The translations under genes and the position numbers were made by a program. A stretch of 64,000 nucleotides of DNA from an uncultured Gammaproteobacteria bacterium (GTDB lineage: Bacteria > Pseudomonadota > Gammaproteobacteria > CAWCPV01), in the NCBI GenBank assembly GCA_963797555.1, contig CAWCPV010000004.1, positions 640,001 through 704,000 on the forward strand. Reading direction: 5' to 3'. Every line of letters starts with the position of its first letter. Position 1 is the first letter of the stretch. Below the pieces are notes generated by a model that was not told where the DNA came from, did not search any database, and saw only the letters and a list, made by a program, of their open reading frames with translations. This document shows positions 1-64,000 of the stretch, piece by piece.

Positions 1-290
1 GCGGCTCAAGGAAGCACACAGAGTCGGTGCCCTCGGCCGTCGACCCGCTCTCCGCCAGGGGCTGAGGGTCGCTGCTCCGCGAACAGCGATGCGTAGTAAT
101 TCCAACGCTCTACGGTGCAGGGAATCCGGTCCTGGCGTTCCGAGCTGTCAAGGCTTCCGTGAGTGGGACGGGTCGGAAGGGCCGGCTTGGGTGCCGACCT
201 TCACGATGCCCGGTGCGAGAACGCGTGGTGCAGACCCGACGGGCGGCGAAACCTAGCCCGCTACGCGGGCTGGCACAACAGGCTCAATAT

Positions 291-334
291 ATCGAGTCCG
301 ACCCCGAGAGCCGCATATCGTGTCTGACCCCATT
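291..334. repeat. Orphan ends of type-A Y1/RAYT-like element
   Basis: ATCGTGTCTGACCCC (317-331) matches the element IR at 14278. A variant, ATCGAGTCCGACCCC, lies at 291-305. Confidence 0.7.
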
Positions 335-381
335 AGTCGCACCTGCACCTGGAAAGGCGACGAAGACTTGGCAGGAAGCAT
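334..381 (-). pseudogene. intI: Probable 5' stub of an integron integrase, cut off by a Y1-element end
   Basis: ATG at 381(-) with an AAGGGA RBS reads MLPAKSSSPFQVQVR, resembling IntI N-termini (SPFL.QVR). It is divergent from attI/cassettes, has a LexA box upstream, and runs directly into AATGGGGTCAGACACGAT. Confidence 0.5.
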
Positions 382-398
382 GGCGGCATCCCTTGTGG

Positions 399-443
399 CT
401 GTATGGATACCCAGTATATAGAACTTTTGGAGAACTTTTTCAA
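399..443 (-). promoter_or_regulatory. LexA (SOS) box overlapping a sigma70-like promoter of the intI stub
   Basis: CTGTATGGATACCCAG (CTG-N10-CAG) at 399-414. On the minus strand, TATACT/TATATA -10 at about 413-420 and TTGAAA -35 at 438-443. Confidence 0.65.
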
Positions 444-660
444 GGATAGACGGACGATGTCCGCCTATCCCCCGAACGGATGCCTGCCGTCCCCGGCCCC
501 GTCAGTCATCGAGTATGATGCAAGTGGCTGTTCGTCCGAGCGAACGACGCCGTCCGAGGTGACCCGCATGGTCCAGCGGCTCGGGGCACGGGCTTGCGGG
601 ATAGGCGGACAATGTCCGTGTTTAAACACGGACAACGTCCGTCTACTCATATGTTAGCGC
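444..660 (+). other. Putative attI region with core site GTTAGCGC (653-660)
   Basis: GTTAGCGC is the exact complement of the first cassette's reconstructed R'' GCGCTAAC, with no attC hairpin upstream. Three CGGAC-NNN-GTCCG palindromes lie at 451, 606 and 629. Confidence 0.6.
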
Positions 661-1534
661 CCAGGTGGAACCCAATTGCAAGAGGAGAAGATAAGATGCC
701 TACTGAAACGGAAATTACAGCAGTTGCCGAGATGGAACTAAAAGCTCTGTTGACGGAGCTATCTGAAGGAGAGCTGATTGCGTTAGAGCTTGAAGTAGTT
801 GAGGATGCAATCAAAGATCCGATATTCCAGGTTAGTGATTGTCAAGTTGAGGTTTCGAGCGCCACTGAAGAAGAGCTGCTCTCCCTAAGATCTCAACTTG
901 AGCAAACAGGCCTTGCCCCTGACAAATCAGACGGCTTCATCAAGGGACTTGCCAAGCGTTTCGGAGGCAAGTATGCAGACGTTCTCGGCTTTAGACCAAT
1001 TCCTCCAGGGGAAAGCAATCCGGACCTATCGTCGATTGACATGCTCTTTGGTCGCGTGCACATGCCTACCGTAAAGGGGTTTACTACCAAACTGACTATT
1101 GAGCGAGAACAAGAAAAAGAGACCGATATAAGCATCAAGATTAACGGTTTCGGGGCAGGTGGCAGCAAATCATTTGCTTGCAAAATAAGTCAATCTCAAA
1201 CAATTAGCGCAATTCCGGTTAATCTAGTAATTCCTGTATCTGTTAAGATCGACAGGTTTGAGAATTCGGCAGGAGATTATTTCTATATATGCTATCCGGT
1301 GAACATTAGCCGAAATGTCGTCGCAAGGCGGACCAAGAATCAGTATGACTCGGAAGATGGATACAAAGAGCTCAGCAAGCTCCCTGGAATTCTGGATCGT
1401 TATGATACCACCGTACTATCCGAGCCGCAGCCGGTATCAGAGGTAACCGTTCAGACCCTCCCACCAGTTGATCGATGCGTTAAGAGCGCGTCCAGCGCAG
1501 CAGAGCCGCTCGGCTTGTCGTACACTCCCGGCTC

Positions 1535-2262
1535 ATGGATCAAGAGCCCTCTATTCCGCAGGCGCGCAGGCGATCACGGCGAGCGGCCGGAGCTTTACCG
1601 AAGAGGAGATCTCCGCCATCGTCCGAATGGTGTCGATGTGCGTGGGCCTGAGTCGTTTTGAGCTGGCGCAGACCATCTGTGAGCTGCTGGGGTGGAGACG
1701 GGACAACGGAGCCCTGAAGTCCCGCGAGTGTCGGGATCTACTGGAGCGGTTGGAAGCTCGGGGGGATCTGGGGCTTCCCGCCAAGCGCACGGGCAGGCCC
1801 AAGGGGCGGCGCACCTGCACTGCGCAGACCGATCGGGGCGAACGCCGCGGCGAGATTGCCGGTGCGCTGCAGGAGGTGGCCCCGGTGGAGCTTCAGTTAG
1901 TGCGCCAGGCCGAGGGACGGGCATTTGTGGCGCGAGCTTCTCGCGCGCTATCACTACTTGGGCTATGCCACACCCTTTGGGGCCCAGTTGGTCTATCTCA
2001 TCCGCTCCCAGCGCCGGGAGGGGGAGGTGTTGGGCGGGCTCACCTACACCAGCCCGGCCTGGCGCATGCAGGCCCGCGATGCGTGGATCGGCTGCGCTTT
2101 GCCGGGACCTGCTACCGGGCGGCCAACTGGTGCGAGGTGGGCGAGACCAGCGGACGCGGGCGCATGGACCGTGCGCACCAACGCCATGGCAGAGCGATAA
2201 AGCGGGTCTTCCTCTACGCTCTGCACCCGCAGGCCAGAGAGCGCCTGCGCGGTGAGCGCTGA
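1535..2262 (+). pseudogene. DUF4338 (DruA-like) passenger gene, internally deleted and frameshifted
   Basis: Motifs ICELLGWR, YHYLGY, RDAWIG and GTCYRAANW..VGETSGRGR are spread across frames. Confidence 0.75.
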
Positions 2263-2264
2263 AC

Positions 2265-3879
2265 TCAAGCGGGCGCAGGAAGCGGCGGTGCCTCAAAGCC
2301 GCGGCGTCGGTGGGCGAGGACATCTCTGAGATAGCACAGCGGGGAGCTCAATCGCAGCCGAGAAGTCTCGATCACACTGGCGAGCAGCGCCAGCGCCCGG
2401 CTGCCTTGTTCGCTGCGGGTCCCCTGGCTGATGCGACGCAGAATCACCCAGTGACGCAGCGCCCGCTCCGCCACGTTGTTGGTCAGCGGCAGCTGAGGCT
2501 CATCCAACACCCGGAAGATCGCCCCCCAGTCGTTGAGCAGCTCCTTGCCCAGCGCCTGGGCCTTGTCATAAGGGCAGCAGCTCATGCGTTCACACAGGGC
2601 CGTGAGCTCGTTGAGTCTCGCCCGGGTGGGCTTGCCGCAGGGAGCCGCCCGGTCCCTCGCGGGCGTGATAGACGGCCTGCATCAGCGCATCGAGCAGGTC
2701 ATAGACCGCCTGGCCGTAGCCCTGGAGGGTGGGCGAGAGGCAATCCCTCAGGCCCCGGGCCTTGCGAATGAGATGCGCCCAGCAACGCAGGCGCTTGGCA
2801 TAGTCCCGATAGACCTGGTACCCATCGCTCATCAGATAGCCGCAGAAGAGATCCTCGATGAGGTTCTGAAACATCTCTTTGGCGCGAGAGCCGACCAAGA
2901 ACAGCGCCGTCGAGGCCGAGATGAACACCCATAACCACAAGGGCTCTCCCCATTGCTTGTGCGGTGTCTCATCGGCATGCATGAGGGCCGCTTCCAGCAA
3001 CTGGGTCACCAGCTCATCCTCGACCGGCTCGCAGGCACGGGCGGTCTCCATCACGCATTGGTGGAGGGTGCCGATGCCGAGCGCCAGCCCAAACACCTCG
3101 TGCAGGAACTCCCGGACCAGGCGGATGGACAGGCGCATCCGAAACCGCAGCCAGACGATGAAGGCGCACAATCCCGGCCCCACCAGGCGCCACTCGCCAA
3201 GCTCCACCCCTCGCCAGCATCCCAAGTGCTCGGGCGCGCGGTGCGGCGCCTGCCGGGTCTCATGACCACAGTCGCAACGGCTCTGGTAGTATACCTGCCG
3301 CGTGCAGGTCAGGCGCAGCCCCGGCGCCTGCTCATCGCCAAAGACCAAGTCCAGCCTATCAAAGGCGGTGTAGGGCTTCGCCTGCTCAGGATTGAGCGCC
3401 CCACCACACAGCGCACAACTTCCCGGCCGATGATGGTCCCAATCGGTGACTGTCAGCTTCTGGGCGCGCCCGAATCCCTGGGAGCCAGGCTGCCGGCCCG
3501 CTCGGCGCTGCGTCCCTGAGGTCTTGCCACTCGTGTCCTTTGCGCCCTTCTGGCCGCCAGCCCCGGGGAGGCCATCCTCCTCAGAACGGCTCTTGGCCTC
3601 CTCGTCCTCAGGACCGGCGTCGGCCTCTTCGTCCTCCCGCGCACGCAGCCAGGGGTCTTGACTGCTCGGCGGACGAGAGCTATTGGAGGGACTCTGATTG
3701 AGCCGCTCCCACGCTTCCTTGAGATCCTGCAGCAGGCGGATGCTCAGCGCTGCCAGCGCATCGGGATCCTTCTGCCTCAGCTCCAGAATGCGCTCCTCGC
3801 TGAGCTGACGAAGGTCGTGCTCCTTGAGCACCATGATTGTGTGTGACAGTGAGGTCGAGGAACATCCTGCCAAGGGCAC
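2265..3879 (-). pseudogene. IS66 transposase (TnpC-like), +1 frameshift near 2616
   Basis: Motifs NSSRPPS, zinc finger, HADET, SDGY, CWAHL.RK and TNNVAERALR. There is one extra T relative to the intact copy 2. Confidence 0.9.
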
Positions 3880-4175
3880 CCAACTGTCTCACGCTGGAAC
3901 CGTTTTGTCCAGCCCTCCGGGTCAAAATATTCCAGGGGGGTGAACGGTTACTATCAGAGTGGTTAAAAGAATCTACAAAAATAGATTTAAGCGCGGACAT
4001 TGGCTCGCTTCTTGGCATACCTGGAGTAGTTAGAGTTTCTGGTGTGGCAACGGTAAGAAATACGCTGCAAGTTTCATACTCGTTGCCTGTTGGTCATGAG
4101 TTTGCGTCGCATGTCCAGAATGAAAAGTATTTCAAACATATCTGGGCAACTAAATACTAGCTTGGAAACGCGCTA

Positions 4176-6105
4176 ATCGGGTAGCCGGGGGTGTTTAACC
4201 CCCAGCCCCCACACCACCACGGCATGCGGGTCCGCACCGGGCGGTTCACAAAAGCGGAGCACCCGACGACATCAAGCATAGCCATGGGCACGGAGCCACA
4301 AAGCGCGTACCGATATCAAGCCCTGGCGTTCCAGCCAGTCGTTGGTCATCCCGGTCTGTGTGGCCAGCGTCTTCGACAGGTGCCAGTAGCTTTGGGAGCT
4401 GAGCGCCGTCAGAATCGCATGGCGTTTACCGGTACCCAGGGCCAGGAGATTTCGGACCTTGGTGCGCACCCGACGCCACTGTTTCCAGTAGCACATGCGG
4501 ATGCGCCGCCGCAGCCATGGGTCAATCTCTGGGATGGGACGGTAGTAGTCCGAGATACCGAAGTAGTTCATCCAGCCCCTGACGTAGCGGGTGAGCCGGT
4601 CGAGGCGGTAGTCCATCGAGACTCCCCAGGAGCGCCCGGTCAGTTTCCGGACACGGTGCCTGAAGTCCTCGAAGGCTTGGTCGGACCAGCGCAGCTTGCT
4701 TCCACGGAACGTGAATCCCAGGAATTCCACCGCGTCGGTCTTGACCACCCGGCTCTTGGACTCGTTGACCACCAGCTTGAGGCGGGTGGTCAAGAACCGC
4801 GTGATGCTGGCCTTGACGCGTTCACCGGCGCGCTCGCTTCTGACCAAGATAAGCAGGTCATCGGCGTATCGCGCGAAGCGGTGTCCGCGCCTCTCCAGCT
4901 CCTTGTCGAGGTCGTCCAACAGGATGTTGGCCAGCAACGGCGAGAGCGGCCCGCCCTGAGGCGTGCCGAGTTCCGTTGCCTGGATGCACTCCCCGACCAG
5001 TACGCCCGAGCGCAGGTAGCGGCCTATCAGGGCGAGGAGGCAGGTGTCCTTAACCTTCCTCGCCACCCGGGCCATCAGGACATCGTGGTTCACTTGGTCG
5101 AAGAATTTCTCCAGGTCAAGGTCCACGGCGAACCGATAGCCCTCGCCGATATACCGCTGCACCTGGCGCAATGCTCCATGGGCGCAACGTCCCGGTCGGA
5201 AGCCGAAGCTCGACGCCGAGAAGTCCGGGTCGAACAGCGGCGTGAGGACTTGCCCGATAGCCTGCTGGATCACCCGGTCGAGCACCGTCGGGATACCCAG
5301 CAGCCGTTCGCCCCCATTCGGCTTCGGGATACTCACGCGTCTCACCGGCTGGGGTTGATAGGTGCCATCGAGCAGGGCTTGGCGGATAGCGGACCAGTGC
5401 AGCCGTGCAAACGCCGGGAAGCCCTCAAGGCGCATCCCGTCAACGCCGGGCGCCCCCTGGTTGGCCTTCACCCGCTTCCATGCGCGCTTGAGGTTTGCGC
5501 GGTCCACCACCCGCACCATGAGGTCGTCGTGCAAGGCTGGCTGCGCAAGCACACGCCGGTCAACAACTCCCCCGGACGGGTTCAACATCGAGACCGAGTG
5601 ACTCACGGCTCCTCCTTGTACTCTCGTGTTCGGCCCTTCACCGGAAGTCCCTCCTGGACGCCTCGGCTACTACGGCCTCTGCTGACTTCTGCCCGGTCAC
5701 GCCGCGCGTTGCCGCGGGGCGCGCTGCCGAAGGCGGGCGGTAGGGTCCGGTGGTCGCCCCAGGGCTTTCGCCCTGGACCTCAGTCCGGCTCCCATAGCCC
5801 GATCCGGCCGCAGGCCGGACAGACCTCCCCGAATAAGGACATGGACTATCGGTGCACAACCGCCGCATTTACCCTATCTCCTGTACCCGGTGGGCTTCGT
5901 CATCTTGTGCTGACTCGCCCGGAGACTAAGCCTTCTACGCGGTTTCTGTTCGTCGGCTCGCACCTTTGCGCTCGGGCTTCCTTCAGACCGCCCCTCGCGG
6001 GACCGCCCTTGCCGTCGGCTAGTAGTTGTATCTGTCCCGAGGGACATACCAGGTACTCCTACAGGGGACTCTCACCCCATCAGTCCATGCCCATGCCGGG
6101 CGTAC
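4176..6105 (-). mobile_element. Group IIC-attC intron inserted in the bottom strand of cassette 1 attC
   Basis: 5' end GTACGCCCGGCATGG and 3' end ..GGCTACCCGAT with DV/DVI. Removing the intron rejoins GCGCTA+AC into an attC R'' site (bottom-strand TTGT/TA target). Confidence 0.9.
4272..5606 (-). CDS. ltrA: Group II intron reverse transcriptase/maturase (class C, no En domain)
   Basis: [37 protein letters not shown] and a maturase X domain. Confidence 0.95.
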
Positions 6106-6198
6106 ACAATGCGTTGCAGGTAACGTCTGTCCCGCTACGCGTGCCAGACGCACCTGAATACAACCGTTATGTTTTAAAAGGAAGATGAGGACTAGTTG

Positions 6199-7002
6199 AT
6201 GGCTGTGCAAAAAGCATTTCACGAAGGATTTGCACGCTTCTTTGAAGCGCCTTCTCGAGAAGCACTACGTGATCTTTTAAAACACAGTGTGGGCGAAACA
6301 GATCACATTGATTTTAAGGCAGAATTACCGGAAAAGGCTAAGTTAGCAAAGCATTTTCTAGCATTTGCCAATAGTGGAGGCGGAGCCCTTATTGTTGGCG
6401 TTACAGATGGTGAGTTGATGGAGCCAGTTGGTATTTCACAACTTACAGACAAGGCTGATATCCAAAAAATGGTATCGCCATACTTACCGGACTCTCTTCA
6501 ATATGAGGTTTTCGATTTTTCTTTCACTGAATCGGAATACCCAACTATCAAGGGAAAAACATTTCAGGCCATTCTTATTGAATCAAATGACAAAGACCTG
6601 CCGTACGTTTGCAAGCGAAACGGTGATTCGATACGAGAAAATGTTCTTTATGTAAGAAAAGGCACAAATTCAACAGAAGCAAACCATGATGATTTTCAAA
6701 AAGTTATAAATAAGCGCCTAGATACAGGATATTCTTCAACAAGAACACTTAGCCTAGAAGAGCATCTTGAACAGTTAAAATTATTGTATAAAGAAATACC
6801 CAGAACTATAAAGATACCAAAAGAAGGCGCATTCGATCAGCTACATGCGTTCGCGCGCATCGCAGGCGACATGCAGAATTTATTCGGAAAGCTTTACGAA
6901 ACTAAGCCAAATCCTGAATTCCCATCTGAAGACTATGATACGTTTGTACTTAGGCTGATTGATATGAAGAAGGCTCGTATCAAGCAGGAAATTGAGGTAT
7001 GA
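6199..7002 (+). CDS. Cassette 2: AlbA_2/Schlafen-domain protein
   Basis: GETDHIDFK, AFANSGGGALIVGVTD, YVRKGTNST. AT-rich and bounded by GTTATGT/ACATAAC. Confidence 0.85.
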   Translation: MAVQKAFHEGFARFFEAPSREALRDLLKHSVGETDHIDFKAELPEKAKLAKHFLAFANSGGGALIVGVTDGELMEPVGISQLTDKADIQKMVSPYLPDSLQYEVFDFSFTESEYPTIKGKTFQAILIESNDKDLPYVCKRNGDSIRENVLYVRKGTNSTEANHDDFQKVINKRLDTGYSSTRTLSLEEHLEQLKLLYKEIPRTIKIPKEGAFDQLHAFARIAGDMQNLFGKLYETKPNPEFPSEDYDTFVLRLIDMKKARIKQEIEV

Positions 7003-7003
7003 A

Positions 7004-7084
7004 ACATAACAAGGCCGTAAACTCGGACGCATTTTTTGTTTGCTGCGCTCACTACAAATGCGCCGGTTACGGCTGGCGTTGGGC
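7004..7084 (+). repeat. attC site
   Basis: ACATAAC..GCCGTAA..GCATTT/AAATGC..TTACGGC..GTTGGGC. R'' is complementary to the previous core site. Confidence 0.9.
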
Positions 7085-7175
7085 GGCCGCTGGCACCGCC
7101 TCGCTTGATCGACCGCTGGTTGGGGACGACCCTACCCCTCGCCGCTCTGCAAGGAGAAACGGAAGGAGACCTCAC

Positions 7176-8030
7176 ATGAGAGCCAAGCTACAGCCACAAA
7201 TCGCCGTCTTCGCCAGGAACCACCTTCCCTATCTCGATTACGCCACTTCCGTTGCGAGCGATGATTCGGAACGGAAGGTCACATTTCGCAGTCGCAAGGC
7301 GTGGAGCGGCGCGAAACGGGCGCTTGAAGCCCTCGGGCGCCTCCCGGTGTTCTTTGCGGTCGTCGGTCAAGCCGACGTTCGCTATAAGGCGACTCTCCAA
7401 GAGATCCAGCTCAACCCTCGCACTGACGATGTCGATACGCAGCGACTACTGAGACTTGTTCCACCACAAACTGAAGGCGAGGGTCTCTGGGACGAGGCCG
7501 TTCACACACTCTACGTGGTCTCAGGCTGCTATCGTATCGACCAGCCACGGCCACTCTCAAGCCTAAATCTGGCCGACGACGGTTCACCCCTGTCTGAGAA
7601 CTTCAAATACTCATACGCCCTCGTGCGTGACGAAGCCATCGACATTCGGGACAGGCCAGCGCCCGACACGGCGCCACCTCCCGCACGGGTGGACGCTACC
7701 ATATCGCGGATCATTCGGGATACGGCTCTCGTCTGTAGGCTAAAGGCCTTCTACAATGATACGTGCCAATTGTGCGGCACACGGCTCACCCTTCGCAATG
7801 GCCGGGGCTATTCAGAGGGGCATCACCTGCGCCCCCTCGGCGCGCCACACGACGGACCGGACGTAGCCGACAACATTGTCATCGTCTGCCCGAACTGCCA
7901 TGCCCTTCTGGATCGCTGCTCCCTAACACTCGAGACCATTCCGAAATGCCATCCCGACCACCCGATCAGCCAGCTCTACATCAGCTACCACAACGCCCTG
8001 CCGGAACCGGGAGCGCAAGCGATCCGCTGA
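7176..8030 (+). CDS. Cassette 3: HNH endonuclease with an N-terminal accessory domain
   Basis: CQLCG..SEGHHLRPLG..DGPD..NIVIVCPNCHALLD, with a GGAG RBS before ATG 7176. Confidence 0.85.
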   Translation: MRAKLQPQIAVFARNHLPYLDYATSVASDDSERKVTFRSRKAWSGAKRALEALGRLPVFFAVVGQADVRYKATLQEIQLNPRTDDVDTQRLLRLVPPQTEGEGLWDEAVHTLYVVSGCYRIDQPRPLSSLNLADDGSPLSENFKYSYALVRDEAIDIRDRPAPDTAPPPARVDATISRIIRDTALVCRLKAFYNDTCQLCGTRLTLRNGRGYSEGHHLRPLGAPHDGPDVADNIVIVCPNCHALLDRCSLTLETIPKCHPDHPISQLYISYHNALPEPGAQAIR

Positions 8031-8041
8031 AGCAAAGGGCC

Positions 8042-8099
8042 GCCCAACAACCGCTTGCACCGGACTCGCTTCGCTCGCCGGTGAAGCGAGGCGTTCGGC
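8042..8099 (+). repeat. attC site (58 bp)
   Basis: GCCCAAC..CGCTTGCACCGG..CCGGTGAAGCG..GTTCGGC. Confidence 0.92.
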
Positions 8100-8128
8100 G
8101 TCACATGCAACGATGAGGTTCGCTCCGA

Positions 8129-9016
8129 ATGTCCGTTAAGAATCGCATCCTCCAAGAACAGCGGGATTGGGCTACCGCGTTGGATCTGGAAGTCGATTCC
8201 AGAGGCTACCTCAGTAGCTATCAACTCAATCTCTTTCGGCCGCTGAATCAGAAATCGCTGGAGGCCTTTAACCGTGGTAGTGGTTCGGAGTTGAAGGACA
8301 CGCCGAGGAAACCGGCCAAGATGCGGGCGCTTCATTCATCTTCGGCATTGGCCGTGAACGTCTTTGATACATGGATGGATAGAAACGCCTCGCCGCTGCT
8401 GTCTGTCCTGAACTTGGAGCCGGGGGAAGTGGATGTTCATTTCGAAGAGCAATATCCCACCGGGCTTCCTGGCAATCCACCAAACCTCGATGTCGTGCTG
8501 AGGAGGTCCGGCGGTCACGTCATCGCCATAGAAAGCAAGTTTACAGAGTGGCTAACGCCGAAAGCCAAAAAGGCGCCCCCGCTCAAGGACAAATACTTTC
8601 CGAAAGGTGCCGGTGTCTGGGAGCAAGTCGGCCTTCCCAGGAAACAGCAATTTGCGGCGGCGCTCCACGCTGGAGAGGTCGTCTTCCGTCATCTGGATGC
8701 ACCGCAGCTCATTAAGCATAGTCTCGGCCTAGCCACACACTTGGGCCGCGACTTCTCGCTTCTGTATGTGTTCTATGATGCCGATGGTGTCGAAGGGGAA
8801 GTGCATCGGTCTGAGATCTCTATATTCGCAGCTCAGGTCGGTTCCGAGTTCGGATTTCAAGCCATTTCCTACCAGCAGGTGTTCCCCGAATTGGCGGCGC
8901 GACATGACGCACCCGAGGAATATCTCAGCTATCTGAAGGCGAGGTATTTCTCAGGAGACGCCGAACAACGCGTTGCAGGTGACGTTTGGCCCACTGCGCG
9001 CGCCAGCCGCGCCTGA
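8129..9016 (+). CDS. Cassette 4: PD-(D/E)xK restriction-endonuclease-like protein (PGN_0703-like)
   Basis: HSSSALAVNVF, FEEQ..PPNLDV..IAIESKFTE, and QLIKH motifs. Confidence 0.75.
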   Translation: MSVKNRILQEQRDWATALDLEVDSRGYLSSYQLNLFRPLNQKSLEAFNRGSGSELKDTPRKPAKMRALHSSSALAVNVFDTWMDRNASPLLSVLNLEPGEVDVHFEEQYPTGLPGNPPNLDVVLRRSGGHVIAIESKFTEWLTPKAKKAPPLKDKYFPKGAGVWEQVGLPRKQQFAAALHAGEVVFRHLDAPQLIKHSLGLATHLGRDFSLLYVFYDADGVEGEVHRSEISIFAAQVGSEFGFQAISYQQVFPELAARHDAPEEYLSYLKARYFSGDAEQRVAGDVWPTARASRA

Positions 9017-9031
9017 ACGCAGGCGTTCGGC
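8960..9031 (+). repeat. attC site overlapping the 3' end of cassette 4 ORF
   Basis: GCCGAAC..GCGTTGCAGG..CCTGAACGC..GTTCGGC. Confidence 0.88.
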
Positions 9032-9055
9032 GTCTTAGTGTTAGAGAAGCGCAAT

Positions 9056-9370
9056 GGGGTCAGACATGATAATCTGTGCTATGCTTCGTGCAGTCACTTC
9101 ACGACCTGAACCGCCATGGCCCGCCTTCCCCGCTACGTCATCCCTGGGCAGCCGCAGCATATCATCCAGCGCGGCAACAACCGCCAGGTGATCTTTGCCG
9201 CGGATGCGGACTATCAGTTTTTTCGCGATGCCCTGGTGGAAGCGGCAAGTGAGCATGGTCTGTCGATCCACGCGTATGTCTGGATGACCAACCACATCCA
9301 TCTTCGGGCCACACCTGAAGGCGACCACAGCATCAGCAAAGTGCTCCAGTCAGTGGGTCGGCGTTATGTG
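9056..9370 (+). mobile_element. Type-A Y1/RAYT-like element, truncated (transposase 5' part from 9116)
   Basis: Left end GGGGTCAGACATGAT. MARLPR..HIIQRGNNRQ..MTNHIHL (HUH) is nearly identical to 13581. Confidence 0.85.
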
Positions 9371-9396
9371 GGAATGTGGAATGGGGTGTGGAATGG

Positions 9397-9950
9397 GTAG
9401 AGTAGAGGGCAGGTGTCCGAGACCGTAGGCTGGGCCTATCTGTTTCCGCCCCTTTCGTCTGGCGGTGCCTCAAGAGCCCATCCGTAGCCGCAGTAGCCAG
9501 CCCCCTCTCATCAAACCGTGCATACGGTTTTCCCGTACACGTTCCGATGCTCTTCACGCCAGGGCATGCGCCGTGCGCCAGGGTGCCGTCGTCGCCAGCT
9601 TGAAGAGTCCATAACGGGCAGGTGCTCTCCGGACGGGAAAGCGCCGGTACGCCTGCGCCCGGCTGAGGAGCTTGTGGCGCCGACGCAGATGAGTACGTAC
9701 CCGCTCTTCCACGTGCAGCTTCACCTTGGACAGTGCCTGAGTGCAGTTGCGGTGGTGAAAGTAGTGGCTCCAGCCCCGCAGGCTCCGGTTCAGCTCCCCG
9801 ATGATCTGGGGCATCGGCACCGGGGTCCGCCGTCGAGGAGTCAACTGCTTGGCACGGTCTTTGATGCGCTGCACCGAGCGCTTCGACGGTTCCACATGCG
9901 GGTAGCGTTTGCCGCTGTGGCGACTGCGCCGCAGGCGGAAGCTGAAGCCG
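9397..9950 (-). mobile_element. 3' fragment of a second group II intron (RT C-terminus, DV, long DVI)
   Basis: DV CGTGTACGGGAAAACCGTATGCACGGTTTG, end CTCTACTCTAC, and maturase remnant LRGWSHYF. Confidence 0.85.
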
Positions 9951-9956
9951 CCAGCC

Positions 9957-10783
9957 AAAGGGGCCAGGGTCGCATTATTTTGCTATGATAAGTCCAATGC
10001 CCCGCCGCCCCCGCATCCATCTTGATCGCGTACCGCTGCACATCGTGCAACGCGGGCACAACCGCCAACCGTGCTTCTTTGGCGAAGAAGATTATCAGGC
10101 ATACCTCCACTGGTTGGGCGAAGCGTTGAAGAAAGAGCAATGCGCGCTTCACGCCTACGCGTTGATGACCAACCACGTCCACCTGCTTCTGACGCCGGAA
10201 CATGCCCAAGCGGTTCCCCGGCTAATCATTGCCTTGGGGCGGCGCTACGTGCAGTATATCAACACCACCTACCGCCGGACCGGCACCTTGTGGGATAGCC
10301 TGGGATAGCCGTTACAAATCCTCGCTGATCCAAGCCGAAACCTACTTGCTTGCCTGCCAGCGATACATCGAGCTCAACCCCGTACGGGCGGCCATGGTGG
10401 ATGATCCTGCGCATTACCGCTGGACGAGCTACCGTCACAACGCCCTGGGGCAGGTCAACCCTTGCCTTACCCCCCATCCTCTGTATCTGTCGCTGGGCAG
10501 GGATGCGAAGGAAAGGCAAGCTGCCTACCGGAGCCTGTTCCGGGCGCAACTGGACCAAGAAGCGGTCAACGACCTACGGCTGGCGCTCAATCAGAATCAG
10601 CCTTTGGGCAATGCACGGTTTTATGCCAACATTGAGGCAGCGACCGGCCAACGGCGGGAGCCGAAGCCGCGAGGCAGGCCGTGTGCCCGGCGAGACGACT
10701 CCGTCGCGGCATGACCCAGGTCAGGGAGAACTGGCGGTATGAATGCAGTTTATGCAGCAGAAATATGCGAGCCTGGCCCCTTT
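9957..10783 (+). mobile_element. Type-B Y1/RAYT-like element, copy 1; transposase frameshifted by a 10-bp duplication
   Basis: 19-bp IRs AAAGGGGCCAGGGTCGCAT/ATGCGAGCCTGGCCCCTTT; HIVQRGHNRQ, MTNHVHLL, YIELNPVRA; TGGGATAGCC x2 at 10291-10310. Confidence 0.88.
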
Positions 10784-10807
10784 AATCGCTTTAATCGCGG
10801 TCAGAAC

Positions 10808-11281
10808 ATGGCGCACGAGACAAACGATCCTTTCGGCGTCCGCTCTGCCTTCGCGCAGATTCAGAGACGAACGCATTCAGGGCTTGCAATTGCAGTCGCA
10901 GCAATCTTGGATAGTCAGCTCGAACTGTGCCTGAAGCAGGCCATGCTCCCGATGCCGAAGAAGCTATACGCCCAACTCTTCGACCCAATGCGCGCCTTGG
11001 GTAGCTTCGCTAGCAAGATCACAATGGCATACGCCCTGGGCATCGTCACTAGAGACATCTACAACCGCTTAGAGAACGTCCGAAAGATCCGCAATGCTTT
11101 TGCTCACTCGACCGTCGTTCTGAACTTTGAGAGTGCTCCAGTGGCGCCTCTGCTGGATCGACTGAAGAAGTCCATGGAACTGAAGACCAACTCACCGCAG
11201 GGACAATTTCTCGAGTGTGTAAAGCCCATTGACGAGGCGCTCAACGCCTACTTGAAATCGAAGGGCGCGCAGGCGTTGTAA
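10808..11281 (+). CDS. Cassette 5: MtlR-like/HEPN-fold protein
   Basis: LGSFASKITMAYALG..KIRNAFAH (RxxxxH). Followed by R'' ACCTAAC at 11298-11304. Confidence 0.75.
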   Translation: MAHETNDPFGVRSAFAQIQRRTHSGLAIAVAAILDSQLELCLKQAMLPMPKKLYAQLFDPMRALGSFASKITMAYALGIVTRDIYNRLENVRKIRNAFAHSTVVLNFESAPVAPLLDRLKKSMELKTNSPQGQFLECVKPIDEALNAYLKSKGAQAL

Positions 11282-11304
11282 CCGGAGCTTCCGTGAGACC
11301 TAAC

Positions 11305-11417
11305 CAATAAGGATTGAGGCGACCCGAGGGGTCGTTTCAATCCAGTGTTCAAGAAGCCCAGTGGTGGGCGTGGCTCTTTAACAGCAAGGGGATTGCTTCA
11401 GCGGCGTGTGTGAGGGC
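11305..11417 (+). other. Structured non-coding segment replacing most of cassette 5 attC; possible IS110-family end
   Basis: Hairpin GGATTGAGGCGACC/GGTCGTTTCAATCC begins just after TAAC, and no attC right arm follows. Confidence 0.35.
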
Positions 11418-11418
11418 T

Positions 11419-12245
11419 AAAGGGGCCAGGGTCGCATTATTTTGCTATGATAAGTCCAATGCCCCGCCGCCCCCGCATCCATCTTGATCGCGTACCGCTG
11501 CACATCGTGCAACGCGGGCACAACCGCCAACCGTGCTTCTTTGGCGAAGAAGATTATCAGGCATACCTCCACTGGTTGGGCGAAGCGTTGAAGAAAGAGC
11601 AATGCGCGCTTCACGCCTACGCGTTGATGACCAACCACGTCCACCTGCTTCTGACGCCGGAACATGCCCAAGCGGTTCCCCGGCTAATCATTGCCTTGGG
11701 GCGGCGCTACGTGCAGTATATCAACACCACCTACCGCCGGACCGGCACCTTGTGGGATAGCCTGGGATAGCCGTTACAAATCCTCGCTGATCCAAGCCGA
11801 AACCTACTTGCTTGCCTGCCAGCGATACATCGAGCTCAACCCCGTACGGGCGGCCATGGTGGATGATCCTGCGCATTACCGCTGGACGAGCTACCGTCAC
11901 AACGCCCTGGGGCAGGTCAACCCTTGCCTTACCCCCCATCCTCTGTATCTGTCGCTGGGCAGGGATGCGAAGGAAAGGCAAGCTGCCTACCGGAGCCTGT
12001 TCCGGGCGCAACTGGACCAAGAAGCGGTCAACGACCTACGGCTGGCGCTCAATCAGAATCAGCCTTTGGGCAATGCACGGTTTTATGCCAACATTGAGGC
12101 AGCGACCGGCCAACGGCGGGAGCCGAAGCCGCGAGGCAGGCCACGTGCCAGGCGAGACGACTCCGCCGCGCATGACCCAGGTCAGGGAGAGCTGGCGGTA
12201 TGAATCCAGCTTTATGCAGCAGAAATATGCGAGCCTGGCCCCTTT
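11419..12245 (+). mobile_element. Type-B Y1/RAYT-like element, copy 2 (same frameshift)
   Basis: Near-identical to 9957-10783, with the same IRs and the same duplication at 11753-11772. Confidence 0.88.
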
Positions 12246-12276
12246 AATCGCTGTTCACATCACCTTGGAGATCGTC

Positions 12277-12654
12277 ATGAAATATCTGCTTGTTCTCGCA
12301 ACTCTTGTGGCAAGCGGTACGGCATCAGCTGCGAGGCTGCCGTGCTCAATCCACGCCAAGACGGGCGCTTCCGCAGCCACGCTCCAGAGCCTTAGCAAAA
12401 TATCGATCGAACAAGCACGGGCAACTGCTCTCTCCGCCGTCGGTGCACAATCGACGGCGGTGGCCGAGGGGGAGCTTGAAGCCGAGCACGGTTGTCTTGT
12501 CTACTCGTTCGACATCCGTCTCTCTCCTCAGGCTACTGGGGTAGAGGAGGTCATGGTCGATGCTGGTAACGGCAAGGTGTTGTCGCATAAGCATGAAACA
12601 CCGCAGCAAGAAGCCACTGAGAAAGCTAAGGATGCAGCTGCTAGTCACAAGTAG
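12277..12654 (+). CDS. Cassette 6: secreted PepSY-domain protein
   Basis: Signal peptide MKYLLVLATLVASGTASA; ISIEQARATAL, ELEAEHGCLVYSFDI, VDAGNGKVL. Confidence 0.85.
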   Translation: MKYLLVLATLVASGTASAARLPCSIHAKTGASAATLQSLSKISIEQARATALSAVGAQSTAVAEGELEAEHGCLVYSFDIRLSPQATGVEEVMVDAGNGKVLSHKHETPQQEATEKAKDAAASHK

Positions 12655-12682
12655 TCACTGCAATTAGGTAAGCGACGTTGCC

Positions 12683-12730
12683 GCCCAACCCTGCGCTCCA
12701 GCCGACGGGCACGCCTTCGGCGTGGGCGCG
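12683..12730 (+). repeat. Truncated attC (right arm lost)
   Basis: GCCCAAC CCTGCGCTCCAGCCGAC..CACGCCTTCGGCGTG, broken at CAATGG. Confidence 0.7.
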
Positions 12731-12736
12731 CAATGG

Positions 12737-13500
12737 GTAGAGTAGAGGGCAGGTGTCCCGAGACCGTAGGCTGGGCCTATCTGTTGCCGCCCCTTTCGTC
12801 TGGCGGTGCCTCAATAGCCCAACCATAGCCGCAGGAGCCAGCCCCCCTCATCAAACCGTGCATACGGTTTTCCCGTACACGGCTTTCCGATGCTCTTCAC
12901 GCCAGGGCATGCGCCGTGCGCCAGGGTGCCGTTGTCGGCAGCTTGAAGAGTCCATAACGTCCGTAGAGCACCTGCCCGGGAAAGCGCCGATACGCCTGCA
13001 CCCGGCTGATCAGCTTGTGGCGCCGACGCAGATGAGTATGCACCCGCTCTTCCACGTGCAGCTTCACCTTGGACAGTGCCTGAGTGCAGTTGCGGTGGTG
13101 AAAGTAGTGGCTCTAGCCCCGCAGGCTCCGGTTCAGCTCCCCGATGATCTGGGGCATCGGCACCGGGGTCCGCCGTCGATGAGTCAACTGCTTGGCACGG
13201 TCTTTGATGCGCTGCACCGAGCGCTTCGACGGCTCGACATGCGGGTAGCGTTTGCCACTGTGGCGACTGCGCCGCAGGCGGAAGCTGGAGCCGAGAAAGT
13301 CGAATGACTGTTCTCGGGCATCGACCACCCGCGTCTTGGCCTCGTTGAGGCTGAGACCCAGCCGCTCCAATATGCTGCGCAGCACCCGCATCGGTGGCTC
13401 CACCCCCCGTGCACACATGATGACCAGATCATCGGCATAACGCACGAGTCGGGCTCCATAGGCGCCCGCCAGGTCATGGCGCTCCCATATCCGATCCAGC
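12737..13500 (-). mobile_element. Longer 3' fragment of the second group II intron (pseudogene RT)
   Basis: RYADD, FDFLG, an internal TAG, DV/DVI and end CTCTACTCTAC. Closely similar to 9397-9950. Confidence 0.85.
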
Positions 13501-13522
13501 GCGTCCGCAATACGTCCGCAAT

Positions 13523-14303
13523 AGGGTCAGACACGATATTGTGCTATCCTTCGTGCAGTCACTGCACGACCTGAACCGCCATGGCCCGCCTTCCCCGCTA
13601 TGTCATCCCCGGGCAGCCGCAGCATATCATCCAGCGCGGCAACAACCGCCAAGTGATCTTTGCCGCCGATGCGGACTATCAGTTTTTTCGCGATGCCCTG
13701 GTGGAAGCGGCAAGCAAGCACGGTCTGGCGATCCACGCGTATGTCTGGATGACCAACCATATCCATCTGCTGGCCACACCGGAAGGCGACCACAGCATCA
13801 GCAAAGTGCTCCAGTCCGTGGGTCGGCGTTATGTGCAGTACTTCAATTTCACATACCGGCGCAGCGGCACCCTGTGGGAAGGCCGCTACCGGGCGACGGT
13901 AGTCGATAGCGAGCGGTATCTGCTGACGCTGATGCGCTACATCGAGCTGAACCCCGTGCGGGCGGCGCTGGTGGGGCACCCCAGGGATTATCCCTGGTCC
14001 AGTTACCGGTGCAATGCGCTCGGTGAGTCGGGATCGAACGCAGACTGGCTGAGGCCGCATCAGGAATATCTGCGCTTGGGCCGCACTGCGGCGGAACGGC
14101 AAGGTGCCTACCGGCAATTGTTCCGGGCGGCTGTCTCCGGCAACGACCTGAGGGAAATCCGGGAGTGCACGCACAAGGGCTGGGCGCTCGGTGGCGACCG
14201 GTTCAGGGACCAGGTCGAGGCGCTGGCGCAGCGGCGTGCAGCGTCCAAGGGTGTGGGCAGGCCGAGAAAGGATGATAATCGTGTCTGACCCGTGTCTGAC
14301 CCC
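13523..14303 (+). mobile_element. Type-A Y1/RAYT-like element, complete
   Basis: IRs GGGTCAGACACGAT/ATCGTGTCTGACCC, with 11-bp tandem duplications at both ends. Confidence 0.85.
13581..14288 (+). CDS. Y1_Tnp HUH transposase (REP-associated tyrosine transposase-like), intact
   Basis: MTNHIHLL (HUH), GTLWEGRY, RYIELNPVRA (catalytic Y), DYPWSSY. Confidence 0.92.
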   Translation: MARLPRYVIPGQPQHIIQRGNNRQVIFAADADYQFFRDALVEAASKHGLAIHAYVWMTNHIHLLATPEGDHSISKVLQSVGRRYVQYFNFTYRRSGTLWEGRYRATVVDSERYLLTLMRYIELNPVRAALVGHPRDYPWSSYRCNALGESGSNADWLRPHQEYLRLGRTAAERQGAYRQLFRAAVSGNDLREIRECTHKGWALGGDRFRDQVEALAQRRAASKGVGRPRKDDNRV

Positions 14304-14416
14304 GCTTACCCTTCCGCGCCCGACTTGCACCGGTATGCGCGGACGCCGCAAAATCAGCGCCCGGCGTTCGCGCGCTGCCTGCCCGATTTCTCCTGCCTGC
14401 CATAAGGAGACCGAAG

Positions 14417-16144
14417 ATGCACCTCCGCACCGGACTGTTCTTGGTCCTCGCCCTGGTCGCTCACCCGGTTAGTCTCGCCCAGGCCGGGCAGAGGACGCCC
14501 CCCGGTCCTTCCGACGTACTCGTGGTATCGGGAACCGTCACCAACTCCCAGGGCAAGGCGGTCAAGGGGGCAGAGCTAACTTTCTTCGTCGCAGGCCAGC
14601 GGGTGAAGCTGGCGGAGGAGGTGACGACCTCGGCCCATGGAACCTACGAGGCGCAGCTCGAGCTGCCGGCCGGCACGCTGCCCGGTGCCCGCGTGGAGGT
14701 AATGGCGGGGAGGCCATCCTACCAGTCGACCGGGCGGCTTTCTCTGCAGCACGTGTTGCCGGAGCAGGTGGACGGCGGCGGCAACCGCGTCTACCTCGCC
14801 CACTTCAGCACCACCCTGGAGCGCGCCTTGTCGCCGGGATTCTGGATAGCCGCGCTGGTGCTGCTCGGCGTCTATATTTTCATCGCCTTCGAACTCATGC
14901 ACCGCACGCTGGCTGCGCTCGTGGGGGCCGCGCTGATGCTGTTCGTGAGCTACACACTAGGCACCTTCGACCCGAGCTACCGCATCCTGGCCTTCGAGGA
15001 CGCCATGCACGCCATCGACGGGAACGTCATATTTCTGCTGATGGCGATGATGATCATCGTCGGGATCACCAAGAAGACCGGCGTGTTCCAATGGATGGCC
15101 TACAAGTCGTTCCAGGTGGCGCGCGGGAATATTTTCGTGCTGGCAGCGCTGCTCATGTTCGTGACGGCCGTGGTGTCCGCCTTCCTCGACAACGTGACGA
15201 CCATGCTTCTGCTCATCCCGGTGACCATCGAGGTTTCTCTCGCGCTCAAGCTGAGCCCGATGGTCCTGCTGATACCCGAAGTCTTCGCATCCAACGTCGG
15301 CGGCACGGCGACTCTGATCGGCGATCCGCCCAACATCATGATCGGGTCCTATGCGGGGCTCACCTTCATGGACTTCGCGCGGAATCTGACGCTGGTTTGC
15401 CTGATCGGGCTCGCGGCCTCCACGGTCTATTACGTGTTGTGGTTTCGAAAGGGCTACCTCGCGGCCAAGGTGGGCGACGTGCCCGCCATGGTCGCGCGTC
15501 TGCGCGAGGAGTACCAAATCACAGACCGCCCCCTGCTCATCAAGTGCGGGATCGTTCTGGCCATCACCATTTTTCTGTTCGTCGTTCACGGCGCGCTGGA
15601 CATGGAGCCGAGCATCGCGGCCATGACCGGAGCGGCGCTGCTGCTCATCATCAGCGACGTGCACATCGTCGAAATGGTGGAGAAGGAGGTCGAGTGGCCG
15701 ACCCTGATCTTCTTTATGATGCTGTTCATCGTCGTGGCTGGCGCCGAGCAGACGGGGCTCATCCAGATCATCGCCGAGTGGGTGCGCGAGGCATCACGGG
15801 GGTCCCTGGTGCTCGCCATCGTCATGATCCTCTGGGTCTCGGCGCTGTTCTCGGCGATTATCGACAACATCCCATTCACCGCCACCATGCTTCCCGTCGT
15901 GGCATACCTCACGACGAGCATCCCGGGTGCCGAGCATGGGATTCTCTGGTGGGCGCTCTCTCTCGGCGCCTGTCTCGGCGGCAACGGCACCCTGATCGGA
16001 GCGAGCGCTAATGTCGTGACGGTAGGTATGGCCGAAAAGGCGGGTTATCCGGTCTCGTTCATGGAGTACCTGCGGATGGCATTCCTCCCCATGATCCTCA
16101 CGGTGGTGATCGCCATGATCTGGCTGCTCCTGGTCGAGGTGTGA
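14417..16144 (+). CDS. ArsB/NhaD (SLC13-like) ion transporter with N-terminal periplasmic beta domain
   Basis: SAFLDNVTT, TLIGDPPNIMI, IIDNIPF, LGGNGTLIGASAN, and many TM segments. Confidence 0.9.
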   Translation: MHLRTGLFLVLALVAHPVSLAQAGQRTPPGPSDVLVVSGTVTNSQGKAVKGAELTFFVAGQRVKLAEEVTTSAHGTYEAQLELPAGTLPGARVEVMAGRPSYQSTGRLSLQHVLPEQVDGGGNRVYLAHFSTTLERALSPGFWIAALVLLGVYIFIAFELMHRTLAALVGAALMLFVSYTLGTFDPSYRILAFEDAMHAIDGNVIFLLMAMMIIVGITKKTGVFQWMAYKSFQVARGNIFVLAALLMFVTAVVSAFLDNVTTMLLLIPVTIEVSLALKLSPMVLLIPEVFASNVGGTATLIGDPPNIMIGSYAGLTFMDFARNLTLVCLIGLAASTVYYVLWFRKGYLAAKVGDVPAMVARLREEYQITDRPLLIKCGIVLAITIFLFVVHGALDMEPSIAAMTGAALLLIISDVHIVEMVEKEVEWPTLIFFMMLFIVVAGAEQTGLIQIIAEWVREASRGSLVLAIVMILWVSALFSAIIDNIPFTATMLPVVAYLTTSIPGAEHGILWWALSLGACLGGNGTLIGASANVVTVGMAEKAGYPVSFMEYLRMAFLPMILTVVIAMIWLLLVEV

Positions 16145-16233
16145 CCCTCGACCGTCCGAGTGGGCGGTTTGCCTAATCGGTCGAGGCCGGTTAAATTTCG
16201 AGCGACCGACGGCAATCCGGAGCAGGGACTCAG

Positions 16234-18330
16234 ATGGCCAGCCCAAGCTACACAAGGGGATCGTCCGCACTGCCCAAGTGGCTGCTGTGGGGCACCGTCT
16301 CGGTGCTGGGGGCGGGTGCGGTCGGGGGCATCGCCTTCGGTCGGGGCGAATCCGTCAACAGCGGCTGGTTCGTCGTCGCCGCGCTCTGCGTTTACGCCAT
16401 CGGATACCGCTTCTATAGCGCGTTCATTGCCGCCAAGGTCCTGGTCGTCGACTCGACCCGAGCGACCCCTGCCGAGCGCTTCAACAACGGCCGGGATTTC
16501 CTGCCCTACAACAAGTGGCTCCTGTTCGGCCATCATTTCGCTGCCATCGCCGGGCCCGGCCCCCTGGTGGGTCCCACCCTCGCCGCCCAGTTCGGGTACC
16601 TGCCGGGAACCCTGTGGATCCTGATCGGTGCGGTGCTGGGCGGCTGCGTCCAGGATTTCGTCATCCTGTTCTTCTCCACCCGAAGAGACGGCCGTTCCCT
16701 CGGGCAGATGGCCCGCGACGAGCTGGGCCCCATGGGGGGCTATGCCGCGCTGCTGGGCGTCCTGACCATCATGATCATCCTCATCGCGGTGCTGGGGCTG
16801 GTGGTCGTGAACGCCATGAAGCACAGCCCGTGGGCCACGGCAACGGTGGCCGCTACCATCCCCATCGCCATGCTGGTGGGGCTGTACATGCGCAGCCTCA
16901 GACCCGGCCGCGTGATCGAGGGGACGCTGATCGGTGTCGCACTGCTGATGCTGGCCGTGGCCGGCGGCGGCTGGTTGGATCATCAGCCGCTGCTGCGCAG
17001 CGGGTTCGACTATGGTGCCTCGGAGCTGGCCGGGATGGTCGTCGCTTATGGATTCGCCGCCGCCGTCCTGCCGGTCTGGCTGCTACTGGCGCCGCGCGAC
17101 TATCTGTCGACGTTCATGAAGGTCGGCACGGTGATCGCGCTCGCGGCGGCCATCGTGCTGTTGCGCCCCGAAATCAGGATGCCGGCGCTGACTCAGTTCA
17201 TCGACGGAAGTGGGCCCATCTTCGGCGGCAAGCTCTTTCCCTTCGTGTTCATTACCGTCGCTTGCGGCGCCATCTCCGGCTTTCATTCGCTCATCAGCTC
17301 GGGAACTACCCCGAAGCTGTTGGCCAACGAGACCGACGCGCGGTTCATCGGCTATGGGGCGATGATGATGGAGTCTTTCGTGGCGGTGATGGCGATGATT
17401 GCGGCCACCATCCTCGATCCCGGGGTGTACTTCGCCATCAACGCGCCGGCCGGCATCGTCGGCAGCGAGGCTGCACGGGCTGTGGCGACGATCTCCGGCT
17501 GGGGATTCCCGGTGAACGTCGACCAGATGGCCCAGCTTGCCGCCGATATGGGAGAGCGGACCCTGTTCGCCCGCACCGGCGGTGCGCCGTCGCTGGCGGT
17601 GGGGATGGCTCGGATCTTCGCGACGGCCTTCGGCCAGGGTCTCCTGGCCCTGTGGTACCACTTCGCCATCATGTTCGAGGCGCTGTTCATCTTGACCACG
17701 CTCGACGCCGGGACTCGGGTGGGCCGGTTCATGCTGCAGGACCTGCTGGGGAATGTGTACCCCGCCTTGGGGAGGACCAGTTGGTATCCGAGCGTCCTGC
17801 TGACCAGCGCCTTGGTGGTGGGGGCTTGGGGCTATTTTCTGTACATTGGGACCATCGATCCGTTGGGGGGAATCAACAGCCTATGGCCCCTGTTCGGTAT
17901 CTCCAACCAAATGCTCGCGGCCATCGCCCTGTGCGTGGCGACGACCATCCTGGTCAAGTCCGGCAAGGCGCGCTATGCGTGGGTGACCGCGCTGCCATTG
18001 GTATGGCTGGTGCTCATTACCAGCGCCGCGGCCTGGGAGAAGCTGTTCAGCCCGGACATCCGGGTGGGGTTTCTGGCCCACGCCCGAGACCTTGCCGACA
18101 AGCTGGCCGCAGGCGTGCTGACTGCCAGGCAGGCCGCTCAGGCCCCCCGGCTCATGTTCAACGACCGGCTGGACGCCGTGCTCAGCGCGTTCTTCCTGGT
18201 AGTGACCTGGATAATGGTCGTCGATACGCTGCGCGTGTCCTTTCGAGCCTTGGCAGGACGCGTGCATCCGCCGCTGTCCGAGTCGCCCCATATCCCCAGC
18301 CGCTTGGTGGAGGACTGGGTACGTGATTGA
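16234..18330 (+). CDS. cstA: Carbon starvation protein A (pyruvate/peptide transporter)
   Basis: FGHHFAAIAGPGPLVGP, LLAPRDYLS, ACGAISGFH, TTLDAGTR. Confidence 0.95.
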   Translation: MASPSYTRGSSALPKWLLWGTVSVLGAGAVGGIAFGRGESVNSGWFVVAALCVYAIGYRFYSAFIAAKVLVVDSTRATPAERFNNGRDFLPYNKWLLFGHHFAAIAGPGPLVGPTLAAQFGYLPGTLWILIGAVLGGCVQDFVILFFSTRRDGRSLGQMARDELGPMGGYAALLGVLTIMIILIAVLGLVVVNAMKHSPWATATVAATIPIAMLVGLYMRSLRPGRVIEGTLIGVALLMLAVAGGGWLDHQPLLRSGFDYGASELAGMVVAYGFAAAVLPVWLLLAPRDYLSTFMKVGTVIALAAAIVLLRPEIRMPALTQFIDGSGPIFGGKLFPFVFITVACGAISGFHSLISSGTTPKLLANETDARFIGYGAMMMESFVAVMAMIAATILDPGVYFAINAPAGIVGSEAARAVATISGWGFPVNVDQMAQLAADMGERTLFARTGGAPSLAVGMARIFATAFGQGLLALWYHFAIMFEALFILTTLDAGTRVGRFMLQDLLGNVYPALGRTSWYPSVLLTSALVVGAWGYFLYIGTIDPLGGINSLWPLFGISNQMLAAIALCVATTILVKSGKARYAWVTALPLVWLVLITSAAAWEKLFSPDIRVGFLAHARDLADKLAAGVLTARQAAQAPRLMFNDRLDAVLSAFFLVVTWIMVVDTLRVSFRALAGRVHPPLSESPHIPSRLVEDWVRD

Positions 18331-18331
18331 G

Positions 18332-18532
18332 ATGTCCTACGGCCGGCGGCTGAGACGGCTGTGGTGCCGTGTCTGGCACGCCCTGCGCACCGCGACTGGG
18401 GACGACGCTTACGAGCGCTATCTCGACCACTGGCGGGCGCACCACACGGAGGAAGGCCCGCCCATGGACCGCAAGAGCTTCTACCGTTTGGAGCTGGAGC
18501 GTAAGTGGAGCGGGGTGGGGCGCTGCTGCTGA
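18332..18532 (+). CDS. YbdD/YjiX (DUF466) small protein
   Basis: GDDAYERYL.H..HH, C-terminal RCC, directly after cstA. Confidence 0.9.
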   Translation: MSYGRRLRRLWCRVWHALRTATGDDAYERYLDHWRAHHTEEGPPMDRKSFYRLELERKWSGVGRCC

Positions 18533-18620
18533 GCGGTGGACGCGGCGGCCGGCAGGGCAGGGTTGCCGGCCGGTCCCTCTGTCTCGATGATGCGTTTCAG
18601 CCGCCGCCCATCTTACGATG

Positions 18621-19124
18621 TTACGACACAGCGGGATCTCGGAGCGGAGGTACGAGGCTGTCGGGTGCGGCCGACAGGGCGCTCGATTCGGCGCGGCCTC
18701 TGTCTCCGTTGAACCGGGCGCGCAGGCCGTCGGCCCACTTGTCGGAAACGTCGCGGGTGAAGCGACTGACCGGGCCTTGTACGGCAGCCGCCGCGAACAT
18801 ACCGACCAGCGCGGGTGCCGCGACCGTCAACAACCCGCGCCCCACCAGCGCAGCGACTCCGATGCCGGTAGCCGATGCAGCCAGGGCGCCGATGGCACCG
18901 AGGATGGCGCCATGGCCGATTTGAGACAGGCCCCGGCCGAGAAGGGTGAAACCGTCCTGGTCGCTGTTTCGCCGCGCCGCGGCAACGCCGCCGACCAAAG
19001 CCACGCCGGCGCCCGCAGCAGCCCCGGTGAGCGCCCCGATCTTGGCGGACGAGGCGAGCAGCTCTACGGTCGTCGGGGAGCCGATCGCGAAGCGGACCGC
19101 TTCTTCGAGCCTATTTGATGCCAT
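18621..19124 (-). CDS. Gly/Ala-rich putative membrane protein
   Basis: ATG at 19124 and glycine-zipper-like hydrophobic stretches. No family confidently recognised. Confidence 0.55.
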   Translation of the reverse strand: MASNRLEEAVRFAIGSPTTVELLASSAKIGALTGAAAGAGVALVGGVAAARRNSDQDGFTLLGRGLSQIGHGAILGAIGALAASATGIGVAALVGRGLLTVAAPALVGMFAAAAVQGPVSRFTRDVSDKWADGLRARFNGDRGRAESSALSAAPDSLVPPLRDPAVS

Positions 19125-19261
19125 AGGTATCACTGGACCTTGTGCACCGACTGCTTGGCGGCCCGGGAGCCTGGGGTCCACGATGCCTTCAATTTGAGCC
19201 AGGGCAAGAAGTGACGGAGGGTGCGCCCGGGTGAGCACCTTCTGCGGTTTCGTCGCCTGAA

Positions 19262-19295
19262 ACGAAGAACCCCGCTGCGTGGCGGGGTTCTTCGT
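19262..19295. terminator. Intrinsic terminator hairpin downstream of the csp gene
   Basis: ACGAAGAACCCCGC..GCGGGGTTCTTCGT. Confidence 0.8.
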
Positions 19296-19316
19296 GGCCG
19301 AGCGAGTCGCTTGCCT

Positions 19317-19520
19317 CTACGCCGGGACGACGTTGGTGGCAGCCGGACCCTTCGGGGTCGTCTCGGTATCGAACCTCACCTTCTGACCTTCGGCCAACGA
19401 CTTGAAGCCGCTGCCTGCGATGGCGGAGTGATGCACGAACACATCCTTGCCGCCGTCGTCCGGGGTGATGAAGCCGAATCCCTTACTGTCGTTGAACCAC
19501 TTGACCGTTCCTGTACTCAT
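19317..19520 (-). CDS. cspA: Cold-shock protein
   Basis: [24 protein letters not shown]; 67 aa. Confidence 0.97.
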
Positions 19521-20004
19521 CGGAAGAACCTCTGCAATATTAGTGAAGTAGAGGCTCGTGAAGGCAGTTTCTTGGCACAGAGGCTGCGGGAGTGACCACT
19601 GTTGAACAGGAGGGACTTCCGAGACGGTATCAGGACAAGGAACTGCACGGACGGCACTATACCCCGAGTCCTTTGAGAAAGCTAGTCTCTTCCCTAGCCC
19701 CGAACGGGACTTGTCCGGAAGGGCCTACCCGACCGCGAGATCCCAAAGCAACCGTGGCTATCGGGCCGCGCAGCAGATTCATCCTCGAGCGTTCAGACGC
19801 AGAGCCCGAACAGACGGGGTAAAGCAGTGGCCGCGGATGGTCGGTTAGTTGCCGTGTACGTCCACATCCCCGGGCTTCCGGCGCCGTTGACGGACGTGTA
19901 CGGGGAGCCCTGCTCACAGATGCGACCCCACCCCGGCGCTCGCAGGGAGTCTGACGCCGACGAGCTACGGCGCTTCGCGGTCAGGGGCGAGGCAGCCAAG
20001 GACG

Positions 20005-20232
20005 TCAGCGCTGACCCGATGGGGGCAGGGCCTGCACGTGCAGGTGCACGCCGACGCACCCGAGGTCACGGACCTTCCTCAATGCGTCCTCAGGGTCTCT
20101 CGCGACGACGATGTAGTCGATCGGCACCGGGATGTGCTCCCGCCCCGCGTATCCAACACCGTATACCTTGTACATGGCCCATACCGTCGTGTAGTTGAAG
20201 TCCTGCAGATCCTCAAGCATCTCCCGTGCCAC
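20005..20232 (-). CDS. Small hypothetical protein
   Basis: Protein-like composition and GC3 bias; no motif recognised. Confidence 0.4.
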   Translation of the reverse strand: MAREMLEDLQDFNYTTVWAMYKVYGVGYAGREHIPVPIDYIVVARDPEDALRKVRDLGCVGVHLHVQALPPSGQR

Positions 20233-20410
20233 TCGTCTATCGTCGCATCCGATCGCGGGCCGGGGACGCCGGGCGACCCTGCCGGCTTAACCCAAGGGGA
20301 CAGAGAACGGGTGAGGGATACGCGCAACGCAACTCCACCGTGCCAAATGCGCACTGCGGCTGCACCGTCTGCGGCCGTCCGACACTTACGGCAGGGGCGG
20401 CAAGATGGCG

Positions 20411-23400
20411 TCAACTTCCGTCCGGAGTCTTCGGCCCGGCTGCTCGCCGGCCGCGGCGCGCGGAAGTCGGGGGCCGTTTCCGCCGGGCTGGACTCAGGCC
20501 GAACAGGCCGGGAACGAAGCGGCCCGGCTCGCCGCCCGGGGTCGACGCGAACAACGCTCCCGCGATCCACTCGCCCAACTTGCGGTAGCTCTCCCACTGC
20601 GCCTCGTCGAAGAACTGGTCGGCGGTGGTCTCCTGCGGGAACGCGGGGTGGTTGGCATGGTACTGCACGATGTCGGCCGGCTCGTCGCCCATCAGCGTGG
20701 GCTTGATGTAGAGCAGCCACGACTCCGCCTCCGGGCGGTCTTCGTAGCGCACCTCTGCCAGGGCCGCGCGGGCCGTGGACAGACCTGTCTGCTCGGGGGC
20801 CCTGAGGACATATCTCTCCCGGCGTTCCTGCGAGTCCCCGCTGTCGGGGACCAGCGACTTCTCCCATTGTCCGCGCCGCAGGTTCTGGAGGGATCCGAAG
20901 TGCCTCCTCAGCCTCGGGTCGATGCGCTGCTCCAGCTCGTCGTCGTCCAGGAAGCGGACCTCGGCCTGGAAGTCCAGGCGCGCCTTGCGTACCAGGTTGG
21001 CCAGTCCCTCGAACAGGTAGTCGCCATCGGCCTCCGCGTCGACCACGACGATCACCGGCAGCCGGCGCCGGATCAGCTCGTAGGCCCCCATGTTCTCGAA
21101 GTGCCCGCCGTCGGAGAGGTACCAGTGCTGCCGTGCGGTGCCGGGGAAGCGCGCCAGGAACTCTTGCAGGAAGAAGGATTGCATCCGGAACGCCTCTCTC
21201 AGCCATCGGGCTGCCCGCGCCCCCAGGCTGCGGGGCCGCGCAGACGGCCGCCGCTGCACGTCGGTGCCCGAGTTCCACCAGTAGCCCAGCCGGATGTTGC
21301 CGAAGCCTGCCAGCAGGCTGAGCCCCAGGCTGGTGCGCGCGCCGAGGCCGGTGGAGAAAGCCGCTCCGGAGATGCCCACCCACTGCCCTAGAGACAGGAC
21401 CTCGGCCTTCAGCTCGCGCTGCTGGTATTCGAAGACCCGATAGGAGCCTTCTTTGGCCTCGGGGTAGATCACAACGGGCCGGGGAACCTTGCCTTGCGGC
21501 TCTGCGTCGGCGAACACTGCATGGTGACGGACGCCCACGCTGACCCCCGCCGGCCCCAGCGCCATGCCCACCCCCTTGCGGTCCTGCTGCTCGATTCTGG
21601 GACACCCCGTCCACGGTCTCGTTGATGGTGACGTTGAGGAGGTGGATGGGCGCTCCCTTGTCGTAGGCGCTGCCGCTCCTGCCGGACGGCGCCGGGGAGG
21701 CCCAGTAGTGCACCAAGTCGATGTCGTCCTCGGGGATCACGTGGGTCACGGCTCCGCTCGGCCCGCTGCGGCACGGATTGGAGGCTCCCAAATAGGCTCG
21801 GGTAAGGCGCGCGCTATATAGCGGATGTTCGGAGGACCAGTTGAGGAATGGCCAGGAGCGCCCGAACGCCACGGAGAACGCCAGGACGATCGCCCACGCT
21901 AGCAGCGGTGCTACCAGATCGCCCCGTCCGGATCGGGAAGCCGTCGGTAGGCAGTCGGCACACTCAGGCGTACTGCTGTGGGCGGCCTGCGTGCGGGCGG
22001 TCCAGCCCTCGCCGGTCTCGGAAGGGGCGATGAGCACCGACCTCGCGGTGAGGATCTGCGGTGCCTCCGCTTTTCCGAGGGCTGCGGGTCGTCCCGCGGG
22101 CGCGGCGAAATCCCAGGCCAGGGCATGGGAGAAGCCGTCCAGGGTGCCGAGGACCAGCGTCATGATCGACGAACGCAGCCGCCGCTGCGAGGAGACTGAC
22201 GGGGACCCGGGGCCGTTTGCTGGTCCCCGTACCGCCGAAGAGCACGACGACCTGCCGGGCAGAGGCCGCCGCGCCCACCAGGATTCCGAACACGGCGGTC
22301 GCCCACGCGCCGAGGCTGGAATCGGGCCCCACGACCACGGCATACGCGGTCTGGCCGATGGAGTCGACCAGCGCCAAGGCCGCGGCCGCTCCGGTCCAGA
22401 CCATGGCGCGCCTGAGCTGTGATGAGATCCAGTGGCGCGCGTGCGAGTCCTCGAAGAGAGACCGCTCCGGCGAGCTGCGGGTCATCTGCCGGCGCGCCGC
22501 TTCGGCGCCGGCCACGCGTCGTGCTCCCTCGGACCACAGGGCCGCCAGCAGCCCGCCGAGCAGTGCCTCTGCGGACAGGGCGCGCAGGATCGCGTGCTCC
22601 TCCGGCAACAGCAGGACACCGGTGAAGCCGATGAGGAGCGCCATCCCCAATCCCCACGCCGGGTCGAGGCTCCAGCGCACCTCTGCCATCTTTACCTTTG
22701 GCACCAGCATCCAATAGGCCCAACCCACGGGGACCGCCCACAGGGCGAATGCCGCAAGGACCACGAGCACATAGGGACTCCACCACAGCCATGTCTGCCC
22801 CCCCGGCATGTGGCAGCCCAGGACATCGTTCGCCCAGGTCATGAATGCGGGAAAGTTGACCTCGGCGACAGCGCGCAGCAATTGCGCCGTGAGGAACACC
22901 ATCAGGACCAGGCTGGCCAGGACCACCTGTACGGCGACCCAGTTCCTCATCAGCACGGCGGCCCCGAGCAGCAGGTCCCCGGCGCCGCGCGGTGACAGGT
23001 ATCGGCCGTTTTCCCGCAGCCAGCGGAATACGTCGGGCGGGTGGCGGCACTCGGGTGGTGCGCCGCCCTCGTCGCTGCTGGGGGCGGGGCCGGCAGGCGG
23101 GCTTCCGAGCAGCATCTTCTCGGCATCGGCCACGTCGCTGACATAGTGGCGAGTGAACAGCCGGCCCAGGAACGATCCGAAGTAGCCGCCGCCCGAGACC
23201 GTGGAGATGTAGTCGATGCGGCCGAGAAGCTTGAGCCGGGCGAGGGCCTGGAACACCCCCAGACAGAACGTCGCGCTGCGGATGCCCCCTCCCGAGAGAG
23301 CGAAGCCCACGCGTGCCGCGTCGGCGTCTACCTTGGCGGCTTGCCGGCGCCTGGCGATTAGCCGATGCTCTCGCTCCCGCAGCTCAGGCGGACAGGCGAC

Positions 23401-23433
23401 GTCGAAAGCGTCGGGACGGGTGGTGGCGGGCAT
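20411..23433 (-). pseudogene. Large membrane patatin-like phospholipase, 2 frameshifts (about 22160 and 21600)
   Basis: SGGGIRSA, STVSGGGY, LSDGGHFENMG, FPQETTADQFFDEAQWESY across three frames. Confidence 0.85.
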
Positions 23434-23731
23434 AGGACAATCCTCCCAGTTGTTGTTTCGTTCTAAGGGTCCCACGAAACCACGATGCGGACCAAAGCAT
23501 AGCCCAACGCTGCCGGATGGGGTAACCCGGCGAGTCCCGTAGAGGCGGCGCAAGGCCCGTTCGAGCCGCGGGGCCAAAGGAGCACGGCTACGAATCCCGC
23601 AAACATGACATCGCCCCCCCGACCCGTGCCGCGGCGCTTCCGGGGCCTTGCGTCCGGGACCGGCTTTGCTAAGGTAGCCTCGCAGCCGATGGAATGCCGA
23701 GCGCGTCGCGCTGGCTCTGGGAGGGCTGAGC

Positions 23732-24364
23732 ATGAAAGCGATCAGCAGGACCTTTCTCACCGGTCTCGTCACCGTCCTGCCAGCGGTGGCCACCTTTTAT
23801 GTCCTGTTTTGGCTTGCGCGCTCCGCCGAGTCGTTTCTCGGCGGACTCCTACGCCTCGTGCTGCCGCACGCCCTGTACTTCCCGGGTCTGGGGGTCGCTG
23901 CCGGCGTGGCGGTAGTCTTCGCGGTCGGGCTGGCGATGCGGACCTGGGTCGTCCGCGGACTGTTTGCCTGGGCCGAAGGGGTGGTGTTCCGGGTGCCACT
24001 GGTGAAGTCGCTGTACGGTGCCATCCGCGACTTCTTCGGCTTCATCTCGGGGCGAGGTCAACAGGGGATGCGGCAGGTCGTGGCGGTGCCCCTGGGGGAC
24101 AGCGGCATGGAGATGATCGGCTTCGTGACGCGCACGGATCTCGGCGTGCGCACGACTGGGTCGGTCGAAGGAGACATGGTGGCGGTCTATCTGCCCATGG
24201 GGTACCAGCTCGGGGGCTTCACCGTGTTGCTGTCCCGCTCGGCGGTGCGGCCGCTGGAGATGTCCGGGGAGGAGGCCATGCGCTTCGTGCTCACGGCGGG
24301 GATGACCACCGGCCCCCAGACGACCGGCCGTCCGCAGGCCTCGCGTCCTGCAGAGACGCCGTGA
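23732..24364 (+). CDS. DUF502 membrane protein
   Basis: FLTGLVTVLP, RVPLVKSLY, IGFVT, VAVYLP. Confidence 0.9.
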   Translation: MKAISRTFLTGLVTVLPAVATFYVLFWLARSAESFLGGLLRLVLPHALYFPGLGVAAGVAVVFAVGLAMRTWVVRGLFAWAEGVVFRVPLVKSLYGAIRDFFGFISGRGQQGMRQVVAVPLGDSGMEMIGFVTRTDLGVRTTGSVEGDMVAVYLPMGYQLGGFTVLLSRSAVRPLEMSGEEAMRFVLTAGMTTGPQTTGRPQASRPAETP

Positions 24365-25578
24365 GCGACGCCGCCACGCCCGATCGGCAGGATGCTTCGG
24401 CGAGGCCGGAGGCGGACGAAGATCTGATCGGGCAGTGCCGCCGCCGCTCGCTGGCTCTGCTGCGTCTCAACACCACGCCCCACGGCATCCTGGCCGCGAC
24501 GCGCACTGCCCAGTCCGAGCGTCGGCACTACGCGCACATCTTCGGGCGCGACGCGGCGGTGTGCGCCCTGGGGATGGCGGTCTCCGGCGACGCGGCTCTC
24601 AGAGAATGTGCGCGCAACAGCCTCCTGACGCTCGCGCACTATCAGGCCGAGAACGGCCAGTTGCCGAAATACGTGGATGCGGAGCAGGGGACCGCCGACT
24701 TCTGGTACTTCGGCTGCATCGACGCCACACTGTGGTGGCTCATCGCCGTGAAGCTGCTCTCGCGGCTCGCTCCCGACTGCCCCATCGAGCACGAGGTCGG
24801 CCAGCGCATCGAGCGGGCCATCGCCTGGCTGCGCTGCCAGGAGCATCAATCCCTATACCTGCTGCAGCAGAACGAGGCCAGCGACTGGGCCGACATCATG
24901 CCGCGCTCCGGGTTCGTTCTTTATACGAACGCGCTCTGGTATTACGTCAAGCGCCTGTATCACCTGTCCCATCGGGAGGAGACCCATTACTTCTTCAACC
25001 ACTTGTTCTTTCCCTTCTCCGGCCACGTCACCGACCAGCGGCGCGCCCGGTTGCTGATGCACTACGTGCGCAACAAGGCCCGACGCACCGATGCGTATCT
25101 CAGCTTCGTCAACTTCTCCTTCTGGGGCGAGGAGGGCGACGTGTTCGGAAATCTGCTGGCGGTCCTGCTGGGGCTCGCCGGGGACGGGCAGGCGAACAGG
25201 GTGATGCACGCACTGGAGCAGGCCCAGGTGGCCACTCCCTACCCGGTGCGCGTCGTCTGCAAGCCGATCCGCAAGGACAGTGCCTTGTGGCGCACGTACA
25301 TGCTGCGCCATCGCCAGAACCTGGAATACCAGTACCACAACGGTGGGATCTGGCCGTTCGTGGGCGGCTTCTGGGTGATGGCCCTGGCGCGGTTGGGCAG
25401 GGCCAGGGCGGCCCGCGCGGAGCTGGCGAAGCTGGCGCAGGCGAACCGCGTCAAGGACTGGCAGTTTATCGAGTGGCTCCACGGCAAGACCCTGGAGCCC
25501 CGCGGCATGGCGGGCCAGTCCTGGAACGCGGCGATGTTCCTGCTGGCCGATCACGCCCTGCGCGAGAGAGTGTTCTGA
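24361..25578 (+). CDS. GH100/amylo-alpha-1,6-glucosidase-like (alpha/alpha)6 glycoside hydrolase
   Basis: IFGRDA, IDATLWW, DWADI, YHNGGIWPF, QSWNAA. GTG start overlaps the DUF502 stop. Confidence 0.85.
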   Translation: MSDAATPDRQDASARPEADEDLIGQCRRRSLALLRLNTTPHGILAATRTAQSERRHYAHIFGRDAAVCALGMAVSGDAALRECARNSLLTLAHYQAENGQLPKYVDAEQGTADFWYFGCIDATLWWLIAVKLLSRLAPDCPIEHEVGQRIERAIAWLRCQEHQSLYLLQQNEASDWADIMPRSGFVLYTNALWYYVKRLYHLSHREETHYFFNHLFFPFSGHVTDQRRARLLMHYVRNKARRTDAYLSFVNFSFWGEEGDVFGNLLAVLLGLAGDGQANRVMHALEQAQVATPYPVRVVCKPIRKDSALWRTYMLRHRQNLEYQYHNGGIWPFVGGFWVMALARLGRARAARAELAKLAQANRVKDWQFIEWLHGKTLEPRGMAGQSWNAAMFLLADHALRERVF

Positions 25579-25938
25579 AGAGGCTCGTGAATCGTGAACA
25601 GATGGGCTGCGCGTCCCGGTAGCGGCGTCCGGCGGTGGTCATCGGGGCGTCCTGCGGACGTGCCGAATGGCTGTCCTGCCATTCGGTCGCTAGCTCCGTG
25701 CGCCTATGCTCGCGGGCCGCTCGCGGCGATCTCTTCACAGGCCCTGAGGGGTGGCTAGCCAGCGCCGAGTGCGCCCGGTTTGCAGGGCGGCGACGGCCGG
25801 GATAGAGTTTGTGCACTTGCGCAGCCGCGGCGCTCCTGAGACGGCCTGCGTTCACCACACGGACGGCGGCACGGCGTGCGGGGCAGTCCGCGTCGCATGC
25901 CCGCCGCGGGTCGCCTCCACTGCCGGAGGGGAGATGAG

Positions 25939-27492
25939 ATGGCCGAGAACAACAAGCTCTTGGGTGTGCTGCGCTTGGTGCCCCGCGTCCGAGCACCGGG
26001 CAAGGAGTCCATGGCGCGCGGTGCGGGCCTGCTGCTGCTCCTGGCCTTGGCGGCGGGCGTCCCGGGCTTCGTGTGGTTCGTCTGCCGCATCGAGCCCGGC
26101 CCGGATCAGATCGCCATCCTCATCGCCAAGACCGGGCGGGATCTGCCCGCCGGCCAGATCCTCGCTCTCGAGCCTGGGCAGAAAGGTATCCAGTTGGCGG
26201 TGCTTCCCGAGGGCCGCTACTTCCGCAACCCCTATGACTGGGACTGGGAGATCCGTCCCGTCACCGACATCCCGGCCGGCAAGCTGGGAGTGCTGACGCG
26301 CCTGTATGGAGACAACCTGCCGCCCGGCCGCATCATCGCCACCGAAGGCACCAAGGGCATCGTCGCGGACGTGCTGCGGCCAGGCAAGTATCGCATCAAC
26401 CCGTACGCCTACCATGTCGAGCTGTTCGACGCCCTGTCCATCCGCCCCGGTGCGGTGGGCGTGGTGACCTCCCTGGTGGGCCGGGACGTGCTGAATGACG
26501 GCCTGCCTCCCGAGGCGCGCAATACCTTCCTGGTGAAGGCAGGGATGAAGGGGGTGGTGGCCGACGTCCTGGATCCCGGGACTTACTACCTGAACCCTTA
26601 CCTGGTGAACGTGGTGGAGGTGAACCTGCGCAGCCAGCGCTTCGAGATGAGCGGGGACGACGCCATCACCTTCCTCACCATGGACGGCTTCAACGTCCGC
26701 GTGGAGGGCACCCTGGAGTTCAGCATCGAGCGCGACAAGGCGGCGCTGCTGACCCACCGGGTGGGCGACATGGACGACGTGCTGAAGAAAGTCATCCTGC
26801 CCCGCGCGCGTGGCTTCTCGCGCATCGAGGGCAGCAAGCACCCCGCCATCAACTTCATCGTGGGGGAGACCCGCCAGCAGTTCCAGGACAACCTGGAGCA
26901 GCATCTGCGCGAGAAGACCGAGGACTGGGGCGTGGCCATCAAGTCGGTGCTGGTGCGCAACATCGTGGTTCCGGACGCCATCGCGAGCATCATTCGCGAG
27001 CGCGAGGTGGCCGTGCAGAACGCCCGCAAGTTCGAGCAGCAGATCGAGCAGGCCCGATCCATGGCCGAGCTCACTCGCCAGGAGATGCTGGCGCAGCAGA
27101 ACAACGAGAAGGTGCAGGCCCAGACCGCGCGCATCCGCGCCGTCATCGGCGCCAGGCAGGATCTGGCGGTGCAGGTGACCGGCGCCGAGCGGGAGCGTGA
27201 GGTGGCGAAGCTCGACAACGAGGCTGCCGCCTTCCAGGCAGACGCCCTGTTGGCGAAGGCGCAAGCCGAGCGCGACGTGATACGTCTGGACAACCAGGCC
27301 AAGGCCGGGGTCATGGCGACCCAGGTGAAGGCCTTCGGCTCCGGGACCAATCTGGCCCGCTATCGGCTCTACCAGAAGCTCGGTCCGCGCATCGAGTCCA
27401 TCCTCAGCAGCGACGACGGCCAGAGTCTGGGCGGCTTGTTCCGCTCCTATCTGCCGGCCCCTGTGCCGGCCTCGGCGGAGGCCAAGCCATGA
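25939..27492 (+). CDS. SPFH/Band-7 protein with three N-terminal repeats
   Basis: TM helix; 3x KG..VL.(E/P)G.Y..NPY; T.DGF SPFH core; AxA coiled coil. Confidence 0.88.
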   Translation: MAENNKLLGVLRLVPRVRAPGKESMARGAGLLLLLALAAGVPGFVWFVCRIEPGPDQIAILIAKTGRDLPAGQILALEPGQKGIQLAVLPEGRYFRNPYDWDWEIRPVTDIPAGKLGVLTRLYGDNLPPGRIIATEGTKGIVADVLRPGKYRINPYAYHVELFDALSIRPGAVGVVTSLVGRDVLNDGLPPEARNTFLVKAGMKGVVADVLDPGTYYLNPYLVNVVEVNLRSQRFEMSGDDAITFLTMDGFNVRVEGTLEFSIERDKAALLTHRVGDMDDVLKKVILPRARGFSRIEGSKHPAINFIVGETRQQFQDNLEQHLREKTEDWGVAIKSVLVRNIVVPDAIASIIREREVAVQNARKFEQQIEQARSMAELTRQEMLAQQNNEKVQAQTARIRAVIGARQDLAVQVTGAEREREVAKLDNEAAAFQADALLAKAQAERDVIRLDNQAKAGVMATQVKAFGSGTNLARYRLYQKLGPRIESILSSDDGQSLGGLFRSYLPAPVPASAEAKP

Positions 27493-29237
27493 GCGCTCCC
27501 GTGAGGAAAGTGATCGTCGCCGGGCCGTTGCTCGTACTCGCTGCCGCGGCACTCTGGGGCGTCTGGGTCTGGGGCTTTTGCCGTTTCTATGTCCCCCCGG
27601 ATCACATGGCGGTCATCACCGCCAAGACCGGTGAGGCGCTGCCTCCCGGTCAGATGCTCGCGCGGCCTGGGCAACAAGGCATCCAGGAGCAGGTCCTGGC
27701 GGAAGGCCGGCACTTCCGCAACCCGCTCTTCTACGACTGGACAATCCTGCCCGTCCTCCGGGTGCCGCCCGGCAAGGTCGCCATCGTCACCTCGAAGGTG
27801 GGAAGCGAGCTGCCGGAGGGCGAGTTCCTGGCTGCCCAAGGCCAGAAGGGGATCTGGCGCGACGTGCTGGGGCCCGGCAAGTACCGCCTGAATCCGTATG
27901 GCTACCGCGTCGAGCTGGTGGACGCCCTCAGCATCCCCATCGGCTACGTGGGTGTGGTGACGGGACTCTCCGGGGCGCAGGCCGCGCCGGGGGAGTTCGC
28001 GGGGCCGGGGCAGAAGGGAGTGCGCAAGGACGTGCTGCAGCCGGGGCTCTACTACGTAAACCCCAAGCAGCTGCGCGTGGACGTTCTGGAGATCGGGGTG
28101 AACCAGGTCTCGCTCCTCGGCAAGAAAGGCGGCGAGGTGATCACCAAGGCCCAGATCGTGTCTCAGAACGCGCCCATGGACGAGCTGCAGAAGCGGGTGC
28201 TCGCGGAGCAGAAGGAAAAGCGCATGGGTTACCTGGCACAGCGGGCGCAGGTCGCCCAGGAGAAAGCCGAAATGGCCGCGGCGCCGAGTGAGCGCGGCGG
28301 GGTGGCCGCGGGAGTTCCCAAGCCCATCGTGCCCCCGAACGCCACCCTGAGCCTCGACCAAGTGGTCGAGTTTCCTTCCCGGGACGGCTTCGAGATCAGC
28401 CTGGACATGAGTGTCGAGTTCGAGCTGCTGCCCGAGCACATCGCCTCGATCTACCAGAGCTACGGCGATCTGCCCGCGGTGGTGGACAAGATCATCATGC
28501 CCCAGATCCTCTCGGTCTCCCGGCTCAAGGGCTCCGCCTACCGGGCCAGGGACTTCATCGTGGGGGAAGGGCGCGAGAAGTTCCAGAACGACTTGACCGA
28601 GGCGCTGGCACGGGTCCTGGCGGGACGCCACATCGTCATCCACAACGCCCTCATCCGCCACGTGAACGTCCCCGCGCAGATCCTGGAGCCCATCCAGCAG
28701 GCGAGCGTTGCCGTGGAACAGGACCTCACCAACAAGGAGAAGCAGAACACCGCCCGCAAGCAGGCCGAGCTCAACACCGAGGTGAGCCTCATCGACCAGG
28801 CGCGGGAGCAGGTGGCCCAGGAGACCGAGAAGCTGAGGGCCGAGATCCGGGCCGATCAGGACAAGCAGGTGGCCGAGATCCGGGCCGAGGCGCAGAAGCA
28901 GGTGGCCGAGATCGCCAAGCAGACCGCGCTCGTTGCTGCGGAACGGGTGCGCAAGCTCGGTCAGGCCAAGGCCCAGGTGGTGACCCTGGTGGACGGCGAG
29001 AAAGCTGCCGGAGTCGCCCTCAAGTCCGCCGCCTTCGGCGACCCCGAAGCCTACACGTTATGGGAGTTCGCCGACGGCCTCAACGGCGGCGTGCGCATCC
29101 GCATCCTGCACTCCGGCGAGGGCACCCTTTGGACGGACCTGGAGAAGGCGACCCTGGGGGAGCTAGGCGGGGCGGAGGTGCTCAAGGGGCTGAGCTTGCC
29201 GCCGGCGGTCGGGTCCGAGAGTCCGAGGGGGCGGTGA
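27489..29237 (+). CDS. SPFH/Band-7 protein, paralog of the upstream gene
   Basis: Same triple repeat, FPSRDGFEI core and coiled coil; ATGA overlap with the upstream gene. Confidence 0.88.
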   Translation: MSAPVRKVIVAGPLLVLAAAALWGVWVWGFCRFYVPPDHMAVITAKTGEALPPGQMLARPGQQGIQEQVLAEGRHFRNPLFYDWTILPVLRVPPGKVAIVTSKVGSELPEGEFLAAQGQKGIWRDVLGPGKYRLNPYGYRVELVDALSIPIGYVGVVTGLSGAQAAPGEFAGPGQKGVRKDVLQPGLYYVNPKQLRVDVLEIGVNQVSLLGKKGGEVITKAQIVSQNAPMDELQKRVLAEQKEKRMGYLAQRAQVAQEKAEMAAAPSERGGVAAGVPKPIVPPNATLSLDQVVEFPSRDGFEISLDMSVEFELLPEHIASIYQSYGDLPAVVDKIIMPQILSVSRLKGSAYRARDFIVGEGREKFQNDLTEALARVLAGRHIVIHNALIRHVNVPAQILEPIQQASVAVEQDLTNKEKQNTARKQAELNTEVSLIDQAREQVAQETEKLRAEIRADQDKQVAEIRAEAQKQVAEIAKQTALVAAERVRKLGQAKAQVVTLVDGEKAAGVALKSAAFGDPEAYTLWEFADGLNGGVRIRILHSGEGTLWTDLEKATLGELGGAEVLKGLSLPPAVGSESPRGR

Positions 29238-29352
29238 GGGCAGCCTGCGCTCGAAAGAGCCCTCCTGGCGTGGGGTATGAGCCGCGGGAGCCTCGTGCGT
29301 CGGGTGGGCCATACCAAGACCACGAGGCTTAAACGGCAGGGCGCGGGGGACG

Positions 29353-29400
29353 GGTCTCACATTCCCTCACTGACCACCGCCAAGCAGTGCCGGGCCCCGG
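29353..29400 (+). repeat. About 48-bp dispersed repeat (second copy 61894-61940)
   Basis: GGTCTCAYATTCCYTCACTGACCACCGCCAARCAGTGCC..GCCCCGG. Confidence 0.8.
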
Positions 29401-29572
29401 AGGAGTACTGTCACAGGGAAAGCCCGCCGCATGCCGTTAGGGAGTCTCATCAGCGATAGTACTCGGAGTGTGGGAAAGCCCACTACAAGGGGAAGGACCT
29501 CACGGAAGGACGCAGCTTTACAGGAAACTTGCGCCGGACGGCGTCGGCCGGAGAATGCAAGCGAACCTCACT
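29401..29572 (+). mobile_element. Group II intron 5'/internal ribozyme remnant (DII-DIV)
   Basis: GGGAGTC..ATAGTAC..GTGGGAAAGCCCAC.ACAAGGGGAAGG..AGGAAACT pattern recalled from intron DIII. Confidence 0.55.
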
Positions 29573-29574
29573 CC

Positions 29575-29865
29575 AGCCATTGCTACGCAGGCCGCTTATA
29601 TCAGGCGTTGGGCGCCACGACTCGGCCCGCCCACTGCTCGCGCCACGGGGATCTCAAGATGAGCGTTCAACTAGACCACGCGATAGTTCCATCCCACGAC
29701 AGGAAAGCTGCGGCAGAATTGCTCGCCACCCTCCTTGGCGTCCCTTGGGCAGAGTCCGGAGTGGGTCCCTTCTGCCCTGTCTATGTGAACGAAGGATTGA
29801 CCCTCGACTTCGACCAAGCCGAGGGCCTCTTTCCCGTACAACACTATTGCTTTCGAGTGAGTGAG
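29575..29865 (+). pseudogene. attC right arm plus truncated VOC/glyoxalase cassette (ATG 29659)
   Basis: ..CCGCTTATATCAGGC GTTGGGC, then MSVQLDHAIVP..LTLDF..QHYCFRVSE, fused to the integrase fragment. Confidence 0.7.
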
Positions 29866-30292
29866 GTGACTTCTCGAATGGGCCGCGCACCGATCCAGGG
29901 GAACACGTCGCGCTCTAGGCGTCGGATGATCTTGCTGGAATGACTCGCAGCCCAGGTCGGCGCGAACTTGACGAACCACTCCCGCGCCACGGCTGCAAAG
30001 GTGTTCTCCACCCTGTCGGCCTGCAACGCCTTCTCAGCCTTGCGTGCCGCAGCGGGATCGACTCCCGATGCGAGCAGCTTGCGCGCCTCATCCCGTCTAT
30101 CCCTGGCATCCTTCAGGGACACATCCGGGTACACGCCGATGGCAAGCGTCTTGCGCGTGCCTATGAACCGGTAGTCCAGCCGCCAGTATTTGTTCACGGA
30201 CTCACCAGCAGGTACAGCCCCTTCTCGTCGGTGAGCTTATAGGGCCTGTCCTTGGGCTTGGCGTTGCGAGCTGTGGTATCGGTGAGCGACAT
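29866..30292 (-). pseudogene. P4-like integrase N-terminal fragment
   Basis: MSLTD..NAKPKDRPYKL..GLYLLV / YWRLDYRF..GVYPDVSLKDAR. Frameshifted, with no catalytic domain. Confidence 0.88.
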
Positions 30293-30331
30293 GGCGGTAT
30301 CTTCCCAGGGACGCGGATTGATCTTGCCGCT

Positions 30332-31395
30332 TCAAGACCTCCACAAACCGGCAGAAAATCTTGGGACAGTGAGGCAGAGATAGAGTTTGTCGGTATCTGC
30401 CTTGATGGGCGGCCGGATACCGTCAAAAGTATCCGGGTCTTCGGCTGTATCCGCCTCCACTGTGATGCGGTCGCCCTTCTTCACCCGCGAAGAGAGCCGC
30501 AGTTTCTTCACCACCACCACCACCACGCCGCTGATGCCGCTGCCTACGGCATATACGAACTGGAAGCCCCTCTGGCGCAGTGGATTAAGGTCGTAGACGC
30601 GCTCGTCTCTCGGACCGGGCGGTAGGTTGCGCAGCTTCAGAATCGCCGTTGCGAACATCGCCTGTAGCGGCTCGATCGCCTTGTAGGAGCCGCGGAAGTT
30701 CAGGTCGAGCGAGCCGTCACGCCGTGAGTAAACATAGATGACCTCGAAAGCGGGATTGTGGGGCGGCGGCCAAACTCACCATTCACCCATTCGACGCTGT
30801 GCTGCGAGTAGTCCTCGGGATAGGCGAAAAAGTAATCCAGTTCTCCGCGGCGAAAGGGCTCCACCGCGCAGTTGTTGCCCCGGCCCTCGGTATGGTGGAA
30901 GTAGTCGCGGATCAGGCGGGCAAGTTGCAGAAGGCTGGCGTCGTCCACCGCTGCCGGCCGGTGCGACAGATTCTTGCGCTTGCGCCAGTAAGGGAGACTA
31001 TCCGCGTGGTAGAACAGGGTCGCACCTTTCCAGCAGTCGTTGTGGTCCAGGAAGACGACCATCGCCCGTTCGTAGTGGTTGGGCAGCGCCGACAACGACT
31101 CAACGAAAGCGGTGAGACCGTCCGGAGCTTCCCTCAACTGCCACCCCGCCTCGTCAATGATCGCCCGAAAGCCCTTCTCGCAACCCAGGTCGAAGATGTC
31201 CCGAAACTGCGCATCCATGGCATTGCGCTGACCGTCAGGCAGAGCCAGCCATGCCGCGAACAACTCGTCTGGCTTGGTCTCGTTCATGGCCGAGAAGTCC
31301 AGTTCGCCGAACAGCCCACGCTCGTGGAAGTAGCGGGCGAGCAGGGCGTTTGGCATCTGCCTAAAGAAGTCCTTCGATGAGTAATGCCGGGTCAT
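30332..31395 (-). pseudogene. Island-type conserved hypothetical protein, frameshifted (about 30760) and 3'-truncated
   Basis: ORFs 30700-31395 and 30332-30658 join by a frameshift (RRP/HNPAFEVIYVY..). Confidence 0.6.
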
Positions 31396-31490
31396 GCTGT
31401 CCCCCGCCACAAGTAGTTGTCACAGGCTTGGACTATACGGGACGTTGCAGGGCATTATAGTGCATTTGCATTTACCCACTGCGGAGGGGC

Positions 31491-31688
31491 ATGGCCAACA
31501 TCAAAATCGCCACCTTGACCTTTCGCATCGATCCGGGCGTCAAGGAGGCGCTGCGCATCACCGTCGCCCGCGAGCACCGTTCCATCGCCAATATGCTGGA
31601 GGTGCTGATCCGGGCCTATTGCGGGCGCAACGACATCACTATCCAGGAGCAACAGGCATTGCCTCTGGAAGTCGAACGCAGACGGTAA
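31491..31688 (+). CDS. Ribbon-helix-helix DNA-binding protein
   Basis: TLTFRIDPGVKEALR..EHRSIANMLEVLI. Confidence 0.8.
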   Translation: MANIKIATLTFRIDPGVKEALRITVAREHRSIANMLEVLIRAYCGRNDITIQEQQALPLEVERRR

Positions 31689-31717
31689 CCCGCCACGGCC
31701 ATCAAGAAGTCCGACTA

Positions 31718-32521
31718 GTGCGAGCCAATATCCCTCCCTCACCTGGATTTCCAGCGGCCGCACCAGCGTTGGATGCCTTCGGCCTCAAGTTCTCTTCCGG
31801 GGGCGCCCACATCAGCCGGACCATGATGTTGGCAGGAACTCGGCGCGGTGCTGGCCGGCGTTCCGCGGCTCCGGTGCTGCCGATTACCGCGAGGCCATTC
31901 TTCAGCGGAACGTGCTGGGCAAGACCACGGACAGCACCCGGCAGAAATCGCTGCGCCACTTGCGCGAGCTGTATGCGCTCAACGAAGCCACCCCCATTTT
32001 TGGACTCCTGCGAAAGCTCCACGCATTGGACGCGCGAGCCTGCCGCTCCTGGCCGTCCAGGTGGCCTGGGCGCGTGATCCGCTTTTGCGGGCCACGACCC
32101 CGCCGGTCATGGACGCATCGGAAGGCGAACGAGTTGAAACGGCCAGTCTGGCGCAGGCGTTCGAAGCTGCGTTTCCGAGTCAGTATTCGGAACTGAGCCG
32201 TAACAAGACCGCGCGAAATGCCGCCTCCTCTTGGACCCAGTCCGGGCACCTCGCCGGTCGCGCGAAAAAGACCCGCCAGCGGATCAAGCCCACAGCAGTG
32301 GCCGTCACCATGGCCTTCTTCCTTGGGAATATCGCCGGCTACCACGGTGCGGCGGTCTTTTCCAATCCCTGGTGCCGCGCTCCTCGATCTGAATGCCGAC
32401 CGTGCCAAGGCCATGGGCTTGGAGGCCCATCGGGCCGGGACTGCTCAACTTGCGTGCGGTGGGTGAAGTCGTTGAACTGAGCTTCCCGCTGCTCGCGGAA
32501 TTTCAAACCGAGCCGTCATGA
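31718..32521 (+). pseudogene. brxA: BREX BrxA-like protein (frameshifted as assembled)
   Basis: GAHISRTMML, NVLGKTT.STR..LRELY, RNAASSWTQSGHL; first gene of the operon. Confidence 0.7.
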
Positions 32522-33078
32522 GCGCCATCGACCGTCTGCTTTCCAACTACTCCCGCCAGGTGCGCCTGCCCTGGTCAGCCCAACATGTCGGGCAAGCAGC
32601 GCGTCTGGTTTGCGGTGTATCCGCCGGCAGAAGAACGGCGGGTACGGGCGCGGCTGCCGCAGTTTGAAGCGCTCACGCTCGAAGCCAACCACGGATGGGC
32701 CACCGTTGACCTCACGCGACCTTCTGCCGGAATGGATCTGCGGCCCACGAGTATCGCGAAGCGATCTTCGCAGAGCCGGAGCATTTCAGCGCCAACAGCG
32801 AGCTCGAAGACCTGGCCGTTGAGCGGGTGCGTCAGGCCTGGTCCGGCGAGGATGTCAATGCTGCCAGCGTCGTGGCCGTCACCGGGCTCGCGTCGCTGTT
32901 CGACTTCATGCGGGTATCCAGCCTGATCGAGCGGGTCGAAGACTGCGTGCGCGGTCGCTTGCTGGTGCTCTTCCCGGGCGAATACGTCGGCAACGTCTAT
33001 CGCTTCATGGACGCACGCGACGGCTTCAACTACATGGCCGTTCCCATCACCTCAACCGAGAGCTTCATCAACCCATGA
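32518..33078 (+). pseudogene. brxB: BREX BrxB (DUF1788) (frameshifted)
   Basis: VYPPAEERR, GRLLVLFPGEY..YRFMDARDGFNY; ATGA overlaps on both sides. Confidence 0.8.
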
Positions 33079-36000
33079 CCAACCGCGAACTTTACTTCCG
33101 CGATCCCACCACCCTCGAGCTGCTCAACAACGGCGTCTCGAAGGTTTCCGAATTCGGCCACGACGCAGCGCCAGATCAGGACGCTCCGTTTTGAGCTGCG
33201 AGAACTTTGTCTGCGATGGCGAATACGCCCGCGGGCTGGAGCGGATTCTCAAGGCCTACCTCGATGGCCTCGGGCGAGAGGAGCAGAAGGCCGTCTGGGT
33301 CAGCGGCTTCTTCGGCAGCGGCAAGTCTCATCTCGTCAAAGTGCTGCGCTATCTCTGGGAGGATTACCACTTCGCCGACGGCGCCACCGCCCGCTCGCTC
33401 GTGAAGCTGCCAACGGAAATCACCGATCTGCTCACGGAACTGACCAATCGCAGCAAGCCACTCGGTGGCTTGCGCGCCGCAGCGGGCACGCTCGGCGCGG
33501 GCTCCATGGACAACGTCCGCCTGGCGTTCATCCAACTGGTGCTGCGCGCCGCCGGCTTGCCGGAGAATCTCGCGCAGGCCAGATTCATCCTCTGGCTGCG
33601 CTCATCTGGGCTGGAGGCCAAGGTCGAGGCGGCACTCAAGCAGCAGAATCGCGAGCTTGCCCGTGAAGTCCTCAGCTTGAAGCTCTCCGATTCCGCTTGC
33701 CGAGGCGCTCGTCAGTGCCGAGCCCAAATATGCCACGGTCGCCAACGCGCAGGAGGCCATTCGTGACCGGATTTCCCGGAAATCACGTCGCCCAACAATT
33801 GACTCAGGCGCTCGACTTCGTCCAGCAGATCTTCGGTGAGACAATGGCAACTTCCCTGCACGCTGCTCGTCGTAGATGAAATCCAGCAGTTCATCGGCGA
33901 GAAGATCCGAGCGGCGCGATGGATCTGCAGGAAATCGCCGAGCACGTGCTGCACCAAGCTGAACCAGCGCCTTCTCCTGGTGGGCACCGGCCAGTCCGCG
34001 TTGAACATGCCACGCCCAGCCTGCAACGGCTGCAGGCCCGCTTTGCAGTAAGCGTGCAACTTTCGGACACCGATGTCGAGAGCGTCATTCGCAAGACCGT
34101 CCTCCGCAAGAAGCCGGAGCAAGAGTCCAGCCATCGCGAAGTGCCTGGACGCCAACCAGGGCGAATTGGCCCGCCATCTCCAGAACACCCGCTTCGCCGC
34201 CACCCACGACGACGACAAGTTCTTCGTCGCCGATTACCCGCTGCTGCCCACCCGCCGGCGGTTCTGGGAGAAGGTGCTGCGCAACACCGACCACTCCGGC
34301 ACCAAGGCCCAGTTGCGCTCCCAGTTGCAGATCGTCTTCGAGGCGACGCGACAAACCGCGGCGGCTGCCGTGGGCACCGTGGTGCCGGCGGACTTCATCT
34401 ACGACCAGATTTCCACCGACCTCCTCAACTCCGGCGAGCTGGAGCGCGAGTACGACGAGATCATCCGCAAGCAGCGCGATGGCAGCAAGGACGGCGATCT
34501 GCGTTCCAGCCTGTGCGCCCTGATCTTCCTGATCGGCAAATTGCCCCGCACACCGGGTGCCGACGACGGCGTGCGGGCGAACGCCGAAACGCTGGTGGAC
34601 CTGCTCGTCAGCGATCTGAAGACGCGACCGGCCAGAAGCTGGAGCAGCAAGTCCCCAAGCTGCTCAAGCAGCTCGTGGATGCCGGCCAACTCATGGCGGT
34701 GGAAACCGAATACCGCCTCCAGACCCGCGAGGGCGCGCTCTGGACGCACGACTTCAACCGCCGCCGCACCGCAGCCCTCAATGACGACGAGCGCATCAAT
34801 TCCAAGCGCGCGGAACTGCTGCGCGACGGCACCAAGCAGGCGCTCAAGCCCGTATCGCTGCAGCAGGGCACTTCCCGCCAGCCGCGCAAGCTCGTCTTCG
34901 AGCTTTCCTCCAGCCGGCCCGCCTGCCAGCAGCGACGAGGTCACCCTGTGGATGCGGGACGGATGGAGCGACGACGAAAAGTCGGTCCTGAACGACGCCC
35001 GCGCCGCCGGTGTCGATAGCCCGATGCTCTTCGGCTACCTGCCGCGCCTGCACCACGAGGAATTGCGGCAGGCCATCGCCTCGCAACGTCGCCGCCCAGG
35101 AGACGCTGGACGCGCACGGGCCGGCCGGCACGCCGGAGGCCATCGAGGCCCGCAAGGCCGTCGAAACCCATCTGGAGGTGGCCCAGCACCGGATTCAGGA
35201 ACTGCTCGGTCACATCATCGGCGGCGCGAAGGTCTTTCTCGGCGGCGGGCAGGAGGCCAACGGCGTCGAGCTGGCCGACAAGGTGCAGGATTCCGCCAAC
35301 AGCGCGCTGGAGCGGCTGTTCCCGCAATTCTCCGAGGCGGATCACGCCAACTGGGGCCAGGTCGTCAGCCGTGCCCGCGGCTGGCGACGTCGGCGCGCTC
35401 TCGCAGGTGGGCTACCCCGGCGATGTCACCAAACATCCCGTCTGCCGTCGCGTGCTCGATTTCATTGGCGCCGGCAAGAAGGGCAAGGACATCCGCGAGC
35501 ATTTCAAGTCCGCACCCTTTGGCTGGCCGCAGGACGCCATCGATGGCGCGCTGTTTGTCATGCTGGTCGCCGGCAACCTGCGCGCCACTGTCAATGGCCA
35601 GCCGGTGCAGGCGCAGTCGCTGCCGCAGAATCAGGTGGGCGTCGCCAACTTCTACGTGGACGTGCCGCCGCTCAACGTGCAGCAGCGGCTCGACCTCAAG
35701 GCGCTGTTCCAGAAAACTCGGCATCACCACACAGAACGGCAAGGAATCCGAAGCCGCCGCGCAGTTCCTGCAAAAGCTGCTCGCGCTGGCGGAATCCGCC
35801 GGTGGCACCGCGCCCCGGCCGGAGCCGCCGGATACCCAGGACGTGCGCGCCCTGCAAATGCTCAGCGGCAATGCCCAACTGCTCAAGATCCACGAGCAGA
35901 AGGACGATCTCGCCGCCAAACTCGCCGCGTGGAAGAAGAACGCCGAGGCCATCGCCAAGCGCTGGCCCGCATGGGAACGGCTGCTCGACTTTCACAACTT

Positions 36001-36532
36001 TGCCGCCGGCCTGCCGGAAGCGGAGGCCTGCGCCAAATCCATCGCCGCCATCACCGAGCGGCCGCACGCTGCTGGCGGAGCCCGATCCCGTACCCGAGCT
36101 GACCAAACAGCTCACCACGGCCCTGCGCATCGCCCTCGGCAAATTGCAGGACGACCTCGCCGCCGCCTTCAAGGCCGGCGATGCAAAGCTCGCCGCCTCG
36201 CAAGTCTGGAGCGGTCGGACGACGAACAGCGCGCCACGATTGCCGCGGCCTGCCAGCTCACGCCGCCGCCCAAAGCCGCCATCGGCACCGACGACGAGAT
36301 CCTCGCCGCCCTGCGAGCCCGCACCCTGGCCGACCGGCGCAACTTGCTCGACGCCGTGCCGCAGCGTTTCTCCCGCGCGCTCGAAGAAGCCAGCCAAGCT
36401 GGCCACCCCGAGGCCGAGCGCGTCGCGCTGCCCGGCGCGACCATCAACAACACGGCCGAACTGGACCAGTGGCTCACCGGCGTGCGCCAGCAGGTGGAGG
36501 AAAAACTCAAAGATGGCCCGGTGATTCTATGA
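33075..36532 (+). pseudogene. brxC: BREX P-loop ATPase BrxC (many frameshifts)
   Basis: NNGVSKV, WVSGFFGSGKSH, VVDEIQQFIG, DYPLLP, PFGWPQDA. Confidence 0.88.
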
Positions 36533-39500
36533 GCACGCCTTCCCACGGAACTGCGCCGCCAGTTGGAGCGGGCGGCCAAGCAAGCCCGCAACGATCGCCG
36601 AGGCCGGCGCGCGCAAAGCGCTCGAAGCGCTGGCCGTGCATGAGCCTGATCCCTACCGGCACATGGATGAAGCGCAGCGCACACTGCGGCGCAAACTCCG
36701 CGCCCAGGCCAAACAACTGGGCGATGGCGAGAGCCAGGCCCGGCGCGGCGCTTACGAGATCAAGCACCTCGTCGAGAAGCTCGCCTACGACCAATGGCAT
36801 CGGCTGCTCTTCGCCCGCTTTCTGCTGGAGAACAATCTCCTCATCTCGCCGGAGCATGGCGTGTCGGTGTCGCTGGACGATTGCGAGGAACTCGCCCCGT
36901 CGCTGGGCTTGAAGGACGCCTGGGCGGTCGCCGCGCGCTTCGCCGCGGTCGAGCTGCCGGAGATTTTCCGCGCCGACGATCCGGCGGGCGCGGTGGAACT
37001 GCCCGTGGAGGACCGCAAGCGCGCTCATCCAGCTCGTCACGGGCTTGCCGGTGGAGGTGTTCACCGCCAGCGACAGCCTCGGCTGGTGCTATCAATTCTG
37101 GCAGGCGGAGCGGAAGGACGAGGTCAACGCCGCCGGCAACAAGATCGGCGCGGATGAACTGCCGTCCGTCACGCAATTGTTCACCGAGGATTACATGGTG
37201 GACTTCCTCTTGGACAACACGCTCGGCGCGTGGCACGCCGGCAAAGTCCTCGCCGCGAATCCCAAGCTGGCCGAAAACGCCCAGAGCGAAGACGAACTCC
37301 GCAAGGCCGTCGCGCTGCCGGGCTGCCCGTGGAAATATCTCCGCTTCATCAAAGGCAAGGACGGCAAGTGGACTCCCGCCGCCGGCACGTTCGACGGCTG
37401 GCCGAAGACGGCGAAGGAACTCAAGTGCCTCGACCCGTGCATGGGCAGCGGGCATTTCGTGGTGGCGATGTTCGAGCGGCTGGTGGCCTTGCGCATGGCC
37501 GAGGAAAAGCTGGACGAAGCGGCGGCGGTGGCGGCGGTCATCCGCGACAACCTGTTCGGGTTGGAGATTGACCCGCGCTGCACGCAGATTGGCGCGTTCA
37601 ACCTGGCGCTGGCCGCGTGGCGGCGCGTGGGCCACTGCACGCTGCCGGCGATGAACCTGGCCTGCTCCGGCCTCGCGCCGAACACCCGCGAAGCCGACTG
37701 GCTGGCGATTGCCGGCGACAACCAGAAACTCCAGCGCGGCATGGAGCGGCTTTACCGGCTGTTCCAAAAGGCGGCGGTGCTGGGCAGCCTCATCAACCCG
37801 CGCGCCGGCGAGGGCGATTTGCTGGTGGCCGCGTTCCATGAACTCCAGCCGCTGCTGGAAAAGGCGCTGGCGCAGGAGACCAAGGACGACACCGCGCATG
37901 AAATGGCCGTGACCGCGCGCGGCCTGGCCAAGGCGGCGGAAATTCTCGCCGGCCAGTTCACGCTCGTCGCCACCAACGTGCCTTACCTCGGACGCGGCAA
38001 GCAGGATGAGTGCTGAAGGACTACTGCGAGCGAGTTCATCCTGAAGCAAAGCCGACCTCGCGACATGTTTTGTCGAACGCTGCCTTGACTTCTGCGCCAA
38101 TGGCGGGAGCGACTGCGCTTGTCACTCCGCAGAACTGGCTGTTCTTGGGCACTTACAAGAAACTCCGCGAGCAGTCTCTTGAAGAATGCGAACTTGGAAT
38201 TTCGTCGCGAGACTTGGGCCGAAGGCTTTCGAGACAATCAGCTGGTGAGGTTGTCAATGTCGCGCTTGTTGTCATTACTCGCAGACACGCCCAATCAGCA
38301 AGACACAGTTTATTGGGCTTGATGTCGCCGACAATGCAACGCCTGAGCGAAAAGCTGACGCGCTGCATTCGAGCAAGTCGCTTCTCGTGCAGCAAGTCGA
38401 TCAACTGCAGCAATCCAGACGCCGAATGTAATTCGGATTGTCGACAGGACCGTCTGCAGCTTCTTGCGAGAATCTGCAGATGTGCTGTCACGGGCTGGCG
38501 ACACTGGCGATTCGTCACGTTGATCGATGCTTTTGGGAGATTGCCACAGTTGGCGAACGATTGGATGCTTTCAGCAGAGCACTGTTCGAAGACGCATGAC
38601 TATTCGGCGGACGCGAGCAGATTCTTGCTTGGGAAGATGGACAAGGCGCGCTTGCAAGCTGAGCAGCGAGCAATGCTGCGACGACCTGGCAACGTGGCAT
38701 GACGAGCTTGGGGCAAGCAGGGCGTTGCTGTTAGCCAGATGGGCGACTTGCCAGTGCACGCTCTATCATCGGCGAGATTTTATGATAACAACGTTGCAGT
38801 CATTGTCCCGACATGACCAGCACATCTGCCTGCGATTTGGGCGTTCTGTTCAGTCGCCAGATTTCGCGAGCGACGTTCGCGAGATTGACCAGAAGTTAAA
38901 CGTGACCAACGCCACGCTTGTCAAAGTTCCCTTCGACCTGGCGCACTGGCAGAAGGTGGCGGCGGAGAAATATCCGCACGGATTGCCGAAGCCGTTTTCC
39001 AGCGACCCGACGCAATGGCTGTTCAACGGCCACCCTGCCGGTGCAGACCAGCCGTTGCACGTGGCCGTGGCGCGGTTGCTCGGCTACCAGTGGCCGCGCC
39101 AGACCGGTTCAAGTTTTCCCGATTGCCCGGCGCTCGGCCCGGATGGTCTGGAAAAGCTGGCGGATGACGATGGCATCGTGTGCCATCAGTCCCGCCAAAG
39201 GCGAAGAGCCCGGCCGCCGAACGCCTGCGCGAACTCCTCGCCGCGCGCCTACGGCAAGGATTGGAACGCCACCCGGCACTGGAAGCTTGCTCGCCCAGGC
39301 GGATTACGCCGGCGCGACGCTGGAGGACTGGCTGCGCAACGGATTCTTCGAGCAGCATTGCGACGCTGTTCCACCATCGCCCCTTCATCTGGCACATCTG
39401 GGACGGTCGCAAGCGACGGTTTCAGCGCGCTGGTGAACTATCACAAGCTCGACCCACGCCAGACTCTGGAGAAGCTCACCTACGCCTACCTCGGCGATTG

Positions 39501-39959
39501 GATCCGCCGCCAGCAAGGCCGCCGTCGAAGCGCGAGGAAGCCGGCAGCGGACGCCAAGCTGCAGGCCGCGCAAGCAATTGCAGGACAAGCTCAAGCTCAT
39601 CCTCGAAGGCGAGCCGCCCTACGACATCTTCGTCCGCTGGAAGCCGCTCGCCAAGCAAGCCATCGGCTGGCATCCCGACATCAACGACGGCGTGCGGATG
39701 AACATCCGCCCGTTCCTGCAGACGTGCCGGACATGCAAGGCGCCGGCATATGCGCGTCAAGCCCAAATCAAATGGGACAAAGACCGCGGCAAAGAACCCG
39801 AGCGCGACAAGGCCGAGTATCCCGTGGTTCTGGGGCTGGGACGAGGAGAAGCAAGACTTCGCCGGGTCGGCAACGAGCCGGACGGCAATCGCTGGAACGA
39901 TTGCCACTACACGAACGAGTTCAAGAGCGACCGCCAGGCGGGCGCCGAAGACACGATGA
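36529..39959 (+). pseudogene. pglX: BREX adenine methyltransferase PglX (many frameshifts)
   Basis: LGWCYQFW, TQLFTEDYMV, LDPCMGSGHF, TNVPYLG, RPFIWHIWDG, DINDGVRMNIRPF. Confidence 0.88.
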
Positions 39960-42283
39960 GCACGGTCGCCGAACGAGTGGTCGCCGCCCTCAGAACAACC
40001 GCCCAAGCCTATGCCGCCGGCGATCAGGTCGCGCCTTGCGCGGTGCTCTGGACTGATCCCGAGCGCTTGTGGGAATGCGTCATGCCGGAGCTGCAGGCGA
40101 TGCTGCCGGAGCTGTTTCTGCTGGGCGGCTATGCCCCGGAAAAGCGCACGGGGCCGGCGCTGTGGCTGCGCTGCATCGAGGCGCGAGTGGTGGAGGGTGC
40201 GCCGCCGATGGGAACCACGCCGATCTTGTACCTGCCGGGCATCAGCCGCGAGCAGCTGCGCGCCGCGGAGGATTGTCCGCAGGAACTCGTCCGCCTTGGT
40301 TGAGTTGCAGTATCGAGGTGCGATGTGGCTGCACGTGAACGGCAAGGAATGGACGCCCTACGCCTTCCTGGTTTCCAAACACGGCGGCCTCGGTCTCGAT
40401 GTGGCCAAGGACCAGGCGACGCTCGACGCGCTGGCTGGGCGCTTGCCCCGCTGCATGGCGGAACCGATCCCCGGTTGCGGGGCAAGCGTCTGGATTCCGA
40501 GTTCTTCAACGGCCTGGTGGCGCCGGATGCGACCGGGCTGCTACTGCGCTGGCTGAGCGATCCGGAGGCGTTCAAACAGGCCGCTCGGACGCCGAATGGA
40601 AGGCCTTCTGCCAGCAATGCAAGGCGGATTCCGCTTTGATCCGGTCAAGGACGGCCCGCTAAAGGCGGCCGGAGCTGCTGGCTGCGCGCGTCAATCACTG
40701 GAGCAAGGCCTGGCAGCGCTTTGCCGAGTCGCCGGCGAATTATCCCGGGAGTCGTGGAATGGCTGAAGCGCGCCGCGCCCGAAACACCCCGGCATGTTCG
40801 ATACCGCCGAGGTCTGGCCGAGCATCAACGAGCGTGAAGAACGGAAGCTTGCAGCAGGCGCTGGAGTCGCTGGTGGATCGGCCGCAGGACGAGGTGATCC
40901 GCCGGGTGGCTGAACTGGAAGCGCAGCACGCAGAGCGGCGCGCTTACCCGTGGCAGAAGCTGGGGCTAAGCCCACTGGCGACCGCGCTGGAGCCGCTGGC
41001 GCAACTGGCCGGGCTGTGCCAGAGCGCGCCCGGCGCGCCCACTCCGGAAGCGTATGCAGCGTCTTATGCCAGCGACGGCTGGCGCGTGGATGCCGCCGCC
41101 CTGGCCACCATGGCGGCCTGCGGGTCGCCGGAGCAGCATGCTGCGGTGCTGGGGACGCTGCGGGCCGTCTATCTGCCGTGGCTCGAAAACACCGCCCGCC
41201 ACCTGCAACAACTGATTCGCGACAACGGACAGTCGGTATCCAAGCGCGCCAAGCCCATCGAAGCGGCGGCGGGGCGGCTCGTCGTTGTTTGCCGACGGAC
41301 TGCGGATGGACGTCGCCCAGCAGTTGGCCGAGAAACTGGCGGCGGCAGGAATCGAATCCACGCAGGACTGGGAGTGGTCGGCCATTCCGTCGGTGACGGC
41401 CACCGCCAAGCCCGCGGCGTCTCCCATCGCCGACGCTGTTCAGGGTGGCGAGGCCGAGCGATGAGTTCGCCACGCGGCTGGTTTCCACCGGGCAACTCCT
41501 GACGCAGGAGCGTTTTGTGACCGCCCTGAAAGACCGCGGATGGCAAGTCCTCGGATCGGACGAAACCGGCGACCCTGCCGGTTCGGCCTGGACGGAAGCC
41601 GGCGCGCTCGACAAGCGCGGTCACAGCGGAGGGCTGGAAGCTCGCTCGCAGCGTTGAAGTGGAGGTCCGCGATCTGGTCAGCCGGATCGGCGCACTGCTC
41701 AAGGCCGGCTGGACGGAGGTGGTGGTGGTGACGGATCACGGCTGGCTGCTGGTGCCCCATGGCCTGCCGAAGGTCGAACTGAAGGCATTTCTGACGGAAA
41801 CCCGCTGGAGTCGTTGCGCCGCGTTGAAGGCCGATGCGCAGACCGATGCGCTGGCGTTCAAGTGGCACTGGAACCCCTCGGTCATGATGGCCAGCCCGCC
41901 GGGCGCTGGCAGTTTCCGCGCGGCCATAGAGTATTCCCACGGCGGCGTGTCGCTGCAGGAAATGGTGACCCCCGTGCTGCGCGTGAAGGCCGCGCAGCCG
42001 GACGGGAGCTTCGGCCCGGCTGCTGGAAGCCAAGTGGACCGGGGCGAAATGCCGGGTGGTGGTCGGTGGCGCTTCTGCGGGCGTTCGGGTGGATGTCCGC
42101 ACCAGCCAATCCGACGCGAACACGTCGCTCCTGGCGGACAAGCAAGCGCGTGAGACCACAGCCGCCGGCAAGGTGACGGTATTCCTCGAAGACGATGCCG
42201 ACATCGGCAAAGAGGCCGAAATCGTTTTACTGGATGCTTCCGGGCAGGTGATCGGCGCCCTGTCCACCACGCTTGGACAATGA
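39956..42283 (+). pseudogene. pglZ: BREX PglZ phosphatase/phosphodiesterase (frameshifts)
   Basis: DGLRMD, PSVTATAK, VTDHGWLL, YSHGGVSLQEM. Confidence 0.88.
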
Positions 42284-42287
42284 CCTT

Positions 42288-44339
42288 ATGAGCCAGCAAC
42301 TGGACGCCATCGATACGATTGCGACCAAAGCCTTTGAAGGCTACGTGGTACGCAAGGATCTGGTGCGCAAATTTAAGGGGCAATACCCCGTCCCAACCTA
42401 CGTGGCCGAGTTTCTTCTGGGCCGCTATTGCGCCTCGGTGGACGAGGACGAGATCGCCGAAGGTCTCAAGATTGTCGAGCGCCAGCTCGGAGAAAAGACC
42501 ATCCGCGCCGGCGAGCACGAGCTGTTCAAGGCGCGCGCCAAGGAAAGGGGGCACGTGAAGCTGATCGACATCATCACCGCGCGGCTGGATGCCGGGTCCG
42601 ACTCCTTCGTGGCGACCTTGCCAAGCCTGCAATTGAAGGACGTGCGCATCAGTGAAGCGATGGTCCACGCCAACGAGCGCATGCTGACGGGGGGCTTCTA
42701 TGCCGAGGTCGAGCTCGCCTACGACCCGACCATCGCCCAGGAGAAGAATGGCCGCCCGTTCGGCATCGACTCGCTGCGCGAGATCCAGTTGTCCAAGCGC
42801 GACGTTCTGCCGGCGCTCTATCATGGCCGGGAGGCATTTGCCACCGAGGAGTGGAAGGGGTTCCTGATCCGCAGCGTGGGCATGGAGCCGGAACAACTCA
42901 GCCCCCGTGCCCGCGACATGATGCTGCTGCGCATGGTGCCGTTCGTGGAGCGCAACTACAACCTGGTGGAACTGGGACCCCGTGGCACCGGGAAGAGCCA
43001 CCTGTTCCAGCAGGTCTCCCCCTATGCCCACCTGATCTCGGGCGGCAAAGCGACGGTCGCGCGCATGTTTGTGAACAACGCCAACGGTCAGCGCGGTTTG
43101 GTCTGCCAGTACGACGTGGTCTGCTTCGATGAGATCTCCGGCGTCTCCTTCGACCAGAAGGATGGCGTGAACATCATGAAGGGCTACATGGAGTCCGGCG
43201 AGTTCAGTCGCGGCAAGGAGAGCATCCGCGCCGATGGCGGCATGGTGATGGTGGGGAACTTCGAGGTCGACGTGCAGCATCAGCAGCGGGTGGGCCACCT
43301 TTTCGGCCCACTGCCGCCCGAGATGCGTGACGACACCGCTTTCATGGATCGCATCCACGCCTATCTACCCGGATGGGACTTGCCGAAGGTAAACCGCGAT
43401 CTACTGACCAATCATTTCGGCCTGGTCAGCGACTTCCTGTCCGAATGCTGGAACCAGTTGCGGCGCCAGAGCCGGCAAAGTGTCCTCCAGGGGCGCTTGC
43501 ACCTGGGGGGCGCCCTGAGCGGACGCGACACGACGGGCGTCCAGAAGACCGTCAGCGGCTTGATCAAGCTGGTATCGCCGAATCCGGAGATCCCCGTTTC
43601 CGACGAGGTGCTGGAGTGGGCGTTGCGCCTGGCGCTGGAGTGCCGCCGGCGGGTCAAGGAGCAGCAAAAGCGCATCGGTTCCGCCGAGTTTCGCAACACC
43701 CAGTTCAGCTATACGCTCGGTGAAGACGGGGTGGAGAAGTTCGTGGCCACGCCCGAGCTCTACAGCGAGAACAGTATTGGCAGCGACCCGCTGCCGCCTG
43801 GGCAGGTCTGGGTCATATCAGCCGGTGGTGGCGACGAAAACCCAGGGCTGTACCAGGTGGACATTGCGGAAGGACCGGGCAGCGGGGTGAAGATTCTGAA
43901 CCAGCCTGCACCACCGCCGTTCAAGGAAAGCGTTCGGTGCGCCGAGCAAAACCTCTACGCTCGGGCGAAGGAACTCGTTGGTGACCGCGAGCCTCGTCAG
44001 CACGAGTTTACGGTTCAACTGCGGGCATTCGACAGCGCCAAGAGTGGTTCTGCGGTCGGCGTCGGCGTGCTGCTCGCGCTGTGCTCATCGCTCCTCCAGA
44101 AGAGCATCAAGGGCGGCTTTGCTGTCACCGGTGGCCTGAACCTTGGTGGCTCCCTCGAAACCATCTTCAACCCCGTGGCTGTCGTTGAAACGGCCATCGA
44201 GAAGGGTGCCGGTAGCATCCTGATGCCGATCAATAGCCGGAGGCAGTTGAATGACCTGCCCGACGATCTGGCAGCCAGGATTACCATCCACTACTACCTC
44301 GACGCTCGGGATGCTTTGCTGAAGGCGTTGGCGATCTGA
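42288..44339 (+). CDS. brxL: BREX Lon-like AAA+ protein BrxL, intact
   Basis: VPTYVAEFLLGRYC, ELGPRGTGKSH, FDEI, AFMDRIH, C-terminal Lon-like domain. Confidence 0.93.
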   Translation: MSQQLDAIDTIATKAFEGYVVRKDLVRKFKGQYPVPTYVAEFLLGRYCASVDEDEIAEGLKIVERQLGEKTIRAGEHELFKARAKERGHVKLIDIITARLDAGSDSFVATLPSLQLKDVRISEAMVHANERMLTGGFYAEVELAYDPTIAQEKNGRPFGIDSLREIQLSKRDVLPALYHGREAFATEEWKGFLIRSVGMEPEQLSPRARDMMLLRMVPFVERNYNLVELGPRGTGKSHLFQQVSPYAHLISGGKATVARMFVNNANGQRGLVCQYDVVCFDEISGVSFDQKDGVNIMKGYMESGEFSRGKESIRADGGMVMVGNFEVDVQHQQRVGHLFGPLPPEMRDDTAFMDRIHAYLPGWDLPKVNRDLLTNHFGLVSDFLSECWNQLRRQSRQSVLQGRLHLGGALSGRDTTGVQKTVSGLIKLVSPNPEIPVSDEVLEWALRLALECRRRVKEQQKRIGSAEFRNTQFSYTLGEDGVEKFVATPELYSENSIGSDPLPPGQVWVISAGGGDENPGLYQVDIAEGPGSGVKILNQPAPPPFKESVRCAEQNLYARAKELVGDREPRQHEFTVQLRAFDSAKSGSAVGVGVLLALCSSLLQKSIKGGFAVTGGLNLGGSLETIFNPVAVVETAIEKGAGSILMPINSRRQLNDLPDDLAARITIHYYLDARDALLKALAI

Positions 44340-44570
44340 TCGGCGGTTGGTGTGCGACTTGTGATTAGGCAATGGCCTGGAAAGAATTTCAAGAAATGCC
44401 TGCGGGTAGCGAGCGAAGGCGGAGAGCTTTGCTTCGATAGACACCAACCTTGGCGTGGTTCGGAAGGGGGCGCTGACACACGCAAGACGCACCGCGCCAG
44501 CACTTGCTGCCCGTAATTATCGGCGGCGGCTCGACTCGCGCCCGCCGCCCATCCGGTCCCTTGGGAGCAG

Positions 44571-45782
44571 TCAGGCGCGTTGCGGTAACGGGATAACCTC
44601 AGCCCCGGCCTTGAGCTTGTCGAGGTAGTCCGACCACTGCTGCATCATCTTGCGGCGTTCGGGCAGGTGCGCGGTGCGGTTGTAGGCGCGTCCGTTCGGG
44701 TCGCGCACGGCATGGGCGAGCTGGTGCTCGATGTAATCGGGGCGCACGCCCAGCACTTCATCAAGTATGGTCCGCGCCACTGCCCGGAAGCCGTCCCCGC
44801 TCATTTCTTCCTTGCCGATGCCCATGCGCCGCATGGCGGCGAGGATGGCGTTATCGCTCATTGGCCGCCCGTTGCTGCGTGCTCCTGGAAAGGCAAAGCG
44901 CCCGCCTCCGGTGAGCGGGTGAAGTTCGCGCAGGATGTCCACGGCTTGCGTCGAGAGGGGGACGATATGCGGGGTGTTGGTCTTGGTGACGGTGTAGCGC
45001 CATTCGGCCGCGTCCAGGTCGATGTCGGCCCACTCGGCCTTGCGCAATTCGCCGGGGCGCACGAACACCAGCGGAGCGAGCTTCAGGGCACATTGCACGG
45101 TGAGGGTGCCTTGGTAGCCGTCCATCGCCCGCAGGATGTCCGCGACCCGTTTCGGATCGGTGGTCGCCGCGAAGTGCTCGCCCTTCACCGGTGGCAATGC
45201 GCCGCGTAGATCGCCGGAAGGATCGCGTTCGGCGCGTCCGGTGGCGACGGCGTAACGGAATACCTGTCCGCAATTGCCCAAGGCGCGATGTGCCGTTTCC
45301 AGCGCCCCTCGGCCTTCGATGCGACGCACCACGGCCAGCAACTCAGGCGCGGCGATCTCGGCAATCGGTCGCCCGCCGATCCACGGGAAGATGTCGCGCT
45401 CGAAGCGCCGGAGGATGCGGTCGCCGTGACTCGATGCCCAGGTCGCGGAATACTTGGCGAACCATTCCCGCGCCACCACCTCGAAACTGTTTGCTGCCCG
45501 GTCGGATCGCGCCGACTTCTGCGCCTTGCGGTTCTCGCTGGGGTCGATGCCATCGGCCAGTAGCTTGCGCGCCGCGTCCCGGCGGTCGCGGGCGTCTTTC
45601 AGACTCACATCGGGATAGGTGCCGAGTGACAGGAGCTTTGCCTTGCCCGCGTAGCGATACTTCAAGCGCCACCACTTACCCCCGCCGGGGGTCACTAGGA
45701 GGAACAGACCCTTGCCGTCGGCCGCTTTGTACGGCTTGTCCTTGGGCTTGGCGTTCTTGCAGGAAGCGTCGGTCAGGGACAT
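44571..45782 (-). CDS. P4-like tyrosine integrase of the tmRNA island
   Basis: Arm-binding N-terminus, RPGELR, DGFR (in place of HGFR), QLAH..AYNR; adjacent to the ssrA 3' end. Confidence 0.93.
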   Translation of the reverse strand: MSLTDASCKNAKPKDKPYKAADGKGLFLLVTPGGGKWWRLKYRYAGKAKLLSLGTYPDVSLKDARDRRDAARKLLADGIDPSENRKAQKSARSDRAANSFEVVAREWFAKYSATWASSHGDRILRRFERDIFPWIGGRPIAEIAAPELLAVVRRIEGRGALETAHRALGNCGQVFRYAVATGRAERDPSGDLRGALPPVKGEHFAATTDPKRVADILRAMDGYQGTLTVQCALKLAPLVFVRPGELRKAEWADIDLDAAEWRYTVTKTNTPHIVPLSTQAVDILRELHPLTGGGRFAFPGARSNGRPMSDNAILAAMRRMGIGKEEMSGDGFRAVARTILDEVLGVRPDYIEHQLAHAVRDPNGRAYNRTAHLPERRKMMQQWSDYLDKLKAGAEVIPLPQRA

Positions 45783-45867
45783 GGGGGTAACTCCTACGGG
45801 GGGCAGCTCAGTTACCCCGAGAGTTACCCCCACTCAAAGCCGGATGTCGTAGGACAATAGTTACCCC
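45783..45867. promoter_or_regulatory. Putative integrase arm-type sites
   Basis: GTTACCCC at 45811, 45823 and 45860, plus inverted GGGGTAAC at 45784. Confidence 0.55.
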
Positions 45868-45885
45868 TTAATGGACAATAAAGGC

Positions 45886-45913
45886 AAGAAAAAGCCCGCG
45901 CTTAGGCGGGCTT
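45886..45913 (-). terminator. Terminator after ssrA
   Basis: AAGCCCGC/GCGGGCTT hairpin followed by a U-tract on the minus strand. Confidence 0.75.
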
Positions 45914-45946
45914 CAGGATGATGCTGGACGTGCTTGGATGGTTAAA

Positions 45947-46301
45947 TGGTGGAGGCGGCGGGAATCGAACCCGCGTCCGCAGGCCCTCCGCCCTCGGCCC
46001 TACATGCTTAGCCGTGTCTTTGGATTTAACCGCCCGGTGCCCGACCGGCAGGGCAGGCAGGTAGCGAGTCCGTCGGGTTTAACACTTCGGCTCCGGACCG
46101 GCCTCAGTGCGAGCCTGCATGGGATGACCCCCGGACCCTGAGCGCACAGGCACACTCAGTCGGAGGCCTAGCTGAACTTAAGCAGCTAGGGCGAAGCTGT
46201 CGTCGTTGGCGACTATTCGCTTGCAGCTGGATTTACGAGGTCTGCTGCGCCTCGGCATGCACCTCAGGTTTTGCAACCCACGTCGAAACCAGGTCGCCCC
46301 C
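45947..46301 (-). ncRNA. ssrA: tmRNA, tag ANDDSFALAA
   Basis: 5' GGGGGCGAC, 3' TTCGATTCCCGCCGCCTCCACCA with G3-U pair, tag ORF, next to smpB. Confidence 0.97.
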
Positions 46302-46415
46302 AAGCGAAACTCCTGATGAATTGTAGACGGACTTGGCCCCTCTGACCACAATTGGCCACTCGGCCAGCATCCGCGAAGTGAGACACGCACCACCTGTAAA
46401 TAGTTCCGCCCGTCC

Positions 46416-46886
46416 TCAGCGGACCTTGATCACACGCTGCTTGTCCCGCTGCCAGTCGCGCTCCCGCTCCGTGGCGCGCTTGTCATACTGCTTCTTGCCC
46501 TTGGCCAGTCCGATTTCGAGCTTGACGTGTCCTCGTTTCCAGTAGATGGTCAGCGGTACGAGTGTGTAGCCGCGGCGCTCCACGGCCCCGATAAGCTTGT
46601 TCAGCTCTGCGCGGCGCAGGAGGAGCTTGCGCGTGCGCAGAGGGTCAGGGTGAATGTGGGTCGAGGCGGTGGGCAAGGGCGATATGTGGGCGCCGAGCAG
46701 CCACGCCTCGCCCTCCTTGAGGACCGCGTAGCTCTCCTTGAGCTGAATACGCCCCCCGCGCACGCTCTTCACCTCCCACCCCTGCAGGGCGACACCCGCC
46801 TCGTAGCGGTCCTCGATGAAGTACTCATGCAGGGCCTTCCTGTTGGCCGCGATGCTGCCGTTGTCCGGGTCGTGCCGCTTGTTCAT
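46416..46886 (-). CDS. smpB: SsrA-binding protein
   Basis: [37 protein letters not shown]. Confidence 0.97.
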
Positions 46887-47109
46887 CAACCAATTATAGC
46901 CAAGTTGGGGGGTATCCCGCGCCGGCTCGGGCACCTTGAGCCATTCGTAGAATTCGCGGACAATGACGGCCGAACACCGGGAGACTGGTATGGCGCAGGC
47001 ACGTGCGTCAATCCACGGCCACTGGTCTTCCAATGGCAAATTTGTTCTCCCTCTCACGCGGTGGCGGGCCGGCAGGGGTTGTCGGTCATGCGCAGGTAAT
47101 CGAACATCA

Positions 47110-47632
47110 GGCAGCATGGTGAGCGAGGTATACACGTCCTGGCCCATCTCGTTGCGCGGACATACCAGAGTCACCGCACCATCCGGATGCACCGTTATCC
47201 ACGCGTTCGGCTCGAACGCAGGCGCGGCTGCCGCGGCATCTTCCGGCCAGCCGAGCCGCAAGCCGAGCATCAGCCCCCCGCCGGCCAGGGCGGAGACTTT
47301 GAGGAACTCCCGTCGAGAAGAATCGAACCTCGCGTTCATGCGGAGACCTCCAGCTCTTTGGCGGCGTCATGGATGGCGAGCCGGATGCGCTGGTAGGTGC
47401 CGCAGCGGCACAGGTTGCCCTGCAATGGCCTGGTCGATGTCGGTGTCGCTCGGCTTGGGATTCTGGCTGAGCAGCGCTGTGGCCGCCATCACCTGGCCGG
47501 ACTGGCAGTAGCCACACTGCGGCACCTGGATCCTGTCCCAGGCGGCTTGCACCGCCCGCGCCACGCGACCGGTGAGCCCCTCGATCGTCGTGACCTCGTG
47601 TCCCGCGACCGCAGAGATTGGCAGCACGCACG
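47110..47632 (-). pseudogene. iorA/iorB-like fragments (2Fe-2S subunit 3' part; Tat-signal Mo-binding subunit 5' part)
   Basis: VPQCGYCQSGQ; SRREFLK..RNEMGQ, truncated. Confidence 0.8.
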
Positions 47633-47639
47633 AAAATGT

Positions 47640-47850
47640 CGCCTCTGTCGCCATTCGCCGTGGCCCAGAGCTGCTCGCCGCGGGCTTTGATGATCGAGCG
47701 GCTGATCGCGCTCCCCATCCCGGCCGTCCGCCTTGGTCGTATGGAACGCCTCGAACAGCTAAGCGGCGCGCTCAGGGTCCACCCCCGTGCCCGAGTCCCG
47801 CACCTCGACCAGCATACCGCTCGACTCGTCATTCCCGGAGCCAATGGCCA
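47640..47850 (-). pseudogene. Histidine kinase HATPase fragment
   Basis: VEVRDSGTGVD..GMGSAISRSII..LWATAN. Confidence 0.7.
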
Positions 47851-47959
47851 ACTCCCGGCGGCGATCGCCGATTCCGCAGCCGCGGCGACCGCACGGTCGA
47901 TGTCTCCGCGCCCGCCATCCTACCAGTAACATGGCATAGCGCATCGGCGAATTCCAGAC

Positions 47960-48212
47960 GAAGCGCTCTTGTCCTGCCTCTCGCCGATCTGGGCTACGAG
48001 GCCGTCGTTCCTGGCCCGTGCCCGAAGCACCCGGTCTCCTGGTATATCGTTTCACTCACAGTATGTATTCCGCTAACGCGGGTCGGCTCTTGCGGGAGGT
48101 CGTGGATCTCGCCGATGGGGCTCAACCCTCTCTGTCACGGTTCTGTATCGAAGCATCCGCGGTGGCTGATGTCGACTTCACCGCCGCAGCGACCTTGCGC
48201 TCGATCCACGGG
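47960..48212 (+). pseudogene. SulP transporter STAS-domain fragment
   Basis: PGLLVYRFTHSMYSANA..ADVDFTAA. Confidence 0.7.
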
Positions 48213-48214
48213 AT

Positions 48215-48780
48215 CGGACTGTGTCGATGAGAATGAGACACCTGGGTTTGGAATTTAGTGAGCAACGCGGGTGTTGGGGTCATTGGTCGTCTCCTGGGGT
48301 GGGGTGTTCGGCAGGTTGATGCCGACGACCGTAGGCAGTTCGGGTGGTGTCGGGATCTTTCCCTTGAAGCGCTCGGGATGCGCTGCATAGGCTGCCCGCA
48401 GGACTGGGGCACGGCTGTGCCAGAGCGCGGGCGCGGTGCCGAAGTGCGTGGATGGCCGCCGGCGTCATGAAGCGGATGCCGGAGTGCCGGTGCTCGTCGT
48501 TGTACCAGGCGAAGAAGGTGCGCAGGTGCGCTCGGGCGTGCTCCAGGCTCTCGAAGCGCGCCGGGAACTCAGGCCGATATTTGAGCGTCTTGAACTGCGC
48601 CTCCGAGAACGGATTGTCGTTGGAGACCCGCGGCCGCGAGAAGGAAGCCGCGACGCCCAGATCGACCAAGAGCTCCGTGGTCGTCTTCGCGCGCATGGGG
48701 CTGCCGCAATCAGAATGCAGTGTGAGCGCGTCGCGCGCGATGCCATGCTTTTGGCAGGTTTCGTCGATCAAGGCATGGGC
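48215..48780 (-). mobile_element. IS3-family transposase 3' fragment
   Basis: LHSDCGSPM, SRPRVSNDNPFSEAQFKTLKY, WYN.EH.HSGI. Confidence 0.8.
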
Positions 48781-48860
48781 TATTGAGGCACCGCCAGACG
48801 AAAGGGGCGGAAACAGATAGACCCGGCCTACGGTCTCGGGAGGCCTGCCCTCTACTCTAC
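48778..48860 (+). mobile_element. Group II intron DVI remnant (third copy)
   Basis: TTGAGGCACCGCCAGACGAAAGGGGCGGAAACAGATAG..CTCTACTCTAC matches the 9397 and 12737 ends. Confidence 0.8.
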
Positions 48861-48887
48861 CCGTGACGCAGACCCCAAAAAGCATTG

Positions 48888-49035
48888 ACCACGGAGGACA
48901 CGAAGAATTCTTATTAACCCATGCAGAGAAGCGATTAGCGAGGAGAACACGGGGTTTTCAGCAGTTATCCCCGTGCTCCCCGTGTCCCCCGTCGTCAATG
49001 CTGTTTCAAAAAACCTCTCCGTGTCCTCCGTGGTG
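48888..49035. repeat. MITE-like unit of nested 9-nt-periodic inverted repeats
   Basis: ACCACGGAGGACACG / CGTGTCCTCCGTGGT, with internal GGAGAACACGGGG and CCCCGTGCTCCCCGTGTCCCCCGT. Confidence 0.6.
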
Positions 49036-49875
49036 ATGGCTTTTTGTGTTGGACGTTCTTAGGTGCTTATCGCTCGTGGCGTCTGCAGTCCAGGCGCCCG
49101 TCGGGACGCGGCCCACCATGCCCCCGGTATAGAGGACTACGAGCAGGAGCAGGTTGCTGACCTGCGGCCATGCTTCCCGCCAGGTCGCGCCCATTTGATT
49201 GAGCATGAGGAAACCCTGGATGCCGGGCGTGCTCGGCAGCAGATGCGAGAGCCAGACGACCGGTTGGCTGATCGACTCCACGGGAAATGCAAATCCGGAC
49301 AGAAAGAGCAACGGAATGGAAATACCGCCGATGATCTGCAGCGCGCGTTCCCGCGTTCCCATCCAGCATCCGAGCGCGATGCCGACGGCCGCCACTGCCA
49401 GCGCGTACAGCGCGCCGAACACGATCGCTCCGGACAGATTGGCGGCGCGCGGTAGGTCGTGATACCAGAACACGAAGCCGATCCAGAACATGAGCGCGGC
49501 AAACGCCAGCAGCCAGAATCCACCCACCATGCCGGCAAAGGCCCCGAGCGAGAGTCGCCCGTCCGGCGCGATCGCCCAACGCCCGCCTTCCACCCAGGTG
49601 CCGATCACGAGGCAGATCGCAATGATCAGCAGTTGGTGAATGATCAGACCCATCGACGCCGGCACGACATAGCTGGCATAACCCTGGTTGGTGTTGAACA
49701 GCGGCTGCTTCACGAACAACGGGCCGGAGTGTGCGAGACGCATGACCGCTGCCGGGGGCACGTGCGATCGCACCAGTTGTGCGGTAACCGTTCAGACCCT
49801 CCCACCAGTTGATCGATGCGTTAAGAGCGCGTCCAGCGCAGCAGAGCCGCTCGGCTTGTCGTACACTCCCGGCTC

Positions 49876-50594
49876 ATGGATCAAGAGCCCTCTATTCCGC
49901 AGGCGATCACGGCGAGCGGCCGGAGCTTTACCGAAGAGGAGATCTCCGCCATCGTCCGAATGGTGTCGATGTGCGTGGGCCTGAGTCGTTTTGAGCTGGC
50001 GCAGACCATCTGTGAGCTGCTGGGGTGGAGACGGGACAACGGAGCCCTGAAGTCCCGCGAGGGTCGGGATCTACTGGAGCGGTTGGAAGCTCGGGGGGAT
50101 CTGGGGCTTCCCGCCAAGCGCACGGGCAGGCCCAAGGGGCGGCGCACCTGCACTGCGCAGACCGATCGGGGCGAACGCCGCGGCGAGATTGCCGGTGCGC
50201 TGCAGGAGGTGGCCCCGGTGGAGCTTCAGTTAGTGCGCCAGGCCGAGGGACGGGCATTGTGGCGCGAGCTTCTCGCGCGCTATCACTACTTGGGCTATGC
50301 CACACCCTTTGGGGCCCAGTTGGTCTATCTCATCTGCTCCCAGCGCCGGGAGGGGGAGGTGTTGGGCGGGCTCACCTACACCAGCCCGGCCTGGCGCATG
50401 CAGGCCCGCGATGCGTGGATCGGCTGCGCTTTGCCGGGACCTGCTACCGGGCGGCCAACTGGTGCGAGGTGGGCGAGACCAGCGGACGCGGGCGCATGGA
50501 CCGTGCGCACCAACGCCATGGCAGAGCGATAAAGCGGGTCTTCCTCTACGCTCTGCACCCGCAGGCCAGAGAGCGCCTGCGCGGTGAGCGCTGA
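49876..50594 (+). pseudogene. DUF4338 passenger, internal deletion/frameshift
   Basis: RDAWIG jumps out of frame to RFAGTCYRAANW. Confidence 0.75.
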
Positions 50595-50596
50595 AC

Positions 50597-52210
50597 TCAA
50601 GCGGGCGCAGGAAGCGGCGGTGCCTCAAAGCCGCGGCGTCGGTGGGCGAGGACATCTCTGAGATAGCACAGCGGGGAGCTCAATCGCAGCCGAGAAGTCT
50701 CGATCACACTGGCGAGCAGCGCCAGCGCCCGGCTGCCTTGTTCGCTGCGGGTCCCCTGGCTGATGCGACGCAGAATCACCCAGTGACGCAGCGCCCGCTC
50801 CGCCACGTTGTTGGTCAGCGGCAGCTGAGGCTCATCCAACACCCGGAAGATCGCCCCCCAGTCGTTGAGCAGCTCCTTGCCCAGCGCCTGGGCCTTGTCA
50901 TAAGGGCAGCAGCTCATGCGTTCACACAGGGCCGTGAGCTCGTTGAGCTCGCCCGGGTGGGCTTGCCGCAGGGAGCCGCCCGGTCCCTCGCGGGCGTGAT
51001 AGACGGCCTGCATCAGCGCATCGAGCAGGTCATAGACCGCCTGGCCGTAGCCCTGGAGGGTGGGCGAGAGGCAATCCCTCAGGCCCCGGGCCTTGCGAAT
51101 GAGATGCGCCCAGCAACGCAGGCGCTTGGCATAGTCCCGATAGACCTGGTACCCATCGCTCATCAGATAGCCGCAGAAGAGATCCTCGATGAGGTTCTGA
51201 AACATCTCTTTGGCGCGAGAGCCGACCAAGAACAGCGCCGTCGAGGCCGAGATGAACACCCATAACCACAAGGGCTCTCCCCATTGCTTGTGCGGTGTCT
51301 CATCGGCATGCATGAGGGCCGCTTCCAGCAACTGGGTCACCAGCTCATCCTCGACCGGCTCGCAGGCACGGGCGGTCTCCATCACGCATTGGTGGAGGGT
51401 GCCGATGCCGAGCGCCAGCCCAAACACCTCGTGCAGGAACTCCCGGACCAGGCGGATGGACAGGCGCATCCGAAACCGCAGCCAGACGATGAAGGCGCAC
51501 AATCCCGGCCCCACCAGGCGCCACTCGCCAAGCTCCACCCCTCGCCAGCATCCCAAGTGCTCGGGCGCGCGGTGCGGCGCCTGCCGGGTCTCATGACCAC
51601 AGTCGCAACGGCTCTGGTAGTATACCTGCCGCGTGCAGGTCAGGCGCAGCCCCGGCGCCTGCTCATCGCCAAAGACCAAGTCCAGCCTATCAAAGGCGGT
51701 GTAGGGCTTCGCCTGCTCAGGATTGAGCGCCCCACCACACAGCGCACAACTTCCCGGCCGATGATGGTCCCAATCGGTGACTGTCAGCTTCTGGGCGCGC
51801 CCGAATCCCTGGGAGCCAGGCTGCCGGCCCGCTCGGCGCTGCGTCCCTGAGGTCTTGCCACTCGTGTCCTTTGCGCCCTTCTGGCCGCCAGCCCCGGGGA
51901 GGCCATCCTCCTCAGAACGGCTCTTGGCCTCCTCGTCCTCAGGACCGGCGTCGGCCTCTTCGTCCTCCCGCGCACGCAGCCAGGGGTCTTGACTGCTCGG
52001 CGGACGAGAGCTATTGGAGGGACTCTGATTGAGCCGCTCCCACGCTTCCTTGAGATCCTGCAGCAGGCGGATGCTCAGCGCTGCCAGCGCATCGGGATCC
52101 TTCTGCCTCAGCTCCAGAATGCGCTCCTCGCTGAGCTGACGAAGGTCGTGCTCCTTGAGCACCATGATTGTGTGTGACAGTGAGGTCGAGGAACATCCTG
52201 CCAAGGGCAC
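50597..52210 (-). CDS. IS66 transposase, intact
   Basis: 537-aa ORF with HADET/SDGY/NNVAER DDE motifs. Confidence 0.93.
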   Translation of the reverse strand: MPLAGCSSTSLSHTIMVLKEHDLRQLSEERILELRQKDPDALAALSIRLLQDLKEAWERLNQSPSNSSRPPSSQDPWLRAREDEEADAGPEDEEAKSRSEEDGLPGAGGQKGAKDTSGKTSGTQRRAGRQPGSQGFGRAQKLTVTDWDHHRPGSCALCGGALNPEQAKPYTAFDRLDLVFGDEQAPGLRLTCTRQVYYQSRCDCGHETRQAPHRAPEHLGCWRGVELGEWRLVGPGLCAFIVWLRFRMRLSIRLVREFLHEVFGLALGIGTLHQCVMETARACEPVEDELVTQLLEAALMHADETPHKQWGEPLWLWVFISASTALFLVGSRAKEMFQNLIEDLFCGYLMSDGYQVYRDYAKRLRCWAHLIRKARGLRDCLSPTLQGYGQAVYDLLDALMQAVYHAREGPGGSLRQAHPGELNELTALCERMSCCPYDKAQALGKELLNDWGAIFRVLDEPQLPLTNNVAERALRHWVILRRISQGTRSEQGSRALALLASVIETSRLRLSSPLCYLRDVLAHRRRGFEAPPLPAPA

Positions 52211-52729
52211 CCAACTGTCTCACGCTGGAACCGTTTTGTCCAGCCCTCCGGGTCAAAATATTCCAGGGGGGTGAACGGTTACGTTGTGCGGCGTACGCCG
52301 GTGCCGCGATCTCGGCCACCACTTCCGCCGCCGTATCGAGGATTGTGCCATCCACAACGATGTAGCCGCCGTTGGCCATGACCGTCACGCCTGTCGGTGT
52401 TCCGTGCAATACATCGCGATAGAAATCTCTGGGCACCGCAACAATGCCGCCGACTTCACCCTTTTGCAGGCGGGGAACCGCGTCCTCGACAGTGCTCGAA
52501 ACCCCTTAGACGCGAACCGCCTGGGTCGCATCGAGGTCGCGCTCGAGTTGCCGCGACATCGGACTGGCGTCGTAATCGGCGACGACGACCGGGACGTCGC
52601 GCACTTCTTGCGCCGAATAGGGCAGCGGATAGAACATGAAGTAGAGCAGGATACCTCCGACAGCGGGAACCAGCGCTCCCTTGTCGAAGATGACCGACCG
52701 GAGCGTCCACCGAAAGGCCTGCCACGAGT

Positions 52730-53908
52730 TCATCGTTCGCCCCAGCCCTCGGGGTCACGGCAACGTTTCGCCAGCAACGGGATGCCGATGGCCAGCGGCA
52801 CGACGATGTAAACGCCCCAGAGCACGGCGAAGGGCGCCGCCGATACGGAGAGCGGAGCGCCGATGTTCCACTGTTGCTGCTGAATCTCGTAGAAGTAGTG
52901 GAACGGCACGATCGCGCTCCAGACCTTCGCCGCCGTGGTCATCGAGTACAAGGGATACGTGAAGCCGGTAAACGAGACCGCGGTAACGTTCGAGACCGCG
53001 ACGAGCGCCAAGGCGATACGCATCGTTCCGGTCAGGCCAATGATCATCGCCGGAATTGCGCAGCACACGATGATCAAGGACAACAGACCCAGGCTCCACA
53101 CAAGCATGCTCCCATTCACCGTCCATCCCCGATAGCCGGCGAGCCAGACCACGACTCCAATGGCAAGCACCGTGAAACAGAGCAGCAGGGGCAGCAGCTT
53201 TCCGATCAGCGCCGCGGCGATGCTGCCGTGCGCGGATGCCAGCCAAGCGCCCGCGGTACCGTCGCGATATTCGCGTCCGATGGCATAGGCCGCGCCGCCC
53301 AGGGCGAAAAGGTGGAGTATTGCCGGCAGGAAAGCCCCGGTGAGCGCCCGCTCGAAGGAAAATTGCGGAGCGTAGAGCGATCGCAACTCAACCCGCACGG
53401 CGCCTGCGCGACGTTCCGCGCCGGCAAAGCCGCCTCCGAGCCCGGCTGCCGTGGTGAGAACTCTGCTTTCAACGACAGATCCGATGGCACCGACAACGTC
53501 GATGGTGAGCAACGTCCCTGCCGCGTGGAACTGCTCGTTCGTGTAGAGAACGACCGGCAGTGGATCGCCGCGCCGGGAACGCCGTTCCCAGTCCGCCGGC
53601 ACCTGCACCACGGCGTAGACGCGTCGCTCGCGCACCAGGGGCCACGCTTCCTCGAGCGTGCTGGGGCGCGCGGCAATGGCGGTCGAGCGTGCCGCCTCGA
53701 GCGCGATGGCGAGATGGCGCGAGCCGGGCGAATGGTCTTCGTCGACGAACGCCAGCGGTAGTTTCACCATGACGCCTTGCGCGAGAATCGCCCACGTAAG
53801 CGCCATGACCAGCGCCGGGAACCAGCTGATCAGCGCAATGTCCCAGGGATGCGCGCGAAGATAGGCGATCTCGCGTGCGAATGCTCCACCAACACCGGCG
53901 ATAAACAC
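52730..53908 (-). CDS. ABC-2 family permease (YbhS/R-like)
   Basis: LPLAFVDEDHSPGSR, GKLLP, FTGFTYP; 6 TM segments. Confidence 0.88.
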   Translation of the reverse strand: MFIAGVGGAFAREIAYLRAHPWDIALISWFPALVMALTWAILAQGVMVKLPLAFVDEDHSPGSRHLAIALEAARSTAIAARPSTLEEAWPLVRERRVYAVVQVPADWERRSRRGDPLPVVLYTNEQFHAAGTLLTIDVVGAIGSVVESRVLTTAAGLGGGFAGAERRAGAVRVELRSLYAPQFSFERALTGAFLPAILHLFALGGAAYAIGREYRDGTAGAWLASAHGSIAAALIGKLLPLLLCFTVLAIGVVVWLAGYRGWTVNGSMLVWSLGLLSLIIVCCAIPAMIIGLTGTMRIALALVAVSNVTAVSFTGFTYPLYSMTTAAKVWSAIVPFHYFYEIQQQQWNIGAPLSVSAAPFAVLWGVYIVVPLAIGIPLLAKRCRDPEGWGER

Positions 53909-53912
53909 AACG

Positions 53913-54565
53913 TCAATTCCTGTCGACCAGAACCGACATCCCGGGACGCAGCCCGTTCACCTTCTCGACCGGACGCGCCCGGATCTCAAAGGTCTTGATG
54001 TCATAGCCGCTCGACTGGCGCGTCGCGCGCCAGGTCGCGTACTCACCCTTGGGACTGATGTAGTATACGGAAAAGGTAACCGGGCGGTCGCCGAGGGCGG
54101 GCACTTTGCCGGTGATCTGCGTGCCGATCTTGATCGCCGTGAGCTCGTTCTCGCGCAGATTGAACACTGCCCACACATCATCCAGATTGACCAGGCTCAT
54201 GATGGGGAATCCGGTCGGCGCAAGCTCGCCCCGATGCAGCACCACCTTGTCGACTTCCCCGGAAATGGGCGACTTAAGTGCGGTGTCTGCAGCCAAGGCC
54301 TGGACTTCCTGTACGCCCGCACCCGCGCCGCGGCGTGACATCGGCTGCGGCGAGAAGTTCCTCCTTGCGGAAACCGTTGAGCGTGAGGTCGTATTGCGCG
54401 CGTGCGGCCTTTTGCACAGCCAGCGCCGAGCGGTACGCAGTTTCGACCTCATCGTTGCGTTGCCGTGAAACCAGACCCTCTTTGTAGAGCACGTTGATAC
54501 GCTTATAGGTCGTATTGGCCAGGCTGGCTGCGGAGACCGCATTCTCCCAGTTGGCGCGCGGCGAT
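53913..54565 (-). pseudogene. HlyD-family periplasmic adaptor, 5'-truncated and frameshifted
   Basis: LKSPISGEV, GEYATWRATRQSSGYDIKTFEIR, GLRPGMSV. Confidence 0.85.
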
Positions 54566-54808
54566 AACGTCGATCCCGGCTGACGCCAACCGGGTGAGAT
54601 GTTCGTCCCGCCGCCCAGGATCGACCGTGTGGACGACCTTCTCGCTGCATGCCAAACCGTCCTTGATGAACAGAAGTAGCGTGCCATACTGCTCGTCAGG
54701 ACTGCTGAGGAACGCGCAGATATGAGCGCGGGCGCCAAGCATTGAACCACACAGGCGAATGGGGCGGCTGCTTGTTCGCGGGGACCCGCCGCCAGGCTCG
54801 ATGTTCAT
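54566..54808 (-). pseudogene. MEDS sensory-domain fragment
   Basis: HICAFLSSPDEQY..FIKDGL..EKVVHTVDP..HL.RLASAGIDV. Confidence 0.7.
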
Positions 54809-54818
54809 CGCCGCTCAC

Positions 54819-55100
54819 TTAATCTAAGGTGGTGAGCTCTGCGAGGTCATCGGCGATGAACACAGCCAGCATGCTCGCCAGCTCCGTTGCGCTTGCGTTC
54901 TCGCTGACCAGATGCTCGCTGCCGGGCGGCTCGAAGAAGCTCTCGCCGGCTGACCGGTCCGGTCGCTGAATTCTCCGAGCGGATGGCGTCCGAGAGCACG
55001 TAAGCGAACACACTGCCGACGTGGTGATGCTTGACGGACTTTTCGCCCGGCGCGTAGGTGACGACGACCGCCGTGAGCCTCTTGCTGGGTACGTTGGGTT
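54819..55100 (-). pseudogene. Cupin-domain 3' fragment
   Basis: VTYAPG..HHHVGSVFAYVLS / GESFFEPPGSEHLVSENAS. Confidence 0.75.
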
Positions 55101-55716
55101 GCGAGCAGCAGGGCCTGGCTCCGACTGATCCGCCCGGCCGGGATGCTCGCATCGGCCGCACGCAAGCGCGGCAGCATTTCGGACTTTTCCCTCCCCGGTG
55201 ACCAGCCAGAGAATTCGCCGGGAGCGATTGAGCATGGGATAGGTCAACGTCATCCGCAGCCTCTTCTGGTACACGCCGGTCAGTGCGACGTCGCGGTCGG
55301 GGATCTCCAGGACCGGATCGCCGGGAACGAGCGACGCCGTATGGCCGTCCGAGCCGAGTCCCAGGTAGGCGAGATCGAGCACCGGCGGCGAGCCGGCGGT
55401 GTGCTGGAGCGTCCTGGCATAGCTCGCGGCGGCCGACTCGAGGTCGTCCTCTTCGACCGGCGTGGCGTAGATCTGGCGGGGCGGCAGCGGTGCCTGCTCG
55501 AGCAGGCTCTCGCGCAGATGCGTGAGGTTGCGCTCGGCGTCTCCGGCCGGCGCGACGCGCTCGTCCACCTGGAACACGTGCACGTTTTCCCACGGCCGCT
55601 CCTCGCTCCCCAGAGGCTCGCAGCATGATCCACGGGGTGTGGCCGCCGCTCACGGCCAGCGCGAAGCGGCCGCGCGCGGCAACCGCATCGGCATCGGCGC
55701 GCACTTCTATCTTCAT
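55100..55716 (-). pseudogene. pgl: 6-phosphogluconolactonase, degraded
   Basis: LAVSGGHTP, VDERV, GLGSDGHTASL, RMTLTYP; frameshifts, with the 3' end fused to the cupin fragment. Confidence 0.85.
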
Positions 55717-55730
55717 CGCCGCACTCCCCG

Positions 55731-57107
55731 CTACGGCGCGACGGTCGGGTTTTGCCAGCCGCCGGGCGGCGTGACGCTTTCGCCGACCCCCTTCGGCCCC
55801 CAGGTGCCGGGCTCGTACTCGTACACCGGCGTGCGCGCTTTCAACACCGGGTCGACGATGCGCCACGCCTCTTCGACGTAGTCCTCGCGCGCGAACAGCG
55901 TGCGGTCGCCGCTCATGGCGTCGCCGAGCACGCGCTCGTAGGCGTCCATCTCTTCCGCACCGGGACGGCGACTGGCGAGCAGCTCGACCCGCTGGCCGAC
56001 CTCCTTGTCTTCGGCGTCCATCACCGTCGCGCCTAGCGCGATGGCGACCTCGGGACCGATGCGGAACCGGAAATGGTTCGGTATCCCGGGACACGAGGCG
56101 AAGATCCTCGGCGCAGGGCGCAAGCGGACGGTGACCTCGGTGCAGGTCACCGGCAGCGACTTGCCCGCCCGGATGAAGAACGGTACCCCCTGCCAGCGCC
56201 AGGAATCGATCTCGAGCCGCAGCGCCGCGAAGGTCTCCACCTTGGAATCCGGCGCGACGCCCGGCTCCTCGCGGTAGCCGCGGAACTGGCCCCGCACCAA
56301 GTCCTTTGCGTCGAGCGGCGGAATCGACTTGAGGACCTTGACCTTCTCGTCTCGCATCGATTCGCTGTCGGTTCTCGCCGGCGGCTCCATCGCCAGGTTG
56401 GCGAGCACCTGGAACAGATGATTCTGGATCACGTCGCGCACCGTGCCCGTCTGGTCATAGAAAGCGCCGCGGCCCTGGACACCGAAGCTCTCGGCCATCG
56501 TGATCTGTACGCTCTCGATGAACTCGCGGTTCCAGAACGACTCCAGGAACGCGTTCGCGAAGCGGAAGAAGACCATGTTCTGCACCGGCCGCTTGCCGAG
56601 GTAGTGGTCGATGCGGAAGATGTGCGCCTCGTCGAAGGCGGCCAGCAGGATCTTGTTCAGCTCGCGCGCCGATTCGAGGTCGTGGCCGAACGGCTTCTCG
56701 ACGACGACGCGGGCGCCGCGGGTGCAGCCCGATTTGGCGAGCTGCTCGACGACCGTGCCGAACAGTGCCGGCGGGATCGCGAGGTAATACGCCGGGCGTT
56801 GCGCGGCGCCTAACTCCCTGCGGATCGCCTGGAACGTCGCCGGGTCCGCATAGTCGCCGCTCACATAGCGCAGCAGGCCCGAGAGCTTGTCGAAGGCCCC
56901 GGCATCGAGCCCGCCGTGCTCCTCCAGGCTGTCGCGCGCCCGCGCCTTGAGCCGATCGAGGTCCCAGCGCGACCTCCCGACGCCGATCACCGGCGCATCG
57001 AGGTGGCCGCGTTTCAGCATCGCTTGCAGCGATGGGAAGATCTTCTTGTAGACGAGATCGCCGGTTGCGCCGAAAACGACGAGTGCGTCGGATTGGAATT
57101 CGCTCAT
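55731..57107 (-). CDS. zwf: Glucose-6-phosphate dehydrogenase
   Basis: [26 protein letters not shown]. Confidence 0.96.
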
Positions 57108-57127
57108 CTTGCCCTCGCTCCATCCGC

Positions 57128-58150
57128 CTATGGCGTGCCGTCCGACTTTTCCAGGTGCCCGCCGAACGCGTAGCGCATCGCCGAGAGCAGCTTGTTCTGG
57201 AAGTCCGCTTCGCCGCGCGAGCTGAACCGCTCGTAGAGCGCGGTCGTGAGCACCGGTGCCGGCACGGCCTCGTCGATGGCGGCCTGGATGGTCCAGCGCC
57301 CTTCGCCCGAGTCGGACACCCGGCCCCCGAACTTCGCGAGCGCCGGGTCTTCCAGCAGCGCGCTTGCGGTGAGATCCAGCAGCCAGGAGGCGATGACGCT
57401 GCCGCGCCGCCACACCTCTGCGATGTCGGGCAGGTCGAGGTCGTACTGGTAGTGTTCGGGGTCGCGCAAGGGCGTCGTCTCGGCGTCGATCGCGTGTGTC
57501 TGCTTGCCGACGTTGGCGGCGCGCAGGATGCCGAGCCCCTCGGCATACGCGGCCATGATGCCGTACTCGATGCCGTTGTGCACCATCTTGACGAAGTGCC
57601 CGGCGCCGTTCGGCCCGCAGTGCAGATAGCCGTGCTCCGCGGTGCCGCCCACCTTGTCGCGGCCGGGGGTGCGCGGGATATCGCCGACGCCCGGGGCGAG
57701 GGTCTTGAAGATCGGGTCGAGGCGCTGTACCGCCTGGTCCGGTCCCCCGATCATCATGCAGTAGCCGCGCTCCAGGCCCCAGACGCCGCCGCTCGTCCCC
57801 ACGTCCACGTAGTGGATGCCCTGCGGCGCAAGTTCCTTGGCCCGTCGGATATCATCGACGTAATAGGAGTTGCCGCCGTCGATGAGGATGTCCCCGGCCT
57901 CGAGAGCGGGCAGCAGCTCGGCGATGGTCTGGTCCACGACCGCTGCCGGGACCATCAGCCAGACCGCCCGCGGCTTCTCGATCTTCTTCGCGAGATCCGC
58001 GAGCGACGAGGCGCCCACCGCCTTCTCGCGGACCAGTTCTTCCACCGCTTGCGCCGACCTGTCGTAGACCACGCAACGGTGACCTTCCCTGATAAGCCGC
58101 AGCACCATGTTGGCGCCCATCCGGCCCAGACCCACCATTCCCAGTTGCAT
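57128..58150 (-). CDS. gnd: 6-phosphogluconate dehydrogenase (short, decarboxylating)
   Basis: [30 protein letters not shown]. Confidence 0.96.
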
Positions 58151-58268
58151 CGGTTAATTCCTCTTGCAGAAGAAGTTGCTCGACCACTCGACCTCAGTTC
58201 ACCGGCTCGATTGAGGGTAGCTCGCAGCCGCCCTGTCCTGTCAGGAAGCGGCTTCTCGAAGCCCACGC

Positions 58269-59915
58269 TCAGGAGGAGGCCTCCCTGAGCTTCCGATAGC
58301 GGCGGATGAGCGTATTGGTCGAGCTGTCATGCTGGGGCGCAGGCTCCTGCCCGCCCCCCAGCTCCGGGATAATACGCTGAGCCAATTGCTTGCCCAGCTC
58401 GACGCCCCACTGGTCGAAGGAATCGATGTGCCAGACCGTGCCCTGGGTGAAGACGTTATGCTCGTAGAGCGCCACCAGCTTGCCCAGCGCCGCCGGGGTC
58501 AGCCTCTTCAGCAGAAGGGTGTTGGAGGGCCGGTTGCCCTCGAAGGTCCGGTGGGGCACGAGCCAGTCGGGCGTCCCTTCGGCCTTGACCTCCTGGGGGG
58601 TCTTGCCGAAGGCGAGGGCTTCACCCTGAGCGAACACGTTCGCGAGCAGCATGTCGTGGTGCGGGCCGAGCGGGTTGAGCGCCTGGGCGAAGGCGATGAA
58701 GTCGCACGGCACGAGCCGGGTCCCCTGGTGGATGAGCTGGTAGAAGGAGTGCTGGCCGTTGGTCCCGGGCTCGCCCCAGTAGATCGGGGCGGTGTCGTAA
58801 TCGACCGGCTCCCCGTCGAGCGTCACGTGCTTGCCGTTGCTTTCCATCGTCAACTGCTGGAGATAGGCCGGGAAGCGTTTCAGGTATTGCTCGTAGGGCA
58901 GCACCGCGACCGTCTGCGCACCGAAGAAATTGTTGTACCAGACCGCCAGCAGCCCCATGAGGACGGGCAGGTTCTGCGCAAACGGCGCGCTGCGAAAATG
59001 CTCGTCCATTTCATGGAGGCCGTCGAGGAAGGCGCGGAAGTTTTGCGGGCCGATGGCCAGCATCGTCGAGAGGCCGATCGCCGAGTCCTCGGAGTAGCGC
59101 CCGCCGACCCAGTCCCAGAACCCGAACATGTGGTCGGTATCGATGCCGAAGGTGGCCACTGCTTGGGCGTTCGTCGAAACCGCGACGAAGTGCTTGGCCA
59201 CCGACTTCTCATCGCCCCCGAGACCCGCCAGCGACCAGGCGCGCGCGCTGTGTGCGTTGGTCATCGTCTCCAGCGTCGTGAAGGTCTTCGAGGAGACGAT
59301 GAACAGCGTCTCCTGCGGGTCGAGATCACGCACGGCCTCGACGAAATCGGTGCCATCGATGTTGGACACGAACCGGAAGGTCATGGCCCGGTCGCTGTAA
59401 TGCTTGAGGGCCTCGTAAGCCATCACCGGCCCGAGGTCGGAGCCGCCGATGCCGATATTGATCACGTTGCGGATGCGCTTGCCGGTATGGCCCTTCCACG
59501 CGCCGCTGCGCACCCGTTCGGAGAAATCGGCCATCTTGTCGAGCACGGCGTGGACCTCGGGCACCACGTTCTTCCCGTCGACGACGATGGATGCCCCTCG
59601 CGGAGCGCGCAAGGCCACATGCAGGACAGCGCGCTTTTCCGAGACGTTGATTCTCTCCCCCCGGAACATGGCGTCGATCTGTGCCCGCAGGCCGGATTCC
59701 TCGGCCAGTTGCACGAGCAGCCTCAGGGTTTCTTCCGTGACGCGGTTCTTCGAGTAATCCAGGTACACCCCGACAGCCTCGGCCGCCATGCGCTCACCGC
59801 GCTTCGGGTCCTCGGCGAAGAGCTTGCGGAGGTGCAGTTCCCCGACCTTCTGATGGTGGGCTTCGAGTGCCTTCCAGACGGGGCGTTTGGTGACGGATTC
59901 GGTGGCTGCTGCCAT
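58269..59915 (-). CDS. pgi: Glucose-6-phosphate isomerase
   Basis: [33 protein letters not shown]. Confidence 0.97.
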
Positions 59916-60092
59916 GTCCATGCTCCTTATCGTTACCCTGAGAATGCGCTCGACGCTCCAGGATGGCTGTGGAGATTCCATTGTGGCGGAGCGTCAGCGG
60001 TCCTGTTTCCGGGCGCTCGTCGCGACCAAGGCCGCTCCCACGGGAAGCCGGCGGAACCGCGGCAGGAGCGAGTGTTGCTCCCGATTTGTCCG

Positions 60093-61178
60093 CTACGCAG
60101 CATTGCCGAGCGCCGCACACTTAGACGACAGCACACCCATCAGTTCGTTCCAGGAGGCCACGAAGGACGACGCCCCCTCATCTTGGAGCCTCGCTGCGAG
60201 CGCATCGAGATCGACGCCCGCGGCTGCGAAGCGGGCCAGCACGGCTTCGCAATCGCCACCGTCGCGGGTCACGGGCGGGTCGAGTTGGCCATGGTCGGCA
60301 AACGCCTTCAAGGTGCCCTCCGGCATCGTGTTCACCGTCAGCGGTGCAGCGAGCTCCTTCACGTAGAGGATGTCGGAGGCGTTGGGGTCTTTGGTGCCGG
60401 TGCTCGCGAAGAGCAGCCGTTGCGGCCGAGCCCCGGCATTGAAGACGCGTTGCCACCGAGGCGACGCAATCAGCTCGGAATACGCGTTGTACGCCTGCTT
60501 GCCGATGGCGATCCCAAGGCGATCGACGAGGTCCTGCGGCACCTTGCCCGCGACCGCAACGTCCCAGCGGCTGATGAACAGGGAGGCGACCGACCCGACC
60601 ACGGGATGGAGTCCCGCGGCGATGCGCCGCTCGATGCCACGCAGATACGCCTCCGCAGCGGCAACGTACTGCGAGCGGGAGAAGAGCAATGTGACGTTCA
60701 CCGGTACGCCGGCGGAGATCGCCTCCTCGATGGCGGACAAGCCTTCGCGCGTCCCCGGAATCTTGATGAAGAGGTTGGGGCGGCCGGCGCGCGCGTGCAG
60801 ATCCTTCGCCTCCTGGAGCGTGGTCTTCGCGTCGCGTGCGAGCAGCGGTGAGACCTCCAGGGAGACCCAGCCATCGACGCCCGCCGTGCGCTCGTAGATG
60901 GGGCGGAACAGATCCGCCGCCGCAGTGATGTCTTCCAGCGCGAGCTCGAAAAACAGGCTCTCGTCGGACTTGCCGGCATCGAGTTTCTGGCGGATCGCGG
61001 CGTCGTAGGCTGTGCTGTTCTTGATCGCATGATCGAAGATGGTGGGGTTGGACGTGAGCCCGGTCACCGAGAGCTCATCGATGTAGTGCTTGAGCGTGCC
61101 GCTGGTGAGCAGGCCGCGTGTGATGTTGTCGAGCCAGAGGCTCTGACCGAGATCATGGAGTTCTTGCGTCGCTTTCAT
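60093..61178 (-). CDS. tal: Transaldolase
   Basis: SLWLDN, GLTSNPTIF, FIKIPGT, NVTLLFS. Confidence 0.96.
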   Translation of the reverse strand: MKATQELHDLGQSLWLDNITRGLLTSGTLKHYIDELSVTGLTSNPTIFDHAIKNSTAYDAAIRQKLDAGKSDESLFFELALEDITAAADLFRPIYERTAGVDGWVSLEVSPLLARDAKTTLQEAKDLHARAGRPNLFIKIPGTREGLSAIEEAISAGVPVNVTLLFSRSQYVAAAEAYLRGIERRIAAGLHPVVGSVASLFISRWDVAVAGKVPQDLVDRLGIAIGKQAYNAYSELIASPRWQRVFNAGARPQRLLFASTGTKDPNASDILYVKELAAPLTVNTMPEGTLKAFADHGQLDPPVTRDGGDCEAVLARFAAAGVDLDALAARLQDEGASSFVASWNELMGVLSSKCAALGNAA

Positions 61179-61376
61179 CGTGGCACCTTCGTTAGCAGAC
61201 TGTCGGACTTAACGAGGGGAACAATGGCCTGCGGAGTCCCCTTGACCTCGGAACGCTCTGGTGGCCGGATCGAAGGGTGCGAACTGCAGCCCCTCTCGCG
61301 TCTTGGAGAGGACATAGCACGCACGCGCCGCGTTAACGATCGACAAGGTCCATGGGGTCCGCTGAGATGGGCCGGG

Positions 61377-61832
61377 TCATCGCCATGCTCCTTGCCATCC
61401 CCGGGCGCCAAGGTAGATCTCTCGCCCGTGGCCGATGTCCATCACCAAGATCAGAAGCCGGTCATCGTGGATGTCGTAGAGGACGCGATAATCACCGACG
61501 CGCATTCGCCAGGCATTCCTACCGCTGAGCGTCTTGACTCCACGCGGTCTGGGTTCATCGGCCAGGCCACGATCACATGGGCGATCCGGTCCCGGTCCTG
61601 TCCGGCAATTCGTGACAGACGCTGGGCCGTTATAGGGAGGGCAACCGGCCTGCCCGAACGGTACCGGCTCCGAGGGCTGCGCCTTGGCCTCGTCGTATGC
61701 GCGAATGTCGTCGAGTTCCTCCAGCTCTTCTTTGATTTGCTGCCATGCGGCAAGCGGCAGCACTACGGCCTCACGGTTTCCCGCTTCATCGACCAGGTAC
61801 TCTTCACGCAGAGTTATCATCGCATCATCCAT
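61377..61832 (-). pseudogene. Degenerate antitoxin + RelE/ParE toxin pair fused by deletion
   Basis: YLVDEAG..AVVLP antitoxin part; PRP.GVK.LSG..WRMRVGDYRVLY toxin part. Confidence 0.75.
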
Positions 61833-61893
61833 GCTTGCCCAGTGGCCCATTGAGTATACCCGTACCCGAGCGGGCTATGCTGTGGCGGCGGGA

Positions 61894-61940
61894 GGTCTCA
61901 TATTCCTTCACTGACCACCGCCAAACAGTGCCAGCCCCGG
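61894..61940 (+). repeat. Second copy of the ~48-bp repeat
   Basis: Matches 29353-29400 with a few differences. Confidence 0.8.
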
Positions 61941-62039
61941 AACAACGTTGGCGCTGCATTCCATGGGCAGACAGCGATCGGTGGGCATGCTGTATCGAGC
62001 ACCCCCTTCCGCGAGCGATGCGGTTCCCTTCGTTCACCG

Positions 62040-62280
62040 CATCCTACGCGGGCTCAAGAGCTCGTGAGCAGGGTAGCTCACGTTCCGCACGTTCTCTGCA
62101 GCGAATCGGAGAGCTTCGCGGACATCTTCGGCCTCTAGGTCGGGATAAGCAGCAAGTATCTCTGCCTCCGACAATCCATCCGCCCGATCTCGACAACCAC
62201 GGCGACCGGGATCCTCGGTCAGCGGATACACGGGATTCCCCCACCTGCCTCGGATTTACGGTGATTCGTGTAAAGGGCAT
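62040..62280 (-). pseudogene. DUF433 antitoxin-like pseudogene
   Basis: RITVNP.., GLSEAEILAAYPDLEAEDVREALRFAA in different frames. Confidence 0.8.
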
Positions 62281-62342
62281 ACCGCTCGTCGCTGACCAGC
62301 CTAGCGCACGAGGGCGAAATCCTGGACGACTACCCCCTCAGC

Positions 62343-64000
62343 TTACAGAGCGCATGCATACTCGTGCACCCAACACAGAGTGTTCACCAGCTCCATCTGC
62401 TCGACCGTGCGGCACTTGATGGCCATCAGCCTCGGATTCGCCACCAGAAGGGCGAGAGACCGGGCGCGCGAAAGGGCGACGTTCAGGCGGTTCTTGCTGT
62501 ACAGGAACTCCATGAACCGCGGCAAATCCTCACCGCTGGAGGTCGCGAGCGAGACGATCACGACTTCGGCCTCCTGCCCCTGGAACTTGTCGATGGTGCC
62601 CACGCGCGCCACGCCGGGGAGCATTTGCTTCAGCAGGTTGACCTGCATGTTGTAGGGGGCGACCACGAGGATGTTCTCCGCCGACACGCTGTGCTCGGCC
62701 CCGTCCCGGTCGCGGTAACGCTGTTCGAGCAGGCTCGAATACAGCTCCAGGACGATCCTCGCCTCCTCGACGCTCCGCTGCGAGCAGCTCTGGTGATCCA
62801 CCGCGACGAACCGAATGCCCGTGGGCCGGACTCCGCGTGCGCACTGGGCTTCAACAGTAGCCGCTGATTCCAGTTGTCCGGGTGGGGATGGAGCCGTCCG
62901 TCGTAAACGGCCTCCGAAATGAAGCGGCAGACATCGTCGTGCATGCGCCAGGTGGTGCCGAGGAACACCCCGTGGTCCATCGGGATCGTCGCCTGCCCCT
63001 CAAGCAGGTAATCGAGCGCCGACTCCCCTGAATGTCCCGGGTGGACGCCCTGGATGGGCTGCTGCAACTGCATCTGGTCGCCCAGGAGAACGATGTTCTT
63101 CGCGCAGGTGCCCATGGCGATGAGGTTCGCCAACGCAACCTGCCCCGCCTCATCCACGAACAGGTAGTCCAGTGCCCGGTCCAGCTCCGGGTCCGCGAAC
63201 AGCCACGCGGTGCCGGCAACGAGTGCGGCGCCGGAGGTGACGACCGCGCCGTTGTCGGCGACATCCTCGATGATCTGTCCGTTGAGAAAGGTCTCCTCGC
63301 TGGTGGATTTCTTGACGCCCCGGAATCGCACGTTCTCTTCCGCCGCGCACCTTTCCACGGCGGCGAGCAGGTTGTTGATGGCCTTGTGGCTGTTCGAGGA
63401 GACGCCGACCCTCGCGCCACGCTGGAGCAGTGCGACGATGACCCGGGAGCCGGTGTAGGTCTTGCCGGCGCCGGGCGGTCCCTGAATGAACAGGTAGCTT
63501 TCCTGAAGCCGGCTCACCGCATCGATGACCTGCACGCCGGCGTCTCCCTCGGTCCCGATCACCGGCGACCCGGCGGGGAGGCCGCGGATCGCCGGACGCT
63601 CCCTCCTCAGAATGGCCTCCAGCGCCGCGTAACGGCGGTCGCCCGCGATGACGCTGTCCGCGAACCGATACAGCGCTTCCTTGAGCACGCCTGTGTCGAT
63701 GGGGCCGGTCGGGATGACGGACAGCCGTTCGGGGAGCACGCCGAACCTCATCCCCAGCTTGATCTGAACGAGGCGCCCGTCCTCGTCGATCGCCTCGATA
63801 AGGCCCGCGCGCTCCAGGGTGTCGGCCCGCAGGCAGTCATCGCCAACGTCGAGCTTGAACTCCTGCGGCGGGTAGCGAAACGTATAGACTACGGAGCGCT
63901 TCACGGTCTGCGGCGGGCGCTCCGGCGTCGCCTGGAGTGCCCCGATGCACTCGGGGTCGTCGACGAGATCCTCCTCGGCCATCTCCCGGCGCGCGAACAT
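62343..64000 (-). CDS. SF1 (DNA2/NAM7-like) helicase, probably TM0106 RecB-nuclease-helicase; partial, frameshift about 62815
   Basis: QGPPGAGKT, VDEAGQ, GDQMQL, GTIDKFQGQE, NRLNVALSRA. Confidence 0.85.

Follow-up and report, generated by a model that had tools for sequence, protein, structure and literature searches.

The island at positions 291-14303 of the window (the whole 64,000-nucleotide stretch of DNA that was analysed, from an uncultured Gammaproteobacteria bacterium) is best explained, with a probability of roughly 0.65 for the reading as a whole, as an attC array lacking intI (CALIN), lying between hypothetical genes upstream and a CitMHS transporter gene, that mobile elements of four kinds have invaded, namely an insertion sequence of the IS66 family, group II introns, and two families of TIRtrons, the latter being elements of a known class. 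The attC sites were cut by the group II introns and not by the TIRtrons; both actual interruptions, 6105/6106 and 12734/12735, coincide with group II intron boundaries. The array carries defence-like nuclease cassettes, the introns are represented by one complete copy and two 5'-truncated fragments, and the TIRtrons adjoin or lie within cassettes and also lie within the intron fragments.

Organisation of the island and its interrupted attC sites

The left edge (291..334, minus strand) consists of two solo copies of the family A terminal repeat found by motif search, at 291-305 (2 mismatches) and 317-331 (exact, then ATT), with no Y1 gene attached. An earlier note on this DNA had read an intI stub at 334; however, no integron integrase was detected with TIGR02249 at E<=10 near this edge (C4, 640-641 kb), the only full intI in the genome being at C7:47556-48500, with a partial match at C3:989422-989835. 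The attC array itself is real and, with no intI detected, is a CALIN. Near 334, only a 16-codon ORF (383->336) is left. A dispersed repeat of about 218 bp (443..660, plus strand) stands immediately 5' of the first cassette; it carries the palindromes GGATAGRCGGAC..GTCCG, its copies part ways directly after G|TTAG, and it is a candidate recombination site separate from the Y1 elements. The first cassette ORF (696-1424 ... 3962-4160) appears to be interrupted by the IS66-family insertion sequence at 1425..3961 (minus strand; Pfam DDE_Tnp_IS66; repeat interval C4:641425-643961), of which the transposase is split over two frames (2590-3879 and 2265-2585).

The full-length group II intron (4188..6105, minus strand) was identified with Rfam (group-II-D1D4-3 at 5838-6004, D1D4-1 at 5633-5723), with Pfam (RT/maturase at 4272-5606, RVT_1 and GIIM), and by reading its junction. 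It splits a cassette, with the ORF on one side and the attC on the other, and the attC body (6106..6175, plus strand; 83% over 53 nt to the attC at 8965-9017) is thus parted from its own cassette. The insertion is on the attC bottom strand, antiparallel to the cassettes, and the junction on that strand, ...CGCATTGT|GTACGCC, matches the published insertion habit of IIC-attC introns. Judged from the junction, this one intron is inserted exactly as IIC-attC introns (e.g. S.ma.I2; found in integrons and CALINs) are, with the same bottom-strand position, orientation, and gene/attC placement, and with RT and maturase domains; an endonuclease domain was not found, and by insertion site and domains the intron is a putative member of that group. 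The two fragments, of a second intron type, differ from that group in their 5' truncation, and the one at 12735 also in its mid-attC position and its 10 foreign bases, an arrangement for which homing by itself is not a sufficient explanation.

Downstream on the plus strand, a two-gene cassette (6196..8030; Pfam Schlafen AlbA_2, 6196-7002, and an overlapping HNH endonuclease, 6999-8030) is followed by an attC at 8042..8099 (GCCCAAC ... GTTCGGC; attC scan, folding) and by a second cassette (8129..9031; Pfam, attC scan, folding) with a REase-ARP-type nuclease gene (8129-9016) and an attC at 8960-9031 (R'' GCCGAAC, R' GTTCGGC; bottom-strand hairpin -28.5 kcal/mol, z -3.8). A truncated family A TIRtron (9056..9380, plus strand), consisting of the left end and roughly 88 codons from the start of the Y1 gene, begins 25 nt past the R' core of this genuine attC, i.e., outside the site, as the earlier note had placed it. 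It is followed by a 14-nt GGAATG-type "stutter" filler (9381-9394), a 5'-truncated 3' fragment of the second intron type (9395..9950, minus strand; maturase part 9554-9958), a 6-nt filler CCAGCC (9951-9956), and the first family B TIRtron (9957..10783, plus strand), the Y1 gene of which is broken (ORFs 9985-10308 and 10350-10742). Next come a cassette-like ORF of 157 aa (10808..11281, plus strand; weak DUF4145/MtlR similarity) with no attC after it, the left part of a dispersed repeat of at least 110 bp (11297..11410, plus strand) that contains a hairpin with a 15-bp stem and ends prematurely, and the second family B copy (11419..12245, plus strand), which is 99% identical to the first and also has a broken gene. 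GGTC at 10799 had been taken for the remainder of a core predicted from an R'' GACCTAAC; that motif, at 11297, starts the unrelated dispersed repeat (copies at C4:34.8k, C3:840.7k, C3:160.6k, and C2:14.5k), which is not an attC because local hairpins form while the ends stay unpaired.

The last cassette (12277..12734, plus strand) comprises a small ORF (12277-12654) with a signal-peptide-like start and the 5' part of an attC (R'' GCCCAAC); at C18:48813-49314 there is a copy that has no intron and a whole attC. The attC is cut by the other fragment of the second intron type (12735..13522, minus strand), which retains domains V-VI and an RT part including YADD (Rfam Intron_gpII at 12737-12887) and is truncated at its 5' side at the left end of the complete family A TIRtron (13523..14303, plus strand; Y1 gene 13581-14288), which forms the right edge of the island and adjoins the CitMHS transporter gene. 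Position 12731, previously assigned to a Y1 element end in an attC right arm, is therefore the 3' end of a minus-strand intron fragment, the nearest Y1 element end being at 13523. Thus only one of the four ends cited as cutting the integron repeatedly at its recombination sites lies near an attC.

Assignment of the Y1 units to the TIRtron class

The family A motif GGGGTCAGACACGAT has 6 matches in the window at <=2 mismatches (291, 317, 9056, 13523, 14278, and 14289; 0.16 expected), and the family B motif has 4 (9957, 10765, 11419, and 12227; 0.00 expected). The inverted arms of family A (13524-13537/14278-14291) are 14 nt with 100% complementarity, and those of family B are 28-29 nt with 86%; in the complete family A unit the left repeat is at 13523-13537 and the right repeat is doubled (14278-14292 and 14289-14303). 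Pfam Y1_Tnp matched 13581-14288 (E 4e-13), 9116-9400 (1e-6), and 9985-10308 (8e-11), and the intact family A protein (13581-14288) has 235 aa with the motifs NHIH and YIELNP. Reading of the flanks revealed no target duplication at the window copies. The units are, as described in the earlier note, single-gene elements of about 0.8 kb and of the HUH/Y1 type, in two families; they end in terminal inverted repeats and lack target duplications. All five family B copies in the genome are broken. Among 80 loci of the element family from other species, the left repeat was present in 66/70 and the right in 53/77, AATG preceded the repeat core in 48/66, the repeat-to-gene distance was mostly 56-70 nt, and a target duplication was absent in 46 of the 48 with both ends.

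Units of this kind are TIRtrons encoding TIRYTs (Di Nocera, De Gregorio, Rocco 2013), equated with TnpA-Y1 subclass 2.1 (Quentin et al. 2018) and of the same class as RAYT group 1 (Bertels et al. 2017). For subclass 2.1, a median of 238 aa, the motifs NHVH and YIELNP, no REP, the flanking-repeat consensus GGGG[AT][CG]A[CG], a mean copy number of 1.9, and no IS features have been published. On sequence features, the window units are members of this described but little-studied class; since it was described in 2013 and classified in 2018, they are not the undescribed system that had been proposed. In common with TIRtrons, they have a Y1/HUH protein of about 235 aa with NH[IV]H and YIELNP and GGGGWSAS terminal inverted repeats (in family A, GGGGTCAG) that precede the start codon by about 57-65 nt; REP hairpins of the GTAG type and target duplications are absent, and repeat copies occur across the genome singly, in pairs, and in clusters. 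They differ in that this one genome has about 15 gene loci, which fall into at least 5 lineages, with near-identical, nested, and broken copies, a gene-less derivative, and repeats on the distal side of attC arrays; in addition, the family B repeat reads GGGGCCAG, one position off the consensus, and the C-terminal HTH-like similarity reported in the literature could not be reproduced for the proteins here.

The nearest NCBIfam model for the Y1 protein was REP_Tyr_transpos (77.8 bits, under the cut-off of 80), and the best solved relative was TnpA-REP 4er8 (E 8e-7), with the HuH and Y motifs aligned. REPtrons (RAYT/TnpA-REP with REP/BIME; E. coli YafM, PDB 4er8) have identical catalytic motifs and likewise a gene between its own inverted cognate repeats, which are also found elsewhere in the genome; the window units, however, have long terminal inverted repeats instead of GTAG-tagged hairpins, about 90 additional C-terminal residues, and tens rather than hundreds of repeat copies. 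IS200/IS605 elements (IS608, ISDra2) also have a Y1 HUH enzyme and no target duplication, and the window units probably use the same single-strand "peel and paste" chemistry; but IS200/IS605 elements lack terminal inverted repeats, their conserved subterminal hairpins were not found in the window family, the Y motif here is Y---NP and not Y---Q, and NCBIfam transpos_IS200 scored 21.6 (cut-off 55). ISCR/IS91-type HUH elements adjoin class 1 integrons and are linked to one-ended mobilisation of neighbouring DNA; they have large Y2 rolling-circle enzymes and no inverted repeats. The likeness here is that of HUH-enzyme elements beside cassette arrays, whereas a sequence relationship to the Y1 proteins is absent.

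Proposed movement of the TIRtrons and their nearness to attC arrays

TnpA-REP and IS608 provide an analogy on which the Y1 protein would nick and rejoin single-stranded DNA at paired terminal repeats, which could form an 18-29-bp stem, and would thereby move the TIRtron with no duplication; copies with a broken gene, which include all of family B, may have moved in trans or been copied by recombination. To our knowledge, transposition of any TIRtron has never been demonstrated experimentally. The mobility claimed earlier agrees with multiple copies with differing flanks, transposition itself being suggested by the analogy. Since left ends coincide with one-sided junctions (always the left end: 9957, 11419, 13523, and C2:122750), adjacent deletion or rearrangement, as also claimed, is plausible; the best reading of the left-end junctions with unrelated DNA is adjacent deletion or recombination between copies.

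Alternatively, the units would be domesticated RAYT-like genes with flanking repeats that do not transpose and are copied by segmental duplication and homologous recombination. The 10-bp duplication that inactivates the Y1 gene is common to three near-identical family B copies (copies 1 and 2 and that at C18:46851-48781), the C18 copy and copy 2 share the right flank, with unlike left flanks, and lie within a single duplicated segment, the genome is highly repetitive (572 repeat intervals, 674 kb), relatives are carried by just 27 of 72,556 plasmids, and the low copy number and absence of IS features reported for subclass 2.1 point the same way. On the other hand, neither flank is shared by copies 1 and 2 of family B, family A copies sit inside one another at C3:781 kb, a gene-less 148-bp derivative (C4:327408-327555) keeps both ends (a similar joined form in one metagenome contig is weak), and relatives at about 80% protein identity have unrelated flanks in many families, many at contig ends. 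We consider domestication improbable. 

The earlier note held that Y1 enzymes recognise attC/attI hairpins and cut the integron there. The end at 9056, the published action of HUH/Y1 enzymes on single-stranded hairpins, and the enrichment near arrays in this genome favour this. Single matches of our home-made attC scanner were no commoner than controls. Arrays were defined as >=2 matches of score >=27 within 3 kb; six were found, and permuted cores gave none. Three of 24 TIR loci were <=500 bp from an array (5/547 other repeat intervals; Fisher p 0.003), and 4/24 were <=1500 bp (6/547; p 0.0004). However, all Y1 element ends lie outside attC sites, only one of the four cited ends holds up, the true interruptions are intron ends, other array-adjacent repeats are within cassette ORFs 130-450 nt from attC, and TIRtron flanks fold less stably than control stretches. 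The enrichment did not extend to the 80 other-species loci, in which attC matches of score >=26 (4/80) were no commoner than with permuted-core controls (2 and 6) and those <=700 nt upstream were all weak (4/64; controls 2 and 0), although a stricter score of 30 within 1500 nt gave 3/80 (controls 0 and 0). The reading of the earlier note is largely refuted already and the least probable of the explanations. Less remote, yet still unlikely, is that live TIRtrons insert preferentially on the distal side of arrays, or join their left end to it, in the orientation of the cassettes, and that deletions and translocations driven by the left end fragment integrons into CALINs and scatter array pieces. 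It would account for the array nearness, the one-sided junctions, the shared right but not left flank of family B copy 2 and the C18 copy, short flank pieces that accompany the left end (e.g., AAGACGAATG at three C3 places), boundary "stutter" duplications (15/65 other-species loci; 0/176 control positions), and L046 (a Methylocaldum MAG locus), where the element is inside an attC array. By reading, six arrays or array pieces (the C7 integron, C3:991k, the window, C7:295k, C4:566-572k, and C18) have a terminal repeat on the distal side, left end arrayward and co-directed with the cassettes; an array at C14:309k has none. Note that C7:295k and C18 fall outside the objective array set, and two of the six were noticed through the nearby repeat. 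Against this explanation, the events are few and from a single genome, the left ends have no fixed site because they lie anywhere between 25 and roughly 450 nt away from attC (1390 nt in the case of C4:563k), at least 76 of the 80 other-species loci have no attC-like match, no strand bias relative to GC skew was found, and homologous recombination between copies yields identical one-sided junctions. Returning to the preferred reading, TIRtrons of a known class in a CALIN, the most likely reason for their nearness to arrays in this genome is that arrays tolerate and accumulate mobile DNA, not that attC is recognised.

Terminal repeats and class of the Y1 units

The earlier note had described two families of single-gene Y1 units of ~0.8 kb with terminal inverted repeats (TIRs), and this description was correct by motif counts, paired arms and Pfam Y1_Tnp matches (family A, E = 4.1e-13; N-terminal part of family B, E = 8.2e-11). 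The terminal repeat of family A, GGGGTCAG, carries GGGGWSAS, and its motif has six matches in the window with no more than two mismatches (0.16 expected); that of family B, GGGGCCAG, is off GGGGWSAS at W, and its motif was matched four times (0.00 expected). The arms were paired as inverted repeats over 14 nt (100%; 13524-13537 and 14278-14291) in family A and over 28-29 nt (86%) in family B. Only the family A copy at 13523-14303 has an intact Y1 gene (13581-14288, 235 aa); the gene of the copy at 9056 ends after ~88 codons, and the same 10-bp duplication breaks both family B genes in the window. No target duplication was found beside any copy in the window.

The window units were assigned to the TIRtrons, which consist of a single Y1/HUH gene (protein TIRYT) between TIRs, and match TnpA-Y1 subclass 2.1 in their Y1 HUH core, motifs, length (235 aa) and repeats without REP hairpins. 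The motifs are TNHIHLL and RYIELNP in family A, and NHVH and YIELNP in family B (read from the DNA). For subclass 2.1, Quentin et al. 2018 give a median of 238 aa, the motifs NHVH and YIELNP (in the table, HuH NHVH / NH[YF]H and Y motif YIELNP / Y[IV]HLNP), absence of REP sequences and a C-terminal extension described as HTH-like; the middle residue of the HuH motif in family A, I, is among those that they list as permitted in class 2 (L, V, I, F, Y or M). They equate the subclass with TIRYT of Di Nocera et al. 2013, where TIRYT genes are placed in TIRtrons with terminal inverted repeats sharing GGGGWSAS as flanks, and where some TIRtron repeats are reported as moderately abundant families with single, paired or clustered copies. 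In Bertels et al. 2017 this set appears as RAYT group 1, which of all RAYT groups is closest to insertion sequences. Residues 140-235 of the 235-aa protein had no Pfam match at E <= 10, and the AlphaFold model, which was poor (mean pLDDT 53), had only helices there.

The best solved relative of the protein was E. coli TnpA-REP (4er8, E = 8e-7), and the score with NCBIfam REP_Tyr_transpos was 77.8 bits, just below the cut-off of 80. REPtron/RAYT membership was rejected on this score and on the flanks, which are inverted repeats, whereas REPtrons have GTAG-tagged REP hairpins. Membership of IS200/IS605 was also rejected: NCBIfam transpos_IS200 gave 21.6 bits against a cut-off of 55, and the window units have YIELNP and inverted repeats, whereas IS200/IS605 elements have a Y---Q motif and subterminal hairpins and lack terminal inverted repeats. 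The protein family is very large (at least 8000 matches, every scored candidate); the best 120 of these relatives had 78-100% identity, came from Thiobacillus, Rhodocyclaceae, Nitrosospira and others, and were labelled merely as transposase. Thus, the Y1 units belong to a known, poorly studied class, and what is new is these members. TIRtrons have barely been studied, and none of the works found under that term shows them to move.

In 80 loci of other species, the left repeat was present in 66 of the 70 with sufficient flank and the right repeat in 53 of 77, and the repeat preceded the gene by mostly 56-70 nt. AATG stood ahead of the repeat core in 48/66 loci and CATT after it in 34/53; therefore, the actual repeat is (A)AATGGGGTCAGACACGAT. 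No conserved hairpin was found between repeat and gene in the 80 loci, and no target duplication in 46 of 48.

The island and its interrupted attC sites

The island has the hyp genes (HypF/HypE-like; formyltransferase/hydratase fusion; end near base 65) as its upstream edge and a CitMHS transporter gene (14417-16144) as its right neighbour. It begins with two solo copies of the family A repeat (291-334), a dispersed repeat of 218 bp (443-660) and an IS66-family element that apparently interrupts a cassette ORF (1425-3961). These are followed by a group II intron, complete and on the minus strand (4188-6105, with the RT/maturase at 4272-5606), the attC that received it (6106-6175), a Schlafen AlbA_2 + HNH cassette (from 6196; attC 8042-8099) and a REase-ARP cassette (gene to 9016; attC 8960-9031). 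Next come the truncated family A copy (from 9056), a fragment of an intron (9395-9950) and the first family B copy (from 9957), which precedes a cassette-like ORF (10808-11281). After a shortened dispersed repeat (11297-11410), the second family B copy (from 11419) precedes a small ORF (12277-12654), of whose attC the first part is present (12684-12734). The second intron fragment (12735-13522) and the intact family A copy complete the island. The cassette genes at 6196-9016 are defence-like nucleases. Elsewhere in the window, Rfam matched a tmRNA gene and a cspA thermoregulator (45947-46301 and 19262-19686), both ordinary.

With a home-made scanner (RYYYAAC...GTTRRRY, paired R boxes, L-box stem), the two attC sites at 8042-8099 and 8960-9031 were found in one orientation with cassette ORFs, as hairpins with paired R boxes, and those at 6106-6175 and 12684-12734 were split. 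No integron integrase (TIGR02249) was detected near C4:640-655 kb (C4 is the contig holding the window) even at E <= 10. Above the cut-off the model matched only at C7:47556-48500 (full intI; C2, C3, C7, C9, C14, C16 and C18 are other contigs of this genome), and a partial intI was found at C3:989422-989835. An integron proper was ruled out, the integrase being absent beside the array; since attC sites are present, the island is a CALIN (an attC cluster without integrase). The genome as a whole has one complete integron (C7:43.7-48.5 kb), a duplicated 5' part of intI at C3:989.4 kb and several CALINs, and is very repeat-rich (572 repeat intervals of at least 200 bp and at least 85% identity, 674 kb of 5.35 Mb). 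Two identical genes for a ~280-aa tyrosine recombinase that in part matches the integron-integrase model (95 bits; C4:568179-568697 and C4:573105-573623) lie, in cassette orientation, inside an attC array at C4:566-574 kb.

The earlier note had placed four ends of Y1 units in or at att sites. That at 9056 does start 25 nt after a genuine attC (8960-9031; R'' GCCGAAC, R' GTTCGGC; bulged bottom-strand hairpin of -28.5 kcal/mol, z = -3.8), but lies outside that site. The end at 334 had been put in an intI stub, and the integrase model is silent near the window start at E <= 10; a 16-codon ORF (383 to 336, MLPAKSSSPFQVQVRL) has only faint likeness to the N-terminus of the genome's IntI, with no DNA similarity, and is too short for a call. 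The supposed R'' box GACCTAAC (10799/11297) turned out to be where a dispersed repeat (at least 110 bp) begins, and this repeat forms local hairpins without an attC-like fold. Its copies lie at C4:34821-34925, C3:840696-840804, C3:160599-160708 and C2:14492-14551. It contains a hairpin with a perfect stem of 15 bp (GGATTGAGGCGACCC...), two copies run ~40 nt further, and no Rfam family matched it at gathering score. Finally, 12731, read as a Y1 end in an attC, borders an intron: Rfam group II intron domains V-VI lie at 12737-12887 on the minus strand, and family A starts after 13522.

The complete intron separates a gene from its attC; it is inserted in the bottom strand of the attC and runs opposite to the cassettes, which is the habit described for group IIC-attC introns (PMC3001079). 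It had Rfam D1-D4 matches and, in Pfam, RVT_1 and GIIM only, without an endonuclease domain; placement and domain make-up agree with group IIC-attC introns, to which it was assigned by habit and domains. For the last window cassette, an intron-free copy with a whole attC is present at C18:48813-49314. The two copies diverge inside the attC, and 10 foreign bases stand ahead of the intron fragment; therefore, this junction is a rearrangement and not simple homing. The cutting of the integron is the work of group II introns, which is known biology, and its attribution to the Y1 units is corrected here. In other species, an RT gene was found in the flanks of just 1 of the 80 loci. In a second intron type, three of four 3' junctions read ...CTACCC/ATT (12732-12737 and 9392-9397 in the window; C4:559740, where the exon reads ATTGACCCC) and end in the same last bases as the family A right end (...GACCCC/ATT). 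This likeness may be due to chance, or to a common cleavage or insertion context. A GGGTAG motif after a solo repeat on C18 was rejected as an intron end, as Rfam shows no intron there.

Copies and boundaries of the units

Near-full copies of family A were found at C3:778757-779534 and C3:414675-415422 (~90% identity), together with many fragments, and copies of family B at C2:121937-122750, C4:563094-563910 and C18:47987-48781; by tblastn, the gene is present at ~15 loci in the genome, which belong to at least five lineages. Copies are nested at C3:781 kb, and a 148-bp derivative has just both ends (C4:327408-327555). Both flanks differ between the two family B copies of the window; the second of these has its right flank, and not its left, in common with the C18 copy. 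The further copies, the nesting, the 148-bp derivative and the differing flanks count as evidence for mobility in this genome, and the broken genes in all five family B copies count against self-transposition. An IS with a DDE_Tnp_1 transposase (478-aa ORF; ends GGCACTTACTTAAG...) lies repeatedly beside or between family A terminal repeats (C4:462315-463854, locus L086; C3:781.07k; C3:783.26-784.77k; C4:526.94k; loci L028 and L066 in other species), which suggests, by analogy with some IS elements and REP sequences, that it uses the family A repeat as a target.

Several left ends, which count against self-transposition too, abut truncated unrelated DNA whose other half is missing beyond the right end (intron fragments at 9950 and 13522, dispersed repeat at 11410), and at C2:122750 a left end abuts 27 nt of an intron, the remainder being absent beyond the right end. 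These one-sided junctions fit adjacent deletion or recombination between copies and by themselves are no proof of transposition. Short tandem duplications of the flank and the first bases of the terminal repeat ("stutter") occur at left and right family A boundaries. In other species they cross the left boundary at 15 of 65 loci, as against none of 176 control positions, and examples are seen at L044, L046, L048 and L070; in this genome they were found at 13501-13522, 9369-9394, C7:43625-43650 and several more left ends. No clear strand bias relative to GC skew was found.

No orthologous locus was found via the right flank (14304-15500) among 30 relatives, of which only same-class genomes matched; the closest relative among the 30 genomes searched was at class level. 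In public reads, the share of words sampled from 8000-15000 did not exceed 0.16 in the best runs, all of them metagenome contigs. Four metagenome runs have relatives of the elements and introns in short contigs, and one contig joins 11441 to 12186, a gene-less family-B-like form; for excision in the organism of the window, these contigs are not usable as evidence. With one intact copy, several broken and some nested ones, a gene-less derivative and boundary stutter, the genome is a natural test bed.

Relation to attC arrays and possible mechanism

Single scanner matches (score >= 24) numbered 53, against 30 and 54 with permuted cores; clusters were specific (six arrays, none for either permuted-core control), and only clusters were used. 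The objective array set (at least two matches of score >= 27 within 3 kb) replaces an earlier one, which held two arrays noticed through a nearby repeat. In this genome, TIR loci lay within 500 bp of an array in 3/24 cases, against 5/547 other repeat intervals (Fisher p = 0.003), and within 1500 bp in 4/24 against 6/547 (p = 0.0004). Junction reading gave six cases with the repeat distal to the array, its left end toward the array and pointing with the cassettes; two of these six repeat-flanked arrays are outside the objective set, and the objective array at C14:309k has no repeat. The repeat follows the attC at 25 to ~450 nt (1390 at C4:563k) and in most cases lies within a cassette ORF.

In other species, attC-like matches (score >= 26) occurred in 4 of 80 loci (controls, 2 and 6 loci), and within 700 nt upstream only weak matches were found, in 4 of 64 (2 and 0). 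A laxer scanner (score >= 30, within 1500 nt) gave 3 of 80 (0 and 0). At L046, a Methylocaldum MAG contig (3509-5962), a family A relative with 21-nt terminal repeats and a triple stutter at its left end lies inside a cassette array, in the order attC (3509-3606), cassette, attC (~4178-4243), ORF (to 4836), element (~4925-5721) and attC (5887-5962). No preference for hairpin-rich targets was seen: the 60 nt outside the repeats were less stable than controls (-11.6 vs -14.6 and -12.2 vs -16.4 kcal/mol), a comparison confounded by composition. TIR loci are enriched near arrays in this genome, and no such link was found across the loci of other species. We conclude that attC is not the target of the Y1 units. 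The arrays may be favoured or tolerant places, and the consistent orientation at arrays in this genome is left without explanation.

Besides the TIRs, the ~218-bp repeat (443-660; palindromes GGATAGRCGGAC...GTCCG) has copies at C16:30781-30996, C7:293148-293360, C4:573867-574052, C9:210772-210991 and C4:465-466 kb. Their sequences agree until G/TTAG, beyond which the downstream genes differ, as they would at an att-type crossover point; three of the copies (window, C7:293k and C4:574k) are proximal to attC arrays. From this pattern, it may be an unrecognised recombination site.

Beside the observed domain and motifs, repeats, lack of duplications, copy pattern and intron boundaries, a mechanism may be proposed by analogy with TnpA-REP and IS608. 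The Y1 tyrosine would nick single-stranded DNA at the base of a stem made by two complementary repeats and rejoin the ends, by which the unit would be excised and inserted without duplication; incomplete or repeated cleavage and joining at the boundary could leave stutter copies and deletions beside the left end. That the TIRtrons here are live single-strand transposons, whose left ends are preferentially joined distal to attC arrays in the same orientation, breaking integrons into scattered CALINs, is an unlikely reading, to which we give a probability of about 0.15. What remains novel is how TIRtrons are associated with array ends and oriented there within this genome, plus the boundary stutter. 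If that reading is true, a class of HUH elements thought nearly immobile would remodel integrons by a route so far unrecognised; if the in-genome link to arrays is real, TIRtrons would join IS elements and IIC-attC introns as a third invader of integrons and would offer a way of making CALINs.
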